Sequence record: LR745206.1
Reading direction: 5' to 3' (one strand)
Length of the DNA stretch: 64,000 nucleotides
Shown here in pieces: positions 1 through 64,000 of the stretch. The position numbers and the translations under genes were made by a program. Under the pieces are notes generated by a model. That model made no database searches. It was not told the origin of the DNA and worked only from the letters and a program-made list of their open reading frames with translations. Positions within the stretch are counted from its first letter, which is position 1. Each line of letters begins with the position of its first letter.

Positions 1-39
1 ACCATAAGTAAAAGATATATGTATTTCATTAAGTATATA

Positions 40-765
40 TTAATAATTGGATATTATATACTCTGTGCCTGTAAAAGTATTCTTGGATTCAAATTTACAC
101 TTTGGGTATAATTCTTCAATACCATCAAAATAAAAATAGCTTAATATAAATCTACCTTTTATATTATTTAATACCTCTGATAATTCTTTATGAGATTCCC
201 TGTTAAAGTTATGATTAATATGATAACATTCTCTACCCATGTATGGTGGATCTAAATAAAAGAAAGTGGATTCAGAATCGTGTATATTTATCACTTCTCT
301 GTAATCTAAATTAGATATCTCAGATATTTTATCTACTAGGTAATGATAAGCTTTCCACTTCATTTTAAATATCTCAAATTCTTTATCACCTCTCCAAGAG
401 TCTTTACCTATTTCATTTGGTGCTGAACAGTTTAATATTACTAACCAATCTAGTGCTAGTAGTTCATCATCCTTCTCTTTGAAAATTTCTTTTAATGATT
501 GTTGATAAAATTCTTTATCAACTGTTGTTGATTTTACCAAATCTATGAAATAATCATTATTCCTTAATTGATTGAATAAGTTATAGTTAAGATAATTGAT
601 ATCATTATAAATAAACTTAGTTTCTTTATATTTTGAGAAGTTTAGTGAAAAATAAACACCAAACATACCTCCGAATGGCTCTACGTATGTAGATATATCT
701 CGTGGGATGTTTGGTGTTATGAAGGTTGAAACCTTCGACTTTTCTCCAAAATAGGGGATCAGCAT
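40..765 (-). CDS. DNA adenine methyltransferase (Dam/D12-class)
   Basis: Motif I YVEPFGGMFGV and catalytic FYLDPPY. Confidence 0.9.
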   Translation of the reverse strand: MLIPYFGEKSKVSTFITPNIPRDISTYVEPFGGMFGVYFSLNFSKYKETKFIYNDINYLNYNLFNQLRNNDYFIDLVKSTTVDKEFYQQSLKEIFKEKDDELLALDWLVILNCSAPNEIGKDSWRGDKEFEIFKMKWKAYHYLVDKISEISNLDYREVINIHDSESTFFYLDPPYMGRECYHINHNFNRESHKELSEVLNNIKGRFILSYFYFDGIEELYPKCKFESKNTFTGTEYIISNY

Positions 766-1875
766 TTATTTTTTAAATTCTTTTTTATCATTTGATATGT
801 AGAAATTATCAAAATTAAAATATTTCTTATATACTTCTTTTATTTTTTTAAGATTCACTTCATCTAAAATCTCATATACTGACCAACCTTCTGGTTGAAT
901 CCATTGATTGACATTTTTATATCTAAGTATTTCATCTTTTTGCATTCTAACTTTATAAAAATCTTTAACTAGATTAAGTCTTTCTTTTGTTAAGTATTTA
1001 TCTGGTTTAGATAAAACCTCTTTAACAGAATCAATAACAGCTTTGAAATTCTTATTTGATGTTAGTGTAGATATTGTAGATATTCCTTGGTTATTTATTC
1101 TACTTTGATAACAATGTATATAATAAACCAATCCTTTCTTTTCTCTTATTTCTTGATAAAGTGGTGACATCAAACCTAATGAAAGCATCGCATTTATAAA
1201 ATTAACATAAGCAAAATCCTCATCAATTACTGGTGATAATAAAACAATTGATGTCTTATCCTTGAACTCATTATTCAACTCTAGTGTAGTTTCATAATTC
1301 CCAAAAGTTACTGGTTTAATAATCTCTCTTTTAGCAAAATCAATAGTATTGTTTTTATAGTCTTTAGCTTTGGATACATTGATTATCTTTGTTGGTTTTG
1401 AATATTGTAATTCAAAATAATTAAGACAGTCCATGAATTTCAATTTCTCTAAATCTTCTTTTAAACCAATAGGATCAAAGTCATTGAATAATTTACGAGA
1501 AAGATTTAAGCTATGTGATTCTGTTTGGTTATTGAAGCAATCCATATATTCTTCAAGAACAATATTTCTCTCATTCTCAAACTGTTCTTTTGTTACATTA
1601 AATTGACCAAGTAATTTTATAAATTCATGTTTCCATTTATCTACTTTTTCTTCAAGACCTTGTATGTAGAAAACTATCTCATTTGATGATGTGTAAGCAT
1701 TCCAATCAATACCATCTCTATCAAAATCCTCTTGTAGGTGGTCGAAATTTTTACACATTAGGTGTTCCATCAAATGTGATATTCCGTACCATCCTGGCTT
1801 CTCTAAGTTAGTTGATCCTTCATATACTACATAGAAACTAGATAGTTCGGTTTGAGATTTTAAATTTATTATCAT
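766..1875 (-). CDS. M16 (insulinase-family) zinc peptidase
   Basis: Inverted zinc motif HLMEH, NAYTS motif, downstream E in ERNIVLEE, C-terminal LREKKGLVY-like motif. Confidence 0.9.
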   Translation of the reverse strand: MIINLKSQTELSSFYVVYEGSTNLEKPGWYGISHLMEHLMCKNFDHLQEDFDRDGIDWNAYTSSNEIVFYIQGLEEKVDKWKHEFIKLLGQFNVTKEQFENERNIVLEEYMDCFNNQTESHSLNLSRKLFNDFDPIGLKEDLEKLKFMDCLNYFELQYSKPTKIINVSKAKDYKNNTIDFAKREIIKPVTFGNYETTLELNNEFKDKTSIVLLSPVIDEDFAYVNFINAMLSLGLMSPLYQEIREKKGLVYYIHCYQSRINNQGISTISTLTSNKNFKAVIDSVKEVLSKPDKYLTKERLNLVKDFYKVRMQKDEILRYKNVNQWIQPEGWSVYEILDEVNLKKIKEVYKKYFNFDNFYISNDKKEFKK

Positions 1876-1926
1876 AATTAAAAATTAGTTTATTTATTAA
1901 GTATATCAAAAAACGATATGTTTGTT

Positions 1927-2403
1927 TTAATTTAAATCCCATGGATCAAATGTGTCAAATTCAACATCCGGATAAGCTTCTTCAATTCTATTATAGATAT
2001 CTGATTGATAATCTACTGCTTCTAGATCACCATTGTTTTTAACAACGATAGAAAATGTAACATGTAGTTTAATTTTATTTGATTTAATATCATCATTAAT
2101 CTTGCTTAGCCTTTCTATATCATTACTTTCCCAATAGATATCACTATCTTCATTATATGTTTCCATATTTTCGAAGTGAGTACCTAATAAGCTTTCTGTA
2201 TCACCATTTTCTCTTTCTATACTAACACCAATAACAATTGACTTAGGTAAAGTTATATTTTCATCATTTCTAACACCTGTATCTAAAAAGTCTAGTGATG
2301 TGTGTATGATATCATTAATAATATTAATTATTTTAGGATATAAAATTTCCTTTTTAATATTATCAATAGAATGACTTTCGAATAGTCTAAGATATATCAT
2401 CAC
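1927..2403 (-). CDS. Hypothetical protein with YLRLFES N-terminal motif
   Basis: 158 aa ORF; TTAATATATA motif upstream on the minus strand. Confidence 0.7.
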   Translation of the reverse strand: MMIYLRLFESHSIDNIKKEILYPKIINIINDIIHTSLDFLDTGVRNDENITLPKSIVIGVSIERENGDTESLLGTHFENMETYNEDSDIYWESNDIERLSKINDDIKSNKIKLHVTFSIVVKNNGDLEAVDYQSDIYNRIEEAYPDVEFDTFDPWDLN

Positions 2404-2440
2404 TAATTATAGTTTAATTTTATATATTAAAAAAAATTAG

Positions 2441-2448
2441 TATATTTG
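2441..2448 (+). promoter_or_regulatory. Bacteroidota sigma70 -7 box (TAnnTTTG), representative copy
   Basis: TATATTTG 20 nt before ATG; same box at 15645, 25475, 27971, 32145, 32314, 33602, 35030, 54986, 55962, 59280. Confidence 0.75.
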
Positions 2449-2468
2449 TATATTAAAAGAATAATATT

Positions 2469-3104
2469 ATGATTTATATAGGGTTATCGGGAAATAGATA
2501 TTCGGGAAAAGATAGAATTGCTAGACTTTTCAAACAAATACATATTCCTGTTTTTGATGCTGATCTTATTCTGAGGTTTGCTATACACTATAATGTTGAG
2601 CTTTTGCAGAAAATTAGGAAAGAGTGGGGAGATTACTATTTCAATGATGGTACTAATCTTGATATGGAAGCTATACAAAGAGATAATAAATTCGGTGAGT
2701 TGGTTAAGTATTTTGAAAGAGATATATTCCAAGCTTATAATAAATTCAACAAAAAGAATAAAAATTCAGTTTATACAATATTTCATTCATCTATTTTGTT
2801 TGAGGCAAATTGGTATAAAAGAATGAGTCAAAATATTTCTGTTTTTTCACCTAATAATGATAGGATTGAAAGATGTAGATTTTTAACAGATTATAAAGTA
2901 TCTGAAATATATACTCTTATTCAAACAGAAATGGAAGATTTGGAGAAGAATAATAAATCAGATTTTGTTATACATAATTATGATAATTATGAGAATGGTT
3001 CTGGTAAAGATGTTTTGAATACTATTTGTGAAATCGATAAAAAAGTAATAGATTTATATCTATACAGTAAAATATCAATAAAATGTTCTGATGAAGAGGA
3101 ATAA
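2469..3104 (+). CDS. coaE: Dephospho-CoA kinase-like P-loop kinase
   Basis: N-terminal IGLSGNRYSGKD P-loop, IPVFDAD, C-terminal KSDFVIHN pattern. Confidence 0.75.
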   Translation: MIYIGLSGNRYSGKDRIARLFKQIHIPVFDADLILRFAIHYNVELLQKIRKEWGDYYFNDGTNLDMEAIQRDNKFGELVKYFERDIFQAYNKFNKKNKNSVYTIFHSSILFEANWYKRMSQNISVFSPNNDRIERCRFLTDYKVSEIYTLIQTEMEDLEKNNKSDFVIHNYDNYENGSGKDVLNTICEIDKKVIDLYLYSKISIKCSDEEE

Positions 3105-3555
3105 TATTAGAGTAAAACTTAGAAGTGAGGTAAGTAGTAAATTAGCATTTGTTAAATTAATTAAAGAATGTACTAATCTTGGTCTTAAAGACGCTAAATG
3201 GACTTGTGATACCCTTCATGAAAACCTCAGAAAAGGTTTGGATAAATCGATTGATATAGAGTTAATTGGTGGTGTAGATGGTCTTGGAAATTCTTATCTA
3301 AAAGTATTCCAACAAGGTATTTTAGATATAGGAGTTAATGCTTTTGTTAATGGTGGTGTAGCATGGGAGAGAAATTTTAAAATGTTATCAATCGGTATAG
3401 GAGAAAAGAAAGATTATTCTGATTTTATTTCTGAATATGTTAATACTGTTGATTTGGAACATGGTAAAGATATTATTAATTTGTTGATAGATAAATTATC
3501 ACAAAATGATTTAGAGGAAATATTTGAAATTATAAGTAAAGAAATTAAGATATGA
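3091..3555 (+). CDS. Protein with ribosomal L7/L12 C-terminal-like segment
   Basis: KLAFVKLIKECTNLGLKDAK resembles the L7/L12 CTD K-x-x-VIK-x-x-R-x-x-TGLGLKEAK signature. Confidence 0.5.
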   Translation: MKRNNIRVKLRSEVSSKLAFVKLIKECTNLGLKDAKWTCDTLHENLRKGLDKSIDIELIGGVDGLGNSYLKVFQQGILDIGVNAFVNGGVAWERNFKMLSIGIGEKKDYSDFISEYVNTVDLEHGKDIINLLIDKLSQNDLEEIFEIISKEIKI

Positions 3556-4274
3556 TAGTTATTTGTAGAAGACCAACCAAAAGGTTGATTAAGGGTCATA
3601 GGTATGAAGTTCAAAATCTATGGAATGATGGAACATCACAAAGGTGGAGAGAGGGTAAAGTTCAGATAAAAGACATAGGATTATTTACCGTCTCTGGATT
3701 TACCGATACAGATGGTAAAGATCTTCCAAAAACTATATTCTCATCACCACCAATTGCACATGAACAACGTATAAGATTTGAAGATTTGAAAGAAGGTGAT
3801 ATATTGGTGTGTAAAAGTGACCGATATAAGACTTTTGTTCAAAATGGAATGTATAAAATTGAAAAGTTAATAACAAAATCAGAACAAAAGACTGGGTGGA
3901 ATGGTAATACTAATACCATAGTAACAAATTCTATTAAATTTGTTGGTATTGGTCGTAGAATGAAATTTAATGCTTGGGTTTTTAGAAAATTAAATCCAAC
4001 AGAATTAAGAGAAATATCATTAAATCATATCTTACATGGTGAAGAGGTAAAGGTAATAACTAATAAAGATATTAAAAATATTGACCTTGTTGAAGATAAA
4101 GATGATGTATTATTGAAAAATTTAGCTAAGTCTATATTAGATATTAATAGACATCACCTTAGTATAGTTGAGTGGGCATCACTTAAAGTTGGTGATAAGT
4201 TAGATGTTGATCCTAAAGATTATAATCATCTTATGAATTTAACTCTTGCTCAGATATTGGAGAAGATTAAATAA
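3552..4274 (+). CDS. Hypothetical protein
   Basis: 240 aa ORF overlapping the previous stop (ATGA-type coupling). Confidence 0.75.
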   Translation: MIVICRRPTKRLIKGHRYEVQNLWNDGTSQRWREGKVQIKDIGLFTVSGFTDTDGKDLPKTIFSSPPIAHEQRIRFEDLKEGDILVCKSDRYKTFVQNGMYKIEKLITKSEQKTGWNGNTNTIVTNSIKFVGIGRRMKFNAWVFRKLNPTELREISLNHILHGEEVKVITNKDIKNIDLVEDKDDVLLKNLAKSILDINRHHLSIVEWASLKVGDKLDVDPKDYNHLMNLTLAQILEKIK

Positions 4275-4284
4275 TATATACAAT

Positions 4285-5052
4285 ATGTATAATAAAATAT
4301 ATGATTTTTGTAAAGTTAGAAACATTGGTAATGTTCATAAAAATGATACAGAAATACCAACACCTAGAGTTAAATTCCTAATTGATTTATTAGAATCAGA
4401 GGGTATAGAATATGAATTAGATAAATTCCCAACAAAAGGTGGTTGGTTGTCCACCACTCCTGGTGTTGGATATAATATAATAATGAAGGGTACATCAAAT
4501 AAGATGGTAGTTGCTCATCATGATATTAATAATCCTAATATAGATAATGCAAATGATAATTCAGCTTCTGTTATAAATGCTATAATGGTTAAGAAGTTGA
4601 TGCCAAATATCAATGTTGTTCTTCTTGATGGTGAGGAATTTGGTGGTTTAGGATCACAAAGAGTTTCTGATCAAATAAATGAAGGATATTATGGTGATAT
4701 AGAATGGGTATTAAATTTAGAATTAACTGGTAAAGGTGGTAAGCATTTTTTTATTGGTAATTATCCAGGTAAATTATTTGATCATATAAAATCATTATTT
4801 GATTGTCCTGTAACACAAACACCTTATAATGATTCAGTTACCATTAGAAGAAATGGAATTGATTCTTGTGTTATTAACCCATTACCTCCACTAACTGAGG
4901 GTAAAAAATCTAGCGTTAAGTGGGGTGAAGACGTATATCTTGATTATAACATGTTATTTAATTGCCATAATGCAAAAGATAATATTGATTCTATCGATAT
5001 TAATGATATGAAAGAATTCGTAGAAGAAGTAGTTATAAAGATACTTTCCTAA
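4285..5052 (+). CDS. M28 family peptidase
   Basis: VVAHHD, NANDNSAS, DGEE, LNLE metal-ligand motifs; start placed at ATG 4285. Confidence 0.85.
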   Translation: MYNKIYDFCKVRNIGNVHKNDTEIPTPRVKFLIDLLESEGIEYELDKFPTKGGWLSTTPGVGYNIIMKGTSNKMVVAHHDINNPNIDNANDNSASVINAIMVKKLMPNINVVLLDGEEFGGLGSQRVSDQINEGYYGDIEWVLNLELTGKGGKHFFIGNYPGKLFDHIKSLFDCPVTQTPYNDSVTIRRNGIDSCVINPLPPLTEGKKSSVKWGEDVYLDYNMLFNCHNAKDNIDSIDINDMKEFVEEVVIKILS

Positions 5053-5067
5053 AAAAATATATAATGT

Positions 5068-5259
5068 GTGAAATACTTAAAACTATATGAAAATTTCGAC
5101 ATTGATGAGGTTCAAGTAGAAGAACCAATAGTCCTATCCGATAAAACAATAGATGATGTTTTGGGTGGTAATTTCTTTGATGATATTGAAGAAGATGAAG
5201 ACGAATCTTATCTAGATTCAAAGGGTATTGCTCATATAAAAAATTGGACTATCTATTAA
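5068..5259 (+). CDS. Small acidic protein with MKYLKLYE N-terminal motif
   Basis: 63 aa ORF, shared N-terminal motif. Confidence 0.65.
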   Translation: MKYLKLYENFDIDEVQVEEPIVLSDKTIDDVLGGNFFDDIEEDEDESYLDSKGIAHIKNWTIY

Positions 5260-5663
5260 TGAATTTTCAAGAGTTTTTAATATTAGAAAAAAGAATCTCA
5301 CAGATTGTTTCAAAAATCGAAATCACATTTTCACTAGATGTTATAAAGACATCACATGCCGAAGATAGATCTAACTTTGATAAAAGGGGATTACCCGGAT
5401 TTAATCAAAGACACATATCAAATGCTGAAATGTCAGAATTTGTTAATTTCTTTAAGCGTGAAATATCGGAAGGTATTGCTATTGGTGATATAGTAGATAA
5501 AACAGAATTTGTTATAAGAAGTGTTGATAGAGAACTATCTATGGCTATTATAGCGGATGAAGTATCTAATACCTATTGGAAGTTAATAATTAAAACTGTT
5601 TTTAGGGAATCTCATGAGAATAGTCTGAAAACAGGAATTGACCAATTAGTATATGATAAATAA
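5259..5663 (+). CDS. Hypothetical protein
   Basis: ORF 5244..5663; coupled ATG at 5259 preferred. Confidence 0.7.
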   Translation: MNFQEFLILEKRISQIVSKIEITFSLDVIKTSHAEDRSNFDKRGLPGFNQRHISNAEMSEFVNFFKREISEGIAIGDIVDKTEFVIRSVDRELSMAIIADEVSNTYWKLIIKTVFRESHENSLKTGIDQLVYDK

Positions 5664-5673
5664 TATTTAAAAT

Positions 5674-5703
5674 AAAAAGACCCAGATAAATCTGGGTCTT
5701 TTT
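5674..5703. terminator. Bidirectional intrinsic terminator
   Basis: AAAAGACCCAGA-TAAA-TCTGGGTCTTTT between convergent genes. Confidence 0.85.
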
Positions 5704-5717
5704 GTTGGTAGTAACTA

Positions 5718-6809
5718 TTATTCTAATGTTAAGAATATTTTTCTACTCATTCTATCAACAGAAAGTACCTTAACACTTACTGTATCACCTGATGAGAACT
5801 TCTTGTTCAACTTAGCCATCTCAGATGTGTGTATGAGACCAACAGTCTCTTCATCTAAGTTAACAAGTGTTCCAAACTGTTTAACATCTTTAATAGTTCC
5901 TTCTATCAATTGACCATTTTTGATAGTGTCCCAAAGAGTCTCTCTCAAAATTTGTGTTAGAATAATCTTATTCTTGATTATTTCTTTAACATAAAATTCA
6001 ATTTGGAATCCAGGATCAATTTGTGATATTTTATCCTGCCACTCTGGGTTTATATTAGCCTTATGAATCATACCAGTTAAACATTCGTTGAATTCAACAA
6101 ATACTCCAAATGGGGCGGTTCCTGTTACGGTTCCTGTGTATGATTCATCAAAAACCAATTCTTTGATAGCTGATGGTATCAAGCTTTGTAGATACTTACG
6201 TCTGCTCACAATGTAAGTCCCTTCTCGTTCAGCATAAGATTCTATCATAACTTGGAAAGTGTCTCCAACGATAGAATTTGGGTCAGATAACTTGTTAATA
6301 CCCGCTAATGTGTTTGGCATAAATGCCGGAAGAACAACACTACCATGTAACAAATCAACATCATATCCAGCTGGATTTGTCGATTTTATACAAGCTTTAA
6401 CTGATTCACCTTCTTTCAAAGATTTAAGTTTTATATGAGCCATACTTTCGTATAGGGCTGATAAACTTCCTTTGATGAAAAAGTCATCATGATTTATATT
6501 AACTATTAATACTTCAATCATGTCACCTTTTTCAGCATTTACCAAGTATTTAGATTCTCCAGGTTTAACATCTATTCTGATGTCATCTTTAAATCCTCTT
6601 ACTGAGAAAATGTATTGGTCAGATAATATTCCTTGGAATTCAGCTTCTACCACTTGACCAGTTTTTGGCATTTCTACCATAGTTGATTCATATAGTTTAC
6701 ATAAATCATCATACTCTTTATTCTTTACTCTTTTTCCATTGAATTTATCATCTTCAAATAATAAATCAAAGTCTGGGTTACCCATTTGTTTTGTTTCTGT
6801 CATATTCAT
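5718..6809 (-). CDS. Ribosomal protein S1-like multi-S1-domain protein
   Basis: Repeated S1 motifs (GTVTGTAPFGVFVEF..GMIH; GTIKDVKQFGTLVNL..GLIHTSE; YIVSRRKYL). Confidence 0.85.
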   Translation of the reverse strand: MNMTETKQMGNPDFDLLFEDDKFNGKRVKNKEYDDLCKLYESTMVEMPKTGQVVEAEFQGILSDQYIFSVRGFKDDIRIDVKPGESKYLVNAEKGDMIEVLIVNINHDDFFIKGSLSALYESMAHIKLKSLKEGESVKACIKSTNPAGYDVDLLHGSVVLPAFMPNTLAGINKLSDPNSIVGDTFQVMIESYAEREGTYIVSRRKYLQSLIPSAIKELVFDESYTGTVTGTAPFGVFVEFNECLTGMIHKANINPEWQDKISQIDPGFQIEFYVKEIIKNKIILTQILRETLWDTIKNGQLIEGTIKDVKQFGTLVNLDEETVGLIHTSEMAKLNKKFSSGDTVSVKVLSVDRMSRKIFLTLE

Positions 6810-6858
6810 AATTTTTTAGTTCCGTTTGTTTTATTCAAATATTTTGTGAAAGTTGTTA

Positions 6859-7248
6859 TTATTTCTTTCTTTTAATTTTATTTTTAGACATGTAATCTCT
6901 TAAACTAGCCGCTTCTTCAAACTTCTCATCCATGATAAGTTTGTCCATTTTCTCATTTAATTCTTTATATAGTTCTTCTAAGTCTTTTTTATCAGATATT
7001 TGTGAAAGTGAGTTATAAAATTCTTGCATTTTACTAATATCTGGGAAATAGACAGGTGTTAGTTTATAACCATCACCATCTATTTGTTCTTGTAATTCTT
7101 TTAACTTATCACTTTTTAAGATTTTATCAACAAAGTTCTTATCGAGAGCAGAGTTCTCAATTAAATATTTACTTAGGTGATATGGTCTATTTTTGAAAAG
7201 TTTTAGTAGAGTTACTAAGTTGTTATACAATTCATCATCATTATTCAT
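6859..7248 (-). CDS. Hypothetical protein with C-terminal UVR-like motif
   Basis: EKFEEAASLRD matches the UvrB/UvrC coiled-coil motif. Confidence 0.6.
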   Translation of the reverse strand: MNNDDELYNNLVTLLKLFKNRPYHLSKYLIENSALDKNFVDKILKSDKLKELQEQIDGDGYKLTPVYFPDISKMQEFYNSLSQISDKKDLEELYKELNEKMDKLIMDEKFEEAASLRDYMSKNKIKRKK

Positions 7249-7278
7249 AAACTATTTATGTTTAAAATGTGAAAAGGT

Positions 7279-7977
7279 TTATAGTTTTTCAAAGAAAATG
7301 TTGAAATAATATTCAAAGTTATAAGTAGAGCTTGTCTTTTCTTGATTAAATAGTAGTCTTATAGATGAATCATCAAATGAGGACTCTGTTTGTATCTTTG
7401 TGAATTTTGTAGATATTGGTGTATTTAAATTCCAAGTATTTTTATATCTCAATAGAGATTGATCCCTCATATCTTTATAATTAATATATAAATCAATTGA
7501 CTTATATTTATATCTATTAACTACATTAAAATCAATGTAGTTTTTTATTGCTACATTGACATCATTATATCTATTCATTTCATTCTTAACACCCTCAAAT
7601 GTTCTATATCTTTTAAGAGTTGCGAATAGGTAGTTGGATAAAATTTGTTTAAGATTTATATCCATAATCCATCTTGTATTATTTTCCAATTGATATTTAG
7701 GTTGACTATCATCTATTATAAGTTTATGACCATTCAATTTATCAATTGATGACGAATAAACATATGATTCTAGTGAAGATTCTAGTGAAGATTCTATTGA
7801 GAAATCTATTTGCTCATTATTTAATTTTTGATAATAAATTATATCCTGATTTTTGATATCTATATTATCTTCGATTTCTAACATTTTAGCACCAAAGAAA
7901 TTACTCTCTTCAACCATATTAAACGTACCATATACATTATTATTGAAATATTCTGGTGATATATAAGTCCTTCTCAT
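7279..7977 (-). CDS. Hypothetical protein (possibly virion)
   Basis: 232 aa, co-directional with two large structural-type ORFs. Confidence 0.65.
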   Translation of the reverse strand: MRRTYISPEYFNNNVYGTFNMVEESNFFGAKMLEIEDNIDIKNQDIIYYQKLNNEQIDFSIESSLESSLESYVYSSSIDKLNGHKLIIDDSQPKYQLENNTRWIMDINLKQILSNYLFATLKRYRTFEGVKNEMNRYNDVNVAIKNYIDFNVVNRYKYKSIDLYINYKDMRDQSLLRYKNTWNLNTPISTKFTKIQTESSFDDSSIRLLFNQEKTSSTYNFEYYFNIFFEKL

Positions 7978-7981
7978 TATA

Positions 7982-10900
7982 TTATAAGTTAAAATTTTGT
8001 ATTTGTAATAACTGTGGTTGACCTATGTTAGTAGGAACTATTGTTGGTGCTGTTATTTGTATATCTAGTCTTCTTACTTGAAGTATTATTGTTTCGATGT
8101 GGTATCTATAATCCCATGTAGATGAGAATATAAAAAAGTCTTTTATAGCATATCCAAACTCATCAACCATAGGGTATATAGATTTTATATCCTTTTCTTC
8201 TTTTAACTTCAACACAGATCCCTTTCTATTTATCTTTCTAACCTTTCTTTCTTTAATCAACCCAAAGTCAGTCAGTGATATATCAAATTTATAGTTACCC
8301 GCTTCCTTAAATTCACTATCCTTTTCGAACAATTGTAAATCATAGAATAGAGGCATGTAATATCCACTGAACCTATAAATAGGATTAGATACTATATTCT
8401 TATTTCCGTGATAATTTTCAAATACTTTTGGTTGGAAAACGTTTTCTACTATACTAGCACCAATTGGTATATTATTGAAATAATTCAATTGTGTGTTACT
8501 ACTTATTTTACCATCAATTAATGTTTTAGTCAATTTTAATTGATTTGATAACATAATAGGGTTTTTTTCTAAAGAATTAACCTTTGTGGAGAATTCATCA
8601 GGTCCATTACACTTAATCATATATGGTAGTCCTGTTATGTTATTTTTGTAATTATATTTTGATATGGAATCATCTTCTTCTATTATAACATAAGTAACAT
8701 AATCAGTATATCCATTTTTATTTGAAATATCATTTATAGACTCTATCGTATTATAAGCTGTTATCTTTTTATATAAATCATCATAAAGATCATCTCTATC
8801 AGCTTCTGATATATTTGGTAATGTATTATCAGCAATATTTATATTTACTAATATATTTTTCCATTTTTTATTAATATAGATAACTATCCCATTATCCAAT
8901 GTGGAACCGGATGTATTAGATGAACATAGATAGTATCTATTATTCATACTTATTATAGGATTATTTGATGATGAATATATCAAATCTGTGTCTGGTTCTA
9001 GGCTATATTGTCTAGACCATAGAGTAGATACACCTGGTTCATCACCTGGGCTTCCAACTCCTGACCATATAATATCATTGTGTATAATACGCACTGTGGT
9101 GGTGTAACTTTTACTTGGGTTCCAAAGTTCGATTGGACTCCATTTAGGATTACTTGACTGTGTTGCTACCCAATATCCGAAATTTTTATATTGATTTAAT
9201 GCTATAAACGGTCTTCTATAATTTGGATCATAATGATTACTACTTGTCATTGACATGTAGTATTTTCCTTGATATAAAACAACTTCACCCTGGTTATATC
9301 CAGTTGTTGATGCTGTTGAAGGATTCCAAAAATCTTCTGTTCCGGATACATTATAATCATAATACTCACCGTGGTTATAAACATAATTAGTTGAACTATA
9401 TGATATAGTAGGTGACCAAAAAATATTAGCAGTTGGGTTATATAAATCCCATTCTACTTGGTTATAAGGAGCAGACTTTATTTGTTTTAAACTTAGTAAC
9501 TTTACTGGGTTATTAGTAACTACATCAGTATTTGCTTGGTATAAAACATCATTAAATATAACAATTGAACTGGATGCGTAGTTTTTATCCATCTTCCAAT
9601 TATCTATTATATTCCATTGCATTAGGTTATTAGATGGTGTTAGGTTATTATTACTATCAATAGAGAAATCATTATCCGATAATAAAATAGAGAATTTATA
9701 ATCATTAAACTCATTGGATGTTTGTAGATTGATAGTATCAACTTCCTCAGAGCTATTTAATGTTATACTCTCAACATCATATATTGAAAATTCTATCCCT
9801 CTGAATAAAGTAGTGTTTGGTATTGAATTATCACCAATGTTAAACTCTGAATGCTTTTTCAAATTTTTCTTAATCTTGGAATTATTAAAATAGGCATTTT
9901 TATGAAATATTGATGTGAAGTAATCAAAAGAATATGTGGCTGATGATGTTCCTACTGAATAAGTAGCAACATTCAAATATTTATCTAACTCAAATTTAAA
10001 AGTATTGTCTATATCACCATTACCATCTAGTTTTTCTAAATGTAAACTATGATGTAGATATGATGATGTTGATGAATTAATAGTATAGAAGTAATCTAAA
10101 TTTCTTTCAATTCTTTTTGGATCAGGATCAGTTGGATTACTTGTTCTATTAAAATCCTCGAAAATACCAGAATTATTTAATAAGTAAGGATAATCATTTG
10201 ATGATATAGAATTTTGATATGCCCATCTACAATAAACTGGATTTTTTCTCCAAATATCAGATAGATTATTATTTTCTATTTTGAAAGTTTCATAATTAGC
10301 TGTGTATTCTGATGATACTGGTATATTAACAATATTATCATTTAGTATAAAATCATCCAATTCTTTAGGATTTGAATCACTAACTAGATTCTCAACATAC
10401 ATCTTTGTTTCATCAGTAAAAGTTAATTCAAATTCTTTCTCATACTCATATTTTGAATATTCGGTATCTATTATCTTATCATCAAAATCTTTTATATCAC
10501 TGAATTTCAATTTATAGATATTGAATTTCTTAGGAGCATTGTCAAAATCAACTATTGTACTAATAGTAGTTACAACACCAGCAACCTTATATTGAAAATC
10601 ATTTTGATTAAATTCAAAAGAATAATCTGTTAATACTTTAATACTTCCATTATCATTAACTAAATTATGTAGAATCCCATCAATTTCAATTAACCAAACA
10701 TCAGCATCATCAAATTCTTCGATTTGAAAATCATTGATATTATAATCAATTAATTTATTATCTTCATCAATGATACCAAAATTCTTATTTAAACCTTTTT
10801 CCTTTCCAGTTAAATCAATATCAGATATTATTCTATATCTAGTTACAATTGTTTCTTGGTATTCCTCTGTTACAAATTGACTTACTGAAAGACCACCACT

Positions 10901-11977
10901 TTTTTTACCCTTTTTTACCGGTTGTAAAGTTGTTCCAATTGTCTCTGTGTATCTCTCAACTCTATAATAATTACCATTATATTCAACATAGAATGGTCTA
11001 GTTGAAACCCAACCTTCATTACCTCGTTCTTCATCACCAAATGGATCACCATATGGTGAGTATAGGATATTACCAGTTTGTATGATTACATCATCCCTTA
11101 AAAATGGAGTTATATATGGTGACATTGTTTTAACTAATTCCATATCATCTAAATAGAATCCAAAATATCTATTTAATGACCATTTTCTTTTTATTTCTGG
11201 TGTAGATGGCTCATCATCAAATAAGAAAGAAAAGTTAAGTATATTTGGAAATACGACCTTATTATCCTTATATGAGTCAAAGATGAACTTTTCCAATTCA
11301 AATATTTCTTTTTCCTCATCAATAATATCATCAATAAATCTAGATTTAGATGTGTATCCACCAGTTTTATAATCTATTCCATTCCAAATAGAAAATTCTA
11401 AATTTCTAAAATCCATTTCTAATGGTGTTTTAGGAAAATAATCATTATTTATAAAATTGATATCTAACCATTCTCCTAATGGAGATTGATTTGTTAGATC
11501 AAATAGTTTTACAACCTTTAAGTTATTGATTATATCAGTTTTAAAAACATCCTTTGATAAGACACCTAATCCTGGTCCATCAACTCTAAAAATAATGAAC
11601 TTTTTAGGTGGTATTTTTGTAATGTATAATGGTGCAAAGTATTCAAATTCTTCTTTATAATTTTTATTATTAATTATATTTCTAGCACCATATTGATATA
11701 TCTCATCATATTGTTCTTTGAAATCATCTGACATTGAATCAACATCATTATCAAATTTAATTTGATATGCTGTTTCACTTGGTAAATCCTTATAGAAATA
11801 AGGTATTAATTCATCATAATAATTTTTCTTTGTGAAGGAAACTTTCTTAAACTTACTCAATGATAAATCCTCAACAGAGTCGATACTATCAAGACTAAGT
11901 TGATATGTTGAATCAACCATTATTTTAATATTGGTTGTTAATCCTACATTTGTTCTAAGTATACCAAAACTTTTCAT
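7982..11977 (-). CDS. Large putative virion structural protein
   Basis: 1331 aa, aromatic/Asn/Ser-rich, repeated W-x-P-S-x-x-Y motifs; function inferred. Confidence 0.6.
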   Translation of the reverse strand: MKSFGILRTNVGLTTNIKIMVDSTYQLSLDSIDSVEDLSLSKFKKVSFTKKNYYDELIPYFYKDLPSETAYQIKFDNDVDSMSDDFKEQYDEIYQYGARNIINNKNYKEEFEYFAPLYITKIPPKKFIIFRVDGPGLGVLSKDVFKTDIINNLKVVKLFDLTNQSPLGEWLDINFINNDYFPKTPLEMDFRNLEFSIWNGIDYKTGGYTSKSRFIDDIIDEEKEIFELEKFIFDSYKDNKVVFPNILNFSFLFDDEPSTPEIKRKWSLNRYFGFYLDDMELVKTMSPYITPFLRDDVIIQTGNILYSPYGDPFGDEERGNEGWVSTRPFYVEYNGNYYRVERYTETIGTTLQPVKKGKKSGGLSVSQFVTEEYQETIVTRYRIISDIDLTGKEKGLNKNFGIIDEDNKLIDYNINDFQIEEFDDADVWLIEIDGILHNLVNDNGSIKVLTDYSFEFNQNDFQYKVAGVVTTISTIVDFDNAPKKFNIYKLKFSDIKDFDDKIIDTEYSKYEYEKEFELTFTDETKMYVENLVSDSNPKELDDFILNDNIVNIPVSSEYTANYETFKIENNNLSDIWRKNPVYCRWAYQNSISSNDYPYLLNNSGIFEDFNRTSNPTDPDPKRIERNLDYFYTINSSTSSYLHHSLHLEKLDGNGDIDNTFKFELDKYLNVATYSVGTSSATYSFDYFTSIFHKNAYFNNSKIKKNLKKHSEFNIGDNSIPNTTLFRGIEFSIYDVESITLNSSEEVDTINLQTSNEFNDYKFSILLSDNDFSIDSNNNLTPSNNLMQWNIIDNWKMDKNYASSSIVIFNDVLYQANTDVVTNNPVKLLSLKQIKSAPYNQVEWDLYNPTANIFWSPTISYSSTNYVYNHGEYYDYNVSGTEDFWNPSTASTTGYNQGEVVLYQGKYYMSMTSSNHYDPNYRRPFIALNQYKNFGYWVATQSSNPKWSPIELWNPSKSYTTTVRIIHNDIIWSGVGSPGDEPGVSTLWSRQYSLEPDTDLIYSSSNNPIISMNNRYYLCSSNTSGSTLDNGIVIYINKKWKNILVNINIADNTLPNISEADRDDLYDDLYKKITAYNTIESINDISNKNGYTDYVTYVIIEEDDSISKYNYKNNITGLPYMIKCNGPDEFSTKVNSLEKNPIMLSNQLKLTKTLIDGKISSNTQLNYFNNIPIGASIVENVFQPKVFENYHGNKNIVSNPIYRFSGYYMPLFYDLQLFEKDSEFKEAGNYKFDISLTDFGLIKERKVRKINRKGSVLKLKEEKDIKSIYPMVDEFGYAIKDFFIFSSTWDYRYHIETIILQVRRLDIQITAPTIVPTNIGQPQLLQIQNFNL

Positions 11978-11980
11978 TTA

Positions 11981-14900
11981 TTATCTAACTGCTGTATTTA
12001 TAGCCGGTGCTGTTTTCTTAACAATGACTTTGTTTCTATTTAAATTAAATTTAATAGTAAATATAAATGGTCTATTTTCTGCTTCATTTTCTAAGAAAAA
12101 TCTAACCTTTTTGATATGTTTAACAGTTTGATTTTGTCTGTTTAGATTTATATATTGATAATTTAAACCATCTTGATTATTATCCAATGCGTTCATTTTA
12201 AAGTAAATACTAAGTGGTATAATAGTTGAATTTCTATCACCAGCGCTTATAACCTTAACCTTGTCGCTATTTGTTTCTACAACAGATTCTAAATCTTTTA
12301 CAACTGGATGAATACTTGATAATAATTTTGTTGTTGATGCTACTGAAACAGTTGAATCAACCCATTTTGATGGATCCAATAAAGATTTATTGTTACCAAC
12401 AAATGATAGTATTGTAGTTTCATTATATCCAATATTATATTCTGTTGAGCTCAATATAGATGTAATTGAGTTGTTTGAATTTGGACCAAATGAATTTCCT
12501 ATGTTTTCAGAAACTTTAGCAACTGATGTATCATTTATGGAATCATAATTAACCATCCAAACAAATTGATTGTTTAATTGTGTTCTTGTTAATCCTGATA
12601 TATCTGATGTTAATAACTCATCTTGATCATTAACCCAGAATGTTTGAGGAGCTCCTGTATTATAAACATCATTATTTTGTAAATATGTTCTATTTGATAA
12701 AAGTCCAAGTGGTGATTCAGATGCTTTGTTCTTAATTTTTATAACAAAATCTTTAATAACATATATATCATTAGCATAAACTCTACCAGTTGGTATACCT
12801 TGACCACTAAATGAATTTAAATAATCTTCACACTCAACATTAAATACAGTCTCAGCTCCATTATTTATAACAAATTCTTGATTATTTCTAAGTATAATAA
12901 CTTCAAGTTCACCTTTAGCTCTTTTGATTTTTTCTTCAAGACCTCTTATTCTGTCTTCAAGACCTCTCATATATTCAAATAAATCAAGTGATACACCATT
13001 CTCATCTTTGAATCCAGATAATATCTTCGTTGAATCATGGTGATATGTTTTAGCATTAACAGTTACCGTATCTGATAAATGCTCATCCAAACCTTTAGCT
13101 GATAACTCATTATCCATACTCACCTTTAAATCTTCCTTAGTAGCTTCTTGTAGAATGAAATCATTTTCATTCAATACATTATTCAAATCATCAGGAAACT
13201 CAACAGTCATTATTTCAGACCAATCAGATTCAACTGGTGATTCTGGCCAACCAACTTCTGAGATTGATTTTATTCTCATCTCAACTCTTTCACCAGTTTG
13301 TATTGAAATATCAATTTGATTGATATTTGGTGTGTCAGCACTCTCTAAATCCTCTATTTGCCAATAGTATTCACCTGTTTGTGGATCAAATATTCTTTTT
13401 CTAGCATCTGTTTTGAATTCATTCCAATTTGAAAAACTAGCTTCTTTTTTAACACTTGTATTTAGAGCATCAAGTTTGAATGTCTCAATTGGGGTTTCTT
13501 TACCATCCTTACTCACATATCTATATTGGATACGGAATTGCACAATCTCTTGTGGTTTTGTACCTCTTGTAACAACAGCTTCTGGCATATCCCAAAATCC
13601 TCTTACTCTAAATTTAGGATCAACTTTTGTCTTTGGACTTCTTGATAAATCAATAATCTCTTTTGTGACAGAAGCTAATAATTTAGACTTACTAGTTTTC
13701 TTCTTTGTTAAATCATCAACTTCTAATTGTGATTGCTTCTTAGAAGATTCTGATTTAAATTTAGTAACCTTTAATTTCTTATTTCTATCTAAGATAGCAT
13801 CTTGTATTTGTTGAACTTCCGACTTTAAAGAAACTTGATAGTTATGCTTTTGTTTTATTAAATTGGAATCTGGTGTATCAGTTAAATGTTTATTAACTTG
13901 TACAACTTTGAAATTATCTAATATAAGTGTAGGTGATATCGGTGTACCAGCTAGTTTATTTGGTGTTTTTTTAGCAACTAAATCTTGTAAAACTTCACCA
14001 TAATCATAAACATAATCAATATAGAATTGTTCCATCGATAAACCATTAGATGGTGAATCAGAATCAAGTCTTAAATCATTTGTGTAAAATCCAGTACCTA
14101 AACTCCACTTTTTAGCAACCAAGTGATTTTCTGTATTTATTGGTTTTAAGAATATAATGTTTCTCTCATTATAACCAATACTAACTCTTACTTTTTTAGT
14201 GTATATAACTGGTGAGTATATTTTTAATGCACCAATAGCCACAGGTATTGGTTCTAGTCCTTCAATTCTTTCGAATCTAACTCTTGGATTTGATTCAACT
14301 GTTGAAACTTCTATAACTTTATATCTAGTTGATGTTTTATCACTATTTATGATAACCTCATCACCTATTGTTAGTGTTTTTACTTCTGTTGTTTCAACCA
14401 CAATATATTCTAATGTATCTAGTACATACCATAATTTTCTATTCAATCTATCCTCTTGTATTCTTAATACTGAGAATTGACCATCATATAATAAATTATT
14501 TGGTTCTAAATCAAATAATTGTTCGTCATATCTTGGATTTAATGGTTCAACTAATCCAGATGTTGTTTGGTGCCAATTTTCAAATTCAGAAAATACAATA
14601 TTAGAGTTACCTCTAAATAATGAATTAAAACTATTAAGAGCTGATTGACCTAGATTTGTTAGATTACCATCCACATCCTTTGCAAAATCAACAATATATC
14701 TTCTAGATAAACATTTCCTAACATCATTTTCTATCTTACCTGATAAATCAAGTTCGATTGATAATAATGGATCAAGTAAACTATCAAAAAACCAATTTGT
14801 GTTAGATTTAAAATTAGATATACTACCTAAACTATTAATAGCAACCGGTTCCCTATTTAAATCAACAGTTATTATTTTCTTAAATTTGTTTTGACTACTT

Positions 14901-15160
14901 GTTTGTATAAGTGAGCTACCACCGTCTATACTATAAAGTGAATTTATATTATTATTTAACCTATCAATCTCAGCTTTTAATGAAGTGAATGATGGTAATG
15001 TGAAGTTTCTCAATACTCCATTCTCATCATATATCTGTATATTTACAGTTGAGTCAGTTGTAGTTGTAAGAGCATTGATCTTTGATAAGATATCAACAAT
15101 ATTCTTATTAAATGTTATTATTTGATCAGCTACTTTAGGAAATGATGATTGTATCGGCAT
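11981..15160 (-). CDS. Large putative virion structural protein
   Basis: 1059 aa with coiled-coil segments; TTAATATATA motif upstream. Confidence 0.6.
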   Translation of the reverse strand: MPIQSSFPKVADQIITFNKNIVDILSKINALTTTTDSTVNIQIYDENGVLRNFTLPSFTSLKAEIDRLNNNINSLYSIDGGSSLIQTSSQNKFKKIITVDLNREPVAINSLGSISNFKSNTNWFFDSLLDPLLSIELDLSGKIENDVRKCLSRRYIVDFAKDVDGNLTNLGQSALNSFNSLFRGNSNIVFSEFENWHQTTSGLVEPLNPRYDEQLFDLEPNNLLYDGQFSVLRIQEDRLNRKLWYVLDTLEYIVVETTEVKTLTIGDEVIINSDKTSTRYKVIEVSTVESNPRVRFERIEGLEPIPVAIGALKIYSPVIYTKKVRVSIGYNERNIIFLKPINTENHLVAKKWSLGTGFYTNDLRLDSDSPSNGLSMEQFYIDYVYDYGEVLQDLVAKKTPNKLAGTPISPTLILDNFKVVQVNKHLTDTPDSNLIKQKHNYQVSLKSEVQQIQDAILDRNKKLKVTKFKSESSKKQSQLEVDDLTKKKTSKSKLLASVTKEIIDLSRSPKTKVDPKFRVRGFWDMPEAVVTRGTKPQEIVQFRIQYRYVSKDGKETPIETFKLDALNTSVKKEASFSNWNEFKTDARKRIFDPQTGEYYWQIEDLESADTPNINQIDISIQTGERVEMRIKSISEVGWPESPVESDWSEIMTVEFPDDLNNVLNENDFILQEATKEDLKVSMDNELSAKGLDEHLSDTVTVNAKTYHHDSTKILSGFKDENGVSLDLFEYMRGLEDRIRGLEEKIKRAKGELEVIILRNNQEFVINNGAETVFNVECEDYLNSFSGQGIPTGRVYANDIYVIKDFVIKIKNKASESPLGLLSNRTYLQNNDVYNTGAPQTFWVNDQDELLTSDISGLTRTQLNNQFVWMVNYDSINDTSVAKVSENIGNSFGPNSNNSITSILSSTEYNIGYNETTILSFVGNNKSLLDPSKWVDSTVSVASTTKLLSSIHPVVKDLESVVETNSDKVKVISAGDRNSTIIPLSIYFKMNALDNNQDGLNYQYINLNRQNQTVKHIKKVRFFLENEAENRPFIFTIKFNLNRNKVIVKKTAPAINTAVR

Positions 15161-15206
15161 TTGTCTATTATTGATTTTGTTTATATATTAATTTTCACTC
15201 ATTTCT

Positions 15207-15629
15207 TTGGGTATTTGTTTTTTTATTTTTATTTTTGTATTTATGAAAGTATTCAAAGCGCTCGAAACTTGCACAATTTCCTGGAGAGATCCAAATGGTA
15301 GAGCTAATGATTTTGTTTTATATGAGGGTGATTTCTTTTTCATAGAGGAGAATGTTGGCTGGTTGAGAAAAAACGACAAAATACAAAACTCAATGGGTGG
15401 ATTTGATAATGAGTATGGATCATTTGATATGTTGGTTAAGATATATCACAACAAAATGATTGATATTGATGGTAATCGTGAATGGACTTGGTTACACAAT
15501 CTTAATTTAATCGAACCACTTATAAATAGTGATATTCATATTAGTCGTTGGGAAAAGCTTTGTCCAAATACATTAGAGGATGTTAGTATTTCTTGGGATA
15601 GAGATGAAAAATTAAATAAATTATTATAA
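15207..15629 (+). CDS. Hypothetical protein with C-terminal RDEKLNKLL motif
   Basis: ORF; true start may be ATG 15243. Confidence 0.6.
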   Translation: MGICFFIFIFVFMKVFKALETCTISWRDPNGRANDFVLYEGDFFFIEENVGWLRKNDKIQNSMGGFDNEYGSFDMLVKIYHNKMIDIDGNREWTWLHNLNLIEPLINSDIHISRWEKLCPNTLEDVSISWDRDEKLNKLL

Positions 15630-15658
15630 ATGAAAATTAATACGTATATTTGTAGAAT

Positions 15659-17533
15659 ATGATAGAACAATTAAAAGAAACTATAATTAAGGCTAATGAG
15701 TCTTATAGAAAAGGTAACCCACTTATGTCTGATTCTGAGTATGATACATTACTCGAAGAATTAGCTTTACTATCACCAGATGATGATTTACTATCTTTAG
15801 TAGGTCATATCGTTATTGATGAATCTCGTAAAAGGAGACTTCCTATTGATATGGCATCAATGAATAAAATTAAATCTATGGATGATATCGATGATTGGTG
15901 TCGTCTTAAAGGTATATCAAAATCCGAAACAGTTATCATAACTCCTAAATTTGACGGTCTTTCACTTTGTGTTAATGAATTAGATAATTCAGCATCTACA
16001 AGAGGTGATGGAACTTTCGGTCAACAATCAGATGAACATTATAAATTAATTGGTAATCACTTATATGAGGATATATGGGAACAAGAAGGTAGGATGGAAA
16101 ATACTGGATTTGCGCCTTTACCATTCACATACACTTATGGTGAAGTTATGATGTCTAAGAAGAAGTTCTTAGATGATTACTCAAATGATTTTGCTAATCC
16201 AAGAAATCTTGTTGCTGGTTTGTTAAATTCGAAAACTGTTACTGAATCACTAAAAGATTGTAACTATATTAAATATGGTGCTATTTGTGTATCTAAATTT
16301 AACACAAAACAAGAAATAATTGATGAATTAAATAGCGGTCAAAGAGTAAAGGTTAATTATCACTTATGTGCTATTGAGGATCTAACAGAAGATTTACTTA
16401 TTAGTCTTTTTCACACCTTATCACCAGACTATGAAATTGATGGTGTTATCATTGAAATTAATGATATCTCTGTTCAAAATAGATTAGGTAGAGAAACCTC
16501 TTCAAACAATCCTGTTTGGGCAAGAGCTTTCAAACATCCAAGTTTCGAACAAACTGCTGAATCAGAAGTTATCGGGATATCTTGGAACATTTCAAAACAA
16601 GGTTTATTAAAACCTATCTTACATATTACTCCTATTAAACTAGATGGTGTTACCGTTTCTAATGTAACTGGTAACAATGCTCGTTTCGTAAAAGATATGG
16701 GTATTGGTATCGGTGCTAAAGTATTGGTAAAACGTAGTGGTATGGTTATACCATTGATAGTTGATGTTATTGAAACTGTTGATTTCAAACTTCCAGTAAT
16801 TGATGGTGTTGAAATTGATTGGAATGAAGCTGGAATTGAATTAATCACTTTGACTGAGACAGACGATCAAAAATTAAAAAAGAATATTGCTTTCTTTGAA
16901 ATACTTGAAGCTGATAATGTTTCAGAGGGTGTAATTACTCAATTATGGGAAGCTGGTTATAAAACAATTAAAGATATTCTAAATCTTACTACAAGTGATT
17001 TAGAGAAGATTGACCGATTCGGAAAAAGAAAGGCGAGTATTGTATTCAACTCTATTCAAAAGTCTGTTAAAGGTGTTCAATTAAGTAAACTACAACATGC
17101 TACGGGTATCTTTAGAGGTCTCGGTAGTAAAAAACTAGTATTATTAGAACAATTTACAGAGAAACCAACCATTGATAAAATTATGGATATTGAAGGATTT
17201 GCTGAAATCTCAGCAAAAACCTATATTGATTCTTATGATGAATTTTTTGAATTTGTTAAAGACCTACCAATTACTATCGAGGAAAAAGTTGAAGCCGTTA
17301 AAGTTGGCACTGATTTAGATGGTAAAGCATTTGTATTCACTGGTGTCAGAAGAAAAGATTTAGAAGATATTATTGAATCTCGTGGAGGTAAAATTGGTGG
17401 TTCTGTATCAAAGAACACAACACATTTAATTATGAAAGCTAAAGGAAGTGGATCTTCTAAGGAGAACAAGGCTATTGATTTGGGTGTTGAGATATTAACT
17501 GTTGAAGAATTAGAAAACTTATTAAAAAAATAA
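15659..17533 (+). CDS. ligA: NAD-dependent DNA ligase
   Basis: MxSMxK, adenylation motif TPKFDG, EIDGVII, HhH repeats, C-terminal BRCT (FVFTG..LEDIIESRGGK..SVSKNT). Confidence 0.93.
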   Translation: MIEQLKETIIKANESYRKGNPLMSDSEYDTLLEELALLSPDDDLLSLVGHIVIDESRKRRLPIDMASMNKIKSMDDIDDWCRLKGISKSETVIITPKFDGLSLCVNELDNSASTRGDGTFGQQSDEHYKLIGNHLYEDIWEQEGRMENTGFAPLPFTYTYGEVMMSKKKFLDDYSNDFANPRNLVAGLLNSKTVTESLKDCNYIKYGAICVSKFNTKQEIIDELNSGQRVKVNYHLCAIEDLTEDLLISLFHTLSPDYEIDGVIIEINDISVQNRLGRETSSNNPVWARAFKHPSFEQTAESEVIGISWNISKQGLLKPILHITPIKLDGVTVSNVTGNNARFVKDMGIGIGAKVLVKRSGMVIPLIVDVIETVDFKLPVIDGVEIDWNEAGIELITLTETDDQKLKKNIAFFEILEADNVSEGVITQLWEAGYKTIKDILNLTTSDLEKIDRFGKRKASIVFNSIQKSVKGVQLSKLQHATGIFRGLGSKKLVLLEQFTEKPTIDKIMDIEGFAEISAKTYIDSYDEFFEFVKDLPITIEEKVEAVKVGTDLDGKAFVFTGVRRKDLEDIIESRGGKIGGSVSKNTTHLIMKAKGSGSSKENKAIDLGVEILTVEELENLLKK

Positions 17534-17538
17534 ATATT

Positions 17539-17763
17539 ATGGCAAGATATGCAGTAAAACACAAACCATCAGGTAAATTCTTTTATGAGGATGAAGGTGG
17601 TGCCTTTTTATTAGATGAAAAGGATGGAGTATTTTCATACGGTAGAAAATCTGATGCGGAAGAGGTTTTAAAATACCTTAAAGAGTATATGGTTGATGGG
17701 TCAATATTCACCGAAGATGGTGATTTTCCATTTGATGAATTTGAAGTTGGTGAATTAAAATAA
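17539..17763 (+). CDS. Hypothetical protein
   Basis: 74 aa ORF in operon. Confidence 0.65.
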   Translation: MARYAVKHKPSGKFFYEDEGGAFLLDEKDGVFSYGRKSDAEEVLKYLKEYMVDGSIFTEDGDFPFDEFEVGELK

Positions 17764-17769
17764 AATATT

Positions 17770-18162
17770 ATGATAGAATTTATAATTGGGTTGGTAGTTG
17801 GATTAACCCCAACATTAGTATTGCTTATTAAAAAGTTTTTTGCTAAAAAACCACCAGAAATACCTAGATATAGCAGACGCGGGTTATACACCAATGAATA
17901 TGCTGTTAGTTCTATGGGTGTAAAAAAATATGATGTTACTGTTCAATTTGAAGTGGGTGAATTAGAATCAACCGATGATTTATCAAAGATTGAGGTTATA
18001 TCCTGCATTGCTAGTCAATCTTCTTCAAATAGTGAAAAGGATAGAAAAGAGTTTTCGGATATGGTTAATAATTCTTGGGTATCCTCTAATCAGATTAAAT
18101 GGATAACAACTACTGCGAGTAAAAGAAATGATAAAATTGACCAAATATTGAATAATGGTTAA
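17770..18162 (+). CDS. Hypothetical protein with N-terminal transmembrane anchor
   Basis: Hydrophobic MIEFIIGLVVGLTPTLVLLI; C-terminal RNDKIDQIL. Confidence 0.7.
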   Translation: MIEFIIGLVVGLTPTLVLLIKKFFAKKPPEIPRYSRRGLYTNEYAVSSMGVKKYDVTVQFEVGELESTDDLSKIEVISCIASQSSSNSEKDRKEFSDMVNNSWVSSNQIKWITTTASKRNDKIDQILNNG

Positions 18163-18192
18163 GAGATATAGTAAACTTGTAAAAATATTAAG

Positions 18193-18921
18193 ATGATATA
18201 CACAAGTCAATTTTTTAATGGTGATTATGGTAATGTTGATAACGCCTCCTTCGACATAACAGAAGATGATATACAAAAAATAAAAAATCTAAAATCTTAT
18301 CGCAGTGATCAATCAGGGTATTATAATTTAATGCTCCAATGGAGATTATCTGATAATTTAGATGTGGTTAAGGACAAGGAAGAACTTAGTAGATTATTTG
18401 TTTGTATGCAATTAATATCAGCTACTGCTATTATTAAAGATTATTTTATTAAAGATTATAATAATAAAAAAGCTCCTTATTTCATTGAAGATTATCACAA
18501 GTTTCTACTAAGGAGATTATATTTAGATTATGATGATTATGATGATACTTGTATTACAATGGCATTTAAAAGACCATTTGGTAATTCACATGTGTTGGGT
18601 GATATAAGAGAAGAGATTGATAATGTTTATAAAATGTCTCATGATGAATATGAATCTGGTGATTATGAAAGAGAGGAGAAAGTTTTGTGTGAATTTATTG
18701 ATTTTCTGGAATTATTTTATAAAGGAGGATTTGAAACTAAGTGTAATTACTTCGTTTATGAAAATCCATATAGTATCGAACCAAGAAGAAAATACAGCGA
18801 ACTTTTATTAGATGATAAATGGGGTTATTTAGAGGGAAGACCACATTCATATTTAATGTCTTGGAATTTTAACCCTAGTGAAATTAGAAATATTAAAATA
18901 GAAAAAATATTAGATATATGA
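18193..18921 (+). CDS. Hypothetical protein
   Basis: 242 aa; C-terminal RNIKIEKIL. Confidence 0.7.
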   Translation: MIYTSQFFNGDYGNVDNASFDITEDDIQKIKNLKSYRSDQSGYYNLMLQWRLSDNLDVVKDKEELSRLFVCMQLISATAIIKDYFIKDYNNKKAPYFIEDYHKFLLRRLYLDYDDYDDTCITMAFKRPFGNSHVLGDIREEIDNVYKMSHDEYESGDYEREEKVLCEFIDFLELFYKGGFETKCNYFVYENPYSIEPRRKYSELLLDDKWGYLEGRPHSYLMSWNFNPSEIRNIKIEKILDI

Positions 18922-19526
18922 TATATTCCATACAAGATGGAGACAAAATAAAAATACTACCATTTATAGATAAAAACAACAAGGTAACTTGGGGTAAGCA
19001 ATATGATATTGTTGTGACCGATGGTGGTCCTGTTTATGATGATAAGGGATATTTAAAGAAAATGTACTGGAATGTACGTAATCAAAGTGATGGTTATAAT
19101 AAAAATAATAATATAGCAACAAGAACTATGTTCCATGTTTATATTGGTGGTGAATCGGTTTTGATAGCTGTTGGTAGAAAGATATTGGATATAGTATCAG
19201 AAAATAAAACCTTATTTGATATAAGGAGTAATGATCATTTATTTATAGTTAAGGAACTTGTAACAGTTCCTAATGGTATGAAACTACCAAGTTATGATAA
19301 AACACATATTATAACCAGTGAATGGGATGCCCCAGTAACAGATATAGATTCTAAAGAAGAGTGGTTAGAATATTTAAATAATAATCAACCGGATATAGAA
19401 TCTTATGTTGATAGATATTCAATATCTAAAAACAGAGAGAATTTAATAAAATTATTTGGATCGGATTTGTTGAGTGAGATAATACAAAAAGAAAGAAATG
19501 AAAAATTAGAGGAAATACTAAAATAA
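18918..19526 (+). CDS. Hypothetical protein, weak gp32-like ssDNA-binding resemblance
   Basis: KILPF, VGRKI, LFD, PSYDK spaced as in T4 gp32-type SSBs; weak. Confidence 0.35.
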   Translation: MIYSIQDGDKIKILPFIDKNNKVTWGKQYDIVVTDGGPVYDDKGYLKKMYWNVRNQSDGYNKNNNIATRTMFHVYIGGESVLIAVGRKILDIVSENKTLFDIRSNDHLFIVKELVTVPNGMKLPSYDKTHIITSEWDAPVTDIDSKEEWLEYLNNNQPDIESYVDRYSISKNRENLIKLFGSDLLSEIIQKERNEKLEEILK

Positions 19527-19531
19527 CATAT

Positions 19532-19822
19532 ATGGGAAGTAAAATGGAAGAACGCAAAGTGGTTGCGGCACAACAGTATGCTCTTGATAAATGTCAATCT
19601 GATCCTAGTCAGTTGATAAAGGTTAAGAGTGCTTGGGAGAATGGATTCGAGACAGGATTCACCGCTAAATATGGTGAACTATTTATAAAGGGTCAATCAT
19701 TGGATGATTGGGAAAATTGGATAAATGGTGAATTAACACCACCACTAGCTCCAATAATGACAGATGAAGTGGTTTATACAATGGAAGCATTTCTTGAATT
19801 AATTAAAATGATAAAAAATTAA
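19532..19822 (+). CDS. Hypothetical protein
   Basis: 96 aa ORF in operon. Confidence 0.65.
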   Translation: MGSKMEERKVVAAQQYALDKCQSDPSQLIKVKSAWENGFETGFTAKYGELFIKGQSLDDWENWINGELTPPLAPIMTDEVVYTMEAFLELIKMIKN

Positions 19823-19936
19823 AAACGTTTAAATATGTGATGATATAATGATGAGATTGGTGGATAGTTATCCTTCAAAGTTAATGTGTGTTTTTTCTTC
19901 AAAAATTGAGAAATTAAGAAAGAAAAGAGACAACTT

Positions 19937-19946
19937 TTAATATATA
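19937..19946 (+). promoter_or_regulatory. Putative phage-specific promoter motif TTAATATATA, representative copy
   Basis: Plus strand at 19937, 32363, 52260, 54842, 56582, 62174; minus strand at 2421, 15182, 25435, 31457, 52264, 62155, 63973; always upstream of gene starts. Confidence 0.65.
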
Positions 19947-19988
19947 CAAAGTATAATTATAAGTACACAATTAACGGCAATAAAAGAA

Positions 19989-20642
19989 TTGACAGGCAAA
20001 AAATGTCTAGTCAATATAAAAAAAGTAAACGGCAATATGATATTGAAAGCAACAACTATGTTCTCTGAACAAGAAAAACTGTTCAAGGAACGAACTGGTA
20101 AAGATTTTACCACACTCTACACAAAGTACTATCCAAAATTAATTTATTTTACAGCAAGAATTTGTAATGACCCTCAAAAAGCTGAGGATATTTCAACTGA
20201 TTCTTTTATGATAGCACTAGAAAAGATTGAAAAATATGATAGGGAAAAATCGCAATTCTCTACTTGGCTTTTCACAATCGCGAAAAATCTAACCTTACAA
20301 GATATAAAAAATCAGAAGAAATCAGTATCATTGGATGTTGAATTTGATAAGGAAGGAACAACAATGAAAGATTTCATTGAAGAAAAAGAAGAAAACGATA
20401 CACTTTTAAATGATGTTTTTGATAAGAAAGCATTTATAATGAAGAATCGTATAAACAAACTAAAAGAACCATATAAAACGGTTATCGAAATGAGGGAAAT
20501 CAATAGGATGGCATATAAAGATATTGCTGACAAACTTGGTAAGAACTTATCAACAATCAAATCACAAATTAGAAATGGTCGTCATATTCTTATAGAACAA
20601 ACTAAGAAAGAATTTGATGATATAGATGAAATGTATTTATAA
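19989..20642 (+). CDS. ECF-type sigma-70 factor
   Basis: Region 2 (AEDISTDSF, FSTWLFTIAKN) and region 4 HTH (YKDIADKLGKNLSTIKSQIRNGR); true start probably downstream of the TTG given. Confidence 0.9.
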   Translation: MTGKKCLVNIKKVNGNMILKATTMFSEQEKLFKERTGKDFTTLYTKYYPKLIYFTARICNDPQKAEDISTDSFMIALEKIEKYDREKSQFSTWLFTIAKNLTLQDIKNQKKSVSLDVEFDKEGTTMKDFIEEKEENDTLLNDVFDKKAFIMKNRINKLKEPYKTVIEMREINRMAYKDIADKLGKNLSTIKSQIRNGRHILIEQTKKEFDDIDEMYL

Positions 20643-21934
20643 TGGATATCGAACAACTTGGTAGAAAAGCCATAGACCTAATTAGGTCTGAGTGGGGATT
20701 ACCTAAAAGAGGTTTTGTAGCCGGAGGATCAATTGCTAATATAATTTGGGAATTGGTTTCCGGAAACAAAGCTGTTGTTAATGATATTGATATTTTTGTC
20801 TTTGATAAAAAGATTGATGTGATCGATGAGAATGATAAATCAACGCTATTCAAATATAAAGAACATGGTATAAAATACTATGAAGATTATAGTGGTATCT
20901 CTTTCACTTCTTATACAAAAGACTTTTATACAATTTGTGAATCTTTAAGAGAAGGTATATTTAATACCATTTCATATCAATCAAATACTAGTGATCCACT
21001 ACTTGTAATTGGATCTTTCGATATCAATGCTACTAGAATAGGATATTCTATCGAAGAAGATAAATTTTATTGGACAAAAGACTTTGAATATTTCCTAGAG
21101 ACTGGTAAACTAGAGGTTTCCAATCTAAGAACACCATCACACACCGCTGTTAGATTATCAAAAAAATCTAAAGAATTAAATGTTAATCTAACTAATTTTG
21201 AATTTAATTTAATACAATATGCACTTTATTATAAATTTAGTGATATGATTAAATTAAGATTTAAAGAACGATATTTTAATATGTATGTTGATAATAAAGA
21301 AACACTTGATAAATATTTCATATTATGTCGTGATGAGGAAATGGAGAAATATATTTTTGATAAATTTGGTGAGAAAACCGAATTGAGATACTTTAAGAGT
21401 ATAGAATCGGAGGGTAAGGATGATATTGAATCTATGATGGATAGAAGACCAAATATTTTCTCAGAGGATACAAACTTAAATCTGGTGTTCTTATCGGATA
21501 TATTTCTATTTTATATGAGAAATATTTATGGTGATATTGATAAAGTAAAACTTTGGAGTAAACTGAGTTATTTTTTCGGTGACCCAAACTATTTTGATAA
21601 GGAAGTTAAACCAGAAGATATTGATCTATTGGAACGTCTTTGTAAATATGCTCCTAGTTCAATAGAAAACCTCAAAGGTCTTAAATTATCCGAACAGGTA
21701 AAGATTACTAAAATGCTTTTGGATAAGTTTAAGGATGATCCAATAATAGCAATTTCAATCCTAGAGAAGATTAAGGTAGATAAAGATATTGAATTGGATG
21801 AACAAACATTATTAATATTGGAGTTATCAGTTCGTAAAGAGAATTTTAATGACACTAGAGGTAAAGTTAGTAAAATAGTAGAATATATGAATGTGGAAGA
21901 AGACATCACCAACAACCAACAATGGGATTTATAA
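20642..21934 (+). CDS. Nucleotidyltransferase (CCA-adding/poly(A) polymerase-like)
   Basis: AGGS...NDIDIF Pol-beta motif and SFDINA segment. Confidence 0.6.
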   Translation: MDIEQLGRKAIDLIRSEWGLPKRGFVAGGSIANIIWELVSGNKAVVNDIDIFVFDKKIDVIDENDKSTLFKYKEHGIKYYEDYSGISFTSYTKDFYTICESLREGIFNTISYQSNTSDPLLVIGSFDINATRIGYSIEEDKFYWTKDFEYFLETGKLEVSNLRTPSHTAVRLSKKSKELNVNLTNFEFNLIQYALYYKFSDMIKLRFKERYFNMYVDNKETLDKYFILCRDEEMEKYIFDKFGEKTELRYFKSIESEGKDDIESMMDRRPNIFSEDTNLNLVFLSDIFLFYMRNIYGDIDKVKLWSKLSYFFGDPNYFDKEVKPEDIDLLERLCKYAPSSIENLKGLKLSEQVKITKMLLDKFKDDPIIAISILEKIKVDKDIELDEQTLLILELSVRKENFNDTRGKVSKIVEYMNVEEDITNNQQWDL

Positions 21935-21979
21935 ACTTTTAAATATAAAGTTTATATAAATAAATAAATATTTAATATT

Positions 21980-22300
21980 ATGATAGTTTTTATAACAGAA
22001 TTAAATGATAATAACTTCAAGGATTTTATACAAAATGATTTAGTATTAATTGATGTGTGGGCTGATTGGTGTGCACCTTGTAAAGCTATTTCACCTATCA
22101 TTGATGAGTTATCAGTTGAATTTCATGGTACATTATCAGTAGGTAAACTTGATGCTGACTCTAACAGAGATATAGTATCTGAGTTAAGTGTTAGAAATAT
22201 TCCAGCTATATTTCTTTATAAGAATGGTGAAGTAGTTGATAAATCGGTTGGTAGTACTACTAAAGAAGAGTTAATTGATATGATTAATACACATAAATAA
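21980..22300 (+). CDS. trxA: Thioredoxin
   Basis: WADWCAPC active site and cis-Pro IPAI. Confidence 0.92.
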   Translation: MIVFITELNDNNFKDFIQNDLVLIDVWADWCAPCKAISPIIDELSVEFHGTLSVGKLDADSNRDIVSELSVRNIPAIFLYKNGEVVDKSVGSTTKEELIDMINTHK

Positions 22301-22968
22301 TGAAAACTATTACACATTTATACGAACTTCTTGAAAAATCAGATATATCTATGATAGGATATACGTATAAGAATGAAATATTAAAAGATCAAATTATTTC
22401 TAAAATACCACATATGTCTGTTGGTGAAGTTGATATAGATTCATTTAATATAAAACAATATCTACGTGATATTAAAATCAACCAAATATTAGAAAATCGT
22501 GAACCTTATAAATGGTTGGTTTTGGATATTGGTCAAATGAAATTTTCATCAAAGGATAATATGGAATTTTCTAAATCTCTTAGTTTTTTAATCGGAACTA
22601 TAAGATCTGAATTGTATAGAGCATGGAGTGAGCATCAAAGAACAAGCATTGGTCTTGATTTTGATGATCCAGAAAGTCATAAACAAGAAGAGGAGAAATT
22701 TAAAACTCCATTTAAATTGTTAATAACAACTCCAATATATAAGAGCTCACCCGAATTTGAAATTAGTAATTTCACAGGCGGGAGTTCCACTATATACACT
22801 TCTGATTTAGTATTTGTGATACAAGATAGTAGTATATCTGATAAATTTCTTGGAAAAAAACCAAGAATTAAAGTTGTAAAAAATAGATTTGATATTGATA
22901 ATATTGATATATCATTTGATGAATTGGAAAATTATAATTATATTTGTGATTATGAGTATAGTAAATAA
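22300..22968 (+). CDS. Hypothetical protein, degenerate DnaB/RecA-like C-terminus
   Basis: SDLVFVI and IKVVKNRF motifs; no Walker A seen. Confidence 0.45.
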   Translation: MKTITHLYELLEKSDISMIGYTYKNEILKDQIISKIPHMSVGEVDIDSFNIKQYLRDIKINQILENREPYKWLVLDIGQMKFSSKDNMEFSKSLSFLIGTIRSELYRAWSEHQRTSIGLDFDDPESHKQEEEKFKTPFKLLITTPIYKSSPEFEISNFTGGSSTIYTSDLVFVIQDSSISDKFLGKKPRIKVVKNRFDIDNIDISFDELENYNYICDYEYSK

Positions 22969-23386
22969 CAGAAAAGCATATTATGAATACCACGTATTAG
23001 TAGAATACGAGGCTGGGATAATGCTTGTTGGTAGTGAAGTTAAATCCATTAGAATGGGTAATGTTACCCTAAGTGATTCGTTTATCTATTTAAAGAATGG
23101 TGAAGTTTGGGTTAAGAATCTAAAAGTAGCTAGATATAGTCAATCACATGTATCTGAACCTCATGATGAAAATCGTGATAAGAAATTGTTATTAACAAAG
23201 AAAGAGATTTCTAAGATAAGTAGAAGTTTGGAAGACCAAGGTATAACTTGTATTCCACTTTCGATATTCAGTAAAAGAAATAAGCTTAAGATAAAGATTG
23301 GTGTTGTTAAGGGTAAAAAGCTTTATGATAAAAGGGCGACTATAAAGGAAAGGGATTTGAAAAGAGACCTTCAACGAAGTCTATAA
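22952..23386 (+). CDS. smpB: SsrA-binding protein
   Basis: NRKAYYEY, EAGIMLVGSEVKS, RDKKLLL, GKKLYDKR; start moved to ATG 22952. Confidence 0.95.
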   Translation: MSIVNNRKAYYEYHVLVEYEAGIMLVGSEVKSIRMGNVTLSDSFIYLKNGEVWVKNLKVARYSQSHVSEPHDENRDKKLLLTKKEISKISRSLEDQGITCIPLSIFSKRNKLKIKIGVVKGKKLYDKRATIKERDLKRDLQRSL

Positions 23387-23402
23387 AAAATTAAGTTTAT
23401 TT

Positions 23403-23774
23403 ATGTCAATAAAGGAAGAGTTTAATTTTCTATTTGAAAAATTAGAAAAATCAAAAAATGAGGAAGAAGTTTATCAGAACTTAAAAAAAATACTCAAGGA
23501 GTCGAACTCTAAATTTTATAAAAACAAAATTTTAGAAAATCCTTATTTTAGATCTTTGATAGTTGATGTAAAGGAAGATGTATTAAATGAGATATCTCTT
23601 ATACGTGAAGCTTTAAATGAAGAAGTTAAATCAATAGATTCTGAAATATTCAAATTATTATCTAAGGATAATAAAAATCCGGACATAGATAAGTTAAAAG
23701 AATTAAAAAGAGATTGTATTTCGTTGGTGTATGAGGTTGATGAGCGTAGAAAGGATATAGTTAATTCAATATAG
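23403..23774 (+). CDS. Hypothetical protein
   Basis: 123 aa helical ORF ending in TAG. Confidence 0.65.
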   Translation: MSIKEEFNFLFEKLEKSKNEEEVYQNLKKILKESNSKFYKNKILENPYFRSLIVDVKEDVLNEISLIREALNEEVKSIDSEIFKLLSKDNKNPDIDKLKELKRDCISLVYEVDERRKDIVNSI

Positions 23775-25428
23775 ACTTAACATATTTTTCGATCTTTTTT
23801 AATTTAATAATATCATTTTTCAAGTCAAGTGATGATCTTCTACTTAAATAAGATTCAACATCTCTTTTTACTAATCTATAAGAAAATTCAGATAGTAAGT
23901 TTCTAAGGTTGGAAGAACTTGGTGTTAGAAGGTTATCATGAAATACATTATGTATTGATGCTATTTTATGATAGGTGAAATTGATATCTTCTATTGTGTT
24001 TATATTTTGTTTACTGATGTAATCCTTTATATAAGTTCCTATACTAAACATCAATTCAAAATATTCTAAAATATCTTCATGATCTGATCCAATATATGAC
24101 CTTACTATACTTAAATTTGATATCATATTATTTTTGATATCATTATATTCTTTTGTATTACTTTGATAAAAATCAACTAGTTTATTGAAATAATATTCTT
24201 TATCATCACTACCAGTCTTCATTATATTATTTATATTTTCACCAAACCTGAAAATGCCAATAACTCTGGGTCTATCTCCGTATAGAGAAAAGGCTGAATA
24301 ATCTCCACATAAAATAGTTGATATGAATTTTTGTAGATTTCTTAAATCCATAGTATCTTTAGATATACCCATTTTATTAATCAATTTTCTCAAATATCTA
24401 TCTATGTTTTGCTTTTTAATATCAGCATCGGTCATTAATTTTGTTGCTCCTTCTTTATCTTCTGATCTTTGTTTAGATATTTGTGAAGGTTTTTCATAAA
24501 AGGATGCTTTATCTGGATCCAACATATTATCTAAATAAAATACAATACAGAAATCTGAGTTTTCAATAGGTTCCCAATCATAACTACCACCTAGTGAATG
24601 ATTATCATCACCCCAATTTACTAACTCACCTCTTGATGTCATTGGTAAATTAAAATCAAATGGTGATGGATCATCACTATTGTTTATATCAAAGCCTTCG
24701 ATAGAAAGTGGATTATTATCCGGTGTGTATTTATATAAACATCGATGATCACTATTTGGTGAATATCTATCACCTATTGACCAAGAATATCTACCCCAAT
24801 CTCTCCAGTTTGTTTCATCTATTGATATATGATCATATTGTGGATCGGTACCAGATGATACACCTTGTATAGCATACATTAGATCACCATCTAAAAATAT
24901 TTTAGCTTTATCTAGAGTTCTTCTACTTCTAGATTCATTAAAGAATCCAATTACTTGGTCACCGTGTCGTATATTCCTATAATCATCATATTTTAATCTC
25001 TTCAATTTTCCAGTTTTTACATTTAATGTGTTTTTTATATAATCAATATCATCAATGGTGAAATGTTCGGTATCTCTATTTCTATTTCCTCTATTATTCT
25101 TATATTTGTTGAATTCCATTCTTTTATCACCAACACCAGTATATCCTATATATCCTTTATCTAAAGAAAACCAAAATTTAACACAAAAAACTCCCCAAGT
25201 ATTAAATATTTCTTTTCTATTATCTATTTTTAATGCTTTTTTGGTGCTGATATATTCTACAACATCCTCTGATATTTTATCAATGGGAAAATCATAAATT
25301 GATTTTAATTTCTTTAATGAATTAACGAATTTTTTAGAATCATTTTTACTAATTTTATTAGTTAAGTATTTAACAATTTTAGAAATTGTAGATGATTCAA
25401 ATGCTTCGTATAGTGAAATATATCTCAT
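23761..25428 (-). CDS. Hypothetical protein with MRYISLYEAFES N-terminal motif
   Basis: 555 aa ORF; TTAATATATA upstream. Confidence 0.75.
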   Translation of the reverse strand: MRYISLYEAFESSTISKIVKYLTNKISKNDSKKFVNSLKKLKSIYDFPIDKISEDVVEYISTKKALKIDNRKEIFNTWGVFCVKFWFSLDKGYIGYTGVGDKRMEFNKYKNNRGNRNRDTEHFTIDDIDYIKNTLNVKTGKLKRLKYDDYRNIRHGDQVIGFFNESRSRRTLDKAKIFLDGDLMYAIQGVSSGTDPQYDHISIDETNWRDWGRYSWSIGDRYSPNSDHRCLYKYTPDNNPLSIEGFDINNSDDPSPFDFNLPMTSRGELVNWGDDNHSLGGSYDWEPIENSDFCIVFYLDNMLDPDKASFYEKPSQISKQRSEDKEGATKLMTDADIKKQNIDRYLRKLINKMGISKDTMDLRNLQKFISTILCGDYSAFSLYGDRPRVIGIFRFGENINNIMKTGSDDKEYYFNKLVDFYQSNTKEYNDIKNNMISNLSIVRSYIGSDHEDILEYFELMFSIGTYIKDYISKQNINTIEDINFTYHKIASIHNVFHDNLLTPSSSNLRNLLSEFSYRLVKRDVESYLSRRSSLDLKNDIIKLKKIEKYVKSILN

Positions 25429-25489
25429 ATAATTTATATATTAAATTTTATTTTGTAAATCGAAACTTTATTACTATTTTTGTCTAAGA

Positions 25490-25920
25490 ATTAAGAGTCA
25501 TTAAAATAATATGTCGTGAGACAAGCAATAGCTTTCCTACCAGAGACCGATTAAAAGGATTTGGATAAAATAAAATGTGGATGAGTTTTAGTGAAATTAT
25601 GGTGGTAAGTAGCTGTTAAATAAGTTAACATCTTTAATAAACCCAGTGAACCACCTTGTATAACTATATAAGAATATGTAAAGATGTAGGTGCTTAAATT
25701 GTGTTGGTGATAAAGTACTTCAAATTACTAGAAAAGATAAATCCAACTCTATGGAGATTTTAACGAGCAGAATGGTAACACTGCTTAACCAAGGCAGTAA
25801 CGTACATAAGTCCATTAAAAGGTAATCCTAAGTGATGAGGTCACTAAAAGTCAAGGAATAAGGTTCTAGGGTTCCGACCATACTTGACAGAAGTTCCCAA
25901 ATCTTCATATTTGAAGTAAA
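25490..25920 (+). ncRNA. Candidate large structured ncRNA
   Basis: No ORF of 60 aa or more, TAnnTTTG promoter at 25475, many local hairpins (GTC-GTGA-GAC, AAGC-AATA-GCTT, ACTGC/GCAGT, AGTGA/TCACT, GTCAAG/CTTGAC). Confidence 0.5.
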
Positions 25921-25936
25921 TTATGAAAAGTATAAA

Positions 25937-26095
25937 ATGATGGAAATTGAGTGGAGTGAAGAGAGATTAAAATCTCTGTATATTGGGTATTGTAATATGT
26001 GTTCTGTATTAACAATAAAACCAATATTGATTGATGATTTTAATGAGAGTGAGTATAAAAGAGTGAAAGAAACCTATCTCGCATTTAGGAGATAA
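25937..26095 (+). CDS. Small hypothetical protein (52 aa, below the ORF-track cutoff)
   Basis: MMEIEWSEERLKSLYIGYC...LAFRR, translated by hand. Confidence 0.5.
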   Translation: MMEIEWSEERLKSLYIGYCNMCSVLTIKPILIDDFNESEYKRVKETYLAFRR

Positions 26096-26110
26096 AAATT
26101 TAAAATAAAG

Positions 26111-26512
26111 ATGAAATTAAGAGAAAAAATTAGCAAAGACTACATGACAGCTTTCAAAGCAAGAAATACTGTGGCAAAGAACATACTTTCTGTTGTTAAA
26201 AGTGATATACAAACAATTGAGAAAAACAAATGTAAAGAACTATCTGATGAAGAAGTTATGGCTATTCTATTAAAAACAGCTAAGTCTTTAAAGGAGACTA
26301 TTAAATTTGGAGGTGAACAAGCTAAAATTGAATTAGAGATAGTTGAGTCTTACTTACCAAAACAAATGTCAAGAGAAGAGGTTACCGAGAAGATATCTAG
26401 TCTTGTTGATTCAGGAGTTACAAAAATTGGTGACATTATGAAAGAATTTGCTGGATTCAATGATAAAAAAATGGTTTCCGAAATAATTAGAGAGGTGATA
26501 ACTAATATATAA
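26111..26512 (+). CDS. GatB/YqeY domain protein
   Basis: KDYMTAFKAR, LSDEEV, ELEIVESYLPKQMS. Confidence 0.9.
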   Translation: MKLREKISKDYMTAFKARNTVAKNILSVVKSDIQTIEKNKCKELSDEEVMAILLKTAKSLKETIKFGGEQAKIELEIVESYLPKQMSREEVTEKISSLVDSGVTKIGDIMKEFAGFNDKKMVSEIIREVITNI

Positions 26513-26523
26513 TATATAATATT

Positions 26524-26586
26524 ATGAAGAATATAAGATTAAATGATGATAGATTTTTATTAACTAACTGCAAAGCAGATTGGTAA
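26524..26586 (+). CDS. Putative attenuator leader peptide (Asn/Asp) MKNIRLNDDRFLLTNCKADW
   Basis: 3 Asn + 3 Asp in 20 aa directly upstream of a terminator and AspRS. Confidence 0.7.
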   Translation: MKNIRLNDDRFLLTNCKADW

Positions 26587-26611
26587 TAGAAAGTTATTAT
26601 CTAAATCTTGA

Positions 26612-26642
26612 AACCCAGTTAGTAACTAACTGGGTTTTTTTT
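26612..26642 (+). terminator. Attenuator terminator before AspRS
   Basis: AACCCAGTTAG-TAA-CTAACTGGGTT followed by T-tract. Confidence 0.85.
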
Positions 26643-26669
26643 ATGCAAAAAATTAAAAAAATAGAAATT

Positions 26670-27944
26670 ATGAAACGAACAAATGTAAATGAATTAGGAA
26701 ACTTTATTAATGAGAGAGTATTGGTAAAGGGTTGGGTGTCTCAATTTAGAGAGCTCAAAAAAATGTCTTTCCTAATATTAAGAGAAAGAACAGGGTATTG
26801 TCAAATAATAATACCAAAAGAAATATCACAATCTATTTCACCAGAATCGGTTGTTGAAATTATAGGTATTGTGAAAAAAGAAGAGCAATCTAGATATGGT
26901 GGATATGAAATAGTAGCTGAGTCCATTAATGTTGTATCAAATGCTCAACTATTACCATTTCCTATCAATAGGGAAGAAGGTATACCACAATTTAATGTTT
27001 TGAATAATTATAGACCTTTGACTTTGAGAAAAGAAAAAGAAAGATGTATATTTAAAATACAATCTGAGATTATATGGGCATATCGTGAGTATTTAAGATC
27101 ACAAGGATTTACAGAGATACAGTCAACAAAATTATCATCTGCTGGATTAGAAGGTGGATCTGAAATGTTTGAAATAGAGTATTTTGGTGAGAAAATGTAT
27201 TTAACACAAAGTCCACAATTCTACAAACAAATGATGGTTGGTGTTTATGAGAGAGTATTTGAAGTTGGTAAAGTCTATCGAGCAGAGGGATCAAATAGCA
27301 ATAGACATTTAACAGAGTTTGTTGGATTTGAATTTGAAATGGGATTCATAGAATCTGTTGAGGAGGTTATGCAAATGGAAGAGAATGTATTTGAGTATAT
27401 TTTCAACCATCTAAAATCTTTTTGTGTAAAAGAATTAGAATATTTTGGTATTAATTTAGAATTCAATCCAATACCAAGAATAACGTATCAAGAATCATTA
27501 GAGATTATTAAAAATTCTGGATTAAACTATGAGAAGATAGGGTTAAATGCTGAAGCAGAAAAAATAATTGGTGAGTATGTCTTAGAACATATGAAATCTG
27601 AATTCGTTTTTATAACAAAATATCCTTTATCAGAAAGACCATTCTATGCAATGCCATCTATTGAAGAGGGATGTTCTGAAACATTTGAACTATTATATAA
27701 AGGTATTGAGGTAACATCTGGTGGTCAAAGAATACACAATTATGAAGAATTGGTTAAATCAATTGAATCAAAGGGTTTGAATCCTGAGAATTTTGAAAGT
27801 TATTTGATGGCTTTTAAATATGGTATGCCAACACATGGAGGTATGGGTATAGGTTTAGAAAGAATACTAAAACAGATGCTTAATTTGAATTCTGTTGAAG
27901 AAGCATCACTAATTCCACGAACAAAAGAAAAAAATATACATTAA
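26670..27944 (+). CDS. aspS: Aspartyl-tRNA synthetase, archaeal/eukaryote-like type (possibly non-discriminating)
   Basis: OB-fold N-terminus, LTQSPQFYKQ, YRAEGS..RHLTEF, EVTSGGQRIH, GMPTHGGMGIGLER; start ATG 26670. Confidence 0.88.
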   Translation: MKRTNVNELGNFINERVLVKGWVSQFRELKKMSFLILRERTGYCQIIIPKEISQSISPESVVEIIGIVKKEEQSRYGGYEIVAESINVVSNAQLLPFPINREEGIPQFNVLNNYRPLTLRKEKERCIFKIQSEIIWAYREYLRSQGFTEIQSTKLSSAGLEGGSEMFEIEYFGEKMYLTQSPQFYKQMMVGVYERVFEVGKVYRAEGSNSNRHLTEFVGFEFEMGFIESVEEVMQMEENVFEYIFNHLKSFCVKELEYFGINLEFNPIPRITYQESLEIIKNSGLNYEKIGLNAEAEKIIGEYVLEHMKSEFVFITKYPLSERPFYAMPSIEEGCSETFELLYKGIEVTSGGQRIHNYEELVKSIESKGLNPENFESYLMAFKYGMPTHGGMGIGLERILKQMLNLNSVEEASLIPRTKEKNIH

Positions 27945-28006
27945 TATTTGGGGGAACAAAACTTTTTATATATATTTGTATAAGATAAATAATAATAAGA
28001 AAAACA

Positions 28007-28054
28007 ATGATGTAGATTAATACATATTATAATTTTGTAGTGGTTCCTCCTTAA
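28007..28054 (+). CDS. Putative leader ORF MM*INTYYNFVVVPP with in-frame TAG
   Basis: ATG ATG TAG ATT AAT ... CCT CCT TAA after the TAnnTTTG promoter; 3' end lies in a 9-bp stem. Confidence 0.5.
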
Positions 28055-28120
28055 TGAGAGAATACTGATAAACCGACTAGCCAAAGATGCACTCGGTCAG
28101 TATTTAACTTGTAAGGAGGA
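28045..28120 (+). promoter_or_regulatory. Nested stem-loop leader RNA
   Basis: TCCTCCTTA/TAAGGAGGA, AATACTG/CAGTATT and ACCGA/TCGGT nested helices. Confidence 0.65.
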
Positions 28121-28154
28121 TTTATATTTTAAACAAAAAATTAACACAAAAATT

Positions 28155-28514
28155 ATGAACAATTAGATTAATGAAACAAAATTAATAGTTATCACAAGAA
28201 GTGATATCTCACCTGGATACCAAGCTGTCCAATCAACACACTCTATCGCAGATTTTGCATTTGAATTTCCCGATACTTTTACTAAGTGGAAAATGGAATC
28301 AAACTCTATTATCTGCCTTTCCGTAAAAAACGAATTTGAATTAGAAAGACTCTATGAAAAGTTCAAAGATATAACACCTTCTGTTATTTTCTATGAACCT
28401 GATGTGGATGAAAGGACATCTCTTTGCCTTTATGGAACTCCTGATATTAGAAAAAAGTTAAGAAGTCTTCCACTTCTATTAAAAAATAAAATCAACGAAA
28501 ATGAAACTGTTTAA
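28155..28514 (+). CDS. Pth2-like peptidyl-tRNA hydrolase family protein with in-frame TAG at codon 4
   Basis: MNN*INETKLIVITRSDISPGYQAVQSTHS...W...IICLSVKNE in one frame with track ORF 28293..28514; the Pth2-type N-terminal motif lies upstream of the track start. Confidence 0.7.
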
Positions 28515-29160
28515 GAAAAAAGAGGAAGATCCTCAAATAAAACCAATACAATTCTCTATTAATAATAGAGATTACATAGCTGAATATGATACGACCTTTA
28601 AGGTACAATCAGTAGCAGAAGATGTAAATGTTTATGGGTGGGTGTTGGAAACTAGATATAAATTTGATGGAAAATGGACACATTGGATATCATATTATAA
28701 TAATCGAATTTATCATAGTAGAGAATCAGCAGTTGATGCTTCTATGAAAATAAGATCTATGTATCGAGATAGTGGTGATGCTTGGAGAATATCACCAATA
28801 TACAAAATGAATGAACCACAATATAGAGATTATAAGATCAATAAAATTTTGGGTGATGATAAAAAACCAAACACATTTGAGATAAAAGGTTGGAGATTGA
28901 ATGAAAGATTTAAATACCATTCTACAAAAGATAAAGATTTTTATTATGAAAAGGGTACCGTATTTATTCAATTGGAAAATGGTAGTGTTATAATAAGTGG
29001 TACATCTATGGAAAGTCATAAATATATTCATTATAGAAAAAGATTTTTTGATGAGATATTACCAAATGCTGAAATCGAAGAAATAGAAATAACAGATGAA
29101 AAGTGGTTACACCCACATCTATTAAAAGAATTAAAAGTTAAACTAAAAATAAAAAACTAA
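28501..29160 (+). CDS. Hypothetical protein
   Basis: 219 aa ORF. Confidence 0.75.
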   Translation: MKLFKKKEEDPQIKPIQFSINNRDYIAEYDTTFKVQSVAEDVNVYGWVLETRYKFDGKWTHWISYYNNRIYHSRESAVDASMKIRSMYRDSGDAWRISPIYKMNEPQYRDYKINKILGDDKKPNTFEIKGWRLNERFKYHSTKDKDFYYEKGTVFIQLENGSVIISGTSMESHKYIHYRKRFFDEILPNAEIEEIEITDEKWLHPHLLKELKVKLKIKN

Positions 29161-29163
29161 ATT

Positions 29164-29754
29164 ATGAATACTTAGATTACATTTAAACAACTAATTAAAG
29201 ATATGATGAATTGTCAACAGACTAAAGATCAATCTGTTTTACAACATGGTATCTCTGTTAAAAATTACACATTTGATTTAATCAATCATTTAAAGTGTGA
29301 AACTCCATTGAAGTATGAATGGAAATTACCTGATTGGTTATATGAAAATAAAGAACTAATTATTTCAAATCTACCATCAGATAGAACTTTGAAGTATTAC
29401 ACAATCTTACATGATTGTGGGAAGCCTTATTGTCTAGAAATTGATAGTGATGGTAAAAGACATTTCCCAAATCATTCTGATGTATCTTGTGAAATATTTT
29501 GTGAAATATTTGATGATGAGATAGCTTCAAATTTAATTAAACATGATATGGATATCCATTTGTTAAAATCAGATGGTGTAGAGGAATTTTGCCAAAATCC
29601 ATATTCATTAACATTATTATTAGTAGGATTATCTGAAATACATTCCAATTCAAAAATGTTCGGTGGTCTTGATTCAACCTCTTTCAAGATCAAGTGGAAA
29701 TCAATAAATCAAAGAGGTAAACAAATTATTAAATTATTAACTAAAAAAAAATAA
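29164..29754 (+). CDS. HD-domain phosphohydrolase with in-frame TAG at codon 4
   Basis: MNT*ITFKQLIKDMMNCQQ..LQHG..ILHDCGKP; in frame with track ORF 29203..29754. Confidence 0.75.
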
Positions 29755-29759
29755 AAATT

Positions 29760-30128
29760 ATGAAAACAACAGAAGAAAACAAAGCAGAAGTATTAAATTA
29801 CTTAAACAAATCATCTAAACATTTATTTACAATAAATGATGTAGAACACAAAGTATTGGTAGAAGGAGACTTCTATATTAATATAAGTGGTAGTGATGTA
29901 ACAGTCAGAAATATAAATGATAAGATTACTTATTATGGATCAAATGCTAAATGTGTTATTAAACATGAATTATTTTTGAATCCTAGATATTATGCTAAGG
30001 AGTTAAAAACAATAAAAAATTATAAATTAGCTAGACAGAAATATTCTGAAATTTCAGAAGCTATCAAAGGTAAAACCGATAAAAATGAAATTCAAAAAAT
30101 AATCCTTGGTATTATCAATAAAAAATAA
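29760..30128 (+). CDS. Hypothetical protein
   Basis: 122 aa ORF. Confidence 0.7.
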   Translation: MKTTEENKAEVLNYLNKSSKHLFTINDVEHKVLVEGDFYINISGSDVTVRNINDKITYYGSNAKCVIKHELFLNPRYYAKELKTIKNYKLARQKYSEISEAIKGKTDKNEIQKIILGIINKK

Positions 30129-30133
30129 TATAT

Positions 30134-30601
30134 TTGTTAGATATGAAAGCTATAATGTTCTTGAAAACAAAAGAAGGTGAATACCTATTTAAGGGTGACT
30201 CTTTCTGGTCAAAAGGTAAAGATCCGGATTTTGCCAAAATTTATTCAGATGATAATATTGATCAAGTGAATAGTTGGTTAAGAAATGGAATATTTCCATG
30301 GAATATCTATAAAGATAAAATTGATGTGGTTATTGATAGATATCATGATGGTATACTTGGATATTTTACACCTGATGAAAGTAAGTATGATGGTAGACAT
30401 AATCTAAAAAAAGGAACTAAAATTGATGAATTGGGTAAACCAACTTATCTTTGGATAATTAAATTATATCCACAATCAGATTGGGTAATAGAAAAGCAAG
30501 ATGAAAATTCTATTAATCCTAGTAATATGGGATATTTTGAAAATTATACCGAATATCATCGTGATGAAATATTAAAAGATGTATTAAAAGACTCAGAGTA
30601 A
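30134..30601 (+). CDS. Hypothetical protein
   Basis: 155 aa ORF; C-terminal RDEILKDVL. Confidence 0.7.
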   Translation: MLDMKAIMFLKTKEGEYLFKGDSFWSKGKDPDFAKIYSDDNIDQVNSWLRNGIFPWNIYKDKIDVVIDRYHDGILGYFTPDESKYDGRHNLKKGTKIDELGKPTYLWIIKLYPQSDWVIEKQDENSINPSNMGYFENYTEYHRDEILKDVLKDSE

Positions 30602-30613
30602 TCTGAGTCTTTT
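30586..30613. terminator. Bidirectional intrinsic terminator
   Basis: AAAAGACTCAGA-GTAA-TCTGAGTCTTTT between convergent genes. Confidence 0.85.
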
Positions 30614-30815
30614 ATTTTTTATCAGAACAACAACATCCACAGTCACAGTTCTCTTCATCACAGTTATCACAATCACAATCTTTACAATCACACTTTTTAG
30701 TAGATTCTGCTGCTTTTCTCTCAGCTGCTTTTTTCATGATCTCCTCACTGGATTTTCTCATTTCCATTTCAGCTCTATCATTTTTCCAACCTTCAAACGT
30801 TCTTACATTTTTCAT
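30612..30815 (-). CDS. Small Cys-rich (metallothionein-like tail) protein
   Basis: CDCKDCDCDNCDEENCDCGCCC. Confidence 0.6.
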   Translation of the reverse strand: MKNVRTFEGWKNDRAEMEMRKSSEEIMKKAAERKAAESTKKCDCKDCDCDNCDEENCDCGCCCSDKK

Positions 30816-30823
30816 AATTTTAA

Positions 30824-31435
30824 TTATTTTTTAAGTATAAATTTTGCATGAGTGGCTATTTGACCACCACCTTTTATTATTTCTTCTTTGCTAAATAAAC
30901 CAATTGTTGAATTTGGTTTACTAGCAATTTCTTTTAGTTCTTCTTCTATATCTTTTTTGAATGAAACTTCAAATATTTCAAATACTCTTTCTGATATAAC
31001 ATCGAACCTTTCACTTTTATCTCTTATTGTATCTATTTTTCTTTCAGTAACATCAGACTCTTCTAAATTAGAAAGAACATTTTCTTCAATAACCAACTCC
31101 TCAATAACTTCCCTTTTACAAGATTTTTCTCTATCATTAGTAACATCAAACCAATTTAAGAATTCTGGTAATTTACCATTACTAATAGTGAATCTTAGAT
31201 CTGGTGTTTTTCTTTCAAACTCAGCTCCCAGTTTAAGAAGAAATTCCTCAGCTTCTGGTAGATATTCTAATGCTCCACCTAACGGACCATATGATATTAT
31301 ACCTTTACTTCTAGATCTTTTATTTTGGACCAATAGATATTTATCATCAATAGTAATTGATGCTAATCCAGCACAGCTAACTCTTATAGTGTTAACCTTT
31401 GATTCATTAATAAATGATAGAAAATCTAATATCAT
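30824..31435 (-). CDS. NUDIX-fold protein resembling SMODS-associated NUDIX domain
   Basis: IRVSCAGL, KYLLVQN, YGPLGGA, DLRF, REVIEEL NUDIX-type box. Confidence 0.6.
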   Translation of the reverse strand: MILDFLSFINESKVNTIRVSCAGLASITIDDKYLLVQNKRSRSKGIISYGPLGGALEYLPEAEEFLLKLGAEFERKTPDLRFTISNGKLPEFLNWFDVTNDREKSCKREVIEELVIEENVLSNLEESDVTERKIDTIRDKSERFDVISERVFEIFEVSFKKDIEEELKEIASKPNSTIGLFSKEEIIKGGGQIATHAKFILKK

Positions 31436-31483
31436 AAAACTTTTTCACCTTTTAATTATATATTAAAAAAAGAATAGTTAAAA

Positions 31484-31696
31484 ATGAGTAAACTTAGAAA
31501 TGGTGGTATGATAACCGAAAGAGATTATACTAATAAAACTTTAGAAGAAGCAGTAGAATATGCTGAGGCTGGTGGATTCGTAACAAGAATTGTTGAAAAA
31601 GACGGTAAACCAATTAGTTTAGATATGTCTGTTAGAGCAGATAGAATAAATTTTAGAGTCGTTAATGATAGAGTAACTGCCGCTTTTGGAGGCTAA
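31484..31696 (+). CDS. Small protein resembling I78/I13 protease-inhibitor fold
   Basis: LDMSVRADRINFRVVNDRVTAAFGG resembles the T-M-D-x-x-x-D-R-x-N loop. Confidence 0.45.
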   Translation: MSKLRNGGMITERDYTNKTLEEAVEYAEAGGFVTRIVEKDGKPISLDMSVRADRINFRVVNDRVTAAFGG

Positions 31697-31698
31697 TT

Positions 31699-32133
31699 AT
31701 GGATAAGATAAACAAAATACAAGCATATCATTCCTTTACAGTTATGCCAAAAGATTGTAATTTCAATAAACGAAAGAACAGTGATCTTAATGATACATTA
31801 TTTGGTGGTAAGTTAATGTATGAGATGGACTATGCCGGTGCTAAAATAGCAAGAAGAGCTACTTATGGTATAGATATCGATATGATAGTTACCGCATCAA
31901 CTGATAGAATTAATTTTGAAAAACCAGCTTTTATTGGTGATTTAATAACTATGGAAGCTACTATAAAAGCTTTTGGTAGATCATCTATACAAATAAGGAT
32001 AAAGGTTAGACGAGAGGATTTAAAGGGTGATGTAGAACAAATTTGCTCAGCTAATATGACATTTGTTACTATAAAGGATGGTAAACCGATACAACATGGA
32101 TTATCTTTTGATAAATTAAATTTGGAGAATTAA
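31699..32133 (+). CDS. Acyl-CoA thioesterase (hotdog fold)
   Basis: VMPKDCN..TLFGGKLM, VTASTDRINFEKPAFIGD, GRSS, MTFVTI. Confidence 0.88.
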   Translation: MDKINKIQAYHSFTVMPKDCNFNKRKNSDLNDTLFGGKLMYEMDYAGAKIARRATYGIDIDMIVTASTDRINFEKPAFIGDLITMEATIKAFGRSSIQIRIKVRREDLKGDVEQICSANMTFVTIKDGKPIQHGLSFDKLNLEN

Positions 32134-32154
32134 ATATATATAACTATATTTGTA

Positions 32155-32265
32155 TCATATTGATGGTTGTGTGAGTTGCGTAGTGACAAGAACACAGGCT
32201 ATACAACATAGGTTCACAGTTCAAAGATTCAATAATCTACTTCTTAGAGCGACCTTTCCCACAAT
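32155..32265 (+). ncRNA. Possible small structured RNA
   Basis: Own TAnnTTTG box at 32145, no ORF, end-to-end pairing TTGTG/CACAA and GTTGC/GCGAC. Confidence 0.3.
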
Positions 32266-32379
32266 ATTTTATAAATAAATTAAAATAAATTAGGTAGATA
32301 TAAAACTTTTATCTATATTTGTATAAAATAATAACAAAAACGAAAAAAGGGACAATTCCTTTTTAATATATAAGAAATA

Positions 32380-32475
32380 ATGACAACAAATAGTACACAT
32401 AAGAATTTTAGTAAATCGCATAAATGGTTTAGCAACCAATCGTTCGGTACTGAAAGTGTATTGTCATTAAATTAA
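32380..32475 (+). CDS. Putative attenuator leader peptide (His/Phe/Trp) MTTNSTHKNFSKSHKWFSNQSFGTESVLSLN
   Basis: 2 His, 3 Phe, 1 Trp; followed by a terminator and His/Phe/Trp tRNAs. Confidence 0.75.
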   Translation: MTTNSTHKNFSKSHKWFSNQSFGTESVLSLN

Positions 32476-32508
32476 TGTAGAAGTTAAATTAATAAACAAC
32501 AATATTTC

Positions 32509-32538
32509 AATCCGAACTCAAAAGTTCGGATTTTTTTT
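32509..32538 (+). terminator. Attenuator terminator, His/Phe/Trp tRNA block
   Basis: AATCCGAAC-TCAAAA-GTTCGGATT plus T-tract. Confidence 0.85.
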
Positions 32539-32552
32539 GTTTAAAAATATAT

Positions 32553-32627
32553 GGTGTGTGAAGGGAAAATGGTTGACCCGTCACTCTGTGAAAGTGAAGA
32601 TAGCGGGATCGTTACCCGTCATACACC
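32553..32627 (+). tRNA. tRNA-His (GTG)
   Basis: TCACT-CT-GTG-AA-AGTGA; encoded G-1 and C73; T-loop ATCGTTA. Confidence 0.85.
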
Positions 32628-32634
32628 CAAATAA

Positions 32635-32707
32635 GGAACCTAAGCTAATCAGGTGAAAGCACTGGACTGAAAATCCAGGGAGCCCGGATCGTTACCGGGA
32701 GGTTCCA
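32635..32707 (+). tRNA. tRNA-Phe (GAA)
   Basis: CTGGA-CT-GAA-AA-TCCAG; acceptor GGAACCT/AGGTTCC. Confidence 0.88.
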
Positions 32708-32714
32708 CAAACAT

Positions 32715-32788
32715 GGTGAATGTAGCTCAATTGGGAGAGCGTCTGGTTGTGAACCAGAAGGTAGTCGGATCAAAACCGACCTTTCACA
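32715..32788 (+). tRNA. tRNA-His (GTG), atypical
   Basis: TCTGG-TT-GTG-AA-CCAGA; T-loop ATCAAAA, A at position 73. Confidence 0.75.
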
Positions 32789-32794
32789 CAAAAT

Positions 32795-32866
32795 GGAGGC
32801 TTAGCTGAGACGGTTTAGCGTTGGTGTGAAGTACCAAAGAGGTCGGTTCGATTCCGGCAGTCTCCA
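32795..32866 (+). tRNA. tRNA-Phe (GAA)
   Basis: TTGGT-GT-GAA-GT-ACCAA; canonical T arm. Confidence 0.8.
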
Positions 32867-32881
32867 CAAAATAACTAACAC

Positions 32882-32953
32882 GCGGATGAGCGTAGGTTTA
32901 GTCGGCAGGATTCCAACCCCTCGCCCGTTAGAGTTCGAATCTCTACATCCGCG
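32882..32953 (+). tRNA. Degenerate tRNA-like gene (CCA/Trp or TCC/Gly register)
   Basis: Perfect acceptor GCGGATG/CATCCGC and T arm TAGAG-TTCGAAT-CTCTA; D and anticodon stems poorly paired. Confidence 0.45.
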
Positions 32954-32959
32954 CAAATA

Positions 32960-33027
32960 ACAAGTAGTGACTAAGAGGGTTACTTCGATTTTAACGACAA
33001 ACAATACTCTCTTTATTTTTCTCTTGT
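32960..33027 (+). other. Hairpin element homologous to the flanks of the permuted tRNA-Cys
   Basis: Shares CAAG-TAGT...GAG...GTTACTTCGA.T...CGAC...AATAC..CTC with 59031-59158; ACAAG/CTTGT closing pair. Confidence 0.5.
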
Positions 33028-33032
33028 TAAAC

Positions 33033-33103
33033 ACGGGTATGGTGAAATGGTATCATTACGGTCTCCAAAACCGCAGTTCTGAGTTCGAATCTTGGTACCC
33101 GTG
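33033..33103 (+). tRNA. tRNA-Trp (CCA)
   Basis: ACGGT-CT-CCA-AA-ACCGC; G73. Confidence 0.88.
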
Positions 33104-33135
33104 CAAATTATTAAAAATTGAAAAAGGAAGAAATT

Positions 33136-33165
33136 ATGAAAACTAAATTAAAATATAAACGATAG
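33136..33165 (+). CDS. Putative leader peptide (Lys) MKTKLKYKR
   Basis: 4 AAA Lys codons in 9; same GAAGAAATTATGAAAACTA 5' context as the leader at 33630; followed by four tRNA-Lys. Confidence 0.7.
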   Translation: MKTKLKYKR

Positions 33166-33195
33166 GGTTAGTAACCAATTGAAAGTTACTAACCC
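33165..33195 (+). promoter_or_regulatory. 11-bp hairpin starting at the Lys leader stop codon
   Basis: GGGTTAGTAAC-CAATTGAAA-GTTACTAACCC; no long T-tract. Confidence 0.7.
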
Positions 33196-33208
33196 ATTTA
33201 GAAAAAAT

Positions 33209-33281
33209 GCGTTCGTAGCTCAATTGGTAGAGCTTCCGGCTTTTAACCGGAAGGTTGTGGGTTCGATTCCCTCCGGGCGTA
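33209..33281 (+). tRNA. tRNA-Lys (TTT)
   Basis: TCCGG-CT-TTT-AA-CCGGA. Confidence 0.88.
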
Positions 33282-33292
33282 CTAGTAAATAT

Positions 33293-33378
33293 CCGTCCGT
33301 GGGTGAATGGCTGAAACCACCAGACTTTTAATCTGACGAGAGAGATCTCCATTGTAGGTTCGAATCCTACCGGGCGGA
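33293..33378 (+). tRNA. tRNA-Lys (TTT), long variable arm
   Basis: CCAGA-CT-TTT-AA-TCTGA; extended variable region. Confidence 0.75.
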
Positions 33379-33382
33379 CAAG

Positions 33383-33465
33383 GCACCTGTCGCTTAGCGG
33401 CTATAGCAACTGGCTTTTAACCAGTCGAGTTTTCTCAATCGTGGGTTCGAGTCCCACCAGGTGCA
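33383..33465 (+). tRNA. tRNA-Lys (TTT), long variable arm
   Basis: ACTGG-CT-TTT-AA-CCAGT; variable CGAGTTTTCTCAATC. Confidence 0.8.
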
Positions 33466-33471
33466 CAAAAT

Positions 33472-33557
33472 GACTCCGTTCCCGTAGTTGGCCGAACGGT
33501 CCAGACTCTTAATCTGGCGACGAAAGTCCACCGTGGGTTCGAATCCCACCGGGGTCA
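33472..33557 (+). tRNA. tRNA-Lys (CTT), long variable arm
   Basis: CCAGA-CT-CTT-AA-TCTGG; variable GAC-GAAA-GTC hairpin. Confidence 0.8.
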
Positions 33558-33629
33558 CAAGAATAAAAGTTAAAAAATTAGGAATTGACAAAAACAAACA
33601 TTACATTTGTAATATATAAAGAAGAAATT

Positions 33630-33704
33630 ATGAAAACTATTAACAACACATCGAAAAGTTCTAGTCGCTCATCAAGTATGAGTGAGATTCGATTGTATTC
33701 GTAA
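33630..33704 (+). CDS. Putative attenuator leader peptide (Ser/Arg) MKTINNTSKSSSRSSSMSEIRLYS
   Basis: 9 Ser + 2 Arg in 24 aa; own TACATTTG promoter; terminator then Arg/Ser tRNAs. Confidence 0.82.
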   Translation: MKTINNTSKSSSRSSSMSEIRLYS

Positions 33705-33726
33705 TAGTCAAGTATAGATATTTATG

Positions 33727-33757
33727 AAACCTCGAATCTAACGATTTGAGGTTTTTT
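33727..33757 (+). terminator. Attenuator terminator, Ser/Arg tRNA block
   Basis: AAACCTCGAATC-TAAC-GATTTGAGGTTT plus T-tract. Confidence 0.85.
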
Positions 33758-33767
33758 GTTTTAAAAT

Positions 33768-33839
33768 GGTTCCATCGTTCAACGGATAGGACACTCGGCT
33801 ACGAACCGAGAAATTGGGGTTCGAATCCCTATGGAATCA
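33768..33839 (+). tRNA. tRNA-Arg (ACG)
   Basis: CTCGG-CT-ACG-AA-CCGAG. Confidence 0.9.
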
Positions 33840-33844
33840 CAAAT

Positions 33845-33931
33845 GGAAGAGTAATTAAGCTGGCGCTTGACCTAGTCTTGAAAACTAGTGGTACTGAAAG
33901 GTATGGGGATCGATACCTCACTCTTCCGCCA
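33845..33931 (+). tRNA. tRNA-Ser (TGA)
   Basis: CTAGT-CT-TGA-AA-ACTAG; long variable arm, G73, encoded CCA. Confidence 0.85.
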
Positions 33932-33935
33932 AATT

Positions 33936-34022
33936 GGAAAAATAAGAGCAGTTGGTCTAAGCTCGGCGGTTTTGAAAACCGTAGGCCCTAGTGGTGTGTG
34001 AGTTCGAGTCTCACTTTTTCCG
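33936..34022 (+). tRNA. tRNA-Ser (TGA)
   Basis: GCGGT-TT-TGA-AA-ACCGT; long variable arm, G73. Confidence 0.85.
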
Positions 34023-34031
34023 CAAAAATTT

Positions 34032-34118
34032 GGAGAGCAATCTAATCTGGTGATTAGGGCCGCCTGCTAAGCGTGTCGCACCTTCGGGTGTGGGGTTCAA
34101 TTCCTCTGTTCTCCGCCA
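34032..34118 (+). tRNA. tRNA-Ser (GCT)
   Basis: CGC-CT-GCT-AA-GCG; variable GCACC-TTCG-GGTGT; encoded CCA. Confidence 0.8.
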
Positions 34119-34121
34119 AAT

Positions 34122-34205
34122 GGAAGGCAATCTAACTTGGTAGTTAGCCACGCTTGGAAAGCGTCGGGCACCTTCGGGTGTGGGTTTCGATTACTCTGTC
34201 TTCCG
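34122..34205 (+). tRNA. tRNA-Ser (GGA)
   Basis: ACGC-TT-GGA-AA-GCGT; same variable arm as the preceding gene. Confidence 0.8.
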
Positions 34206-34210
34206 CAAAT

Positions 34211-34291
34211 GCCTCTGTATCGTCCTCGTCTTCGAAACGAGAGTAGCGTAACGGATAATGAAAAATGTAGGTTCGAATCCTACCAGGGGTA
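34211..34291 (+). tRNA. Rearranged tRNA-Arg (TCG)-like gene: no D arm before the anticodon, D-arm-like hairpin after it
   Basis: GCCTCTG/CAGGGGT acceptor, CTCGT-CT-TCG-AA-ACGAG, CGT-AACGGATA-ATG, GTAGG-TTCGAAT-CCTAC. Confidence 0.6.
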
Positions 34292-34295
34292 CAAA

Positions 34296-34598
34296 ATGAA
34301 TGAAATAATTATAGGAGATTGTCCGATTTGTGATCGTGAAATGTGGAGAGGTAGCTTTGTCGATAGGCATCACTTTTACCCTAAGTGTAAAGGTGGTAAA
34401 GAAACAGAGTATCTACATAAAGTGTGTCACCGAAAGATACATTCTGTTTTTACAGAAAATGAATTGGCAAAAGAATATAATAATGCTGAGATTGTTAAAT
34501 CTCATCCAGAAATAATTAAATTCATAAAATGGGTATCTAAGAAAGATCCTGATTTTTATGATAGTACAGTAACACATAATAGGAAAAGGAGAAGGTAA
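34296..34598 (+). CDS. HNH-family nuclease-like protein
   Basis: CPIC...DRHHFYPKCKGG...LHKVCHRKIH; start ATG 34296 (the track extension overlaps tRNAs). Confidence 0.8.
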   Translation: MNEIIIGDCPICDREMWRGSFVDRHHFYPKCKGGKETEYLHKVCHRKIHSVFTENELAKEYNNAEIVKSHPEIIKFIKWVSKKDPDFYDSTVTHNRKRRR

Positions 34599-34906
34599 TG
34601 GAAAGAGAAGAAATTTACAGAAGACATATAAGGTATGGTACATCGTCTGAGGGTACACTTATGTTGATGCAAAGTTTATTAACTGAAATATTGAGACCGG
34701 AGTATAGAAAAATTTGGGTTCAAGGTTCCTCAAGAGGTAGTCTATGTTTTACTATATTTGATAGAAACTCATATACAATGAGATTTTTCAACACTGGTGG
34801 ACTAAGACAATTCAGGGTGGATGCTCCATTGGAAGAAGAGATAGTTGCTATGGAAAGATTAATAGAGATATTCCGACAAGGTGTTCTATCTGAATTTATA
34901 GATTAG
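34598..34906 (+). CDS. Hypothetical protein
   Basis: 102 aa, coupled to the previous stop. Confidence 0.6.
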   Translation: MEREEIYRRHIRYGTSSEGTLMLMQSLLTEILRPEYRKIWVQGSSRGSLCFTIFDRNSYTMRFFNTGGLRQFRVDAPLEEEIVAMERLIEIFRQGVLSEFID

Positions 34907-35084
34907 GAGAGAGGATATGTGATATATAAGATATGAAGAAAGTATTTAAATTTATCACATATCCTTTAAGTAGATATATAAAAAATAGAATTAAATCTAG
35001 ATTAAATTGGTAATAATGAAAATTATTCCTATATTTGTAATTAATAATTAAAACATAAACGAAAAATATAATATATAAATAATA

Positions 35085-35129
35085 ATGAGAGCTTTACATA
35101 CATACAAAATTACGATTGACTTGGGTTAA
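35085..35129 (+). CDS. Putative attenuator leader peptide MRALHTYKITIDLG (His)
   Basis: Single His codon; 3' end complementary to the terminator 5' arm; upstream of HisRS operon. Confidence 0.55.
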   Translation: MRALHTYKITIDLG

Positions 35130-35154
35130 CCCAGCTGTATTTTATATGTATATA

Positions 35155-35185
35155 GCCCAGTCAATCTTTTGACTGGGTTTTTTTA
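35155..35185 (+). terminator. Attenuator terminator before HisRS operon
   Basis: GCCCAGTCAA-TCTTT-TTGACTGGGT plus T-tract. Confidence 0.85.
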
Positions 35186-35207
35186 TGCAAAAAAATAAAG
35201 TAAAGTT

Positions 35208-35411
35208 ATGAAAACAAAAGATGATAGCTGGTACGAGCAAAAAGTTGAAAGTATCAGAAAGAGGAAAAGAAAACTCCATCTTATCCAAGAGCCAAAGGTT
35301 AGAAAGAGAATTAAGGCGGATTTAAAACGTGAGCAAAGAGGGGCTAAAAGATCTTCTAAAAACTCATTAAAGAAATGGATGGAAAACGAAATAAATAAAT
35401 TAAACGATTAA
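35208..35411 (+). CDS. Small basic helical protein
   Basis: 67 aa Lys/Arg-rich ORF. Confidence 0.6.
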   Translation: MKTKDDSWYEQKVESIRKRKRKLHLIQEPKVRKRIKADLKREQRGAKRSSKNSLKKWMENEINKLND

Positions 35412-35424
35412 AAAAATTATAAAA

Positions 35425-36060
35425 ATGGAAATTAAAATTGATAGTACTTATAAAGGAACAAGAATCCTTTTTGCGGAAACAGCTAAGAGTAAACGTGTTT
35501 TACTAAATGATATGATTGAAATACTTGAATCTTATGGATATCAAGAAATAATGATACCAATCATACAAAAACAAGAAACTTTCGCTTCAAAGGTGGGTGA
35601 TGAAAATCAAAACATGATGTATAACTTTAAAGATAGAGGTAATCGTGATTTATGTTTATCACCAGAGTACACAGCAATTGTTCAACAATTAGCCTCTGAT
35701 AGAATGAAGTTTGATAAAGATGTTAAAATGTTCTACATAGGAGAATGTTTTAGAGGAGAAAATACACAAGCTGGAAGATGGAGACAATTCACACAATTTG
35801 GTGTTGAAGTCTTAAATCCATCTAAAGACTACTCTGATGAAATGATAGAAATTGCTACTAAACTAATTGAATTAGTTACAAAAAATTATGAATTAAACAC
35901 AGACGCAACAAGAGGTCTTGACTACTACAATGGTGGAAAGGGATTTGAAATTGCTTGTCCTGAGTTGGGAGCTGCTAAACAAATTTGTGGGGGAGGTTCT
36001 TATGAAGGAGGTATTGGTTTTGCCGTTGGTGTGGACAGATTACTATTATGCAACAGATAA
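35425..36060 (+). CDS. hisS: Miniature histidyl-tRNA synthetase (catalytic core only)
   Basis: YKGTR, LCLSPEYTA, FRGENTQAGRWRQFTQFGVE, RGLDYY, GGGSY, GFAVGVDR; ends with no anticodon-binding domain. Confidence 0.85.
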   Translation: MEIKIDSTYKGTRILFAETAKSKRVLLNDMIEILESYGYQEIMIPIIQKQETFASKVGDENQNMMYNFKDRGNRDLCLSPEYTAIVQQLASDRMKFDKDVKMFYIGECFRGENTQAGRWRQFTQFGVEVLNPSKDYSDEMIEIATKLIELVTKNYELNTDATRGLDYYNGGKGFEIACPELGAAKQICGGGSYEGGIGFAVGVDRLLLCNR

Positions 36061-36323
36061 GATATTTAAATTTTAATAAAATAGGTGATAGATTTGCATC
36101 AGTTGGTGATAATACCACTGATGTAAAAATAACATTTAAAACAGGAAATGAATTGAGTAATTTCATTAACAGCAATGAATCTATATTTAAGAATATGGAT
36201 TATAAATGTGACACCTCACTATTTAAAATAGTGAAGATTGAAAAAATAAAACACTTTTCTATAATAGCAAAGATAGAAAGAATAACTCTAAGAGAGTATA
36301 ACCTAGAAAGATTATTAACATGA
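36048..36323 (+). CDS. Hypothetical protein
   Basis: 91 aa; C-terminal REYNLERLL. Confidence 0.6.
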   Translation: MQQIRYLNFNKIGDRFASVGDNTTDVKITFKTGNELSNFINSNESIFKNMDYKCDTSLFKIVKIEKIKHFSIIAKIERITLREYNLERLLT

Positions 36324-37033
36324 AAACAAAACAAAGAATAAAAAATTTAAGAAGTATAGCTCCTGATTATCCGAGGATACCTCATTTTTCAAAAGCTATA
36401 TCAAATATGACTCACGATGATATATTAACTGAGTCGAATATACAATTCCCCTTATCTGGTTGGGTACAGGAGAAAGTTGATGGTGCTAATATGGGTATAT
36501 CCTGGACAAGTGGTCCACTTATTAGAAACAGAAATAATATTTTAAAGAAAGGATATATTGATACTGATACACCAGCTAAATTACAATTCAGGCCTGCTTG
36601 GAATTGGATACATGAACATGGACAAGATATTAGAAATATTTCTAAAGAGTTGATGTCTCCTGTGACAATTTATGGTGAGTGGATGTTAGCAAAACATTCA
36701 TTGGAATATGACAAATTAACTGATTGGTTTTTAGCTTATGATATTTATTTATCAGAAGAAAGAAGATTTTTGGCTCCTGATATTTTTGAGGAATTAATGT
36801 CTAAGACTAATATCAAATATATCAAACCAAAGAAGATAATATTTAATAATTTAGATGAGGTTGTTAGATATTCTGAGAAAAATTCAGATTTTAGAAATGG
36901 TAAACAAGAGGGTATCGTTATTAAAATATCTGATGGTAGTTCAGTAACAGATTCTTATAAAGTAGTTAATAAACACTTTATAAGAAGAGAAGATTTTAAT
37001 AAGGAATTAATAAAAAATAAGATTAAGAAATAA
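36320..37033 (+). CDS. ATP-dependent RNA ligase family protein
   Basis: Motif I QEKVDGAN, YGEW, AYDI, EGIVIK. Confidence 0.8.
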   Translation: MKTKQRIKNLRSIAPDYPRIPHFSKAISNMTHDDILTESNIQFPLSGWVQEKVDGANMGISWTSGPLIRNRNNILKKGYIDTDTPAKLQFRPAWNWIHEHGQDIRNISKELMSPVTIYGEWMLAKHSLEYDKLTDWFLAYDIYLSEERRFLAPDIFEELMSKTNIKYIKPKKIIFNNLDEVVRYSEKNSDFRNGKQEGIVIKISDGSSVTDSYKVVNKHFIRREDFNKELIKNKIKK

Positions 37034-37275
37034 TGGCAAATTGGTGGAATAATGTTAAAAGAGTAGATCAGTCTAAAAATGGTAAAAGGTTTTATACTTC
37101 CTTTGATATGTCAGAGGCTAAGAGAATGGAATCAATTCTTAACTCTAGAATAAAAAGAGGTGAAATACCTGCTAAGTTTAATCAATATATGTGTGATTGT
37201 GGATGTGGTGCAAGTGGATGTATAATTGTTAGTCAGTATGGTGAAATTATAAATAATTATGAAAACATATCCTAA
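37033..37275 (+). CDS. Hypothetical protein with CDCGC..C motif
   Basis: 80 aa ORF. Confidence 0.6.
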   Translation: MANWWNNVKRVDQSKNGKRFYTSFDMSEAKRMESILNSRIKRGEIPAKFNQYMCDCGCGASGCIIVSQYGEIINNYENIS

Positions 37276-37909
37276 AATAGAATATTATAATAAAGGTTTC
37301 TTTGGAGATACTGTTTATGCCTTTGATAAATTAGATGGATCTAATATAAGAGCTGAATGGAATAAAAAAAGAGGTTGGTATAAGTTTGGTACAAGAAAAC
37401 AAATGATAGATGAGAATGATCCAAACTTTGGAGATGCTATACCTATCTTCTTAAATAAGTATGGTGATGATTTAGAAAAGGTGTTTAGAAAGACATATTC
37501 TAACATACAGAATGTTGTCATTTTTGGTGAGTATGTAGGTGAGAATTCATTCAGTGGTCAACACAAAGAAGAGGATGAAAAGGACGTAGTTTTGTTTGAT
37601 GTGAATCTATATAAGAAAGGATTTATATCACCTAAGGATTTTTACAACAACTTTGGACATTTACATATACCTAATTTGGTTTATAAAGGTGTGTATGATG
37701 AAGACTTAATTAAAGATATTAGGAATAATAAAACTTTAAAAGAAGGTGTTATTTGTAAAGGAATTAGGAAAACAAAAGGTGATGAAATTGTTTGGATGAC
37801 TAAAATAAAAACTATTGATTGGTTAAATAAAGTTAAATCACTTTATGGTGAAAAAGCATTATTGGAAGAATTAAATAGTGATAAAAATTTACTATCTGAT
37901 TGTTTTTAA
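37259..37909 (+). CDS. RNA ligase family protein (second copy)
   Basis: Motif I FDKLDGSN, FGEY, LFDV, EGVICK, TKIK. Confidence 0.8.
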   Translation: MKTYPKIEYYNKGFFGDTVYAFDKLDGSNIRAEWNKKRGWYKFGTRKQMIDENDPNFGDAIPIFLNKYGDDLEKVFRKTYSNIQNVVIFGEYVGENSFSGQHKEEDEKDVVLFDVNLYKKGFISPKDFYNNFGHLHIPNLVYKGVYDEDLIKDIRNNKTLKEGVICKGIRKTKGDEIVWMTKIKTIDWLNKVKSLYGEKALLEELNSDKNLLSDCF

Positions 37910-38490
37910 TATTGTACAGTTGGTACCCAATATGTTGATTGGTTAAAATACCCATTAGTATCTGGTGTTACTGAAATACTATTAAATGATACGACTCCGT
38001 TCTGTATGCTATAAGCATTATTATTACCAGAATCATTATAATAAGTCATTTTACCACCTGGTTTAATATGTTCTAATGCAAAGGTTTTCATAAAATATGT
38101 AATATCTTCATCATGTATACCATCATAAAATATACCATCGTACTGTCCTAATGTATCTTTTACAGCAAACCAATCATCATGTATAATTGTAACATTATTT
38201 TTACCAACTGCCCAATCTACTAAATTTGTGTGAACTTGTGGATGTAATTCTATAATTGTATGTGAAGATGGACTTAATCCTTGTATATAGTCTGATGCTA
38301 TTCCCATACCAAATCCTATTTCTAAAATATCCCCACCGTTATGACAAACAATATTTGCATGTTGTTCCATTATAGAACTTTCCCAATCCATCATAACCTC
38401 ATATGGTTCAATATCACTTGTTATTTTATTTTCATAAAAAGTTAGTGTTGAGTTCTTAAAATCTTCTTTTGATAATTGTATTCCTGCCAT
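37906..38490 (-). CDS. SAM-dependent methyltransferase, GAMT/Rmt2-like
   Basis: VMMDWE, GGDILEIGFGMGI, HTIIELHPQV, DGIFYD. Confidence 0.8.
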   Translation of the reverse strand: MAGIQLSKEDFKNSTLTFYENKITSDIEPYEVMMDWESSIMEQHANIVCHNGGDILEIGFGMGIASDYIQGLSPSSHTIIELHPQVHTNLVDWAVGKNNVTIIHDDWFAVKDTLGQYDGIFYDGIHDEDITYFMKTFALEHIKPGGKMTYYNDSGNNNAYSIQNGVVSFNSISVTPDTNGYFNQSTYWVPTVQY

Positions 38491-38505
38491 TTTATTTTTT
38501 ATTTT

Positions 38506-40794
38506 TTATACTTGATACCATCTTGTTATTGAGCCATCTAATATAAATCGATATGATGAATTTTCAGAAAGTGATATAGAAGAGGTTGCTGATGAGGTTC
38601 CTAACATTTTAATTGTTGCGCCACCAGAAGCTGCTAAATCAACTGAACTACCACCACTAAGTGTTGTTGTTACAAATACAATCTCCTTCCCTGATGGACA
38701 TGGTAAATCAGGAAGTGAGTATGTAAATGAGCCCCCAGTTGGATCTGGTATTCTTACATAGTATGAACTTTGTTCTAATGTTTGTGGTTGTCCTAAATCT
38801 GGTACTTGGTAATTGTGTACATCATCAGGTCCAGTAGTAATTTCTAAATAATACCCAAATGTATTATTATATACGAAACTTCTTGATCTCCAGGGGGTTA
38901 ATAATATAGAAGATGTTGCCGCAACTTGTGATCCATCTAATAAAATACCAAGATCAGATTGTATATCAATACTACCAGATACTATATTTAGTGTTTTGAA
39001 TGTTATTACATGACCATCTTGTATACCATCAGTGGATGCGTCTGGTAAGTAATAATTTATTACTGATGTACCTCTACTTCCAATAGCTTGAGCCATTATA
39101 ACCTGTTCTTTTACTGTTAAATTAATACCAAATGTACCATTACCAACATTATCAGTACGTATATTATACGTTTGTCCAGTAGTTTTTGTATTTCCATATT
39201 TATTAATTGTTAAAGCATCAACCGGATCGGAAACACCATTACTAACACCAAATGCCAATTCACCAGATACTACATCAGTACCACTATGGTTATAATTATA
39301 TCCTTTAATTCTAGCAGCTGGATATTCAGTACCACCAAAATCAACAGTGCTAAAATCAATTCTGAAATCATTAGCACCTGCTCCGCTTGGGTTATATAAA
39401 ACTAAACCAGTGTTATTAGCTGGAGCTAATGGTTTTTCTATTTTTATTTTTCCATCATAGACATGTAAGGTTTCACTAGGTGATGTAAGTCCATACCCAA
39501 TACCAACATTTCCATTACTAATAGTTTGTAGTAAAACAGGGCCTGTGGAACCTGAGCTTTGACCACCACCCCCATTTATAAATAGAATTCCTCCTGTCCC
39601 TAAGTTAGTAGCCGATCCAGCTTTTATATGAATATTTCCTCCTGTTACACCAGCGGCTGTTGATGATCCACCTTGTATTATTAAACCATACCCATTACCC
39701 TCGGTAACATCATCTGAAGCAATAGACCTATCATTACCTGTTAAGAAGTTAATATTACCATCAATAGATAATTTCTCTGTTGGTTCTATTGTATTAATAC
39801 CTATATTACCAGTTCCAGGAGCAATGTATAAATAAGTTGATGTTCCACCATCTTCTGTGAGTTGGAATCCAGATCCATCAGAAGCAAAGTCTATACGTGA
39901 TGACATATAAATATTACCAATTCTATTTGAACCAGTTATACCTATATCTTGACCATCTGTATTTGGATATAAAACTCCTGTATCATTTATAAACCAATCT
40001 GATGATTGTATAGTATTTGTTCCATCCCATCGTGTAATTCTGTTATCAACCCCGGATCCACCTACTGAAATATCAGATAATAGAGCAATAGTACCACTAG
40101 CATCTTGTAATGTTTGTGTTCTATCAGCACTAGCAGTCGCATGTTCAATAATGGTTTCAAATGATCCACCCTTATTAAATCCCAATTGTGCAACATAACC
40201 AGTAAAATTTGTTTTTACTATAATATCAGCACCACCAAGAGAAGCAGAATTTAACACGTCTTGGTTTAATGTAACATTTCTAGTGGAAATAGCAGTTGGC
40301 CATTTGTTAGTTGTAAGGTTAGTTTTTGATGATAGGTCTGTATTGGCGATAAAAATACTATGCGGACCATTATTATAAGCAGGTGCTATATCACTTAGAC
40401 CCATAGAAATAGAATCATCCGTTATTTGAAGTTTACCATTCTTTGATAATAAACCAACTTTTAATTGTATAGCACTATCTGCATTATAAGTAGATAAAAC
40501 AACACTATTTGTTCCTACATAAATATCAGAATCGGATCCAAATCCTAACCATGTACTTTCGGTATCTCCATAATACCAAGATTCTCCATAAACCCCATTA
40601 TCACTCGTTATATCAAAAATATTATCACCACCAACTCTAAGATTTAGTTGACTTCCCCCGCTAAGAGCTTTTATAGTTCCAGATATACCAATATCATCAT
40701 TAACCTCTAAAATATTAGAAGTTAATGATGATGTAAATGATCCAATTGAAACTGTTCCTCCACTTAATCTTATGTCTTGTAAATACTTTGCCAT
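38506..40794 (-). CDS. Putative tail fibre / long virion fibre protein
   Basis: 762 aa Gly/Ser/Thr-rich, GNIGINTIEP and GNVGIG..PSETLHV beta-repeat motifs. Confidence 0.7.
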   Translation of the reverse strand: MAKYLQDIRLSGGTVSIGSFTSSLTSNILEVNDDIGISGTIKALSGGSQLNLRVGGDNIFDITSDNGVYGESWYYGDTESTWLGFGSDSDIYVGTNSVVLSTYNADSAIQLKVGLLSKNGKLQITDDSISMGLSDIAPAYNNGPHSIFIANTDLSSKTNLTTNKWPTAISTRNVTLNQDVLNSASLGGADIIVKTNFTGYVAQLGFNKGGSFETIIEHATASADRTQTLQDASGTIALLSDISVGGSGVDNRITRWDGTNTIQSSDWFINDTGVLYPNTDGQDIGITGSNRIGNIYMSSRIDFASDGSGFQLTEDGGTSTYLYIAPGTGNIGINTIEPTEKLSIDGNINFLTGNDRSIASDDVTEGNGYGLIIQGGSSTAAGVTGGNIHIKAGSATNLGTGGILFINGGGGQSSGSTGPVLLQTISNGNVGIGYGLTSPSETLHVYDGKIKIEKPLAPANNTGLVLYNPSGAGANDFRIDFSTVDFGGTEYPAARIKGYNYNHSGTDVVSGELAFGVSNGVSDPVDALTINKYGNTKTTGQTYNIRTDNVGNGTFGINLTVKEQVIMAQAIGSRGTSVINYYLPDASTDGIQDGHVITFKTLNIVSGSIDIQSDLGILLDGSQVAATSSILLTPWRSRSFVYNNTFGYYLEITTGPDDVHNYQVPDLGQPQTLEQSSYYVRIPDPTGGSFTYSLPDLPCPSGKEIVFVTTTLSGGSSVDLAASGGATIKMLGTSSATSSISLSENSSYRFILDGSITRWYQV

Positions 40795-40851
40795 TTATTG
40801 TCTTTTTCACTTTAATTTTAATTATGTAATCAATTACAAATTACGACAACC

Positions 40852-43800
40852 TTATGACTGTACTATTACATCAACTGTTATACTTTCTGATGATAAAACA
40901 TCAACAGAGTTTGTCGTTCTATTTTTAAATGTTACTATAACAACTTCACCAGTTGTTGTGTCCCATGCTTGTGCTATTATACCAGTTGATCCTAAATTAT
41001 GTGTTACTGTCGAGACAACATCTGCTGTTAAAGATAATGCTGATTCTGTATATTTAGTTATACCATAGTTAGGATCAAATATTATGTTATCTCCTGAGAA
41101 GGTTAAACCTCCATCAATTCCAAGATTAACATCTAATGTCACAAACCCTTGTGTTCCACCACCAGATAAACCAGCCCCAGCAGTAACTCCTGTTATATCA
41201 CCTAATGTTGATATAGAGTTATCAACATATTGTTTAGTAACCATTGTTAGGTCATTAAAACCTGGTAATGTACTAGGTTGTACTGTATATTTAGATAGTC
41301 CACCAGATACTTTAAAGTTATTTGTATATAAAGTATTACTTTCGGTAGCTATTATACTATCACCTGCTACAATAACTGAATAAGTAACACCAGATCTTAT
41401 ACTAGAATTCACGGAATTAAGTAAAAGAGCCATACTTACACCACCACCGGCACCAACAGAAGCTGTTAAACTTGCATTTTCTTGTAGGAAGAATTTATTT
41501 GTTGCTCCAGCCATACCCATAGTTATAAGACCAGCATTTCCACCCAAGACAGAAGCATTACTTAGAAGTTTTAGACTAATAGAATCTGAACCAATGCTAG
41601 TAGCCCATTGGTTATTATCCATAGAGACATTACTATCATTAGTTTCAAAATCAATTTGACCATTCGATCCATAATCATGATAAACATTATAACCATCACT
41701 TATTACAAAACCAGCTCCGGAGTATAGTGTATCGGTTGACATACCACTATTACCACCAGCATCAATATTTATTATTGAGAATTCTTTAGCTGATCCACTA
41801 GAAGTTGCATTAATAACAGTATTTTGTATTAATGATCCACCAAGTTGTATATTATCAGATGAAATACTTAAACCATTATTAGCTTGAGCATCTATTGTTA
41901 TAAATCCACTAGAACCTCCACCAGTTAAACCAGCCCCAGCAGTAACTCCAGATATAGTACCAATTGTTGTTGCTTCAAGCTCACCAGTTATTGGGTTTAT
42001 TGTAATTGTTGACCCATCAACAAGTGCTGTAATTTCATTTCCTGAGAAGGTTAAACCACCATTTGGTAGTAAGTCAACATCTATAACTGATCCATTAGCG
42101 ATAAGACCAACACCATCTAAGTTAGAGGCTGCTGATGCAAAATCTATTGATAATTCGTTATTCGTTTTTGTTAAACCAGTTCCAGCTTCTGTAATAATTA
42201 TAGATTCTGATCCAGAAAGTCCAGCTGACCAATAATCAGTTACTTCATCCCATACTAATGCTGCTGAAGCCGAAGAACCTCTACTAACTTCAATACCAGC
42301 ATCTAGGAAAGGTGATCCTGTACTATAAGTAGCATTTAATGTTATTATATTATCAGCAACATATAAGTCTTCTGTGTTAACATAAGTTGCTGTTCCAGAT
42401 ATTGTTAAATTTCCTGATACATAAATTGAATCAGTAAATGTTCTATCACCAGTAATTGTATTTTTCAATCTAACAACATCATTAAGTATTTCTAATGAAT
42501 CAGCGTTCACATTAACATCAAGAACTCCTGAGTTAGCAGTTAGACCATTTCCTTGTAAGTTAGTTGCTATTGTTGTATAAGCTAAATTAGCTTCATCAAC
42601 TTCTAAAGTACCAGCATCACCAGATGTTGAGAATGTTAAACCACCATTTGGTGTTAATTCAACATCAAGTTGAACATAACTTGAAGTACTACCAGCACCT
42701 CCACCAACTAAACCAGCTCCGGCTGTAATACCAGTAACTAATGTAGCTTTTCCAGCATCAACATATCCTTTATCAACTAAAGTTCTATTTGTGAACCCCG
42801 CTGAGTAATCAGCATTATATTCTAATCCAGCGGTGGTTGATCTAGAATCAATTATTCTAGCATTTCCTAAACCACCAAGAGTTAGACTAATTGATTCATT
42901 ACCACCAGCTTGTAGTCCAAAGTCTAATAACATAAGCTGTCCTCCAATTGATGCGTCAAACTCATCAACATAAACTCCACCACCAGTATGTCCAATAAAA
43001 ACTCCACCACCATCAGTTGGTGTAATATCCCATTCGATACCATCTACGATTACTTCGGAAGTAGCACCATTATCAATTGTCCCACCTATACCAATGAAAT
43101 CACTTGTAATATTCAAACCTTGATTTACATTAACATCTAATGTAACAAATCCTGATGCTCCACCACCAGATAAACCAGCTCCCGCTGTAACCCCTGTGAT
43201 GTCTCCTGTTGAAACGGCTGTTGGTACAAATTTCACACCATCAAATATAAGTGCTTGACCAGTTGTTGCTGATGTTGGGTCTATCTCGACTGCGTTTACA
43301 GAGAACGAAGAGCCAACAACATAAACACCACCAGTAGATAATAAGTCAAGATCTCCACCGGAAGATAATGTGGTATCACCACCAGATAATATCTGAGTAG
43401 ATCCTGTACCGGAATCTAGACTAACAAAATTACTCTCAACATCAAATGCTGATGAAGCAGTAAATAACATATAATCAAAATTACCAAGTGTTAAGTCAAA
43501 TGTTGCACCATCTATTGTTGTATTTTGTACTAAAGTTCCTCCTAATCCAACTGCATCTGAGATAATACTTAAACCATTTGTGGTATTAACATCCAATGTA
43601 ACAAATCCAGTAGAACCACCACCAGATAAACCATCTCCTGCTGTAACACCAGATATATCACCAGATGTCGTAGCTTCAAGTTCACCAGTTGTTGGATTTA
43701 TTGTTATAGTAACACCATCAACAAGTGCTGTAATAGAGTTTCCTGAGAAGGTTAGACCTCCATTATCTAATAGGTCAACTTCTAATGTAGTACCATCATT

Positions 43801-44361
43801 TGTTACTAAACCAGTACTTGCGATAGGAATTGCATCAAATACGATATTATCTCCTGAGAAAGTTAAACCTCCATTAACACCAAGATTAACACCAAGATCA
43901 ATAGATCCTTGTGTACCACCACCAGCTAAACCAGTACCAGCTATAATCCCAGTTATGTTACTAGTTGATGCTTGCCAAGTCGCATCACCACTACCATTTG
44001 ATGTTAAGATATACCCTGATGCTTCTGTTCCGTCTGTTAATTTAAATCCACCAACTCTTAATCCTGAATAGTTAGATATATTAACATCACCGATTATTTC
44101 CGATGAATCATTAGTTGATATGAATGCAAATTCATCAGCCGATTCATCCCATATAAATGCTTGTGTTGCTCCAGTTCCACGGTTAATAAAGAAACCTGAG
44201 TCTAATGCTGGGGTTCCAGATTGACTACCCGCAAGTAATATTATTGGGTCACTGACCAATAAGTTTGTTGTGTTGATAACTGATGCAGATCCTAAAACCG
44301 AAAACGATCCGTGAACTAATAAATCATCAAATATTTCTGTGTATCCGTAAATTCTTGGCAT
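40852..44361 (-). CDS. Putative tail fibre protein with GVTAGAGLSGGG repeats
   Basis: 1169 aa; repeated DITGVTAGAGLSGGG-x-GFVTLDV and GGLTFSG; terminal HNLG motif. Confidence 0.7.
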   Translation of the reverse strand: MPRIYGYTEIFDDLLVHGSFSVLGSASVINTTNLLVSDPIILLAGSQSGTPALDSGFFINRGTGATQAFIWDESADEFAFISTNDSSEIIGDVNISNYSGLRVGGFKLTDGTEASGYILTSNGSGDATWQASTSNITGIIAGTGLAGGGTQGSIDLGVNLGVNGGLTFSGDNIVFDAIPIASTGLVTNDGTTLEVDLLDNGGLTFSGNSITALVDGVTITINPTTGELEATTSGDISGVTAGDGLSGGGSTGFVTLDVNTTNGLSIISDAVGLGGTLVQNTTIDGATFDLTLGNFDYMLFTASSAFDVESNFVSLDSGTGSTQILSGGDTTLSSGGDLDLLSTGGVYVVGSSFSVNAVEIDPTSATTGQALIFDGVKFVPTAVSTGDITGVTAGAGLSGGGASGFVTLDVNVNQGLNITSDFIGIGGTIDNGATSEVIVDGIEWDITPTDGGGVFIGHTGGGVYVDEFDASIGGQLMLLDFGLQAGGNESISLTLGGLGNARIIDSRSTTAGLEYNADYSAGFTNRTLVDKGYVDAGKATLVTGITAGAGLVGGGAGSTSSYVQLDVELTPNGGLTFSTSGDAGTLEVDEANLAYTTIATNLQGNGLTANSGVLDVNVNADSLEILNDVVRLKNTITGDRTFTDSIYVSGNLTISGTATYVNTEDLYVADNIITLNATYSTGSPFLDAGIEVSRGSSASAALVWDEVTDYWSAGLSGSESIIITEAGTGLTKTNNELSIDFASAASNLDGVGLIANGSVIDVDLLPNGGLTFSGNEITALVDGSTITINPITGELEATTIGTISGVTAGAGLTGGGSSGFITIDAQANNGLSISSDNIQLGGSLIQNTVINATSSGSAKEFSIINIDAGGNSGMSTDTLYSGAGFVISDGYNVYHDYGSNGQIDFETNDSNVSMDNNQWATSIGSDSISLKLLSNASVLGGNAGLITMGMAGATNKFFLQENASLTASVGAGGGVSMALLLNSVNSSIRSGVTYSVIVAGDSIIATESNTLYTNNFKVSGGLSKYTVQPSTLPGFNDLTMVTKQYVDNSISTLGDITGVTAGAGLSGGGTQGFVTLDVNLGIDGGLTFSGDNIIFDPNYGITKYTESALSLTADVVSTVTHNLGSTGIIAQAWDTTTGEVVIVTFKNRTTNSVDVLSSESITVDVIVQS

Positions 44362-44409
44362 AATTTAATTTTTTTTTGTTTATATTTGTATATTATATAT
44401 TATTTTCAA

Positions 44410-47400
44410 TTATCCGATTATTACTGTTTTGACACTCGAAAGTGTTCGGCTTAACTGTATATCAACAGATCCCGTTCCTGTAATTTGAACGCTACCTGGT
44501 ATTATTTGTATTCCTGTTGAATCATATGTCTGTATTAAAAGATCCTCAGTATTTAAGTTATGTAATATTGTTTCTGTTACACTAGATGTAAATGATCTAA
44601 TATCTGTTACTTTTTTTGATAATCCTAATGTTGATGGTATTGAATCAACATAAGCTTTGTCTGGTATCCATCTGTCCCCGAAGTAAGATATACCATTAAC
44701 TTTATAATTATCATCATATCCAGCTCCTCTTAAATTAAGAGTATCTGTTATTAAAATTCCATTTGTGTCTGTTAGTATAGAGCTTTGACTACCACCAACA
44801 CCATCATACCAATATAATTGTGATCCAAATTGATCTACTGTTACATTAGCTGAGTCAAATGTTGCACCATCTTCCCACAACATGTATATGTGGTCAACCA
44901 TACTTTCTATCTTAGAATTATCACCAGTAGTTGATGATACTTTTGTCTCGATTATTGAATTATTTGGATCAATATTCAACTCTGTTGTTACAATACCACG
45001 AACCCCAGTGAATAATAAAAATTTATCAGTTTGGTTTACGGTAGTATCAGTTATTAAATAACCACTACCTCCATAAATACCACCATATCCAGTATCAACT
45101 ATAATATCATTTCCAGAGAAAGTTAAACCACCATCAATACCAAGATTAACATCTAATGTAACATATCCAGATGCTCCACCACCAGATAAACCAGCTCCTG
45201 CTGTAACACCAGTTATATCACCTGCTGATGCTACTGATACAAGTTCACCATTTATGATTTGTATTGTTGAGTTATCAACTAAAACTTCAATTGTTCCTGA
45301 TCCAGAGAAAGTTAAACCACCATCAATTGTTAAATCAGCATCTAATGTCACCGCTCCTGATGATCCACCACCAGTTAAACCTAAACCAGCACTAACATCA
45401 GTAATATCACCAGTAGTTGATAAAGGGTCATACCAGAAAAATTGTCCGGATGCTGTATATCCTAAAAGTAAACCTGGTGAAGCGGAATTACCAATATCGA
45501 ATCTTGAAGATGTTAATGATCCAAGTGTAACCTCAGCACTAACAGCAGTTGCTCCTAAAACTGTAAAATCAACAGTTGATCCATCAATAAAATTTGAATT
45601 ATCAAATATAACAGAATCAACAGAAGTGTTAAAGTCGGATATTTGGTTTGATGTTATTGAGATAGATTGTGTATATGCGTCTGTTAACTGACCTTGTGAA
45701 TTTACTGTAAAAACAACAGCTTCATTTGACGATCCATATGTACTACTTGTTACTCCCGTATTGTCTATTGATAAATAATTTCCAGATTTAGTTAATCCAA
45801 TTCCAGCTTCTGTTATTATAGTAGATTCTGATCCGGAAAGTCCGATTTGCCAATAGTCAAGTGTTTCATTCCATAATAATTTAGAATATGTTCCAGTTCC
45901 TCTATTAACTTCTATACCGGAATCTAATATAGGTGATCCACTATAAGTGGCATTTAATGTAATAATATTATCTCTTACATAAAGATTTTCTGTATTTACA
46001 TAGGTTGCTGTTCCGGATATTGTTAAATCACCCAATACTGTTAAATCACCTGATACTGTACCACCAGCAAGAGGTAAATAAGAACCAAAATCAGAAATAT
46101 CTGATTCTGATATAAATGACCAGTTAGCTTCACCAATAGATGTTACTGATTTTAGGAATTTACCTTGTGCTTGACTACCATCGTTTAGTCTAAGTGAATA
46201 GTTATTAGTTCCACCACCTGAGTTAATAAATATACCAATCGAATCACCCGTTGGATCAGCAGTTGATTGAACTACTATACCAGTTGAGCTACTAGCACCA
46301 AGACCTAATTGATATGATGCTGATATTCTAGCACCATATGATATTTCAGATGCGATTGGTACTAAAAATCCATCACCATTATTTATATTGAAGATTACTC
46401 TTCCACCTCCACCTAATCCATAATCACCTCCTATATCAATAACATTACCATCATATCTAAATATTGATGATGATGTTATAGATGATGTCCCAGTGAAGAA
46501 AGCTACTTGGCTAGCAGTACCATTACCAGAACCACTTGATACTAGGTTATCAACATATAACTTACTAACAAGTGAATTATTAACAAATGTCGATGAATAA
46601 TCAAATCCATATACTAATCCTTGTAGATTATCTATGACGACTGATCCAGTGGATGCTCCTATATTTAATGAACCACTAGCATCTATTATTATATCAGAAT
46701 TATCTAAAATTAAATATGACTTTAAGAATGATCCATTATCCGTTGATAATGATATTGAACTTGTTGAACCATAATCTAAATCTATTCGACCTTCACCATT
46801 AGAAGATAGTATAGATGTTGCTGTTCCCATTACAATAGAATTAACACCAGAATTATTATCGATGAATAAAACATCACTTAAACCAGCACCGGATGGTGCT
46901 CCCCAAGATAAATTACCTGATCCATCTGTTATTATTGACTGACCAACAGTTCCATCATAGTTTGGTAATGTATAAACATTATTTACATTAACATTATTAC
47001 CTAAGTAAACAGTATTAGATTGGGTTGCTGATAAATTTAAACCACCAATTATTACAGAGTTTATAACACCAGAATCAAATGAACCATTTGATGTGTTTAG
47101 ATATAAACCACTTCTAGATAATGATCCATTAGATGTTGATTGTGTTGAATTTTGAAGAGCTTGTATGTTATATCCACCACTAATACCTAATTCAAGTAAT
47201 AATTGCCCACTTACTCGTATAGATTCAGAGTCTATATAAGCGAATCCACCACTTTGATTATTGAACATTTGCACAACTGACCCATTTGAATATCCTCTAA
47301 ATCCAATTTGTGCTGTTGAATCACTAGCAAGTACGAATATATCTGTATCACCAAAATCATCTAATGATAAAAAGGCACTACCAGTTGCAGAAGTAAGAAC

Positions 47401-47637
47401 TTGATTTTCTGATAATACTATATCATTTGGACCAGAAATATTATCAGTGCTTAAAACCGCTGATAATGATGGAGTTACTCCTATACCACCGGTTGGACCT
47501 CCCCCAATTTCAGTAATAACACCGAATATATCTTTCTGTTTTAGTATTCCATCTAAATCATAAGCAACAAAATATCCACTTGATGGAGTACCTGCGCTTA
47601 ACATATCTAAAGTATTACCAAATAATATTGAACCCAT
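44410..47637 (-). CDS. Putative tail fibre protein paralogous to 40852..44361
   Basis: 1075 aa; shared LTISGTATYVNTE-x-LYV-x-DNIITLNATY module, same repeats, terminal HNLNT. Confidence 0.7.
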   Translation of the reverse strand: MGSILFGNTLDMLSAGTPSSGYFVAYDLDGILKQKDIFGVITEIGGGPTGGIGVTPSLSAVLSTDNISGPNDIVLSENQVLTSATGSAFLSLDDFGDTDIFVLASDSTAQIGFRGYSNGSVVQMFNNQSGGFAYIDSESIRVSGQLLLELGISGGYNIQALQNSTQSTSNGSLSRSGLYLNTSNGSFDSGVINSVIIGGLNLSATQSNTVYLGNNVNVNNVYTLPNYDGTVGQSIITDGSGNLSWGAPSGAGLSDVLFIDNNSGVNSIVMGTATSILSSNGEGRIDLDYGSTSSISLSTDNGSFLKSYLILDNSDIIIDASGSLNIGASTGSVVIDNLQGLVYGFDYSSTFVNNSLVSKLYVDNLVSSGSGNGTASQVAFFTGTSSITSSSIFRYDGNVIDIGGDYGLGGGGRVIFNINNGDGFLVPIASEISYGARISASYQLGLGASSSTGIVVQSTADPTGDSIGIFINSGGGTNNYSLRLNDGSQAQGKFLKSVTSIGEANWSFISESDISDFGSYLPLAGGTVSGDLTVLGDLTISGTATYVNTENLYVRDNIITLNATYSGSPILDSGIEVNRGTGTYSKLLWNETLDYWQIGLSGSESTIITEAGIGLTKSGNYLSIDNTGVTSSTYGSSNEAVVFTVNSQGQLTDAYTQSISITSNQISDFNTSVDSVIFDNSNFIDGSTVDFTVLGATAVSAEVTLGSLTSSRFDIGNSASPGLLLGYTASGQFFWYDPLSTTGDITDVSAGLGLTGGGSSGAVTLDADLTIDGGLTFSGSGTIEVLVDNSTIQIINGELVSVASAGDITGVTAGAGLSGGGASGYVTLDVNLGIDGGLTFSGNDIIVDTGYGGIYGGSGYLITDTTVNQTDKFLLFTGVRGIVTTELNIDPNNSIIETKVSSTTGDNSKIESMVDHIYMLWEDGATFDSANVTVDQFGSQLYWYDGVGGSQSSILTDTNGILITDTLNLRGAGYDDNYKVNGISYFGDRWIPDKAYVDSIPSTLGLSKKVTDIRSFTSSVTETILHNLNTEDLLIQTYDSTGIQIIPGSVQITGTGSVDIQLSRTLSSVKTVIIG

Positions 47638-47715
47638 CTATATAAAAAATTATTTATTACTCTATATATTATTTTACCAAATGCTTTTTATTTATTACCT
47701 TTGTAAAAAAGTAAT

Positions 47716-48123
47716 ATGGGACATTGTATATCAGTATATTTAATTAATAAATCAGATTTAAGAGATGATAAGATCAATTCTATAATTGATGGTGAAAAAA
47801 TGATAGATTCTGATGAAATAGAATGGGTTGAATTAAAAGAAGGAATTTTAGCAACAACCAATATTCCAAATATTAGAAAATTCGGAAAAGATAAAACAAT
47901 ATCATCAATTTCAACAGATTACTTTGGTGGTCCTGGTAATCAATCAGCTAAAGTTTTTATAAATAATAAAAAAGTTTTAGACCAAGATGATGAATTTGAT
48001 TGGAATCTAAAACCAATCAATTCAGCTCTTAAACTATTGGGTGTAGAAAAGAAAGGTGGTATGGATGAATTCGATACAATCGGATTAGGAAATTATAGAA
48101 GTAATTCAGATTTTCATAAATGA
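47716..48123 (+). CDS. Hypothetical protein
   Basis: 135 aa ORF. Confidence 0.7.
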   Translation: MGHCISVYLINKSDLRDDKINSIIDGEKMIDSDEIEWVELKEGILATTNIPNIRKFGKDKTISSISTDYFGGPGNQSAKVFINNKKVLDQDDEFDWNLKPINSALKLLGVEKKGGMDEFDTIGLGNYRSNSDFHK

Positions 48124-48641
48124 TTTATAATACAAAAGAAGAAGCATTATTAACGAGAGAGAAGTTCATCATACCAGAAGACTCTCCGGAATTCCTTGCG
48201 CATTGTAAAAAATATTATTTTTATACTGTTAATGATAAATATAAACACCGAAAATTTGGGAAATATTTTTTATATGAAAAGGAAATTGGTAATAGTAAAT
48301 TATATTATCCAGAATTAGCAATCTATTTAAATGAATTACCATGTGATCAAACAACAGAAGTTGAATATGTTAATTGTAGAAGGACTTGGGAATGGCAAAC
48401 AGAATATAAATATACCTACACTGATAAAGATGGTGTATCAAAAGAATTTACAAATTATATTGCTGAGTTACCAAGTGAGGTAAATAGAACGATACTTTGG
48501 TCTGATTCTATGTATGTTTATGGTAGTTGGGATAAGATGCCTTCTTGGAAAGAATTAAGACAAGCTTATGAAAGAACTTGGTGGTTTCATAGAACTACTG
48601 ATGAATTAAGAGATATCCAATTAAATAGATTATTAGTATAA
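48120..48641 (+). CDS. Hypothetical protein
   Basis: 173 aa; C-terminal RDIQLNRLL. Confidence 0.7.
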   Translation: MIYNTKEEALLTREKFIIPEDSPEFLAHCKKYYFYTVNDKYKHRKFGKYFLYEKEIGNSKLYYPELAIYLNELPCDQTTEVEYVNCRRTWEWQTEYKYTYTDKDGVSKEFTNYIAELPSEVNRTILWSDSMYVYGSWDKMPSWKELRQAYERTWWFHRTTDELRDIQLNRLLV

Positions 48642-48925
48642 TGGGTTGGGATGGTATTTATTCAAAAGATAGGAATTACCCTATATTTAATGTTGGTGAT
48701 GAAGTCTATACTGAGAATGGATCTTGGAGTGGAATACGACCGAGAATACCATATACCGTTTTGAAATGCTTCAAAAAACCTGGTATGATTGAGAGTTGTA
48801 AAATCATTATGTTGGAGTTACAAACTGATATTGGATATAAATCATCATATGCAACTTACCATTTCAAGAAAACTGAAAGACAATTAAGAGAAGATAAGAT
48901 AAAAGAAATTTTAGATGAAAAGTGA
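48641..48925 (+). CDS. Hypothetical protein
   Basis: 94 aa; C-terminal REDKIKEIL. Confidence 0.65.
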   Translation: MGWDGIYSKDRNYPIFNVGDEVYTENGSWSGIRPRIPYTVLKCFKKPGMIESCKIIMLELQTDIGYKSSYATYHFKKTERQLREDKIKEILDEK

Positions 48926-49211
48926 TATAGAAAAAGCTGAAAATCTATCAAACAGATTCAAAAGAATGAATATGTTTAGTGATATAAATAGATATGCTTT
49001 TGATAAAAAACAATATGAATTATTGTCTTATGTTAGGGATGTTGATCGTGAATTTGAAAAGAATCATGATTTTGATAATGAAGTACCACTTGTTGTTGTT
49101 TTTGAGAAACTACAAGAGATATTACCAAAAGTTAGTAAAGAAGAATTTGATGTTTTGAATAGTGTTTTGAGAGAATATAAATTGGAAAAGATATTAAAAA
49201 AGCCACTCTAG
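48915..49211 (+). CDS. Hypothetical protein
   Basis: 98 aa; C-terminal REYKLEKIL. Confidence 0.65.
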   Translation: MKSDIEKAENLSNRFKRMNMFSDINRYAFDKKQYELLSYVRDVDREFEKNHDFDNEVPLVVVFEKLQEILPKVSKEEFDVLNSVLREYKLEKILKKPL

Positions 49212-49224
49212 AGTGGCTTTTTTT
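49196..49224. terminator. Bidirectional intrinsic terminator
   Basis: AAAAAGCCACTC-TA-GAGTGGCTTTTT between convergent genes. Confidence 0.8.
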
Positions 49225-49225
49225 G

Positions 49226-50296
49226 TTATGAGTTATATTTGAAATTGTGATTTTCTTCAATATTAAGTAGTGTTTGATATATTAACTTAATAACATTCTT
49301 AACATCCTCTTTGTGAACTGTTTCACAGGTTGTGTGCATATATTTCAAAGGTAATGATATAAGTGCTGATGGTACTCCTCCATTAGAGAATGCAAAGGCA
49401 TCAGTATCAGTCCCAGTAGATCTTGATGAAGCTGATAATTGATAAGGAATTTTCTTCTTATCACCCGTATCTAAAATCAATTTTCTTAATTTGTTATGAA
49501 CAGCAGGTGCTCTTGTTACAACACCACCATTTCCAGCAATATGTTCACCTTGTTTACTTGCGGTATAACAAGGTGAAGAAGTTTCGTGACAGACATCTGT
49601 TATGATTGCTACATTTGGTTTTATAGTCTGAGCAATCATTTCAGCTCCTCTTAATCCAATTTCCTCTTGAACTGAATTAACAATGTATAGTTTAAATGGT
49701 AATTCTTTACCTTTTTCTTTTAATTTTCTAGCAACTTCTGCTATCATAACACCTCCAATTCTATTATCAAGTGCTCTACCAGTATAGTAATCATCACCAA
49801 GTTTCATAAAGTTATCTTTGAATGTGATTACTGTTCCAACTTTTATACCAAGTTTATCAACATCTTCTTTAGAAGAAGCACCAACATCAATAAAGATTGA
49901 ATCTAAATCGGCTGATGTTTTTCTATCATGTATATGAATTGCTGGGTGACCGAATATACCATCAATTGGCCCATTTTCACCCCAGAGTGTAACTCTCATA
50001 GACGGTGCGATAGTTGTATCTGACCCACCATTACGGATTACTTTGATATATCCTTTAGAGTCTATATAATTGACAAACCAAGATATTTCATCCGCGTGAG
50101 CTTCAATGACAACTTTGAAATCAGAATCCATATTACCCATTATTCCATAGGCGGTTCCGTAATTATCAATTTCTACTTCATTAACAAATTTTGAGATGTA
50201 GTCCATCCAGACCTTTTGACCACCTAATTCATATTCGAATCCGGTTGGTGAGTTAGAGTTTAAGTAATTCTCTAAGAATTTTTCGTTTATTTTCAT
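49226..50296 (-). CDS. M42 family aminopeptidase
   Basis: EAHADEI, GRALDNR, QEEIGLRGA, DVCHE, GTDTDA, KYMHT. Confidence 0.92.
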   Translation of the reverse strand: MKINEKFLENYLNSNSPTGFEYELGGQKVWMDYISKFVNEVEIDNYGTAYGIMGNMDSDFKVVIEAHADEISWFVNYIDSKGYIKVIRNGGSDTTIAPSMRVTLWGENGPIDGIFGHPAIHIHDRKTSADLDSIFIDVGASSKEDVDKLGIKVGTVITFKDNFMKLGDDYYTGRALDNRIGGVMIAEVARKLKEKGKELPFKLYIVNSVQEEIGLRGAEMIAQTIKPNVAIITDVCHETSSPCYTASKQGEHIAGNGGVVTRAPAVHNKLRKLILDTGDKKKIPYQLSASSRSTGTDTDAFAFSNGGVPSALISLPLKYMHTTCETVHKEDVKNVIKLIYQTLLNIEENHNFKYNS

Positions 50297-50334
50297 ATTT
50301 TAGATATTTAAATGACAATATCTTATATGAGTTA

Positions 50335-50697
50335 TTACTTAGGAAGTTTCATATCTGTTGATATTTCGATCTTAAATCCGAAACCTAATTCATCATCTGA
50401 TCCATACTTTACCTCAGTCTCGTAACCATTATCACCATTAAATGTAATTGGTTTTGGTCCATTTAATTTAGCATTCTTTCTATCAAGTTCAGCTTTTCTT
50501 TTAGCTTCTTCTTGAGCAACCATTTCTTCAAATGTTTGAGCTGGTTGTGGTGGTTGTATAGTATCTTGGTGTGTTGAAAATCTTTGTGGTTGAGCGTGTC
50601 CATACTTACGTAGAATTTCTTCTGCTTCTGATCCAGTTATTTCTCTTTCAGATTCAACTCTTTGTCCTTCTATTTGTGTTACATGTGGTCTATTCAT
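50335..50697 (-). CDS. Hypothetical protein
   Basis: 120 aa ORF. Confidence 0.7.
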   Translation of the reverse strand: MNRPHVTQIEGQRVESEREITGSEAEEILRKYGHAQPQRFSTHQDTIQPPQPAQTFEEMVAQEEAKRKAELDRKNAKLNGPKPITFNGDNGYETEVKYGSDDELGFGFKIEISTDMKLPK

Positions 50698-51004
50698 AAT
50701 AGTATGTTATTTTTTCCTTTTTTAATACCTCATTGAAATGTGGGTTAATTTCTCTCTCACCTCTTCCCCAATCCTCTCCATATCCTTCAAAATATTTACC
50801 ATCAGATTCTCTTTGTATTATTAATCTATAACTAACATATCCTTTCTCACCATCAAAATCTGTTTGTTCTTTAGAAACCATTAAATAAGTTTCGTTATTG
50901 AATTCTACATATTCTTCATATAGTAAGTCCAATAATCTTGGTGCTCCTGTTAAATCTAACTTTTCTCTAGATTCTGATTCATTTAACTTTGAAAACTTTT
51001 TCAT
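50690..51004 (-). CDS. Hypothetical protein (MKKFSKLNES motif)
   Basis: 104 aa ORF. Confidence 0.7.
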   Translation of the reverse strand: MKKFSKLNESESREKLDLTGAPRLLDLLYEEYVEFNNETYLMVSKEQTDFDGEKGYVSYRLIIQRESDGKYFEGYGEDWGRGEREINPHFNEVLKKEKITYYYE

Positions 51005-51345
51005 ATTCTATTTATTTTATTAAGTAGTCTTCTACCCTCTTCGTCCAATTGTAAATCTTTACAAACATCATTTACAACATCGGTTGGATTTTCACCTTCA
51101 CTAATTCTATACATAAATCCCTTATAATCATTCTCATCCATAATAAATTTAATCTCACCTTTCAAAGCATTGAATGTAGACCAATATTCACTATCATCAC
51201 CCATTAAACCACCAACTACAATTTCGGAGAATTGTTTTTCTAATCTAGTTTGTTTACCAAATAACTCTTCACTTCTTGTTAGTGGTTCGTTATCATAAGG
51301 GTTATGTTCAGATTCAAATAATTTATATGTGGTTAAGTATTTCAT
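51001..51345 (-). CDS. Hypothetical protein (MKYLTTYKLFES motif)
   Basis: 114 aa ORF. Confidence 0.7.
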   Translation of the reverse strand: MKYLTTYKLFESEHNPYDNEPLTRSEELFGKQTRLEKQFSEIVVGGLMGDDSEYWSTFNALKGEIKFIMDENDYKGFMYRISEGENPTDVVNDVCKDLQLDEEGRRLLNKINRI

Positions 51346-51368
51346 ATACTATTTATTAATTTATAAAA

Positions 51369-51815
51369 TTAAGTAATTGTTATTCCTATAAAACTAGGTT
51401 TCTTACCTACTAATTTATCCAAATCAAAATCAATATCTCTTCCTAAAAACCCATCATAAATATTGAAATTTATATCATATTTCTTTTCACCATTTGTGTT
51501 TACTTGATTTATATAATCTATACATCTTTTTAATGACTCTACTATATCTTCTGTTATTATAAAATAATCATATCCCTCTACCCAAACATTACCATCACCA
51601 CTTCTAACCTCATTGTTTGGGTTAGATACTATTTCTATCATTAATCCACCTTTACCATGTAATCTTTTATTATACATAGCATCTTGTAAATATATTTTAC
51701 CATTATCAGATATATCATATAATATTTCATTGATATTATCTCCTATTTCTACAAATTCATTTGGTGCATCATCACCATATTTATTTAACTCTTCAAATAA
51801 CTTTAAATGTTTCAT
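51369..51815 (-). CDS. Hypothetical protein (MKHLKLFEE motif)
   Basis: 148 aa ORF. Confidence 0.7.
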   Translation of the reverse strand: MKHLKLFEELNKYGDDAPNEFVEIGDNINEILYDISDNGKIYLQDAMYNKRLHGKGGLMIEIVSNPNNEVRSGDGNVWVEGYDYFIITEDIVESLKRCIDYINQVNTNGEKKYDINFNIYDGFLGRDIDFDLDKLVGKKPSFIGITIT

Positions 51816-52258
51816 AACTTTGTTAAATTAATTCTATTACCATGATGTGATAATTTATATCCGTTTATATTATTTCTTTCTAAATATCTAACATACATTT
51901 TTGTTCTTTGTGATACATAACTCCTTTCTTTATCTTTAGATAGTCCATTTATTACTATTTTCTTAGGATTTTTCTTCTTAATAAAGTCATTTAATATATC
52001 ACCAAAAACAGTTTGTAATATTTTATATGGGTTAGTGTTAACAACCTTACTAACACTATAATAATCTTTATCATGTACATAATATGTTAACTCATAAGTC
52101 ATATCATAACTGTTTTTGGTAAATGCTACTTTGTATTTATTATCTGATATATCAGTGAATTTATACTCAATCATCTTACCATTATCTGATATATTTTTCC
52201 ATTGGTATGAGTCAACACCTTCGAATATTAAATTATATACTGAGTTTAAATATTTCAT
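51812..52258 (-). CDS. Hypothetical protein (MKYL...IFEG motif)
   Basis: 148 aa ORF. Confidence 0.7.
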   Translation of the reverse strand: MKYLNSVYNLIFEGVDSYQWKNISDNGKMIEYKFTDISDNKYKVAFTKNSYDMTYELTYYVHDKDYYSVSKVVNTNPYKILQTVFGDILNDFIKKKNPKKIVINGLSKDKERSYVSQRTKMYVRYLERNNINGYKLSHHGNRINLTKL

Positions 52259-52259
52259 T

Positions 52260-52273
52260 TTAATATATATTAA
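52260..52273. promoter_or_regulatory. Palindromic back-to-back TTAATATATA motif at a divergent junction
   Basis: TTAATATATATTAA fills the 20-nt gap between divergent genes. Confidence 0.6.
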
Positions 52274-52278
52274 ATTCT

Positions 52279-52608
52279 ATGGATATATTTAAAGATATAC
52301 AAGGTGAGGTTGAGTTTTTCTTTGATGATTTAAACTGGACATACATATTAATATATGTGTTTGTTTTATATGGTATTAAACATAAAGAAGAGTTTCAATG
52401 GTTTAATGATTTATTTGATAAGAATAAATACATAAAATCATTTAAAGTTTGGATTGCTGGGTTGATAATTATACTCATATTTACTATATTCAAAGGATTG
52501 GAGAGCGGACTTGAAGTTTCATATATTTCACAAATATTAAGATCCTGGATAGTAGTAATTGTTTTTAATTCTGTTTTTTCAAAAAAGATAAGCCAAATAG
52601 ATAAATGA
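52279..52608 (+). CDS. Small membrane protein (possible holin)
   Basis: Three hydrophobic segments in 109 aa; holin role is a guess. Confidence 0.55.
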   Translation: MDIFKDIQGEVEFFFDDLNWTYILIYVFVLYGIKHKEEFQWFNDLFDKNKYIKSFKVWIAGLIIILIFTIFKGLESGLEVSYISQILRSWIVVIVFNSVFSKKISQIDK

Positions 52609-53369
52609 TATATTTAAAAACGTATGAGGATCTAGATATAGATAAGTATAAAGCTTTTATTAAGAAATATAAAAAGAGTGATTATATATCCACGAAGACT
52701 ATCAAAACAATGAAAGAATTGGGTATAAAAAACGCCTTTAATGAAATAGAAAAGAAAGTTTCTGACTGTTATAAATTTTTTAATAAACAAAATAATGAAT
52801 TATTGAATGATTTATTTTTATATGTAGAAGATGATTTTAATGCTAAAGTTGTATATAGTTGGTTTTCTTTGAAAATATATCCAGATTTTCCACTAAAAAG
52901 TTTTAATCTTACTATAACTAAAGATGATTCTGGTTTACCATCAAAAGCTGGTAAAATACTAGATGATGAAATTAATGTTGTTGATCATATAATTAGAAAT
53001 ATTGATTCTATTGTGGATGATGAAAATAGAAAAATAAAAGATAGTGATAGAAGTGATAGTTGGGTAAGATATACTTCATCGAGGATGAGAGGTAGAAACT
53101 TTCTTGAGAAGGTTAAAATATATCCAGTTATATCACTACAAATTCAACTAAATGAGGATGCAGAAAATGACTTCGGTAATGAAGAATATGAACAAAAGAA
53201 AATAGATTTTCGTAAAAAGAGAGAAGAATTGAAAAAATTCTTAAAAGAAGACATTATTGATAGGTATTTTAGAGCGATGGGGTATAATATAGATTTTGAA
53301 ATTAGTGAAACTAACTCAAGTTATTATCTAACCAATAATTTAAGTTATGATATAATGTGTAAATTATGA
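52605..53369 (+). CDS. Hypothetical protein (MIYLKTYE motif)
   Basis: 254 aa ORF. Confidence 0.7.
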   Translation: MIYLKTYEDLDIDKYKAFIKKYKKSDYISTKTIKTMKELGIKNAFNEIEKKVSDCYKFFNKQNNELLNDLFLYVEDDFNAKVVYSWFSLKIYPDFPLKSFNLTITKDDSGLPSKAGKILDDEINVVDHIIRNIDSIVDDENRKIKDSDRSDSWVRYTSSRMRGRNFLEKVKIYPVISLQIQLNEDAENDFGNEEYEQKKIDFRKKREELKKFLKEDIIDRYFRAMGYNIDFEISETNSSYYLTNNLSYDIMCKL

Positions 53370-53947
53370 TAATTAAGAAATATATAAAATTTATAAATGA
53401 AGAGTTTGATCATTTAAAAAGTAGAGGTGTTGATCCAGAACGCACATACTTTGTTCATGATACTGAATCAAATAATACTTATTTTTTCCTTTATAATTTA
53501 AGTGGTGAGAGTATTGGTTATCAAAAGTATAATCCTGATAATGAAAAGGCAGGTGGTTTAGGTTGGATGGGTAGATATTTCACCAAGGTGAGAAAAGAAG
53601 CAACTGGTCATAGTAAGATAGCTGTATATGGATTAGAAACATATCAAATAGATAAAGACTACTTTTTTATAACAGAAGGTATATTTGATGTTATTAAAGT
53701 TCATAATACCGGTGAACCTGGTATTGCAAATTTAGGATGTTCGGTATCAAAACAAGCTAAAAATTGGTATAATAGTTTACCACAAAGAAAAATAGTAATA
53801 CAAGATAGAGATGATGCTGGTACAGAATTGGGAACAATAGGTGATTATGTTTATACTGTACCAGAACCTTATAAAGACTTAGGTGAGATGCCTCAGGAAG
53901 AAGTCAACAAATTAATAAAGAATATTAAAAAAGAAATAGGATTGTGA
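53366..53947 (+). CDS. TOPRIM-domain (primase-like) protein
   Basis: FFITEGIFD and IVIQDRDDAG motifs. Confidence 0.7.
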   Translation: MIIKKYIKFINEEFDHLKSRGVDPERTYFVHDTESNNTYFFLYNLSGESIGYQKYNPDNEKAGGLGWMGRYFTKVRKEATGHSKIAVYGLETYQIDKDYFFITEGIFDVIKVHNTGEPGIANLGCSVSKQAKNWYNSLPQRKIVIQDRDDAGTELGTIGDYVYTVPEPYKDLGEMPQEEVNKLIKNIKKEIGL

Positions 53948-54366
53948 AGTATTTGAAAAGATTTAATGAATCATTGGATGAAACAGTAATTATAGATTTT
54001 ATCAGTGATATATTTTTGGAATTAAAAGATAATAACAATAACATTGATATTGAGATAATCCCAAGATATAAATATAGTTCGTCTAATATGTACACAATAC
54101 CGGATAAAACAAAGATAGTTGGATTTGATATCAGAATATCATCACAAAAATATCCTTTTAAGTTAAGTGATATTTATGATAATGTTTTAGTATGTATGGA
54201 TTATATGAGAAGTAATAATATGTTTTTAAAATCATTTGATTCACTAGATATATCAAATAATAATAGTGTAGTAGATATTAATTATTTTTATGACTATATG
54301 ATGGGTGTTGAGAAAGATGTATCAAGTAAATACTTTTCTATTAGATTTAACTTGAAAGTTATATGA
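53944..54366 (+). CDS. Hypothetical protein (MKYLKRFNES motif)
   Basis: 140 aa ORF. Confidence 0.7.
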   Translation: MKYLKRFNESLDETVIIDFISDIFLELKDNNNNIDIEIIPRYKYSSSNMYTIPDKTKIVGFDIRISSQKYPFKLSDIYDNVLVCMDYMRSNNMFLKSFDSLDISNNNSVVDINYFYDYMMGVEKDVSSKYFSIRFNLKVI

Positions 54367-54824
54367 AACATTTAAAAACATATAAAATATTTGAATCTAA
54401 TTTAGATGATACGTATTATGATGTAGAATCTATCTTTTACTCTTTGAGAGATTATGGATATGATATTTATGTTGATAAGGAAGAAATACAATTGGATAAT
54501 TATGTTGAAGAAACAATTGCTTTTCATATAGGTAAGAATAATGATAATTCATCATTAGCTTCTACATCTGGTGATCCTTTTGTGATAGAAGGTGAATCCG
54601 AGGATATTAATGAATTAAAAGATTGTATATTAAGAGTTAAAGATTTTTTAAGTGATTGGGTTTGTTATATGGAGATAAGATATAATAAAGAAAGGTTTAT
54701 ATCTATTAATAAAGATGTGAAAATAGAAAATGATTCTTTTTTTGAAATTAGAGATAATAAACTAGTTGATTTCCCTATTATAAGATTAAAAGTATTTTTT
54801 ATAAGAAAAATTAAAAATATTTAA
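54363..54824 (+). CDS. Hypothetical protein (MKHLKTYKIFES motif)
   Basis: 153 aa; first 12 aa identical to ORF 60202..60651. Confidence 0.7.
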   Translation: MKHLKTYKIFESNLDDTYYDVESIFYSLRDYGYDIYVDKEEIQLDNYVEETIAFHIGKNNDNSSLASTSGDPFVIEGESEDINELKDCILRVKDFLSDWVCYMEIRYNKERFISINKDVKIENDSFFEIRDNKLVDFPIIRLKVFFIRKIKNI

Positions 54825-54869
54825 AAAGGGAGACAACCTTTTTAATATATACACGTATAATAAAGACAT

Positions 54870-54941
54870 CGCGGGGTAGAGCAGTGGCAGCTCGCAAGGC
54901 TCATAACCTTGAGGTCGTTGGTTCGAATCCAGCCCCCGCTA
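54870..54941 (+). tRNA. tRNA-fMet (CAT), initiator type
   Basis: CGCGGGG 5' end with unpaired C1, CAAGG-CT-CAT-AA-CCTTG; no leader or terminator upstream. Confidence 0.85.
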
Positions 54942-55028
54942 CTAAAAAATATTAAAATAAATTAGGTAGATTAGAAAAAACTACTTATATTTGTAAAAGA
55001 ATTAATAAACAAGATAATAAATAAACAA

Positions 55029-55115
55029 ATGAACACAATTACTAACATAGCGTCTTACGAATCTTATTATGAAGAGGGTAACCTAGTCAGACGAAATAAC
55101 TATGTCGTAATGTAA
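55029..55115 (+). CDS. Putative attenuator leader peptide (Tyr/Glu) MNTITNIASYESYYEEGNLVRRNNYVVM
   Basis: YESYYEE core (4 Tyr, 3 Glu in total); terminator then Tyr/Glu tRNAs. Confidence 0.82.
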   Translation: MNTITNIASYESYYEEGNLVRRNNYVVM

Positions 55116-55139
55116 GTAATTATATAAACGAATATTTAT

Positions 55140-55173
55140 ACCCAGTCTGACAAATGTTAGACTGGGTTTTTTT
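55140..55173 (+). terminator. Attenuator terminator, Tyr/Glu tRNA block
   Basis: ACCCAGTCTGAC-AAAT-GTTAGACTGGGT plus T-tract. Confidence 0.85.
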
Positions 55174-55187
55174 ATGTCAAAAAATTC

Positions 55188-55255
55188 GGGATGAATTATG
55201 GTGATAGCCGGGTCTGTAAAACCCTAGCAGGTGAGTTCGAGTCTCACACATCCCA
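55188..55255 (+). tRNA. tRNA-Tyr (GTA), atypical short form
   Basis: GGGT-CT-GTA-AA-ACCC; truncated D arm, short variable loop. Confidence 0.65.
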
Positions 55256-55266
55256 CTAAAACAAAT

Positions 55267-55338
55267 GGTCCTATCGTCTAAAGGTTAGGATAACAGACTT
55301 TCAATCTGTTGATACGGGTTCGAGCCCCGTTAGGACTA
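55267..55338 (+). tRNA. tRNA-Glu (TTC)
   Basis: ACAGA-CT-TTC-AA-TCTGT. Confidence 0.88.
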
Positions 55339-55343
55339 CAAAT

Positions 55344-55415
55344 GCTCTATTCGTCTAGTGGCAAGGACATCACCCTCTCAAGGTGAAGACGCGGGTTCGA
55401 CTCCCGTATAGAGTA
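55344..55415 (+). tRNA. tRNA-Glu (CTC)
   Basis: TCACC-CT-CTC-AA-GGTGA. Confidence 0.88.
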
Positions 55416-55426
55416 CAAAATTAAAT

Positions 55427-55498
55427 GCTCCGTTCGACAAGCGGTTAAGTCGTTGCCCTTTCAAGGCAAAGTCACGGGTTCGAATCCCGTACGGAGTA
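55427..55498 (+). tRNA. tRNA-Glu (TTC)
   Basis: TTGCC-CT-TTC-AA-GGCAA. Confidence 0.88.
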
Positions 55499-55523
55499 CA
55501 AACAGACATCAACGTAATGTCTG

Positions 55524-55647
55524 GGTGATGTAGAGCAATTGGTAGCTCATCTGCTAGTTAAATGATGGAATAATCATAATCCTGAAGCTATTATAAAATA
55601 GGCGACACGGTTGGTTCTTGGTGTAGGTTCGAGTCCTATCATCACTA
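55524..55647 (+). ncRNA. tRNA-like RNA with a large insertion replacing the anticodon arm
   Basis: Acceptor GGTGATG/CATCACT, D arm GAGC-AATTGGTA-GCTC, T arm GTAGG-TTCGAGT-CCTAT; about 70 nt insert with small hairpins. Confidence 0.6.
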
Positions 55648-55653
55648 ATACCT

Positions 55654-55736
55654 GGGATGTTATACCGTAGGGGTAGCGGGACAGACTGTAAATCTGTTAT
55701 CTTCGGATTCGGGTGGTTCGACTCCATCACGTCCCA
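55654..55736 (+). tRNA. tRNA-Tyr (GTA)
   Basis: ACAGA-CT-GTA-AA-TCTGT; long variable arm. Confidence 0.85.
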
Positions 55737-55745
55737 CAAAAATAT

Positions 55746-55817
55746 GGTCCATTCGTCTAATGGTTAGGACGCTAGGTTTTCAACCTAGAAATACGGGTTC
55801 GATCCCCGTATGGACTA
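55746..55817 (+). tRNA. tRNA-Glu (TTC)
   Basis: CTAGG-TT-TTC-AA-CCTAG. Confidence 0.88.
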
Positions 55818-55822
55818 CAAAT

Positions 55823-55906
55823 GGGGATATAGAGCGTAATTGGTAGCGTCCCGGGCTGTAAACTCGGTGTCTTTTGATCTTGTAGGTTCGAGTCCTGCTA
55901 GCCCCA
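55823..55906 (+). tRNA. tRNA-Tyr (GTA)
   Basis: CCGGG-CT-GTA-AA-CTCGG; long variable region. Confidence 0.82.
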
Positions 55907-56080
55907 CAAAAAGAAATAATATAATATATTTGGTTTATTTGGTTTATTGAAATATTATATTTATATTTGTAAAAGAATCGTAATCCCAAGTAACCCCTTG
56001 GTCGATTTTTTAACAAATTAAAAAAGATTAAAAGGGAAGGTAAAACTTTTTATATATACATACATATAATAGGAACGAAA

Positions 56081-56164
56081 ATGAAAAATTTAAATAACAT
56101 ATCAATAGCAGTAATCGGGAACGGCGCGGGAGCGATACGTGAGTGGCTGAGTTATGGTATTTAA
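56081..56164 (+). CDS. Putative attenuator leader peptide (Ile/Gly/Ala) MKNLNNISIAVIGNGAGAIREWLSYGI
   Basis: 5 Ile (3 ATA), 4 Gly, 3 Ala; terminator then Ile/Gly/Ala tRNAs, GlyRS and AlaRS. Confidence 0.82.
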   Translation: MKNLNNISIAVIGNGAGAIREWLSYGI

Positions 56165-56183
56165 TTAAATTAAAATATTTCAA

Positions 56184-56215
56184 AAACCCAGTCACGAAAA
56201 TGACTGGGTTTTTTT
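56184..56215 (+). terminator. Attenuator terminator, Ile/Gly/Ala block
   Basis: AAACCCAGTCA-CGAAAA-TGACTGGGTTT plus T-tract. Confidence 0.85.
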
Positions 56216-56227
56216 GTTTTTAAAAAC

Positions 56228-56301
56228 TGGTGAGTAGCTTAGATGGTAAAAGCATCTGTCTTATATACAGAAGATAATGGGATCGTTACCCATCTCACCA
56301 A
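56228..56301 (+). tRNA. tRNA-Ile (TAT)
   Basis: TCTGT-CT-TAT-AT-ACAGA; T-loop ATCGTTA. Confidence 0.8.
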
Positions 56302-56305
56302 CAAC

Positions 56306-56376
56306 GCGAGATGTAGCTTAATGATAAAGCGTCTGCCTTCCAAGCAGAAGACGGAGTTTGATTCTCACATTTCGCT
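56306..56376 (+). tRNA. tRNA-Gly (TCC), atypical T arm
   Basis: TCTGC-CT-TCC-AA-GCAGA; U73. Confidence 0.72.
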
Positions 56377-56381
56377 CAAAT

Positions 56382-56455
56382 AGTCCCTTAGCACAATTGG
56401 TTAGTGCACCTCGCTCATAACGAGAAGGTTATCGGTTCGAATCCGGTAGGGACTA
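56382..56455 (+). tRNA. tRNA (CAT), probably Ile2 (lysidine type)
   Basis: CTCG-CT-CAT-AA-CGAG; C4-G69 and C5-G68 pairs as in TilS substrates; elongator Met not excluded. Confidence 0.7.
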
Positions 56456-56501
56456 CAAAATGAGAAAACATTAAAACCATCTCACCAGGATGTAAAATAC
56501 C

Positions 56502-56573
56502 GCAGTAATGGTGTTAATGATAGCACATGAGACTTCCAATCTCAAGGTGTCGGTTCGAGTCCGATTTACTGCT
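56502..56573 (+). tRNA. tRNA-Gly (TCC)
   Basis: TGAGA-CT-TCC-AA-TCTCA; U73. Confidence 0.85.
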
Positions 56574-56634
56574 CAAGTATTTTAATATATATTCCAATCC
56601 AATTTATGGTTGGAAGATAAAATTAGAATTTATT

Positions 56635-57072
56635 ATGATTTGTAGAATTTGTGAAATTGATAAAGTAGAAGAAGATTTTCATTATCAAACAAAAAAGAAA
56701 GATAAGAGGAAAAAGTATTGTAAAGAATGTGCTAAGGGATATAGGAAGAAGTATTATGAAGCGAATAGAGAAAAATCTATCGAGTATTCCAAAAATACCA
56801 ATAAAAGTTTTAAGATAAAACTACAACAGTATATATGGGATTATCTAACAATTAATAATTGTATAATATGTGGTGAAAATGATCCAATTGTATTAGAATT
56901 TGACCATAGAGATTCGAGTGAGAAGTATATGGGTGTTTGTAATATGGTTAATACTAGACATTCGTTGAAAAAAATAATGAAAGAAATTGAAAAGTGTGAT
57001 GTTTTGTGTAGTAATTGTCATAAAAGAAAAACGGCTATTCAGTTTGATTGGTATAGTAAAATTATAAAATAA
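56635..57072 (+). CDS. HNH endonuclease with N-terminal Zn-ribbon
   Basis: CRIC..CKEC, CIIC..LEFDH..LCSNCH; start ATG 56635. Confidence 0.85.
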   Translation: MICRICEIDKVEEDFHYQTKKKDKRKKYCKECAKGYRKKYYEANREKSIEYSKNTNKSFKIKLQQYIWDYLTINNCIICGENDPIVLEFDHRDSSEKYMGVCNMVNTRHSLKKIMKEIEKCDVLCSNCHKRKTAIQFDWYSKIIK

Positions 57073-57079
57073 AAAATAT

Positions 57080-57155
57080 GGGGGCACATGTTCCAAGGCT
57101 TTGGCGAGTTTGACTTGCAATCAGACTGAGGTGGATTCGATTTCCACTGTCTCCA
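57080..57155 (+). tRNA. tRNA-Ala (TGC)
   Basis: TTTGA-CT-TGC-AA-TCAGA; G3.U70 pair. Confidence 0.8.
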
Positions 57156-57171
57156 CAAAAATTAAAAAGAA

Positions 57172-57912
57172 ATGGAAACATTATATAACATAAATAGTTT
57201 AGTAATCTGGGAAGAAAAGGATCTTAGGATTAGAAAGTTCATAGAGGATACTATGAAAGAGGAAATTAAAACAATATTACTCTCTCAGAATCCAGCTTGG
57301 AAATTCTATCAGATTGAAGCTCCTTGTCTTATACCAAGAGATTTGGTTAATGAGAATTATACCAATGAAGATATTTGGGTACAAGAAACAAAAGATGATG
57401 AAGTTGAATTGGTATTAAAACCTGAAACAACACCAAGTTCTTATGTATATGCTCAACACTTGTTAAATACAAATAGATGTCTACCACCACTTGTTGTTTG
57501 GCAAACATCTAAATCTTTTAGAAGAGAACAAGACCAAGTGATGAAGAATATGAGATTGAAAGAGTTTTATCAACAAGAGTTTCAATGTGTTTATTCAGCA
57601 AGTACACTGAATGATTATCAAGAAAATGTTCTTGAACCAATCAGAAAAATGTTGGAAGATATAATCGCTCTACCAACAAGGATAGTTGAGAGTGATAGAT
57701 TACCTTCTTATAGCCTAAGAACAATGGATATAGAAGTTTATAATGATGATAAATGGATGGAGATTTGTTCAATATCAAAAAGAACCGATTTTCCACAAAA
57801 AGCAGTATTTACTGTTAAGAACAAAGTTATCGAGACTGATTTATTGGTACTTGAAATAGCATTGGGTGTTGATAGAGTATTGTATAATTATATGAAACGA
57901 ATAAATAAATAA
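57172..57912 (+). CDS. Miniature glycyl-tRNA synthetase-like class II catalytic core
   Basis: LKPETT, motif 2 KSFRRE..MRLKEFYQQEFQ, WMEICS, motif 3 LGVDR; ends with no anticodon-binding domain. Confidence 0.75.
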   Translation: METLYNINSLVIWEEKDLRIRKFIEDTMKEEIKTILLSQNPAWKFYQIEAPCLIPRDLVNENYTNEDIWVQETKDDEVELVLKPETTPSSYVYAQHLLNTNRCLPPLVVWQTSKSFRREQDQVMKNMRLKEFYQQEFQCVYSASTLNDYQENVLEPIRKMLEDIIALPTRIVESDRLPSYSLRTMDIEVYNDDKWMEICSISKRTDFPQKAVFTVKNKVIETDLLVLEIALGVDRVLYNYMKRINK

Positions 57913-57929
57913 AAATAAAAAATAAAGAT

Positions 57930-58804
57930 ATGAAAAGGCTGGACGCATTTTAGTCACAGAAGAATATAAATCTTACTGTGACGTTAATAAAATTAAATTT
58001 AAAGTAGAAGAAAGTGTTAAATCTTATGATGATACGACATTATTTTGTCCATCAGGGATGCAACAATTCAAATCTAATTTCAAGGACGAGAATTATAAAG
58101 GAACAATATCCAATATTCAATCTTGTTTGAGATTGAATGATATAGATGAAATAGGTGATGGAACACACCTACTATATTTTAATATGATTGGATTCTTCTC
58201 ATTTAGAGAGTGGACTGTTCCACAAACAATTGATTATTGGATGGAATTCCTTAACTTAATAGGAATTAAACCTGATTATGTTACAATACACCCAACTAAA
58301 CCAGAATGGAGTGAGTGGTATAAAAAATATGAAGTTGAAGTAAGGTTTGATGAAGAGTGTAAATGGACAGATGGTGATATTGGTGGATATTGTACCGAAT
58401 TTTATAAAGATGATATAGAAATAGGTAATATTGTTAATCCACTTGGTACCTGTATAGATGTCGGATTCGGCTTAGAAAGATTGAAAATGGTTTTAGACAA
58501 CCAAATAGTTAGTAAAGAAGATACTCTAAAAGAAAGTATTATGAAAATAATAGAGAGTGGATTCAGACCAGGAAATAATAAACAAGGATATATTTTAAGA
58601 AAACTTCTTAGATTATGTCACCAAAATAAAATAGAAATAGAACATCCGTTTTATATGGATGAAGTAAAAAGACAGGAGAAGATATTAGAGAAGTGGGGTA
58701 AGTTAAAAAATAAACACAATGATAAATCAAAGGAATGGTGGTGGGACACACATGGTATTGATTTAGATTTTATAAAAGAAATTGAAAAAAATGAAAATAT
58801 TTAA
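57930..58804 (+). CDS. alaS: Miniature alanyl-tRNA synthetase (N-terminal catalytic domain), start uncertain
   Basis: YDDTTLFCPSGMQQFK, QSCLR..D, H..YFNMIG, EIGNIV, IDVGFGLERL, GYILRKLLR; the conserved motif lies upstream of the track start 58058. Confidence 0.8.
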
Positions 58805-58946
58805 AAATATAAAAGATGGTGAATTATATATCTTGGTTGAATTAAAACCAGGGATATACACAGCTATCCCAATAAATAGCGGTGATAAACCGATTAGTAA
58901 TTGTAATATGATTGATTTCGTACCAACAATTATAAACCGAAATTAA
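58791..58946 (+). CDS. Small hypothetical protein (51 aa)
   Basis: MKIFKNIKDGELYILVE...NRN, translated by hand. Confidence 0.45.
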   Translation: MKIFKNIKDGELYILVELKPGIYTAIPINSGDKPISNCNMIDFVPTIINRN

Positions 58947-58957
58947 TTTCGGTTAAT

Positions 58958-59030
58958 GCGAGAATAGCTCAGTTGGTAGAGCGCCACCTTGCCAAGGTGG
59001 AGGTCGCGGGTTCGAGCCCCGTTTCTCGCT
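58958..59030 (+). tRNA. tRNA-Gly (GCC)
   Basis: CCACC-TT-GCC-AA-GGTGG; canonical cloverleaf. Confidence 0.92.
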
Positions 59031-59045
59031 CAAGATAGTAGTAAT

Positions 59046-59157
59046 GAGAAGTGTTACTTCGACTGCAATTCGACTAGTCCAGGTTCGAATCCTGGCACCG
59101 GCTCAAATAAATAATGTCGGTGTGGTGTAATGGTAGCACAGTAATAACACACTTCTC
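59046..59157 (+). tRNA. Circularly permuted tRNA-Cys (GCA) gene candidate
   Basis: 3' half (59059-59103) precedes 5' half (59116-59141); acceptor GTCGGTG/CACCGGC, U73, flanks GAGAAGTGT/ACACTTCTC. Confidence 0.7.
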
Positions 59158-59175
59158 AAATTTTCTCTATCTAAT

Positions 59176-59249
59176 GGGGGATTAGCTCAGTTGGCTAGAG
59201 CGCCTGCCTTGCACGCAGGAGGCCATCGGTTCGAATCCGATATCCTCCA
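59176..59249 (+). tRNA. tRNA-Ala (TGC)
   Basis: CCTGC-CT-TGC-AC-GCAGG; G3.U70. Confidence 0.92.
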
Positions 59250-59375
59250 CAAAATATTAGGATATGTGGAAAATATTCTTATATTTGTATAAATAATTTA
59301 TAAACTATCATTTTTCTTTGTCAAAAGGAGAATAAAAAATTTCAAAGAGATTTGAAAAAAAAGAAAAATGTAGTT

Positions 59376-60191
59376 ATGAAAAAAGACAACTTCGGAGACC
59401 GTATGAAAATGTACGAATCTCAAACCTGTGGAATTAAACTTATTCCCAGAATTCCTGTAATCGCTCGTTTAGATGGAAAAGGATTTTCCAAATTTACAAA
59501 AGGACTAAAAAGACCTTATGACGAGAGACTATCCAATCTTATGATTGAAACTGTTAAGTATCTTGTAAAAGAGACTAATGCTAATTGTGGTTATACTCAA
59601 TCTGATGAGATCACTCTGGTTTGGTATACTGATAAGATAGATGCTTCAATTTATTTTGATGGTAGACTTTTCAAGATGTTAAGTGATTTATCTGCTATGG
59701 CTTCTGTTTATTTCAATAGAAGACTTGGTGAATTTCTTCCAGAAAAAATTGATAAGATGCCTAGATTTGATGCTCGTGTTTATAATGTTCCTACTTTAGA
59801 TGAGGCAGTTAACTCTTTCCTTTGGAGAGAACAAGATGCTACTAAAAACTCTATTAGTATGGCGGCACAAGCTTTCTATTCTCACAAGCAACTAATGGGT
59901 AAGAACGGAAGTGATAAACAAGAGATGCTTTTTGAAAAAGGTGTTAATTGGAATGATTACCCATCATTCTTCAAAAGAGGAACTTATATTCAAAGAAAAA
60001 GAATTGTAACTCCTTTCAGTATTGAGGAAATTGAGAAACTTCCACCTAAACACAATGCTAGAAAGGATCCAAATTATTGTGTTGAAAGATGGGTTATTGA
60101 TAAAATCAATCTACCACCACTTTCTAAAATTGATAATAAAATTGGTGTTATTGTTTTTGGTGAAGATGTAAAATTAAAAAGTCCAGTTTAA
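59376..60191 (+). CDS. Thg1-like tRNA(His) guanylyltransferase / 3'-5' polymerase
   Basis: ARLDGKGFSKF, KRPYD, YTQSDEI, FDARV, WREQDA.KNSI; start ATG 59376. Confidence 0.92.
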   Translation: MKKDNFGDRMKMYESQTCGIKLIPRIPVIARLDGKGFSKFTKGLKRPYDERLSNLMIETVKYLVKETNANCGYTQSDEITLVWYTDKIDASIYFDGRLFKMLSDLSAMASVYFNRRLGEFLPEKIDKMPRFDARVYNVPTLDEAVNSFLWREQDATKNSISMAAQAFYSHKQLMGKNGSDKQEMLFEKGVNWNDYPSFFKRGTYIQRKRIVTPFSIEEIEKLPPKHNARKDPNYCVERWVIDKINLPPLSKIDNKIGVIVFGEDVKLKSPV

Positions 60192-60203
60192 CTGGACTTT
60201 TTT
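60176..60203. terminator. Bidirectional intrinsic terminator
   Basis: AAAAAGTCCAGT-TTA-ACTGGACTTTTT. Confidence 0.85.
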
Positions 60204-60651
60204 ATTCGCTTTTGTTTATAAAAAGTTCTATTCTTAATATCTCCGGAAACATATCTGAGATTATCGTATCTAACTCACTTAATGTTACTTGTTCTCTGTT
60301 TCCACCACCATTTATCCAAATAAAGAATTGATAATCTTTTGGTATCATATCACTTAGTCTATCAATATAATAATCTTTTAGGTAAACTAATGATTCATAG
60401 TCCATATTATTATATTTACCATTTTTATCTGATAGTATAATTTGTAATGATCCTAAATCTTCTATTGGGAAATAAAGTTCATCTTTCCATCCATTTGGAT
60501 CACGTGGACTATCTTTATCATCATCTTTATACCACCTTATTAATGGTTTGTAATTTTCATCATCACTAAGACTATTCATTAAGTCAATGAAATCATTAGT
60601 GAAATTTTCATCAAATGATTCAAATATTTTATATGTTTTTAAATGCTTCAT
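60202..60651 (-). CDS. Hypothetical protein (MKHLKTYKIFES motif)
   Basis: 149 aa ORF. Confidence 0.7.
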   Translation of the reverse strand: MKHLKTYKIFESFDENFTNDFIDLMNSLSDDENYKPLIRWYKDDDKDSPRDPNGWKDELYFPIEDLGSLQIILSDKNGKYNNMDYESLVYLKDYYIDRLSDMIPKDYQFFIWINGGGNREQVTLSELDTIISDMFPEILRIELFINKSE

Positions 60652-61133
60652 CTTTGATACCTTTTAGATAAGTTTGATATAGTCATACTTAAAGTAATTG
60701 ATGATTTATTAGTTATAGAGAAATCACCCTTTGTATAAATTTTGGAATACTTTTTATTAATATTAATATTAATATTATCGATTCTACAACTAGTCATGGA
60801 ATTTAATCGATTAGTGAAGCTTTCCAATTCATCATTGAAATCACCTTCATCACCGTCATCAATAGTAGCACTTATATTATAAGTTAATGTTTTTATTTCT
60901 ATATCGATTCTATCATTTATAAATTTACCAAAATCTTCTAAGGTAAGTCTATTACCTCCAGATAAAGAAACTAAAAAATAAGGATCTTTCTCTCCATAAG
61001 ATTTAAATCCCATATCTTTTAGATACTCTTCAAATGATTGAAGTATATCTATATCATTAAAGATAGTTTTATTTATTTCTAATACCTCTTCATCAGTGAT
61101 ACCAACCGATTCATATTTCTTTAAGTATTTCAT
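60648..61133 (-). CDS. Hypothetical protein (MKYLKKYES motif)
   Basis: 161 aa ORF. Confidence 0.7.
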   Translation of the reverse strand: MKYLKKYESVGITDEEVLEINKTIFNDIDILQSFEEYLKDMGFKSYGEKDPYFLVSLSGGNRLTLEDFGKFINDRIDIEIKTLTYNISATIDDGDEGDFNDELESFTNRLNSMTSCRIDNINININKKYSKIYTKGDFSITNKSSITLSMTISNLSKRYQR

Positions 61134-61135
61134 AA

Positions 61136-62125
61136 TTAATTTATTCTAAATATATGATAATCAACACCATTATAATACTCAACATATTCTTTTCCATCAT
61201 AACTAGATAATGTGTGTCCTAAACCATCAGCTTCTACTAATCCATTTGTCATTCTTTCTAACCAATCACTATTAAGGTTTTGTTTTATTATTTTCAATGA
61301 GTCTTCTTCGCCAAAATTACTTACTAATTCGGTAGATATATCATTCTTATAAGACTCTATTTCATTTTTCAAATAAGCTTCAAAACTTTCTTCATCCATA
61401 TCACCATTTTCATCAGCCTTTATATCATCTATATACTCCCAATCTTCCCTATACTGATCACCATCACCAATCATTTCCTTAGCAAGTCCATCTTCATCAA
61501 CACAACCGAACCTAAAGTATAATTTAACCATTAATAAGTCCTGTTCATCCAAACCACTAACATATTCTTTAGCTATTTTCATAGCAGTCTCTATATCACA
61601 AGATATAAAATCCATATCCTCAAATTCATAAATAGTTGCTAAATCATAATGTTTATATAATTGACTTGAGATACTATAAATATCATCCTCTTCCATACCA
61701 TAATCCCTTAGATGAATTCTTAAAGCTTGAACCTCATCATAATCACTCCATCTATCTTCAACAATATTAAGATATGGATATATTTCTTTTAAAGTATTGG
61801 TTAATTCCTTACTTAAATCACCATAATTAACATAATCACCATTTTTATTATAATAAAAACAATAAATCAACTTATCACTATCTAATTCCACATCATATTT
61901 AAACTTACTTCCGCTCCAAGTTTCTTTATCTTTAATATGAGAATATCTACCAGATAATACAGTAAGTTTATTATAATCTAATTTATATTCTAATTCTAAC
62001 CCAGCATCAAGATGCTCTAAAGCTAAGTCTTTTGCGGTATTTATAACTTCCCAATCAATTGACGTATTATTTAAATATGACTCATTATTTGATTCAAATA
62101 AATTATACTCAATTAAATATTTCAT
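61136..62125 (-). CDS. Hypothetical acidic protein (MKYLIEYNLFES motif)
   Basis: 329 aa ORF. Confidence 0.75.
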   Translation of the reverse strand: MKYLIEYNLFESNNESYLNNTSIDWEVINTAKDLALEHLDAGLELEYKLDYNKLTVLSGRYSHIKDKETWSGSKFKYDVELDSDKLIYCFYYNKNGDYVNYGDLSKELTNTLKEIYPYLNIVEDRWSDYDEVQALRIHLRDYGMEEDDIYSISSQLYKHYDLATIYEFEDMDFISCDIETAMKIAKEYVSGLDEQDLLMVKLYFRFGCVDEDGLAKEMIGDGDQYREDWEYIDDIKADENGDMDEESFEAYLKNEIESYKNDISTELVSNFGEEDSLKIIKQNLNSDWLERMTNGLVEADGLGHTLSSYDGKEYVEYYNGVDYHIFRIN

Positions 62126-62202
62126 AACTTTTTTATGTTCTTGTATTATAATCTTATATATTAAACTCAGACTTTAATATATAAGAAAAACATATTTTAA
62201 AA

Positions 62203-62802
62203 ATGTCAACAGTAAAAGATTTAAAAGATTCTCTAAACTTAGAAGGATTAGTAAAAGATAGTTTAATAATAGTTGTTAAAGACGGTAAATTTGCTATCCC
62301 GCAAGAAAACAGATTTGGTTATTTAAATGTGGATGGTCATTATGGATATAAAATAGATGATGAAGTTGTTTACTCTGATAAAAAATATGGTGATGTATTT
62401 TCATTATGGTCAATATTACAAGGTGATATTGAGTTTAATTATAGAAATGATATTGAAAGGATGGGTGGTATGTTTGATTTGGAATCTAATATGAATTTTG
62501 ATGGATTTAATTCTTCATACTTAACTGTTGGTAAGGCTAAGAAACAATTAGATAGGTATAATGATGATGCTGATATTGTAAATATTGGAATGAATGATGA
62601 TCCATTTATTACGATAGATTCCATGGAAGTTATAAATAATGTTTATTTAGATACAACTGATAGTTATGGTCATAAGAAAAAACTAAATTATAAGTTTCCT
62701 TGTTTAATTCTTAATTATGGTAAATCTATTGATAGATTTTTTGATCCTAAAGAAAAGACTAATGAATCGAGAATAATAAAGAAGTTTAATAAATTTAAAT
62801 AG
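62203..62802 (+). CDS. Hypothetical protein with C-terminal NESRIIKKFNKF
   Basis: 199 aa ORF. Confidence 0.7.
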   Translation: MSTVKDLKDSLNLEGLVKDSLIIVVKDGKFAIPQENRFGYLNVDGHYGYKIDDEVVYSDKKYGDVFSLWSILQGDIEFNYRNDIERMGGMFDLESNMNFDGFNSSYLTVGKAKKQLDRYNDDADIVNIGMNDDPFITIDSMEVINNVYLDTTDSYGHKKKLNYKFPCLILNYGKSIDRFFDPKEKTNESRIIKKFNKFK

Positions 62803-63463
62803 TCTTCTTAGTTATCTTAGTATGTATATTTTCCTCTTCCTCCTTTGAAAGGATTTTATCAAGGTACATATAAATATACTTTCTATATCTTTTTATAATA
62901 TTTTCCTCACATACTCTATTAATAGTACCCCATATTTGTTTCCATTGAGATTGTTCAAATCCTCTTGTATCTAATCTATGAATAGCATCTTCGACTGTTT
63001 GACTCTTCTTTGAAAGATCATTAGCTATTGTCCAAGAGAAAGCCATTATTTCTTCTTTATTAGAAAAATACTTATTTTGTTCGATAGGATTTGGTAAGGA
63101 GTATTCCACATCACCTTTTCTCATTGATTGCTCATAATGTATTTTCTCATGTCCAATTATATCATTTACTATTTCTTTGAAATTTGGAATTCTGTTAATT
63201 ATTTTCCTATCACAGATAACAAACATTGGTTTTTTTCTCTCTGGGTGAAAAAGTGCAAAGAATGGTACACCTTTATTTGGTGGTGCATTTTTTTTATCAG
63301 CATCACTAAGTGATGTATAGAAGGCATCATATTCAACAACATCAAAATCATTTTGATTTCCATATTCAACCAAATTATCAAATGTGTTGATTTCGAAATC
63401 ACTCTCTAGTTTAGATGGTATGATAACCGCCTCGAATGTCTTATACTTTTTAATATGTTTCAT
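62795..63463 (-). CDS. HExxH zinc metalloprotease-like protein
   Basis: IIGHEKIHYEQ with downstream YFSNKEEIMA. Confidence 0.6.
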   Translation of the reverse strand: MKHIKKYKTFEAVIIPSKLESDFEINTFDNLVEYGNQNDFDVVEYDAFYTSLSDADKKNAPPNKGVPFFALFHPERKKPMFVICDRKIINRIPNFKEIVNDIIGHEKIHYEQSMRKGDVEYSLPNPIEQNKYFSNKEEIMAFSWTIANDLSKKSQTVEDAIHRLDTRGFEQSQWKQIWGTINRVCEENIIKRYRKYIYMYLDKILSKEEEENIHTKITKKTI

Positions 63464-63472
63464 AATTATCTT

Positions 63473-63967
63473 TTATATTTCAAAGTGATGTGAATCCCAA
63501 AAATCTCCAAAAATCTCACCACCCCATTTAAATCCCCTATTTTTAAAAATATCAATGATATCTTTTGTTATTTTTCCCTTATTTATACTTTCATCATAAA
63601 CATGACTTATTTTACTAGGTTTTGCTGGATTAACTTTTGGGTTTAAGTCAATAGCATAACCCATTGCATGTTTCGATAATTTGTCAGTACCCATAACAAA
63701 TCTAAAGTTATATGCTGTTGTTATATTATCCATTATAATATCAGCATCATTTCTTTGGTGGCTTTTGTCTATTTTATTAATTGGGAATCTTATTTCATAT
63801 AAATCGTTGAATACGTCCTTTGTATTTTGTTCAATATTTTTATTAACTTCCAAGGTTCCTATTTTATGATTTCCATCATAATCAATATAATCTATTGACA
63901 ACTCAACAATATCATTCTCTATATCTATTTTTGTGACTGATTCATTAAACCCTCTTAAATATTTCAT
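63473..63967 (-). CDS. M15 family peptidoglycan peptidase
   Basis: YNFR, SKHAMGYAIDLNP, WGG, DSHHFE. Confidence 0.85.
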   Translation of the reverse strand: MKYLRGFNESVTKIDIENDIVELSIDYIDYDGNHKIGTLEVNKNIEQNTKDVFNDLYEIRFPINKIDKSHQRNDADIIMDNITTAYNFRFVMGTDKLSKHAMGYAIDLNPKVNPAKPSKISHVYDESINKGKITKDIIDIFKNRGFKWGGEIFGDFWDSHHFEI

Positions 63968-64000
63968 ACTTGTATATATTAAATAGTTTTATTATATTTG

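Follow-up and report, generated by a model that had tools for sequence, protein, structure and literature searches.

A lysine-codon micro-leader that may gate folding of the first tRNA-Lys in huge phages

The window analysed here, a stretch of 64,000 nucleotides, corresponds to positions 310001-374000 of LR745206.1, the sequence of an uncultured 634,780-bp phage. Within it, a nine-codon, lysine-rich ORF and a hairpin touching its stop codon lie directly in front of four tRNA-Lys genes, three of which have long variable arms, a feature that the earlier note on this locus did not mention. The arrangement is as follows.

32314-32540 (+): upstream transcription unit that feeds the module, comprising the TATATTTG box (32314-32321), the His/Phe/Trp leader ORF (32380-32475) and a T-tract terminator (32509-32540)
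33105-33135 (+): A-rich 5' region between tRNA-Trp (33033-33104) and the micro-ORF, unpaired in all predicted folds and without a promoter box
33136-33165 (+): micro-ORF MKTKLKYKR*, with TAG stop at 33163-33165, the proposed Lys-codon sensor
33165-33175 (+): 5' arm of the hairpin (GGGTTAGTAAC)
33176-33195 (+): loop (CAATTGAAA) and 3' arm (GTTACTAACCC) of the hairpin, the proposed switching strand
33196-33208 (+): 13-nt A-rich spacer (ATTTAGAAAAAAT) with no T tract
33209-33282 (+): tRNA-Lys(UUU) #1, 74 nt, of canonical length (68.2 bits)
33293-33379 (+): tRNA-Lys(UUU) #2, 87 nt, with a long variable arm
33383-33466 (+): tRNA-Lys(UUU) #3, 84 nt, with a long variable arm
33472-33558 (+): tRNA-Lys(CUU) #4, 87 nt, with a long variable arm

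The earlier note had described an AAA-rich micro-leader followed by a hairpin without a T tract, lacking a TAnnTTTG box of its own and sharing its first 19 nt with the context of the Ser leader, and this observation is confirmed. The ORF starts at ATG 33136 and has AAA at codons 2, 4, 6 and 8, that is, at 4 of its 8 post-start codons. AAA is the commonest codon in the window, at 62 per 1000, but of 778 ATG-ORFs of 6-15 codons in the window only 2 have 4 or more AAA codons. The hairpin at 33165-33195 begins on the G of TAG, has 11 bp and a predicted stability of -15.8 kcal/mol, with a z-score of -6.3 against dinucleotide shuffles. It is the only strong intergenic hairpin in the window without a T tract, and a terminator scan, which requires at least 5 T in 8 nt within 0-2 nt of the stem, does not call it on the + strand.

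No TAnnTTTG occurs on the + strand between the boxes at 32314-32321 and 33602-33609, and none was found within 300 nt upstream of the module in 17 of 19 relatives, which supports the note's view that the leader is nested without a promoter box of its own. A sigma-70-type match at 33179-33208 is one of 14 found against 9.2 +/- 3.1 in shuffles and is therefore not meaningful. The 19-mer GAAGAAATTATGAAAACTA occurs exactly twice in the window, at 33127 and 33621. The note took this identity to suggest duplication of a leader cassette, which is not supported: the identity is not shared by any relative, and its 13-nt core AAATTATGAAAAC also precedes an ordinary gene at 29755, so that it looks like a favoured start context. 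An Rfam scan of 31500-36500 at E<=1 returned only tRNAs and terminator-driven noise, with no known cis-regulator.

To examine whether the module could have arisen by chance, we searched for it elsewhere. It recurs in more than 20 huge-phage loci, 8 of which were found without using the ORF as bait. All 4 hits to a strict ORF pattern in viral contigs lie just 5' of tRNA-Lys, as do 13 of 120 hits to a loose pattern in metagenomes. In contrast, in 185,579 bacterial and archaeal genomes the strict pattern gave no hits, and none of the 69 loose-pattern hits lies near any tRNA. Every locus found without the ORF as bait carries the module; these were found by blastn (locus L001), by a pattern for the long-arm tRNAs (L003, L006 and L008) and by a pattern for tRNA #1 (8 of 8, including L129, L131 and L132). 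In all 19 loci tabulated, the first downstream gene is tRNA-Lys(UUU), and among 105 tRNA-upstream gaps in related loci the ORF-stop-hairpin architecture occurs only before Lys. The loci are phylogenetically related, so these counts overstate independence.

The ORF displays a coding signature. Its identity across loci is 0.81, compared with 0.43 for the upstream and 0.29 for the downstream flank, and ATG, reading frame, stop position and 3-nt periodic conservation are kept. Lys is retained at codons 2, 6 and 8 in all loci and at codon 4 in all but L132, and 31 of 32 Lys codons in the set found without the ORF as bait are AAA. Codon 9 varies synonymously (CGA, CGC, CGG, CGT, AGA). These data make it very improbable that the feature is non-functional or misread, whether as a chance ORF in an A-rich spacer, a decayed copy of a full attenuator or a minus-strand terminator whose T-rich tail happens to read as AAA codons. 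The scan does call the hairpin terminator-like on the minus strand, with the tail TATCGTTTAT, the complement of the ORF end; however, the T run there starts 6 nt after the stem, and no minus-strand gene runs into it. Decay is disfavoured by locus L005, which has a KKKK leader ORF with a terminator-like hairpin upstream as well as the micro-leader.

A further possibility, which we consider unlikely, is a processing or stability element without sensing, in which the hairpin merely protects the 3' end of the upstream RNA after RNase P cuts the tRNA, leaving a stable mini-mRNA whose basic peptide is the functional molecule. A hairpin after a stop codon and without a T tract would fit a 3' stabiliser, and Thr/Ser at codon 3, Tyr at codon 7 and Arg at codon 9 are mostly kept, with synonymous codon changes. 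Nevertheless, codons 3, 5, 7 and 9 do vary (T/S/Y/K; L/R/Q/M/I; Y/R; R/Q/L), whereas Lys at codons 2, 6 and 8 does not, and the module is always fused to tRNA-Lys(UUU) and to no other gene. Nor does this reading explain the complementarity to the tRNA described below.

The hairpin is present in 20 of 20 loci, with predicted stabilities of -12.9 to -20.9 kcal/mol and z-scores from -2.4 to -6.7. It always starts -1 to +2 nt from the end of the stop codon, in at least 11 different stem sequences (11 different outer stems), and the last base of the stop covaries with its partner (TAG with C, TAA with T). No T tract follows it in any of the 20 loci, whereas the other terminators of these phages keep theirs. 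Display of a Lys codon in the hairpin loop, as in a T-box, was inconsistent across families when judged by eye.

Inspection of the sequence downstream of the hairpin revealed a second possible pairing. The loop and 3' arm are also complementary to the end of the spacer plus nt 1-16 of tRNA-Lys #1; in the window the helix is 33176-33199 : 33205-33226, in which nt 1-18 of the tRNA (33209-33226) are the captured strand and the last 4 nt of the spacer join across the RNase P cleavage site. Correspondingly, the 5' arm matches tRNA nt 1-11 (GCGTTCGTAGC) at 8 of 11 positions, and in L132 the 5' arm TTCCGTAG is an exact copy of tRNA nt 3-10. In the window, the alternative fold has a predicted stability of -15.3 kcal/mol, against -4.5 +/- 2.2 for shuffles (z -4.9, 0 of 1000). 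The unconstrained minimum free energy (MFE) structure of 33105-33282 is the alternative fold (-40.9), while the hairpin-enforced fold is at -40.4, so that the two are essentially isoenergetic.

When the stop and the following 12 nt were masked, all 20 loci paired 7-16 nt of loop and 3' arm with tRNA nt 1-20. This pairing is more stable than in shuffles in 16 of 20 loci (mean z -2.9), but not in the remaining 4. In a swap test over 13 stem families, own pairs averaged -11.0 and swapped pairs -7.2 kcal/mol, a difference reached in 0 of 20,000 permutations (p<5e-5). As controls, the 3' arms of four true terminators showed no such complementarity to their downstream tRNAs (z +0.6, -0.8, -0.3 and -1.7). 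Similarity of the 5' arm to the tRNA 5' end could in principle be a relic of a partial duplication. By eye, we found no suitable stem for a terminator formed by the alternative helix together with the U run of the tRNA D-loop or anticodon loop, and no T tract follows the alternative helix in any of the 20 loci.

The interpretation given in the earlier note, a variant mechanism that could be Rho-dependent or a processing or stability switch, is partly supported. The Lys-codon leader is real, conserved and tied to tRNA-Lys(UUU) genes, and it works differently from the T-tract attenuators around it; of the three mechanisms, the processing switch gains specific support from the complementarity between the 3' arm and the tRNA. 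Rho dependence is not supported, as the 104-nt leader (33105-33208) has 56 A, 8 C, 13 G and 27 T and hence no C-rich, G-poor loading site, and the downstream RNA is a structured tRNA; given the uncertain preference of Bacteroidetes Rho, this argument is not absolute. More broadly, the hairpin might be a pause or termination signal acting with Rho, another factor or a phage-modified polymerase, with the ribosome on the micro-ORF deciding whether it acts and the complementarity to the tRNA being secondary. Such attenuation without a U tract would suit a genome full of transcription attenuators and a module without its own promoter, for which read-through control would make sense, and in most loci the spacer of 12-15 nt would place a hairpin-stabilised pause at the tRNA start. 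We nonetheless regard it as unlikely, since, besides the composition of the leader and the missing T tract, it does not explain the covarying complementarity to the tRNA 5' strand.

We tentatively favour a different explanation, in which the module is a translated, Lys-codon-sensing leader that works through a three-strand RNA switch rather than a terminator. Strand 2 is the 5' arm of the hairpin, strand 3 the loop plus 3' arm, and strand 4 the end of the spacer plus nt 1-16 of the first tRNA-Lys(UUU). When tRNA-Lys(UUU) is scarce, the ribosome would stall on one of the AAA codons, and even at the last one (codon 8) its leading edge would stop just short of the hairpin. Pairing 2:3 would stay closed, strand 4 would be free, and the tRNA could fold and be cut by RNase P. 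When Lys decoding is efficient, the ribosome would run to the stop codon and unwind strand 2, and strand 3 would then pair with strand 4, burying the RNase P site and the acceptor and D-stem 5' strand, so that tRNA-Lys #1 would be held in a non-tRNA fold. The result would be negative feedback from AAA-decoding capacity onto maturation of the phage's own tRNA-Lys(UUU).

Sequence analysis establishes the conserved ORF, the stop-abutting hairpin with covariation, the absence of a T tract and the conserved, covarying 3:4 complementarity, whereas the remainder of the model is inferred, without experimental evidence for translation, for either fold or for any effect on tRNA yield: that the ORF is translated; the ribosome geometry, with a helicase boundary about +11 from the P site as in published ribosome work; that RNA polymerase pauses about 12-14 nt after the hairpin, so that the choice is made before strand 4 emerges; and that the 3:4 fold blocks maturation or leads to decay. 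Several features sit uneasily with the model. The 3:4 fold has no obvious irreversible step, and after the ribosome leaves, the 5' arm could displace it again, so the effect could be only a short delay. With the RNA truncated at tRNA nt 20, the alternative fold is already the MFE structure in most families without any ribosome, which makes the default co-transcriptional path uncertain. Moreover, the switch would control only the first of the four tRNAs. In favour of the model, every other tRNA cluster in the window has a cognate-codon leader with a canonical terminator, and ribosome-sensed control of tRNA genes is therefore the rule in this phage.

The opposite logic, positive coupling of the pyrE type, appears unlikely. 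Here the closed hairpin would stall or block polymerase, or block processing, until a ribosome that completes the ORF opens it; tRNA-Lys output would rise when translation works, and the Lys codons would only report translational competence. The stop codon does abut the hairpin, as in coupling-sensitive attenuators. However, this logic is opposite to that of the cognate-codon attenuators in the same genome, without a T tract there is nothing to antiterminate, and the predicted result of opening the hairpin is capture of the tRNA 5' strand, not its release.

tRNA genes are generally regarded as unregulated by their own decoding status, and known codon-sensing leaders control amino-acid biosynthesis or synthetase genes. 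It is possible, though on present evidence somewhat less likely than not, that the module represents a new class of cis-regulator, a translated micro-ORF that reads out the cell's capacity to decode one codon (AAA) and, through a bistable RNA whose switching strand can capture the 5' strand of the adjacent tRNA, directly gates folding and RNase P maturation of the cognate tRNA, which no known attenuator does. Huge phages would then couple the supply of a specific tRNA to how well its codon is being read, for lysine at the level of tRNA folding rather than transcription termination, possibly in response to host anticodon nucleases that deplete tRNA-Lys. This would add a regulatory layer to the conflict between phage tRNAs and anticodon nucleases, would help explain how phages carrying dozens of tRNAs manage them, and would provide a compact (about 75 nt), codon-specific sensor usable in synthetic biology. 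The module is short, sharply defined and testable in cell-free systems.

The proposed module can be compared with several known systems. That tRNA-Lys is a target of PrrC and PARIS, as the note stated, is established (PMC11464382, PMC12409363, PMC10264068), but for this phage the link remains inference. Phage tRNAs serve in counter-defence, T5 tRNA-Lys against PARIS AriB and mycobacteriophage tRNAs against PrrC-like nucleases, and here, too, tRNA-Lys isoacceptors occur in multiple variant copies and tRNA-Lys(UUU) is a known nuclease target (PMC11464382, PMC12409363, PMC10264068, PMC11555353). Those studies describe the tRNAs and not any cis-regulator of them, and full-text literature searches found no description of leader ORFs controlling phage tRNA genes, or of a folding switch. 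T-box riboswitches likewise exert cis-RNA control linked to the state of a specific tRNA, but they bind uncharged tRNA directly, have conserved specifier and T-box motifs and control synthetase and amino-acid genes; no T-box (RF00230) was found in the Rfam scan, and sensing here would go through the ribosome.

In translation attenuation of ermC, cat and cmlA, the position of the ribosome in a short leader also remodels an adjacent hairpin without any terminator, with accessibility of a downstream RNA segment as the output. There, the stall is drug- and peptide-dependent and the freed segment is a ribosome-binding site, whereas here the stall would be codon- and tRNA-dependent and the segment is a tRNA acceptor and D strand with its RNase P site; no ORF lies within 33196-33560 on the + strand apart from frames inside tRNAs. 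The pyrE and pyrBI coupling attenuators share a stop codon placed next to a hairpin, so that only a ribosome reaching the end of the ORF melts it, but those hairpins are U-tract terminators and sense polymerase-ribosome distance (UTP), and here melting is predicted to switch the tRNA off rather than on. Finally, leader-peptide transcription attenuators (trpL, hisL, pheL, leuL, thrL, and pheM of pheST) have a short ORF enriched in codons of the regulated pathway and mutually exclusive RNA pairings chosen by where the ribosome sits, with stalling on hungry codons giving the "on" fold and arrival at the stop the "off" fold. Cognate codon enrichment and, computationally, mutually exclusive pairings are found here as well. 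In contrast, the "off" fold is not an intrinsic terminator, its last strand is the 5' strand of the regulated tRNA itself, the regulated genes are tRNAs rather than biosynthetic or synthetase genes, and the ORF is only 9 codons long, with alternating rather than consecutive sensor codons.

All elements that the earlier note had described are present, so its observation is confirmed. The sequence belongs to LR745206.1, an uncultured phage of 634,780 bp (100% match; window position = record position minus 310,000), which is one of the very large metagenomic phage genomes predicted to infect Bacteroidetes, and the TAnnTTTG boxes in front of the leaders fit that. Standard stop codons are used: among ORFs of 120 aa or more, 50 end in TAA, 8 in TGA, and 2 in TAG. 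The lysine module is composed as follows:

33136-33165: ORF from ATG 33136 to TAG 33163-33165, reading MKTKLKYKR and a stop, with AAA at codons 2, 4, 6, and 8.
33165-33195: hairpin GGGTTAGTAAC / CAATTGAAA / GTTACTAACCC, 11 bp, -15.8 kcal/mol, z -6.3 against shuffles; its first base is the G of TAG.
The next 13 nt: ATTTAGAAAAAAT.
33209 onward: tRNA-Lys, followed by three further tRNA-Lys genes ending at 33558.

No TAnnTTTG lies on the + strand between 32321 and 33602, and the 19-mer shared with the Ser leader occurs at 33127 and 33621 only. Only 2 of 778 small ATG-ORFs in the window have 4 or more AAA codons, and among the strong intergenic hairpins of the window this is the only one without a T tract. 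Three of the four tRNA-Lys genes (33293-33379, 33383-33466, and 33472-33558) have class-II-like long variable arms (84-87 nt) with A73 and Lys anticodons, which is conserved in all relatives. The same scaffold occurs in cultured phages: Cellulophaga phage phi4:1 has an 89-nt tRNA-Asn(GUU), annotated tRNA-OTHER/pseudo, and Xanthomonas phage XacN1 has an 89-nt tRNA-Lys(CUU). Two related loci, L004 and L005, also carry long-arm tRNA-Met, and L005 carries long-arm tRNA-Asn. These may be nuclease-evading isodecoders, their charging identity being presumed.

Each other tRNA cluster in the window is preceded by a promoter box, a leader ORF rich in the cognate amino acids, and a canonical T-tract terminator. 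The leader ORFs, with the span of ORF plus terminator in parentheses, are:

32380-32475 (32380-32540): MTTNSTHKNFSKSHKWFSNQSF..., before His/Phe/His/Phe/Trp.
33631-33705 (33631-33762): ...SKSSSRSSSMSE..., before Arg and several Ser.
55029-55115 (55029-55175): ...SYESYYEE..., before Glu and Tyr.
56082-56165 (56082-56220): ...ISIAVIGNGAGAI..., before Ile/Gly/Met/Gly.

A Lys leader before Lys tRNAs therefore fits the rule, and the Lys case differs from the others by lacking a terminator. A relative (L002, LR756504.1) has a KKKK leader with antiterminator and terminator before its tRNA-Lys genes; in the same huge phage, the C-terminal end of a class II LysRS-like ORF, read from the sequence only, lies immediately before a tRNA-Lys(CUU) gene (6000-6433). 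Around these clusters we also observed the following:

35087-35186 and 35425-36060: a further short ORF (MRALHTYKITIDLG) with a T-tract terminator, upstream of ORFs that include a HisRS-like class II synthetase core fragment (Pfam PF13393, E 4e-23).
32880-32955: a tRNA-like sequence with a perfect T arm and acceptor stem between tRNA-Phe and tRNA-Trp, called by neither ARAGORN nor Rfam; similar sequences sit at the same place in L001 and L008 (related loci, see below).
33845-33927, 34031-34115, 34122-34204, and 34211-34291: three class II (Ser-type) tRNAs and one more tRNA missed by ARAGORN but detected by Rfam, the Ser-type ones as tRNA-Sec-like matches at 41-47 bits.
32347-32372 and 54826-54851: a shared motif, AAGGGA-N8-CCTTTTTAATATATA, between the TAnnTTTG box and the His/Phe/Trp leader ATG and again directly before tRNA-Met at 54870, which may be a second promoter type or a 5'-UTR element.
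55510-55654: tRNA-like 5' and 3' halves separated by about 70 nt inside the Glu/Tyr cluster, possibly a tRNA with an intron or insertion.

Comparison with other genomes shows that the module is real. A relative found by blastn (LR756502.1, locus L001) has MKTKRKYKR and a stop, a different-sequence hairpin touching the stop, a 14-nt spacer, and then tRNA-Lys. A strict ORF pattern gave 4 hits in viral contigs (385-482 kb contigs and one fragment), all just 5' of tRNA-Lys. A looser pattern gave at least 120 metagenome loci; of these 120, thirteen lie 5' of tRNA-Lys(UUU), and the rest are chance. In 185,579 bacterial and archaeal genomes the same loose pattern gave 69 hits, none near any tRNA, and the strict pattern gave none at all. 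Searches that did not use the ORF as bait, but the long-arm tRNA-Lys sequence or the first tRNA-Lys sequence, also found the module every time, and turned up variants that the ORF pattern would have missed: MKKKLKYKL (locus L008), MKSKLKYKR with one AAG (locus L131), and MKTEIKRKR (locus L132), each followed by a stop. The loci are all related by descent, so the counts overstate independence. In the unbiased set of 8 loci the ORF is 81% identical on average, whereas the 30 nt upstream are 43% identical and the 30 nt downstream (the hairpin) are 29% identical. Lys at codons 2, 6, and 8 is invariant; codons 3, 5, and 9 vary, codon 9 synonymously (CGA, CGC, CGG, CGT, AGA). Several loci extend the ORF in frame at the 5' end with further x-K repeats, for example MTKIKIKNMKSKRKYKR. 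In the 19 loci tabulated for context, the first downstream gene is tRNA-Lys(UUU) in all, and 17 of 19 have no TAnnTTTG within 300 nt upstream.

The coding-type conservation contradicts a chance ORF, a decayed attenuator, or a minus-strand terminator. These readings are also contradicted by L005 (IMGVR_UViG_3300028558_000016), in which a longer Lys leader with a KKKK run (MVVEIKKKKEYVQQNKQALTSISILMKR and a stop; reverse complement, about 3360-3460), with a long-range, terminator-like hairpin followed by GTTCTTTT, lies directly upstream of the micro-leader, so that two Lys-sensing elements sit in tandem. A possibly analogous leader, in a tractable system, occurs in a cultured jumbo phage, Xanthomonas phage XacN1 (AP018399.1), where a short ORF at 1066-1107, MNKPYYKRYYAKA and a stop (3 Lys and 4 Tyr codons), lies about 95 nt upstream of the cluster tRNA-Lys(CUU), tRNA-Lys(UUU), tRNA-Tyr, with hairpins lacking a T tract in between.

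All 20 loci analyzed have a stable hairpin, from -12.9 to -20.9 kcal/mol with z from -2.4 to -6.7, which starts between -1 and +2 nt relative to the end of the stop codon. There are 11 different outer stems, so the structure is conserved but the sequence is not. The last base of the stop codon is usually the first base of the stem and covaries with its partner, TAG pairing with C and TAA with T, which explains why this ORF uses the otherwise rare TAG. None of the hairpins is followed by a T tract, and the spacer to the tRNA is 3-15 nt, most often 12-15. Among 105 tRNA-upstream gaps in the related loci, the short-ORF-stop-hairpin-tRNA arrangement occurs only before tRNA-Lys. A stabilizer hairpin combined with a functional basic peptide does not explain this exclusive fusion to tRNA-Lys(UUU), nor the second helix described next.

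To mimic a terminating ribosome, we masked the stop codon plus 12 nt. In all 20 loci, the freed loop and 3' arm are then predicted to pair with the end of the spacer and nt 1-20 of the first tRNA-Lys, forming 7-16 pairs to the tRNA. This alternative fold is more stable than with a shuffled loop and arm in 16 of 20 loci (mean z -2.9). In the window, the pairs are:

CAATTGA (33176-33182) with TCAATTG (33220-33226).
GTTAC (33185-33189) with GTAGC (33215-33219).
AAC (33191-33193) with GTT (33211-33213).
CATTT (33195-33199) with AAATG (33205-33209).

The helix therefore crosses the RNase P site. Its energy is -15.3 kcal/mol, against -4.5 +/- 2.2 for shuffles (0 of 1000). For 33105-33282, the unconstrained MFE is this alternative fold (-40.9), while the centroid is the hairpin; with the hairpin enforced the energy is -40.4, so that the element is bistable as computed. 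Across 13 stem families, each switching strand fits its own spacer and tRNA junction better than those of other families (-11.0 against -7.2 kcal/mol, 0 of 20,000 permutations). It follows that the 5' arm resembles the tRNA 5' end, at 8 of 11 positions in the window and as an exact TTCCGTAG copy in L132. The register of this resemblance differs between families (about -4 to +7, +1 to +11, or +5 to +11 relative to the tRNA start), which argues for maintained complementarity rather than one old duplication. The 3' arms of four genuine terminators in the window show no such fit to their downstream tRNAs, and the switching strand fits tRNA-Lys #2 to #4 worse than #1. Factor-dependent termination or pausing at the hairpin remains possible; however, the leader is A-rich and C-poor, and this reading does not explain the second helix.

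These features suggest a mechanism. According to published ribosome work, the ribosome keeps mRNA single-stranded to about +11 from the first P-site nucleotide. With AAA codon 8 in the A site, that boundary would fall on the second base of the stop codon, one base before the stem, so that a ribosome stalled on any of the four AAA codons would leave the hairpin intact, whereas with the stop codon in the A site the outer 5-9 bp would be unwound. The design would thus separate two states, stalled on Lys and finished. In the first, the switching strand would be held by the 5' arm and the tRNA 5' strand would be free to form the acceptor and D stems; in the second, the switching strand would be free just as the tRNA 5' strand emerges, and could capture it. 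The conserved ORF, the hairpin, and the competing complementarity come from sequence comparison and computed folds, while the ribosome positions, a hairpin-stabilized polymerase pause 12-14 nt downstream, at the tRNA start, that would synchronize the choice (from spacer length only), and the fate of the trapped precursor (slow refolding, or 3'-exonucleolytic decay because the acceptor stem is missing) are inferred. Nothing irreversible is evident in the "off" fold. Moreover, with RNA truncated at tRNA nt 20, the alternative fold is already the MFE in most families without a ribosome, so that the kinetic order, with the hairpin presumed to form first, matters. Only the first tRNA would be affected. 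We read the arrangement as negative feedback, in which poor AAA decoding allows tRNA-Lys(UUU) #1 to mature and good decoding diverts it into a non-tRNA fold whose RNase P site is buried. Positive coupling of the pyrE type has the wrong sign relative to the neighboring attenuators, and there is no terminator to relieve.

The interpretation in the earlier note is supported in part. It had proposed a Lys-codon leader with a variant mechanism, either Rho-dependent or a processing or stability switch, and duplication of a leader cassette shared with the Ser leader. A Lys-codon leader with a variant, non-terminator mechanism is supported and a processing or folding switch is favored, while Rho dependence and cassette duplication are not supported. 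tRNA-Lys(UUU) is a documented target of PrrC and of PARIS AriB, and phage tRNA-Lys variants rescue infection (PMC11464382, PMC12409363, PMC10264068, PMC11555353); a response to such depletion is a reasonable, though hypothetical, biological rationale. Full-text literature searches, which did not cover all journals, found no report of leader ORFs controlling phage tRNA genes.

The module is not a T-box. In having no terminator it resembles ermC-type translation attenuation, but no ribosome-binding site is involved. It works, in the proposed reading, like a leader-peptide attenuator, with cognate codons, ribosome-selected alternative pairings, and the same regulatory sign. It differs from ribosome-mediated attenuation in that it lacks the defining terminator and regulates a tRNA, using the tRNA's own 5' strand as the last pairing partner, and it would possibly represent a new class if the tRNA-folding output holds.

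Follow-up and report, generated by a model that had tools for sequence, protein, structure and literature searches.

In a 634,780-bp phage genome (LR745206.1) predicted to come from a phage of Bacteroidota, a tiny serine/arginine-rich reading frame and a terminator/antiterminator RNA switch lie directly in front of serine and arginine tRNA genes, apparently so that these tRNAs are made when the corresponding codons are read slowly. The best explanation on sequence evidence alone, without expression data, is a classic ribosome-mediated (leader-peptide) transcription attenuator that serves as codon-specific feedback on the supply of phage tRNAs. We analysed a window of 64,000 nucleotides corresponding to bases 310001-374000 of this unannotated record. 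Genomes of this size in the study that published them belong to the Mahaphage clade and are predicted to infect Bacteroidetes (PMC7162821). The window has 29.7% G+C, and its tRNA genes lie in two zones, all on the + strand; the coordinates below are those of the window, and all of the features described are on the + strand.

We first examined the leader ORF and the genes downstream. The ORF at 33630-33704 encodes MKTINNTSKSSSRSSSMSEIRLYS, followed by a stop codon and directly afterwards by a second stop (TAG) at 33705-33707, and no long ORF competes for the region. It has nine Ser codons (TCG twice, TCT once, TCA twice and AGT four times) and the Arg codons CGC and CGA, most of them in a run of regulatory codons at 33651-33683. 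Among the 369 ATG-initiated ORFs of 15-40 codons in the six frames of the window, this is the most Ser/Arg-rich, with nine Ser/Arg residues in its densest 11-residue stretch compared with seven for the next best, and the binomial probability of at least 9 Ser in 23 residues is 6e-5. Thus a chance ORF was rejected. The preliminary description, which had reported this leader with its nine Ser codons, the complementary octamers and the Arg, Ser ×4 and Arg-like tRNAs as the clearest of several examples, was confirmed in every detail, and its interpretation as an attenuator matched to the downstream tRNAs at codon-box level is supported.

ARAGORN at default settings detected only two of the downstream tRNA genes, a canonical tRNA-Arg(ACG) (33768-33839 or 33768-33840, depending on the delimitation; Rfam tRNA model, 56.7 bits) and a canonical class II tRNA-Ser(UGA) (33936-34022 or 33936-34023; 50.5 bits). 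The others were recovered using Rfam models and relaxed ARAGORN settings. Three of these fit the tRNA-Sec model best: a tRNA-Ser(UGA) with a tRNA-Sec-like or allo-tRNA-like fold and the anticodon loop CUUGAAA (33845-33927 or 33845-33931; 45.5 bits), a tRNA-Ser(GCU) with a 6-bp D stem and a 4-bp T stem (34031-34115 or 34031-34118; 47.4 bits), and a tRNA-Ser(GGA) (34122-34204 or 34122-34206; 41.3 bits). The last gene, at 34211-34291, is an aberrant tRNA-Arg(UCG)-like gene (35.6 bits) in which the D arm is replaced by 4 nt and the variable region carries a 22-nt insert; the homologous position in the related genome LR756502.1 (L001) holds a canonical tRNA-Arg(TCG).

Upstream of the ORF, a Bacteroidota sigma-A-type −7 box, TACATTTG (33602-33609, or 33602-33611 with the adjoining TA), agrees with the consensus TAnnTTTG (PMC9723704, PMC7366714), and a TTG lies at 33585-33587. 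The predicted transcription start is near 33614, 16 nt before the ATG, and the region upstream of the ATG is A-rich, as Bacteroidota initiation prefers. The motif TANNTTTGTA occurs 19 times in the window against 9.9 expected, 16 of them on the + strand, and the same box sits 18-28 nt before the ATG in homologues.

Next, we examined the predicted RNA structures. The leader region folds with a z-score of −3.3. In both the minimum free energy and the centroid structure, the regulatory codons are covered by a leader hairpin (33648-33696; a 1:2 anti-antiterminator or pause hairpin), in which AUCGAA at 33649-33654 pairs with UUCGAU at 33688-33693. A hairpin over the codon run is predicted in all 14 homologues, although with varying partners. 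An intrinsic terminator occupies 33726-33762, with a 13-bp stem (33726-33755), the loop UAAC and a U-rich tail (TTTTTTGTTTT, running from the last stem bases at 33752 to 33762), and it ends 6-12 nt before tRNA-Arg(ACG), its tail stopping about 6 nt short of the gene. The octamer AGATTCGA at 33685-33692 (region 2), inside the ORF at codons 19-21, is the exact complement of TCGAATCT at 33732-33739 (region 3). A duplex with the 5′ arm of the terminator at least as stable occurs in 1.3-1.7% of dinucleotide shuffles. The 8-bp helix is, however, only the core of a larger antiterminator (33685-33739): when only 33684-33742 is available, as with a ribosome stalled upstream and the 3′ arm of the terminator not yet made, the RNA folds into a structure of −16.3 kcal/mol that takes up the entire 5′ arm of the terminator. 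The terminator hairpin alone is −15.5 to −16.0 kcal/mol. The two structures are thus about equally stable, so the outcome would depend on kinetics.

To test whether these elements are conserved, we collected relatives through the small gene next to the cluster (34296-34598), namely L001, four IMG/VR contigs and 45 metagenome contigs, and found 14 distinct homologues of the leader. All keep the ATG, the frame, a stop and a Ser/Arg-rich core within 21-25 codons, and all length differences are in whole codons. Interestingly, the order of the residues drifts while the composition is kept, as in TSKSSSRSSSMS, TSSRSRSSKSG, TSSSRSSNSSK and VSSSRSSSGH. An initial MAFFT alignment put region 2 of three homologues (L006, L014 and L018) out of register and was replaced by one starting at region 2. 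On the latter, the 8-bp antiterminator core was paired in 97.1% of cells and four of its eight pairs showed double changes; none of 500 shuffles reached this, and slid registers gave at most 54% paired. The terminator was paired in 97.0% of cells, with double changes in five of 12 pairs. As half of the antiterminator core is the palindrome TCGA, we asked whether the complementarity is trivial. This is partly true for 4 of the 8 bp, but the flanks covary, and in two homologues (L013 and L015) the in-ORF TTCGA became TCCGA while the terminator arm TCGAA became TCGGA, which breaks the palindrome yet keeps the pairing. An exact-pattern scan of IMG/VR for the terminator/tRNA junction and a local pattern search over the collected loci found nothing, and loci fetched through the protein at 54363-54821 hold no tRNA genes and gave nothing.

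At the codon level, all 11 Ser/Arg codons of the leader can be decoded by the anticodons that follow, UGA, GGA and GCU for Ser and ACG (as ICG) and UCG for Arg. The long ORFs of the phage use AGA/AGG for 88% of Arg codons and CGN for only 12%, yet every regulatory Arg codon in all 14 leaders is CGN, and AGA appears only at the conserved second position (MRT) of two leaders. It should be noted that the phage hardly uses the CGN codons that its leader would test.

We then asked whether the design is restricted to this unit (hereafter unit c). In the window, four further short ORFs precede tRNA groups. Unit a (32380-32532) consists of the ORF MTTNSTHKNFSKSHKWFSNQSFGTESVLSLN (32380-32475) and a terminator (32509-32532), followed by His, Phe, His, Phe, Trp and Trp tRNAs. 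Unit b (33136-33195) has the mini-ORF MKTKLKYKR and an 11-bp hairpin, followed by four tRNA-Lys genes; none of its seven distinct versions has a U tract, so it cannot be read as a canonical attenuator and not every unit fits the scheme. Unit d (55029-55167) has the ORF MNTITNIASYESYYEEGNLVRRNNYVVM, containing SYESYYEEG, and a terminator (55140-55167), followed by a Tyr-like gene, three Glu, an unassigned tRNA-like gene, Tyr, Glu and Tyr. Unit e (56081-56214) has the ORF MKNLNNISIAVIGNGAGAIREWLSYGI, with the stretch ISIAVIGNGAGAI, and a terminator (56184-56214), followed by Ile(UAU), Gly(UCC), CAU and Gly(UCC). After the hypothesis had been formed, we read the next 50 kb of the same genome and found three more units that fit it: MTTTQQIQQQQINQTD before three tRNA-Gln genes, a leader containing PVNPQPQDQDP before Pro and Asp tRNAs, and an N/L/T/V/I-rich leader before those tRNAs. 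Related phages add leaders containing FDFAFEFAAEAD before Phe, Glu, Asp and Ala, VLVLQVLFVLF before Phe, Leu and Val, and QDKQYQPQYD before Asp, Tyr and Gln. Units were also found in cultured phages of Flavobacteriia, namely Cellulophaga phi4:1 (three units), Cellulophaga phi10:1 (one unit before its only two tRNAs, Tyr and Phe) and Tenacibaculum phage Gundel_1 (two units).

For 16 non-redundant units from this genome, related phages and cultured phages, curated by hand from the pipeline output, the summed excess of cognate residues was 4.01, compared with a maximum of 2.32 in 300,000 permutations of leaders against tRNA sets; 13 leaders ranked their own set first and three ranked it second. 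In all 16 units tested, the best upstream partner of the 5′ arm of the terminator, searched over the leader from codon 7 up to the terminator, lies within the leader ORF before its stop codon. The per-unit p values were 0.001-0.18 and Fisher's combined p was 5e-12, although some units are homologous pairs and this overstates independence. No clear leader/terminator units were found among the scattered tRNAs of Prevotella phage Lak-B4, so the design is not universal in Bacteroidota megaphages.

We propose that RNA polymerase of the host type starts near 33614 and that a ribosome begins translating the 24-codon leader. If the Ser (UCN and AGY) and Arg (CGN) codons are read quickly, the ribosome would run on to the stop codon at 33702, which lies 10 nt after region 2, and would mask region 2, so that the terminator forms and transcription ends before tRNA-Arg(ACG). 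The stop codon lies 22 nt before the terminator stem, which a terminating ribosome cannot reach, and direct melting of the terminator by this ribosome was therefore rejected for unit c. If decoding of any of these codon boxes is slow, the ribosome would stall on the 5′ strand of the leader hairpin, leaving region 2 free to pair with region 3 as soon as it emerges, and the polymerase would read through into the six tRNA genes. Ribosomes stalled at the last Ser codons (33675-33683) or at CGA (33690-33692) would cover region 2, so only stalls at about codons 8-15 could antiterminate. Because the products are the molecules that relieve the stall, the circuit would be a codon-specific negative feedback on tRNA supply. 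We consider this reading likely, with translation of the ORF, coupling of ribosome and polymerase, the direction of the response and the physiological trigger being inferred.

An alternative that retains the same switch is that the signal is amino-acid starvation or general translation stress, which would tie phage tRNA output to the nutritional state of the host. A stalled ribosome reports a lack of charged tRNA whatever the cause, a leader peptide cannot tell tRNA shortage from amino-acid shortage, and the architecture appears identical with that of amino-acid operon attenuators. However, extra tRNA does not relieve amino-acid shortage, and the match of the leaders to the exact isoacceptor boxes of the downstream genes, including the rare CGN codons, makes sense for tRNA sensing; we thus regard this alternative as unlikely. 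It is less likely still that the hairpin is a constitutive leaky terminator, or a processing or stability element, behind an untranslated ORF whose composition is an accident or a relic of tRNA-derived sequence. There is no direct evidence of translation, and TTCGA resembles the T-loop consensus, which makes such an origin conceivable, but against this reading are the permutation result, the conserved start, frame and stop with indels in whole codons, the covariation of region 2 with region 3 inside the coding sequence and the extreme composition of the ORF. The N-terminal motif M-[KRNT]-[TN]-[IFVL]-x-N-[IT] is conserved across units and phages, which might suggest functional micropeptides placed before tRNAs by operon layout only. 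Downstream of this motif, though, the peptides share nothing except a composition that follows the neighbouring tRNAs, and we consider this very improbable.

Why phages carry tRNA genes, and when they use them, is an old question, for which codon-usage matching, compensation for host tRNA decay and evasion of tRNA-cleaving defences are candidate answers. A switch whose sensor is written in the codons that its products decode suggests that these phages make tRNAs on demand. A more speculative possibility, which we consider less likely than not, is that the leaders sense host tRNA loss during infection, for example through cleavage by anticodon nucleases of defence systems or host shut-off, and that the phage answers with replacement tRNAs. 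Many of these are structurally unorthodox (tRNA-Sec-like Ser tRNAs, Lys tRNAs with long variable arms and multiple isodecoders) and could therefore escape the nucleases, which would make this an inducible, codon-specific counter-defence widespread in phages of Bacteroidota. The composition of the leader also offers an annotation rule, as it predicts which tRNAs follow, including the oddly shaped ones missed by ARAGORN at default settings.

We found no published description of leader peptides or attenuators in front of tRNA genes, in phages or in cells, although the literature searched was incomplete and earlier work cannot be excluded; the paper that published these genomes does not mention them (PMC7162821). 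The finding would extend leader-peptide attenuation to RNA genes and to viruses. Large phages such as T4, T5, the mycobacteriophage Myrna group, XacN1 and vibriophages also carry clusters of tRNA genes, often with homing-endonuclease genes between them, but in the arrays of the three tRNA-rich phages of other phyla examined using the same pipeline (Xanthomonas phage XacN1, Mycobacterium phage ScoobyDoobyDoo and Vibrio phage D482) there was no terminator within 40 nt before any of 32 tRNA-preceding gaps and no matched leader. A T-box riboswitch likewise senses the state of a specific tRNA through codon–anticodon recognition and chooses between terminator and antiterminator, but it binds uncharged tRNA directly, without translation, through a specifier loop and a T-box sequence. 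No T-box match was found in 31500-35000 at E≤1, and the leader is only about 150 nt and contains a conserved ORF as the proposed sensor. There was also no hit to the Rfam His, Thr, Leu, Trp or Leu/Phe leader families at E≤1 in 31500-35000 or 54700-59400. Leader-peptide attenuation before amino-acid operons has been noted in Flavobacterium psychrophilum (PMC9723704), in the predicted host phylum. In mechanism, unit c appears to match the trp, his, leu, thr (Thr and Ile) and ilvGMEDA (Ile, Val and Leu) leaders, with the 2:3/3:4 architecture, a 1:2 hairpin that is predicted only and, for the mixed leaders, multivalent sensing; those regulate enzymes that make the amino acids, whereas here the leader composition is re-tuned unit by unit to whichever tRNAs follow. 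It is probably closest in spirit to the Escherichia coli pheST attenuator with its pheM leader peptide, which also controls a component of the translation apparatus for the amino acid encoded by its regulatory codons; there, however, the product is an aminoacyl-tRNA synthetase, one amino acid is sensed and the element is chromosomal, whereas here the products are tRNAs, two amino acids and five codon boxes would be sensed, and the element is in a phage.

Three further leader/terminator units were found in the same genome, just outside the window, in the stretch LR745206.1 374001-424000 (positions 13700, 32703 and 33638 of that stretch): an N/L/T/V/I/R unit, a P/D(/Q) unit and a pure Gln unit, whose leader reads MTTTQQIQQQQINQTD followed by a stop codon. 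Cultured phages of Flavobacteriia, namely Cellulophaga phage phi4:1, phi10:1 and Tenacibaculum phage Gundel_1, carry the same codon-matched leader/terminator units. Interestingly, one leader of phi4:1 is hidden inside the annotated 'hypothetical protein' gp075, and in Gundel_1 an HNH endonuclease gene sits between one terminator and its tRNAs.

However, tRNA(CAU) (54870-54942), tRNA-Gly(GCC) (58958-59031) and tRNA-Ala(UGC) (59176-59250) have no leader ORF in front of them, and thus not all tRNA genes of the phage are under this control. A second conserved upstream motif, AAAAGGGA-N8-10-TTTTTAATATATA, was observed directly before leader a (32345-32372), which precedes the His, Phe and Trp tRNA genes, before the leaderless tRNA(CAU) at 54870 (54825-54855) and before leader e (56030-56062), which precedes the Ile and Gly tRNA genes, and also at about 3195-3215 of L001 (the related phage LR756502.1). 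This motif may be a second promoter type, for example one for a phage-specific factor.

The Lys mini-ORF of the unit at 33136-33195, MKTK[LR]KYK[RPQ] followed by a stop codon, is conserved, being found also in L001 (3885) and in the related loci L004, L007, L012, L020 and L022. It is followed within 0-3 nt by a 10-12 bp hairpin whose sequence differs in every lineage, and there is never a U tract; it is not a canonical terminator. The mini-ORF sits inside the operon, with no promoter of its own, just before the tRNA-Lys genes.

A small conserved gene (34296-34598; CPICDREMW...RHHFYPK...HKxCHRKIH) always lies next to the Ser/Arg tRNA cluster in relatives; it looks like an HNH-type nuclease, although no Pfam hit was obtained at E<=0.01. 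A 211-aa fragment similar to histidyl-tRNA synthetase (Pfam PF13393, 4e-23) lies downstream of the cluster at 35425-36057; in L001 an ORF (4552-5270) that by eye resembles a class I (Trp/Tyr-type) synthetase lies between the Lys tRNAs and the Ser/Arg leader. The 78-nt spacer between the two tRNA-Trp genes (32955-33032) has no tRNA or Rfam match and no obvious ORF.

Several of the tRNA genes have an unusual structure. The tRNA-Arg(UCG)-like gene at 34211-34291 has lost its D arm and has a 22-nt insert (GUAGCGUAACGGAUAAUGAAAA) in the variable region that itself looks like a displaced D arm, although relatives have a normal tRNA-Arg(UCG) at this position. A tRNA-like gene of 124 nt at 55524-55647 (Rfam tRNA 40.9 bits) contains an insert of about 30-50 nt, and its anticodon could not be assigned with confidence. 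Three of the four tRNA-Lys genes (UUU, UUU and CUU; 33293-33379, 33383-33466 and 33472-33558) carry a long variable arm with a 4-5 bp stem (84-87 nt), as is also seen in L001, L002 (another related locus) and L004; in bacteria this feature is normally limited to Leu, Ser and Tyr tRNAs. Furthermore, three tRNA-Ser genes (UGA, GCU and GGA; 33845-33927, 34031-34115 and 34122-34204) are conserved in L001 and L004, and so are probably functional. They fit the Rfam tRNA-Sec model better than the general tRNA model, with a long acceptor stem, a 6-bp D stem with a 4-nt loop and a 4-bp T stem, which recalls allo-tRNAs.

Follow-up and report, generated by a model that had tools for sequence, protein, structure and literature searches.

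The tRNA array and the gene at its end

The window analyzed, a stretch of 64,000 nucleotides, comprises bases 310001-374000 of LR745206.1, the record of an uncultured, metagenome-assembled phage of 634,780 bp with about 30% G+C. A plus-strand array of tRNA genes in this window ends with an arginine tRNA gene of unusual plan, whose parts are listed in Table 1. The preliminary description of this gene, namely an intact acceptor stem and T arm, only about 7 nt between the acceptor 5' strand and the anticodon stem, and a D-loop sequence placed after the anticodon arm, was confirmed in every detail.

Table 1. Features of the permuted tRNA-Arg(UCG) gene and its neighborhood (window coordinates, all on the + strand)
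Position	Feature	Observation
33768-34207	Upstream part of the tRNA array: canonical tRNA-Arg(ACG) (33768-33840) and four tRNA-Ser genes	Genes a few nt apart; the permuted gene follows the last Ser gene after a few nt
34211-34217	Acceptor stem, 5' strand (positions 1-7)	Pairs 7/7 with 34284-34290, including G1.U72 and U4.G69 wobbles; all 7 pairs covary in the family
34218-34219	U8 A9	UA in 169/170 sequences
34220-34224	D-stem 3' strand equivalent (U22 C23 G24 U25) plus C26, directly 5' of the anticodon stem	C23 (34221) pairs with G12 (34248), G24 (34222) with C11 (34247); U25 (34223) wobbles with G10 (34246)
34225-34241	Anticodon arm: stem 34225-34229/34237-34241, loop CUUCGAA, anticodon UCG at 34232-34234	Stem covaries
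34242-34245	Linker after the anticodon stem (equivalents of 44 and 45 plus two extra nt)	Distance from the anticodon stem to the UAAYGG motif is 6-8 nt in 118 of 120 members
34246-34249	D-stem 5' strand equivalent (G10 C11 G12 U13)	Partner of 34221-34223; U13 faces U22, as in the canonical Arg(UCG) of LR756502.1
34250-34263	D-loop equivalent: A14 A15 C16 G18 G19 A20 (34255) followed by 8 nt	U-A-A-Y-G-G-A invariant in the alignment of 44 IMG/VR sequences
34264-34266	A A U before the T stem (equivalents of 46-48)	Last base covaries with base 15; the base before it is A in 168/170
34267-34283	T arm: 5-bp stem, loop UUCGAAU	Stem covaries
34284-34291	Acceptor stem, 3' strand, and discriminator A (34291)	CCA is not encoded (CAA follows)
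34296-34598	Small ORF (100 aa) starting 5 nt after the tRNA; context, not part of the tRNA	HNH-like motif (CxxC ... DRHH ... CHxxIH) by inspection only; no Pfam or PHROG hit; relatives of 77-80% identity in four IMG/VR contigs, and one next to an Arg(UCG) gene in LR756502.1

The 25 nt between the anticodon stem and the T arm (34242-34266) contain AACGGAUA, which is identical to the D loop of the canonical tRNA-Arg(ACG) upstream. The Rfam tRNA model (RF00005) scored the gene at 35.6 bits, above the gathering score of 29, but its alignment deleted the D arm (4 nt in place of 15) and placed a 22-nt insert in the variable region. The gene was not called by ARAGORN. Among the 63 Rfam tRNA hits in the 634,780-bp record, several of which are low-scoring and tRNA-like, only this gene has a UCG anticodon. 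CGA is the second most used CGN codon in the long ORFs of the window, with 23 of 15,447 codons (1.5 per 1000), while AGA dominates. A phage-encoded ArgRS that might have coevolved was sought with the catalytic domain PF00750 in five phage records and none was found, so a host enzyme would have to charge the tRNA. An RNA ligase gene lies 2 kb downstream of the tRNA.

Contigs from three other studies cover the gene with 0-5 substitutions and no indel. A sediment-metagenome contig spans 33900-34688 at about 95% identity and has a single substitution in the 81-nt tRNA gene (34246 G>T, which breaks the pair 25:10), against 42 changes over 789 nt, and a soil contig covers 34173-34327 with 2 changes. 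A contig from an oligo-dT RNA-Seq library covers 34177-34292 with 5 changes and runs on into a related ORF; it is at best a hint of transcription, as it could represent DNA carry-over or a precursor.

Distribution of the permuted plan

The sister phage LR756502.1 (642 kb) has the same array, Arg(ACG) followed by four Ser genes, which ends in a perfectly canonical 73-nt tRNA-Arg(UCG) in front of a homolog of the small ORF. A search of IMG/VR with that ORF gave four contigs, one of which, designated L004, has a second copy of the rearranged tRNA in the same position. This copy is 77 nt long and carries a compensatory C-G to U-A change in the anticodon stem.

A scan of IMG/VR for the window's own exact motif gave no hit. 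With a relaxed pattern fixing only the anticodon loop, UAAYGG, and the T loop, and constraining neither the connector nor the bases before the D motif, 49 stretches were found in IMG/VR, at least 120 in JGI metagenomes, and 7 among one genome from each of 185,579 prokaryote species. Of these 7, three are chance matches and four are short MAG contigs of 2-9 kb, so that no clear cellular copy was found in the genomes scanned. In total, 134 distinct sequences were obtained, of which 120 have sound acceptor, anticodon, and T stems. The plan is therefore common and essentially phage-borne. Uniqueness to this genome, which had been named beforehand as a point against the arm-shuffled reading, was thus ruled out. 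A scan for canonical spacing returned at least 120 Arg(UCG) stretches, against the 49 permuted ones.

A covariance model built from 44 IMG/VR sequences (alignment A2) was run over five whole phage records, where permuted genes scored 46-87 bits and canonical tRNAs 35 bits or less. The same plan was found for Arg(UCU), Arg(ACG), Ile(GAU), and Ile(UAU). A structural scan of all loci collected (1.37 Mb), which required the two long-range pairs described below, yielded 170 distinct permuted tRNAs and added Arg(GCG), Arg(CCU), and CAU anticodons. The window's own phage has a second permuted gene, Arg(UCU), at record positions 388064-388143 beside a canonical Arg(UCU).

Cultured phages carry the plan too, mostly unannotated or misannotated in GenBank. 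Streptomyces phage Mildred21 has permuted Arg(UCG), annotated as tRNA-Phe(gaa), Arg(UCU), annotated as tRNA-OTHER, Arg(ACG), and Ile(GAU). No annotation is present at Arg(UCG) of Streptomyces phage TunaTartare, at Arg(ACG) of Xanthomonas phage Xoo-sp13, or at Arg(UCU) of Microbacterium phage Cece, which has G15 and C48 and fills the UCU slot between the annotated Arg(ccg) and Arg(cct) in an array of Arg tRNAs. A "hypothetical protein" CDS lies over Arg(ACG) of Rhodococcus phage NiceHouse and over Arg(UCU) of Maribacter phage Panino. Similar stretches were detected by BLAST alone in Streptomyces phages Braelyn, Persimmon, WhereRU, Navo, and Daubenski, in Microbacterium phage Big4, and in two Stenotrophomonas phages.

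Pairing and covariation across the anticodon arm

In alignment A2, the acceptor, anticodon, and T helices covary, and so do two further pairs, in which connector bases at alignment columns 12-13 pair with the two bases immediately 5' of UAAYGG. Both pairs are Watson-Crick in 44/44 sequences, with three or four pair types each. Overall, 97.1% of cells pair against 66% in shuffles, and the covariation score is 0.869 against 0.245, reached by 0 of 500 shuffles, while slid registers score 0.08-0.19. In the 120 sequences, collected without any constraint on these bases, 23:12 is Watson-Crick in 120/120 and 24:11 in 119/120, whereas shifted registers give 11-28 of 120. Only these two long-range pairs are universal; the third, 25:10, is paired in 61/120, against a shuffle mean of 42 and maximum of 56. 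Twelve different dinucleotide combinations fill the helix in the 170 sequences of the structural scan. The covariance model aligned 150 matches, 137 of them distinct, in which the long-range helix is 99.6% paired and both U8 and its proposed partner A14 are invariant (137/137).

The Levitt pair 15:48 was not part of any search pattern or model. In the 170 sequences, base 15 and the base before the T stem read A-U 155, G-C 11, and other 4 (Fisher p = 6e-16), and in the 137 sequences aligned by the model A-U 123, G-C 10, and other 4. G18G19 is essentially invariant. The base after it is A in exactly the 154 of 170 members with Arg anticodons and U or C in the 16 with Ile/CAU anticodons, all of which have discriminator A. 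A20 is the classic ArgRS identity element, and the gene in the window combines it with C35 and G36, the bacterial tRNA-Arg identity set being A20, C35, and G36 or U36. U33 is invariant, purine 37 was required by the scan, and CCA is encoded after the discriminator in 62 of the 170 sequences.

The preliminary description had proposed an intact D hairpin (CGU-AACGGAUA-AUG) moved 3' of the anticodon arm in a tRNA that might still fold into an L shape. This interpretation was partly supported. The idea of an arm-shuffled tRNA able to make an L shape agrees with the conserved architecture and the sequence signatures of the tertiary core, but the specific hairpin is not supported, as it can form in only 51 of 120 members, against about 63 in shuffled controls. 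RNAalifold predicted only the three ordinary helices, that is, neither the hairpin nor the 2-bp long-range helix. Nearest-neighbor energies cannot separate the models and do not favor the long-range one, with -17.9 kcal/mol for the proposed structure, -18.3 for the three-helix structure, -18.3 for the hairpin, and -19.0 for the MFE. A D stem of UCGU (34220-34223) with AUGA (34258-34261), as in the MFE fold, was also considered and rejected, because it is not kept in L004 and the rest of the family.

Predicted permuted core, alternative readings, and related tRNAs

The gene is best read, with good though not full confidence, as a tRNA-Arg(UCG) predicted to work in elongation, with an ordinary acceptor stem, anticodon arm, and T arm and a core of permuted strand order: 8,9, 22-26, anticodon arm, 44,45, 10-13, D loop, 46-48, T arm. 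The 7-nt connector has exactly the length of U8, A9, 22-25, and 26. In this view, bases 10-21, i.e., the 5' strand of the D stem and the D loop, have moved from in front of 22 to behind 45, the 3' strand stayed in the 5' connector, and all other neighbors along the chain are unchanged. The chain would leave the acceptor stem through U8 and A9, enter the D stem at its top as the 22-25 strand, and continue without a break into the anticodon stem, then return up the other side and, after a short linker, continue as the 10-13 strand, form the D loop, whose G18G19 would meet the T loop, and pass through A47 U48 into the T stem. The D-stem strands pair across the anticodon arm, with 3 bp here and 2-4 bp in the family, which would extend the anticodon helix as the D stem does in a normal tRNA.

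Only three backbone joins would differ from a canonical tRNA: 9 to 22, 45 (plus about 2 nt) to 10, and 21 to 46. In yeast tRNA-Phe, these pairs of residues sit in the same or adjacent layers of the core (base triples 9-[12-23], 45-[10-25], 46-[13-22], and 21-[8-14]), and the presumed closure of the joins rests on this geometry. The analysis itself demonstrates the pairing with its covariation, the covariation of 15:48, the conservation of U8, A14, and G18G19, the link between Arg anticodons and A20, and the wide spread of the plan in phages. The L-shaped fold, expression, processing together with the neighboring tRNAs, charging by the host ArgRS through A20, C35, and G36, and reading of the rare CGA (and CGG) codons are inferred from sequence, and there is no direct evidence of a mature, CCA-ended, aminoacylated RNA. 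The acceptor and T branch, read by RNase P, the CCA enzyme, and EF-Tu, is untouched, and the anticodon loop and A20, read by ArgRS, are in place.

Of the other readings, a structured tRNA-like RNA that is made but not used in translation, such as a decoy for a host tRNA-targeting defense or for an enzyme, or a processing or regulatory element of the array, is unlikely but survives best. Phage tRNAs are reported to counter tRNA-directed defenses (PMC11555353), and the nearby RNA ligase gene would fit, as would the purely inferred status of charging. However, A20 tracks the Arg anticodons exactly, the Ile-type members have discriminator A, the anticodon loops are standard, and the family supplies isoacceptors otherwise missing from arrays; a decoy would not need all of this at once. 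Slightly less likely is a D-armless tRNA with a separate variable-region hairpin, i.e., the moved D arm, and an unpaired 5' connector. In the window's own copy, this 3-bp hairpin can form at no energy cost relative to the three-helix structure, and its loop is identical to a genuine D loop. Most members, however, have only 5-8 nt after G19, too few for the hairpin, and the connector bases left free in this model covary perfectly with the bases before the motif. A decaying pseudogene, made by local rearrangement in an array rich in homing-endonuclease-like genes, is very doubtful. The normal Arg(UCG) at the same place in the related phage, the low-scoring tRNA-like hits in this genome, the two G.U acceptor pairs, and the rejection by ARAGORN would fit it, but it is contradicted by the compensatory changes in all four helices and the core signatures kept in more than 130 distinct sequences, by the encoded CCA, by the lower divergence of the gene than of its flanks between strains, and by its being the only UCG decoder of the genome. 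An assembly or sequencing artifact, conceivable for a metagenome-derived genome, is refuted by the independent contigs without indels and by the separately sequenced cultured phages.

Canonical tRNA-Arg(UCG) genes, for example LR756502.1 at L001:3130-3202 and L007:1557-1630 (locus designations), share with this gene the 7/5 acceptor and T branch, the anticodon arm, the T loop UUCGAAU, the D-loop sequence AAYGGAUA with A20, and A15/U48, and, in the L001 copy, the U13.U22 mismatch and the position in the array next to the same small ORF. They differ in that bases 10-21 precede the anticodon arm; the permuted gene also has about two extra nt after position 45 and no separate variable loop running along the D stem. 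The D-arm-lacking mitochondrial tRNAs, i.e., mammalian tRNA-Ser(AGY) and nematode tRNAs, likewise have no local D hairpin and a short connector, which is 7-8 nt in the phage genes, and in the extended anticodon-stem model reportedly proposed by de Bruijn and Klug in 1983, connector bases pair with bases 3' of the anticodon stem, lengthening that helix. Reviews on this topic are PMC7609411 and PMC4394434. The phage tRNAs nevertheless keep A14, R15, G18G19, A20, a standard T loop (UUCRANU), and the 15:48 pair, have a 3' connector of 17-25 nt instead of about 4-6, are 73-81 nt long and not shortened, and occur in phages of bacteria beside canonical tRNAs.

In the circularly permuted tRNA genes of Cyanidioschyzon merolae and some other algae and archaea (PMC3978253), the segment order also departs from the cloverleaf, but the 3' half precedes the 5' half and processing through a circular intermediate restores a canonical mature tRNA. 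Here, the acceptor strands lie at the ends of the gene and the permutation is internal, so the mature RNA itself must carry it, and no machinery to undo it is known in bacteria. The (8/4) and (9/3) tRNAs and allo-tRNAs of bacteria and phages (Mukai et al., PMC5389517) are natural structural variants found in phage tRNA clusters, and the window appears to hold (8/4) tRNA-Ser genes right beside the permuted gene. Those variants shift pairs between the acceptor and T stems and keep the arm order, whereas the stems here are 7 and 5 bp, and that paper mentions no permuted D arm and no tRNA-Arg. Class II tRNAs also have a long stretch between the anticodon and T stems, but with a normal D arm and a variable-region hairpin of their own, while here the stretch carries the D-stem strand and the D loop and no conserved hairpin. 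The review of noncanonical tRNAs (PMC7609411) has no phage or permuted case, and no description of this architecture was found in the open-access literature and bioRxiv, to which the search was limited, so that a prior report cannot be excluded.

Outside organelles, essentially every tRNA described so far has the same arm order; the exceptions shorten or lose arms, as in mitochondria, shift pairs between stems, or permute the gene but restore the cloverleaf in the RNA. The class found here is full-size and seems to keep the tertiary core while threading the chain through it in a different order, and, judged from anticodons, it is used for two amino acids by phages of at least three bacterial phyla. 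It offers a natural experiment on how much of tRNA recognition by synthetases, RNase P, EF-Tu, the ribosome, and modification enzymes depends on shape rather than connectivity, which its presence in cultured phages makes directly testable, and it shows that standard finders miss or misname such genes in phage genomes.

Its origin may be neutral, by duplication of segment 10-45 followed by loss of the outer copies, with later anticodon shifts among Arg and Ile. An adaptive origin, by escape from a factor that reads the normal D arm or variable loop, is also possible. In its strongest form, a speculation we consider unlikely on present evidence, the permuted core would be a second, phage-borne tRNA architecture for whole sets of Arg and Ile decoders that stays compatible with host ArgRS and IleRS, RNase P, EF-Tu, and the ribosome while escaping a host factor, or a phage's own factor, that reads or cuts the normal D arm or variable loop, such as a tRNA-directed defense nuclease or a modification enzyme; if so, it would also be a ready-made natural scaffold for engineering tRNAs with altered recognition. 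The frequent position of the genes beside HNH or endonuclease VII genes, like the RNA ligase gene near the one studied here, is a lead and not evidence. The short repeat GUAUCGU/GUAGCGU (34217 and 34243) was first taken as a trace of a recent duplication, but it is explained by the pairing model and is not evidence of one.

Other tRNA genes and variants

Coordinates of the features described here are collected in the table. Three tRNA-Ser genes of the window were missed by ARAGORN and match Rfam's tRNA-Sec model. By our reading, the first of them has an 8-bp acceptor stem, a 4-bp T stem, and an encoded CCA, which is the (8/4) tRNA-Ser type reported for phages by Mukai et al. (PMC5389517). Among the long-variable-arm tRNAs with Lys (UUU and CUU), Asn (GUU), and Gln (UUG) anticodons, which measure 82-87 nt, the Lys ones are conserved between the two huge phages. 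ARAGORN also calls Leu tRNAs of only 74-76 nt in L003, a locus of LR745206.1 outside the window. Variable arms seem to be gained and lost freely in this phage.

The second permuted tRNA of the same phage, Arg(UCU), scored 67 bits against the family model and lies directly upstream of a canonical 73-nt Arg(UCU). The 124-nt hit to the tRNA model, with 40.9 bits, has normal acceptor, D and T arms but 62 nt in place of the 17-nt anticodon arm, and may represent an intron-like insert or a broken gene. In locus L003, ARAGORN also reported tRNAs with a 4-nt (gtag) and a 2-nt (gt) anticodon, that is, with 8- and 6-membered anticodon loops. In loci L005 and L006, a tRNA-Arg(UCG) has a normal D arm, but its acceptor strands do not pair, and only positions 8-63 were aligned by Rfam; a 120-aa ORF follows before the HNH-like gene. 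The stretch in locus L014 is a chance match to the search pattern and, by our reading, is a canonical tRNA with anticodon UUA, which would read the stop codon UAA.

Features noted in the window and in other sequences
Sequence	Coordinates	Feature
Window	33845-33927, 34031-34115, 34122-34204	tRNA-Ser (UGA, GCU, GGA)
Window; L001 (locus of the related huge phage LR756502.1); L003	Window 33293-33379, 33383-33466, 33472-33558; L001 670-939; L003 14398-14484 and 33961-34042	tRNAs with Lys, Asn, and Gln anticodons and a long variable arm
LR745206.1	388064-388143 (L003 14064-14143, outside the window)	Second permuted tRNA, Arg(UCU)
Window	55524-55647	124-nt hit to the tRNA model with 62 nt in place of the anticodon arm
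Window	35425-36060 and 36320-37033	211-aa ORF (PF13393) and 237-aa ORF (PF09414)
Window; L001; L004 (IMG/VR contig with a permuted copy)	Window 34296-34598; L001 3236-3535; L004 1948-2244	100-aa ORF with an HNH-like motif by our reading
NC_042008.1; MT521992.1; PP540027.1; ON637770.1	NC_042008.1 91367-91442 and 86379-86453; MT521992.1 100906-101046; PP540027.1 27999-28106; ON637770.1 gene 174	GenBank annotations at permuted tRNAs
L005 and L006	2522-2592	tRNA-Arg(UCG) with unpaired acceptor strands
L014	about 14140-14251	Chance match to the search pattern
L003	33364-33437 and 45836-45923	tRNAs with 4-nt and 2-nt anticodons

Neighboring protein genes and database annotation

Just downstream of the tRNA array, the 211-aa ORF matches only the class II core of histidyl-tRNA synthetase, and the 237-aa ORF is an RNA ligase. 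Microbacterium phage Cece also has an RNA ligase gene next to its array. The 100-aa ORF, which starts 5 nt after the tRNA and carries a CxxC ... DRHH ... CHxxIH motif, accompanies Arg(UCG) genes, canonical or permuted, in related phages and showed no Pfam or PHROG match.

GenBank annotations at permuted tRNAs are wrong or missing. Mildred21 has "tRNA-Phe(gaa)" and "tRNA-OTHER," and "hypothetical protein" CDSs lie over the tRNA in NiceHouse and Panino, as well as over a stretch in Big4 identified by a BLAST match only, while several other phages have no feature at all.

Stem pairs across the permuted family

In the family-wide alignments A2 and A3, the first acceptor pair is G.U in about a third of the permuted tRNAs (48 of 137 distinct), including the window's copy. 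Pair 27:43 at the top of the anticodon stem is unpaired in 50 of 137.

Follow-up and report, generated by a model that had tools for sequence, protein, structure and literature searches.

Ribosome-mediated transcription attenuation is the established mode of control of the trp, his, leu, thr, ilvGMEDA, and pheA operons of Proteobacteria (PMC1183508). A short leader ORF with clustered regulatory codons is followed by an antiterminator strand and by an intrinsic terminator ahead of the regulated genes, and a stalled ribosome favors read-through. Some leaders respond to several amino acids, such as those of thr (Thr/Ile) and ilv (Ile/Leu/Val), and the pheM leader peptide ahead of E. coli pheST appears to place a phenylalanyl-tRNA synthetase under the same type of control. 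T-box riboswitches (RF00230) also switch a terminator and an antiterminator ahead of translation-related genes, but they bind uncharged tRNA directly, need no translation, and possess a conserved Stem I and T-box sequence. For tRNA genes, conditional expression is known for the trn operon of Anabaena sp. PCC 7120, which is repressed by TrcR and activated under translational stress (PMC8421152, PMC10272220). Phage-encoded tRNA arrays are thought to keep translation going during infection, by compensating for codon usage or by counteracting host defense (PMC10264068, PMC11464382).

Here, we analyzed a 64,000-nucleotide stretch (the window) of LR745206.1, a 634-kb genome of an uncultured phage predicted to infect Bacteroidetes. 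In this genome, short ORFs composed of codons read by the downstream tRNAs, together with a transcription terminator, precede blocks of tRNA genes. To our knowledge, leader-peptide attenuation has been described only for protein-coding genes, and in a full-text literature search that did not cover most subscription journals we found no description of such control for tRNA genes.

Results

A Tyr/Glu-rich leader ORF and an intrinsic terminator precede a Tyr/Glu tRNA array

The initial annotation proposed a Tyr/Glu leader-peptide attenuator at positions 55029 to 55906, and our analysis confirmed the underlying observations. The units of the window described below are located on the plus strand. 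A 28-codon ORF (55029-55115) encodes MNTITNIASYESYYEEGNLVRRNNYVVM, and its codons 10 to 16 (55056-55076; YESYYEE) read TAC GAA TCT TAT TAT GAA GAG, six of which are read by the downstream tRNA-Tyr(GTA), tRNA-Glu(TTC), and tRNA-Glu(CTC). The ORF is followed by a strong intrinsic terminator (55140-55174) consisting of a 12-bp stem with a 4-nt loop (55140-55167, -19.6 kcal/mol) and a run of seven T residues. It ends 13 nt before the first tRNA-like gene, so that the array can only be reached by read-through. The sequence GTCAGAC (55086-55092) is complementary to GTCTGAC (55145-55151) within the 5' arm of the terminator. Upstream of the ORF, a promoter-like element is present at positions 54962 to 54995 (TTAGG-N-TATATTTGTA). 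It includes TAnnTTTG, which appears to correspond to the -7 box of Bacteroidetes-type promoters and would put the inferred transcription start near 55000. The composite motif occurs 4 times in the window against 0.13 expected, and three of the four copies are located ahead of tRNA leaders. TAnnTTTG lies within 160 nt upstream of 22 of the 30 leaders examined, against 14% of random windows.

The array begins with a degenerate tRNA-like gene with a GTA (Tyr) anticodon loop (55188-55255), a reduced D arm, no long variable arm, and a cloverleaf-like fold. Note that this gene is subthreshold in Rfam (21.6 bits against a cutoff of 29) and is not called by ARAGORN, although relatives possess a normal tRNA-Tyr(GTA) in this first position (L024 4345 and L039 7168; L numbers denote the loci examined). 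It is followed by tRNA-Glu(TTC) (55267-55339), tRNA-Glu(CTC) (55344-55416), tRNA-Glu(TTC) (55427-55499), tRNA-Tyr(GTA) (55654-55737), tRNA-Glu(TTC) (55746-55818), and tRNA-Tyr(GTA) (55823-55907). The initial annotation had missed an eighth tRNA-like gene (55524-55647; Rfam tRNA, 40.9 bits), which carries about 62 nt in place of the anticodon arm. Neither the Rfam alignment nor the predicted fold allowed assignment of its anticodon, and the ARAGORN call of an intron-containing Ser(act) tRNA is not reliable. Consequently, the claim that no amino acid other than Tyr and Glu is represented is not contradicted, but it cannot be strictly verified.

Taken alone, this unit, designated unit D, is only suggestive. 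The probability of finding at least 6 Tyr/Glu in 7 consecutive codons of a 27-codon peptide with the composition of this phage is about 3e-4, and a perfect complement of at least 7 nt to the 5' arm within the leader was obtained in 246 of 20000 shuffles (p about 0.012). Over the whole peptide, 7 of 27 cognate codons correspond to p = 0.02-0.03. The unit becomes convincing only together with its sister units and those of relatives.

Sister units in the window

The window contains four sister units. Unit A (32290-32540) comprises a promoter motif (32290-32323), a leader (32380-32475; MTTNSTHKNFSKSHKWFSNQSFGTESVLSLN) with 2 His, 3 Phe, and 1 Trp codons, and a terminator (32508-32540), whose antiterminator partner CGTTCGGT has a z of -3.06. 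Its array (32554-33104) encodes tRNA-His, Phe, His, Phe, Trp(CCA, 32882-32954), and Trp(CCA). Unit C (33578-33761) comprises a promoter motif (33578-33611), a leader (33630-33704; MKTINNTSKSSSRSSSMSEIRLYS), and a terminator (33726-33761). Eleven of 23 codons of its leader are Ser or Arg codons (p = 2e-5), and each of the 11 has a cognate anticodon in the array (33768-34291), which contains Arg(ACG), two Ser(TGA), Ser(GCT), Ser(GGA), and a sixth tRNA (34211-34291) that looks like Arg(TCG), its anticodon having been read by eye. Unit E (55962-56220) comprises TATATTTGTA at 55962, a leader (56081-56164; MKNLNNISIAVIGNGAGAIREWLSYGI), and a terminator (56182-56220). It precedes a probable operon (56228-59250) with tRNA-Ile(TAT), Gly(TCC), Met/Ile2(CAT), Gly(TCC), an inserted ORF, tRNA-Ala(TGC) at 57082, GlyRS-like and AlaRS-like genes, tRNA-Gly(GCC), and tRNA-Ala(TGC). 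The extent of this operon is inferred; no strong plus-strand terminator lies between 56213 and 60176. In contrast, the internal unit B (33136-33197), located ahead of four tRNA-Lys genes (33209-33558; TTT x3, CTT), is atypical and does not fit the model. It consists of a mini-ORF (MKTKLKYKR, with four AAA codons) and a hairpin that lacks a T-run and overlaps the stop codon, and no antiterminator partner was found. We retain it only as a possible atypical internal unit. The gaps between terminator and first tRNA are about 7-14 nt, leaving no room for a promoter. Within the five units of the window, cognate amino acids are enriched (Fisher p = 2e-8), and the true pairing of leaders and arrays ranks 1 of 120.

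Intriguingly, the same design is found ahead of a synthetase gene. A leader (26524-26586; MKNIRLNDDRFLLTNCKADW) with 3 Asn and 3 Asp codons and a terminator (26610-26638) precede a gene for a non-discriminating AspRS (26670-27944; NF003483, 5e-142), and the leader segment TAACTAACTG repeats the loop and 3' arm of the terminator. Furthermore, a leader (MRALHTYKITIDLG) plus terminator (35085-35179) is located ahead of a HisRS-like gene (35425-36060), and the ortholog of this leader in L033 (MKHLHTYKIMIDWG) has two His codons.

Long ORFs of the window end in TAA 39 times, in TGA 5 times, and in TAG once, and nothing suggests that the leader ORFs are misread. The only Rfam matches at gathering score in the window are tRNA-clan models, i.e., 26 tRNA and one tRNA-Sec, the latter on a probable tRNA-Ser(GCT) at 34031-34115. 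No T-box or known leader family was detected at gathering score in the window or at E up to 10 in the region 54945-55190, where only far subthreshold hits over the terminator were obtained.

Leader codons correspond to the anticodons of the downstream tRNAs

Three further units are located outside the window in the same genome (L046), and relatives supply the rest of the 30 units examined, 26 of which, from the window and IMG/VR relatives, entered the statistics. In these 26 units, 224 of 680 leader codons are read by the downstream anticodons, whereas the mean is 84.8 (sd 16.7) with the tRNA sets of other unit families (z = 8.3); at the family level, 0 of 200000 permutations reached the observed score. 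Note that units from related phages are not statistically independent and that two of the 26 automatically detected units (L024 19203 and L031 15919) show no codon match and are probably false. The correspondence is frame specific: cognate triplets make up 33% in frame 0, against 15% and 10% in the other frames (97 and 67 triplets), and frame 0 is highest in 23 of 26 units, with cognate codons peaking in the middle of the ORF. It also extends to isoacceptors, as 122 of 159 codons match, against 96 expected from synonymous usage (z = 5.2). Specifically, L042 15886 uses CTA/TTG/CTT ahead of Leu(TAG, GAG, CAA), L042 14250 uses TTA ahead of Leu(TAA), and in L040 12249 the first 25 codons are all cognate to a 17-tRNA array.

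Orthologs of the unit D leader (L001 6959, L038 4110, L040 3911, L024 4188, and L042 1265) keep the Tyr/Glu-rich core but not its order. A natural experiment is provided by relatives with differently organized arrays: L002 and L039 have one leader with I, Y, G, E, and A codons ahead of one Glu/Tyr/Gly/Ile/Ala array, whereas the window, L001, L038, and L040 have two leaders (YE and IGA) ahead of two arrays. The units of the same genome outside the window are a Leu/Asn/Thr/Val/Ile/Arg/Met unit with 28 of 37 cognate codons, a Pro/Asp unit, and a Gln unit, and in LR756504 (L048) the leader core IAIVEIAVIGGAEEGV precedes Glu, Ala, Ile, Val, Gly, and Glu tRNAs.

The device looks clade limited, since more distant IMG/VR loci (L025, L027, L030, and L031; 45-55% identity) have tRNAs but no convincing units. 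Relatives of the unit A region (anchor 31699-32130; L033 to L037) carry no tRNAs at all. Of the cultured relatives found through the 246-aa synthetase-like protein, which included Xanthomonas, Caulobacter, and Brevundimonas jumbo phages, Sinorhizobium phage Phosso (61% identity) was inspected and has only one suppressor-like tRNA near the anchor and no such unit. A scan of a genome collection returned only three proteobacterial MAG contigs of the distant clade and gave no clue to the host.

Predicted antiterminators covary with terminator stems

In unit D, the predicted antiterminator (55086-55151) is closed by GUCAGAC (55086-55092) paired with GUCUGAC (55145-55151), with an inner hairpin spanning the stop codon. 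It is the minimum-energy fold (-17.2 kcal/mol) of the RNA left free by a ribosome stalled at 55056-55071, before the 3' arm is transcribed (duplex z = -2.65, p = 0.02). Its helix is only 7 bp, and the terminated fold is more stable by about 9 kcal/mol, so the switch must act kinetically, as in classical attenuators. In 23 of 26 units, a partner for the 5' arm of the terminator lies in the 3' third of the ORF with z below 0 (Fisher p = 6e-13, although the units are not all independent). Paired changes are visible: CCCGTC/GACGGG becomes CCTGTTC/GACAGG between L042 and L044, and CCCGAAC/GTTCGGG, CCCTCAG/CTGAGGG, and AATCTCA/TGGGATT occur in the Leu/Asn/Thr family.

Discussion

Every sequence-level feature of a leader-peptide attenuator is present in unit D, i.e., a promoter-like element, a short ORF with clustered cognate codons, a predicted antiterminator strand just 3' of those codons, and an intrinsic terminator ahead of the first tRNA. 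The evidence is entirely computational, without experimental support for translation, termination, or regulated read-through, but it supports the proposal of the initial annotation, and with a probability of roughly 0.85 the region belongs to a family of ribosome-mediated transcription attenuators that control tRNA arrays in a clade of huge phages predicted to infect Bacteroidetes. In the proposed mechanism, transcription starts near 55000 and enters the leader ORF. If charged tRNA-Tyr and tRNA-Glu are plentiful, the ribosome would run to the stop codon (55113-55115) and melt or occupy the RNA between 55098 and 55127, so that the terminator hairpin forms and RNA polymerase stops at the T-run. 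Note that, in this inferred geometry, a ribosome parked at the stop codon would not physically cover 55086-55092. If decoding of UAC/UAU/GAA/GAG is slow, the ribosome would stall at 55056-55076, the stretch 55086-55151 would fold into the antiterminator, and the array would be transcribed. The result would be negative feedback, by which the phage tops up exactly those tRNAs whose codons are read slowly, whether because of a codon-usage mismatch with the host, dilution or degradation of host tRNA, or tRNA-targeting defense, although making more tRNA would not help if the amino acid rather than the tRNA were limiting.

One alternative, which we consider unlikely, is that the element responds to translation but serves a narrower or different purpose, such as an alarm for tRNA-cleaving host defenses, or that the read-out is RNA stability, processing, or Rho-dependent termination. 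Phage tRNAs are proposed to replace host tRNAs cut by defense systems (PMC10264068, PMC11464382), the stalling logic would respond to such cleavage, and the hairpin of unit B without a T-run hints that not every unit works by intrinsic termination. However, the arrays together cover almost every amino acid, in groupings such as Tyr+Glu, His+Phe+Trp, Ser+Arg, Pro+Asp, and Gln that do not seem to follow the target sets of known anticodon nucleases; the RloC and colicin E5-type triggers suggested in the initial annotation are therefore not supported specifically, and general sensing of charged-tRNA supply is the simpler reading. Moreover, canonical GC-rich hairpins followed by T5-8 are present in nearly all units, and the presence of the device ahead of an aaRS gene fits supply control better than a defense alarm.

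Direct sensing of uncharged tRNA in the manner of a T-box, without translation of the ORF, is even less likely. The triplets do match the anticodons of the downstream tRNAs, and T-box leaders likewise seem to end in a terminator/antiterminator switch. Yet the leaders run about 110-140 nt from ATG to T-run, shorter than T-boxes, no T-box was detected in the Rfam searches, and cognate triplets are frame specific within ATG-to-stop ORFs, which keep start and stop codons in all relatives while the order of residues shuffles. Up to 25 consecutive in-frame cognate codons for 8 amino acids (L040 12249) cannot serve as a single specifier. Finally, a chance ORF next to a terminator that simply ends the upstream transcription unit (tRNA-Met 54870) or acts as a constitutive leaky insulator is strongly disfavored despite the modest statistics of unit D alone and the many short ORFs of AT-rich genomes, because the terminator lies downstream of a conserved promoter motif and 13 nt upstream of the array and the coincidence would have to recur in more than 25 units, with leader codons tracking array content and antiterminator strands tracking terminator stems.

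A broader reading, which we regard as likely but less secure than the one above, is that a whole clade of huge phages (LR745206, LR756504, and at least a dozen IMG/VR contigs with 27-50% GC) runs most of its tRNA complement, and some of its aminoacyl-tRNA synthetase genes, under codon-specific leader-peptide attenuators. LR745206 would have at least 8 such operons covering about 19 amino acids, each leader acting as a miniature test of decoding capacity written, down to isoacceptors, in the codons its array serves, and leaders would be rewritten whenever arrays gain, lose, fuse, or split tRNA genes. This would be the first case of tRNA genes controlled by ribosome-mediated attenuation and a virus-encoded homeostat for translation, in which sensor (the decoding speed of a codon) and output (the tRNA that reads it) close the shortest possible feedback loop. 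The leaders indicate which codons the phage treats as limiting and predict on-demand rather than constitutive expression, which bears on why phages carry tRNAs and on how autonomous these near-cellular genomes are, as it suggests that huge phages regulate their own tRNAs and synthetases in cis. In practical terms, leader composition predicts the identity of aberrant or undetected tRNA genes and operon boundaries in metagenomic phage genomes, and the compact, modular switches could serve as sensors of tRNA charging.

With respect to known systems, previous studies of phage tRNA clusters (PMC10264068, PMC11464382) concern the same cargo and address why phages carry tRNAs, but they do not appear to describe a feedback device that decides when each tRNA set is made. 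The Anabaena array is likewise a large accessory tRNA array expressed when translation is in trouble; there, a protein repressor provides one switch for 26 genes, and PMC8421152 makes no mention of a leader, attenuation, or a terminator, whereas the control proposed here is cis-acting, codon-specific, and split into many operons by amino acid. T-boxes share the function of sensing the charging state of a specific tRNA, but their conserved elements were not detected here, where the codons are read in frame. The pheST attenuator appears to control a component of the translation apparatus in response to charged-tRNA supply and has a direct analogue in the Asn/Asp-rich leader ahead of the non-discriminating AspRS gene, but the phage device is placed mainly ahead of tRNA arrays. 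Compared to the attenuators of amino acid biosynthetic operons, to whose Rfam leader families no sequence similarity was found, the phage-encoded leaders share the architecture and resemble the multi-amino-acid thr and ilv leaders, yet they encode up to 8 different amino acids with one codon per isoacceptor in the array, and the regulated genes are tRNA genes rather than enzymes, so that what is replenished is the tRNA rather than the amino acid.

Genomic context

Bases 310001-374000 of LR745206.1, an unannotated 634,780-bp "uncultured phage" genome, belong to one of the largest huge phages of Al-Shayeb et al. 2020, a study which predicts that its phages of more than 634 kb replicate in Bacteroidetes (PMC7162821, PMC9723777). 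The window has a G+C content of 30% and contains no N. ARAGORN identified 24 tRNA genes and Rfam 27, all of which are located on the + strand and organized in blocks. Between these blocks lie genes for translation functions, i.e., a non-discriminating AspRS, HisRS-, GlyRS-, and AlaRS-like fragments, and a Thg1-like gene.

The Tyr/Glu leader and its tRNA array

The initial annotation, which described a Tyr/Glu leader ahead of Tyr and Glu tRNAs, was confirmed. The ORF at 55029-55115 encodes MNTITNIASYESYYEEGNLVRRNNYVVM followed by a stop codon, and its codons 10 to 16 are TAC GAA TCT TAT TAT GAA GAG. A 12-bp G+C-rich hairpin (55140-55167) followed by T7 is the best terminator-like site in the region, and GTCAGAC (55086-55092) is the exact complement of GTCTGAC (55145-55151) in the 5' arm of this hairpin. 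The seven anticodons GTA, TTC, CTC, TTC, GTA, TTC, and GTA follow in the order given by the initial annotation. However, the first GTA "tRNA" (55188-55255) is a degenerate tRNA-like gene, scoring 21.6 bits against a cut-off of 29, and an eighth tRNA-like gene (55524-55647) had been overlooked. The latter carries about 62 nt in place of its anticodon arm, and its identity could not be assigned. A tRNA-like gene of this kind, with normal acceptor, D, and T arms but a long insert where the anticodon arm should be, is also present at 7125-7220 of L001, one of the related loci described below; these genes differ between close relatives. Taken by itself, the unit is only moderately improbable, with p of about 3e-4 for the YESYYEE cluster, p of about 0.012 for the 7-nt complement, and p = 0.02-0.03 for the whole peptide.

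The tRNA-Met(CAT) gene directly upstream (54870-54942) has no leader, and the same order of Met followed by a leader is kept in the related loci L001, L024, and L039. By eye, this tRNA has a C1xU72 mismatch, as initiator tRNAs do, which would fit the absence of a leader, since an initiator cannot be sensed by elongation stalling.

Sister units in the window

Inspection of the other tRNA blocks revealed the same design four more times, so that, with the Tyr/Glu unit designated D, five units (A to E) were distinguished. In unit A, the leader ORF at 32380-32475 encodes MTTNSTHKNFSKSHKWFSNQSFGTESVLSLN and precedes tRNAs for His, Phe, His, Phe, Trp, and Trp. In unit B, the ORF at 33136-33165 encodes MKTKLKYKR, with four AAA codons, ahead of four tRNA-Lys genes. 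This internal mini-ORF is atypical, as its TAG stop codon overlaps a hairpin that lacks a T-run (33136-33197 for the whole element), and it thus does not fit the standard attenuator model; its start context (GAAGAAATTATGAAAACTA) is shared with leader C. In unit C, the ORF at 33630-33704 encodes MKTINNTSKSSSRSSSMSEIRLYS and precedes Arg(ACG), two Ser(TGA), Ser(GCT), Ser(GGA), and a probable Arg(TCG); each Ser and Arg codon of this leader has a matching anticodon in the array. The array of unit D comprises three Tyr tRNAs (one degenerate), four Glu tRNAs, and the unassigned tRNA-like gene. In unit E, the ORF at 56081-56164 encodes MKNLNNISIAVIGNGAGAIREWLSYGI and precedes Ile(TAT), Gly, Met/Ile2(CAT), and Gly, with Ala and Gly tRNAs and the GlyRS- and AlaRS-like genes located further on. 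At 57931-58804, the conserved N-terminal motif of the AlaRS-like gene (...DDTTLFCPSGMQQFK) lies in a frame that is open back to about 57933 but has no ATG before 58058, whereas an ATG at 57931 is in another frame and meets TAG after seven codons; a non-ATG start, a frameshift, or a truncated gene are possible explanations. Protein-coding ORFs also occur inside tRNA arrays, namely, a Cys-rich 145-residue ORF without a Pfam hit in the window (56635-57072) and, in the related locus L039 (7597-8240), a GIY-YIG-like ORF as judged by eye, and they look like mobile endonuclease genes that split the arrays.

Cognate amino acids are enriched in all five leaders (Fisher p = 2e-8), and the true pairing of leaders and arrays is the best of all 120 possible pairings. 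The terminators end about 7-14 nt before the first tRNA, and the arrays can therefore be transcribed only by read-through. Units A, C, and D are preceded by a shared motif, TTAGG-N(14-26)-TAnnTTTGTA, which has 4 matches in the window against 0.13 expected and whose TAnnTTTG part probably represents the Bacteroidetes -7 promoter box. The spacer between TTAGG/TTTGG and TAnnTTTG (54962-54985 in the window, columns of about 25-50 in our alignment A1) contains an inverted repeat whose arms differ between relatives but stay complementary (for example, GGTGAAAT...ATTTCACC and GGAGATTT...AAATCTTC); it could be an overlapping terminator of the upstream unit or an operator. In addition, a conserved box, AAAGGGA-N6-CTTTTTAATATATA(AGAAATA), with a weak hairpin lies between the TAnnTTTG promoter and the ATG of several leaders and stands alone ahead of tRNA-Met 54870 (54826-54862, 32344-32375, and 56028-56070 in the window; 13650-13699 in L046, a further stretch of LR745206). 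This box could be a second promoter type or an initiation region.

Related units in other huge phages

Using three neighboring proteins as anchors, 44 loci of related huge phages were retrieved from IMG/VR (designated by L numbers), and further parts of LR745206 itself (L046) as well as a stretch of LR756504 (L048) were added. A blind script selected every hairpin plus T-run lying up to 220 nt before a tRNA and the longest ATG ORF ending up to 90 nt before that hairpin. It found 26 units in the first set and 4 more in the second. In L022, the ORF starting at 7296 encodes MFATSYSYCYYGSSSSSVSYGYESEEGSMGGKV ahead of Glu, Ser, Tyr, Gly, and Cys tRNAs, and in L020, the ORF starting at 9525 encodes MNNKVNILILGTEGTTEILEGIHWLPALCS ahead of Gly, Thr, Glu, Met, Ile, and Leu tRNAs. 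In L040, the ORF starting at 12249 encodes a peptide beginning with MRTMNLNITNLNLTMVVNNTLCIRT ahead of 17 tRNAs; its first 25 codons are all cognate, with CTA, TTG, CTC, and TTA matching Leu(TAG), (CAA), (AAG), and (TAA), and AGA matching Arg(TCT). In L042, the ORF starting at 15886 encodes MRNRNLNMNLLNLMETLDGILM ahead of Leu(TAG), Leu(GAG), and Leu(CAA), and in L048, the ORF starting at 18939 encodes a peptide containing IAIVEIAVIGGAEEGV ahead of Glu, Ala, Ile, Val, Gly, and Glu tRNAs. L046 features tandem attenuators in one operon (32703-34120, corresponding to LR745206 406703-408120): a Pro/Gln/Asp leader with its own promoter, starting at 32703 and beginning with MKTINVNIAPVNPQPQDQDP, precedes Pro, four Asp, Pro, and Pro tRNAs, and is followed by an internal Gln-only leader starting at 33638 (MTTTQQIQQQQINQTD and a stop codon), with a canonical terminator but no promoter, ahead of three tRNA-Gln genes.

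One natural experiment is especially informative. L002 and L039 have a single Glu/Tyr/Gly/Ile/Ala array behind a single leader that uses I, Y, G, E, and A, whereas in the window, L001, L038, and L040 the array is split in two, with one YE leader and one I/G/A leader.

Units were found in LR745206, with at least 8 arrays, in LR756504, and in the IMG/VR contigs L001, L002, L020, L022, L024, and L038 to L044, which span 27-50% G+C. They were not found in the more distant loci L025, L027, L030, and L031, nor in the stretch of the cultured Sinorhizobium phage Phosso around the anchor gene, and no cultured carrier is known from these searches. In the more distant clade (L013 to L023 and L045, with Phosso 171983-172058 in the latter; about 55-61% identity of the anchor protein), a tRNA with a CTA anticodon, an amber-suppressor type labeled "Pyl" by ARAGORN, sits just upstream of the synthetase-like gene.

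Correspondence between leader codons and downstream anticodons

Across units, 224 of 680 leader codons are read by the downstream anticodons, whereas with tRNA sets taken from other unit families the mean is 84.8 (sd 16.7, z = 8.3). With one representative per family, 0 of 200000 permutations reached the observed score. Two automatically called units (L024 19203 and L031 15919) show no match and are probably false positives, but they were kept in the tests. The signal is frame-specific, with 33% cognate triplets in frame 0 against 15% and 10% in the other two frames; frame 0 is highest in 23 of 26 units, and the signal peaks in the second and third fifths of the ORF. Among codons whose amino acid is served downstream, 122 of 159 are read by one of the anticodons actually present, while synonymous usage of phage genes predicts 96 (z = 5.2). 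The match therefore holds at the isoacceptor level and goes beyond amino acid composition.

Predicted antiterminator structures

For each unit, we asked whether the 5' arm of the terminator has a partner between codon 5 and the stem. The best duplex is stronger than in dinucleotide shuffles in 23 of 26 units (median z = -1.7; Fisher p = 6e-13, with the caveat that related units are not independent), and the partner lies in the last third of the ORF, just after the regulatory codons. The partners change together with the stems: between L042 and L044, CCCGTC/GACGGG becomes CCTGTTC/GACAGG, and in the Leu/Asn/Thr family three different solutions occur, i.e., CCCGAAC/GTTCGGG, CCCTCAG/CTGAGGG, and AATCTCA/TGGGATT, with the encoded C-terminal residues changing accordingly. 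That part of the ORF is therefore constrained as RNA, not as protein.

For unit D, the predicted fold of the RNA left free by a ribosome stalled with its A site at 55056-55071 is a 66-nt antiterminator (55086-55151, -17.2 kcal/mol), which forms before the 3' arm emerges and is closed by the 7-bp helix noted in the initial annotation. With a ribosome at the stop codon, or with no ribosome, only the terminator forms (about -20 kcal/mol). As the terminated state is the more stable overall (-26.1 against -17.2 kcal/mol), the choice must be kinetic, as in classical attenuators.

Leaders ahead of AspRS and HisRS-like genes

The same device stands directly ahead of the non-discriminating aspartate-tRNA(Asn) ligase gene (NF003483, 5e-142; 26524-27944 including the leader). 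Its leader ORF encodes MKNIRLNDDRFLLTNCKADW followed by a stop codon, with three Asn and three Asp codons, corresponding to the two tRNAs that this enzyme charges, and is followed by a terminator at 26610-26638; the leader segment TAACTAACTG repeats the loop and 3' arm of the terminator. It also stands ahead of the HisRS-like gene fragment (35085-36060 including the leader), where a promoter (TATATTTGTA), a leader (MRALHTYKITIDLG and a stop codon) with one His codon, and a terminator (35154-35179) are found. The ortholog in L033 (10826-10930; MKHLHTYKIMIDWG and a stop codon) has two His codons, and in the window an extra stretch of about 245 nt separates the terminator from the HisRS-like ORF.

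Discussion

The simplest account of the architecture and of the co-variation of leader with array and of antiterminator with terminator, as established by sequence and comparison, is classical ribosome-mediated attenuation, although translation of the ORFs, the position of the transcription start, the footprint geometry, and the sign of the regulation are inferred. In this account, slow decoding of the codons of the leader leads to an antiterminator, then to read-through, and then to more of exactly those tRNAs, whereas fast decoding leads to termination. The translation apparatus of this phage thus looks like a regulon of cis-acting sensors of charged tRNA. The trigger is likewise inferred; nuclease stress, as raised by the initial annotation, is possible but not indicated, and the arrays together cover nearly all amino acids in groupings that do not appear to match known nuclease specificities.

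Of the alternatives, a translation-dependent device with another read-out or purpose remains possible, if unlikely; the atypical hairpin of unit B hints that not every unit works by intrinsic termination. Direct, T-box-like sensing of tRNA is disfavored by the absence of any T-box signature in Rfam searches, by the frame specificity, and by leaders that carry codons for up to eight amino acids. A chance ORF beside an ordinary terminator cannot explain the co-variation.

We found no description of tRNA genes under leader-peptide control in full-text searches, although these did not extend to most subscription journals and prior art cannot be excluded. Among the huge-phage and jumbo-phage papers searched, including a 2026 review, none contains "leader peptide" or "transcription attenuation," and the paper that published this genome contains neither "leader" nor any word beginning with "attenuat" (PMC7162821). 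The best-studied inducible tRNA array, the trn operon of Anabaena, is controlled by a protein repressor (PMC10272220), and no leader or attenuation is mentioned in PMC8421152. The mechanism proposed here is that of the trp, his, thr, ilv, and pheA leaders, and the closest precedent for a translation component is pheM-pheST. Compared with these, as far as our searches could show, the target class (tRNA arrays), the carrier (phage), and the codon-by-codon leaders that track array content are new.
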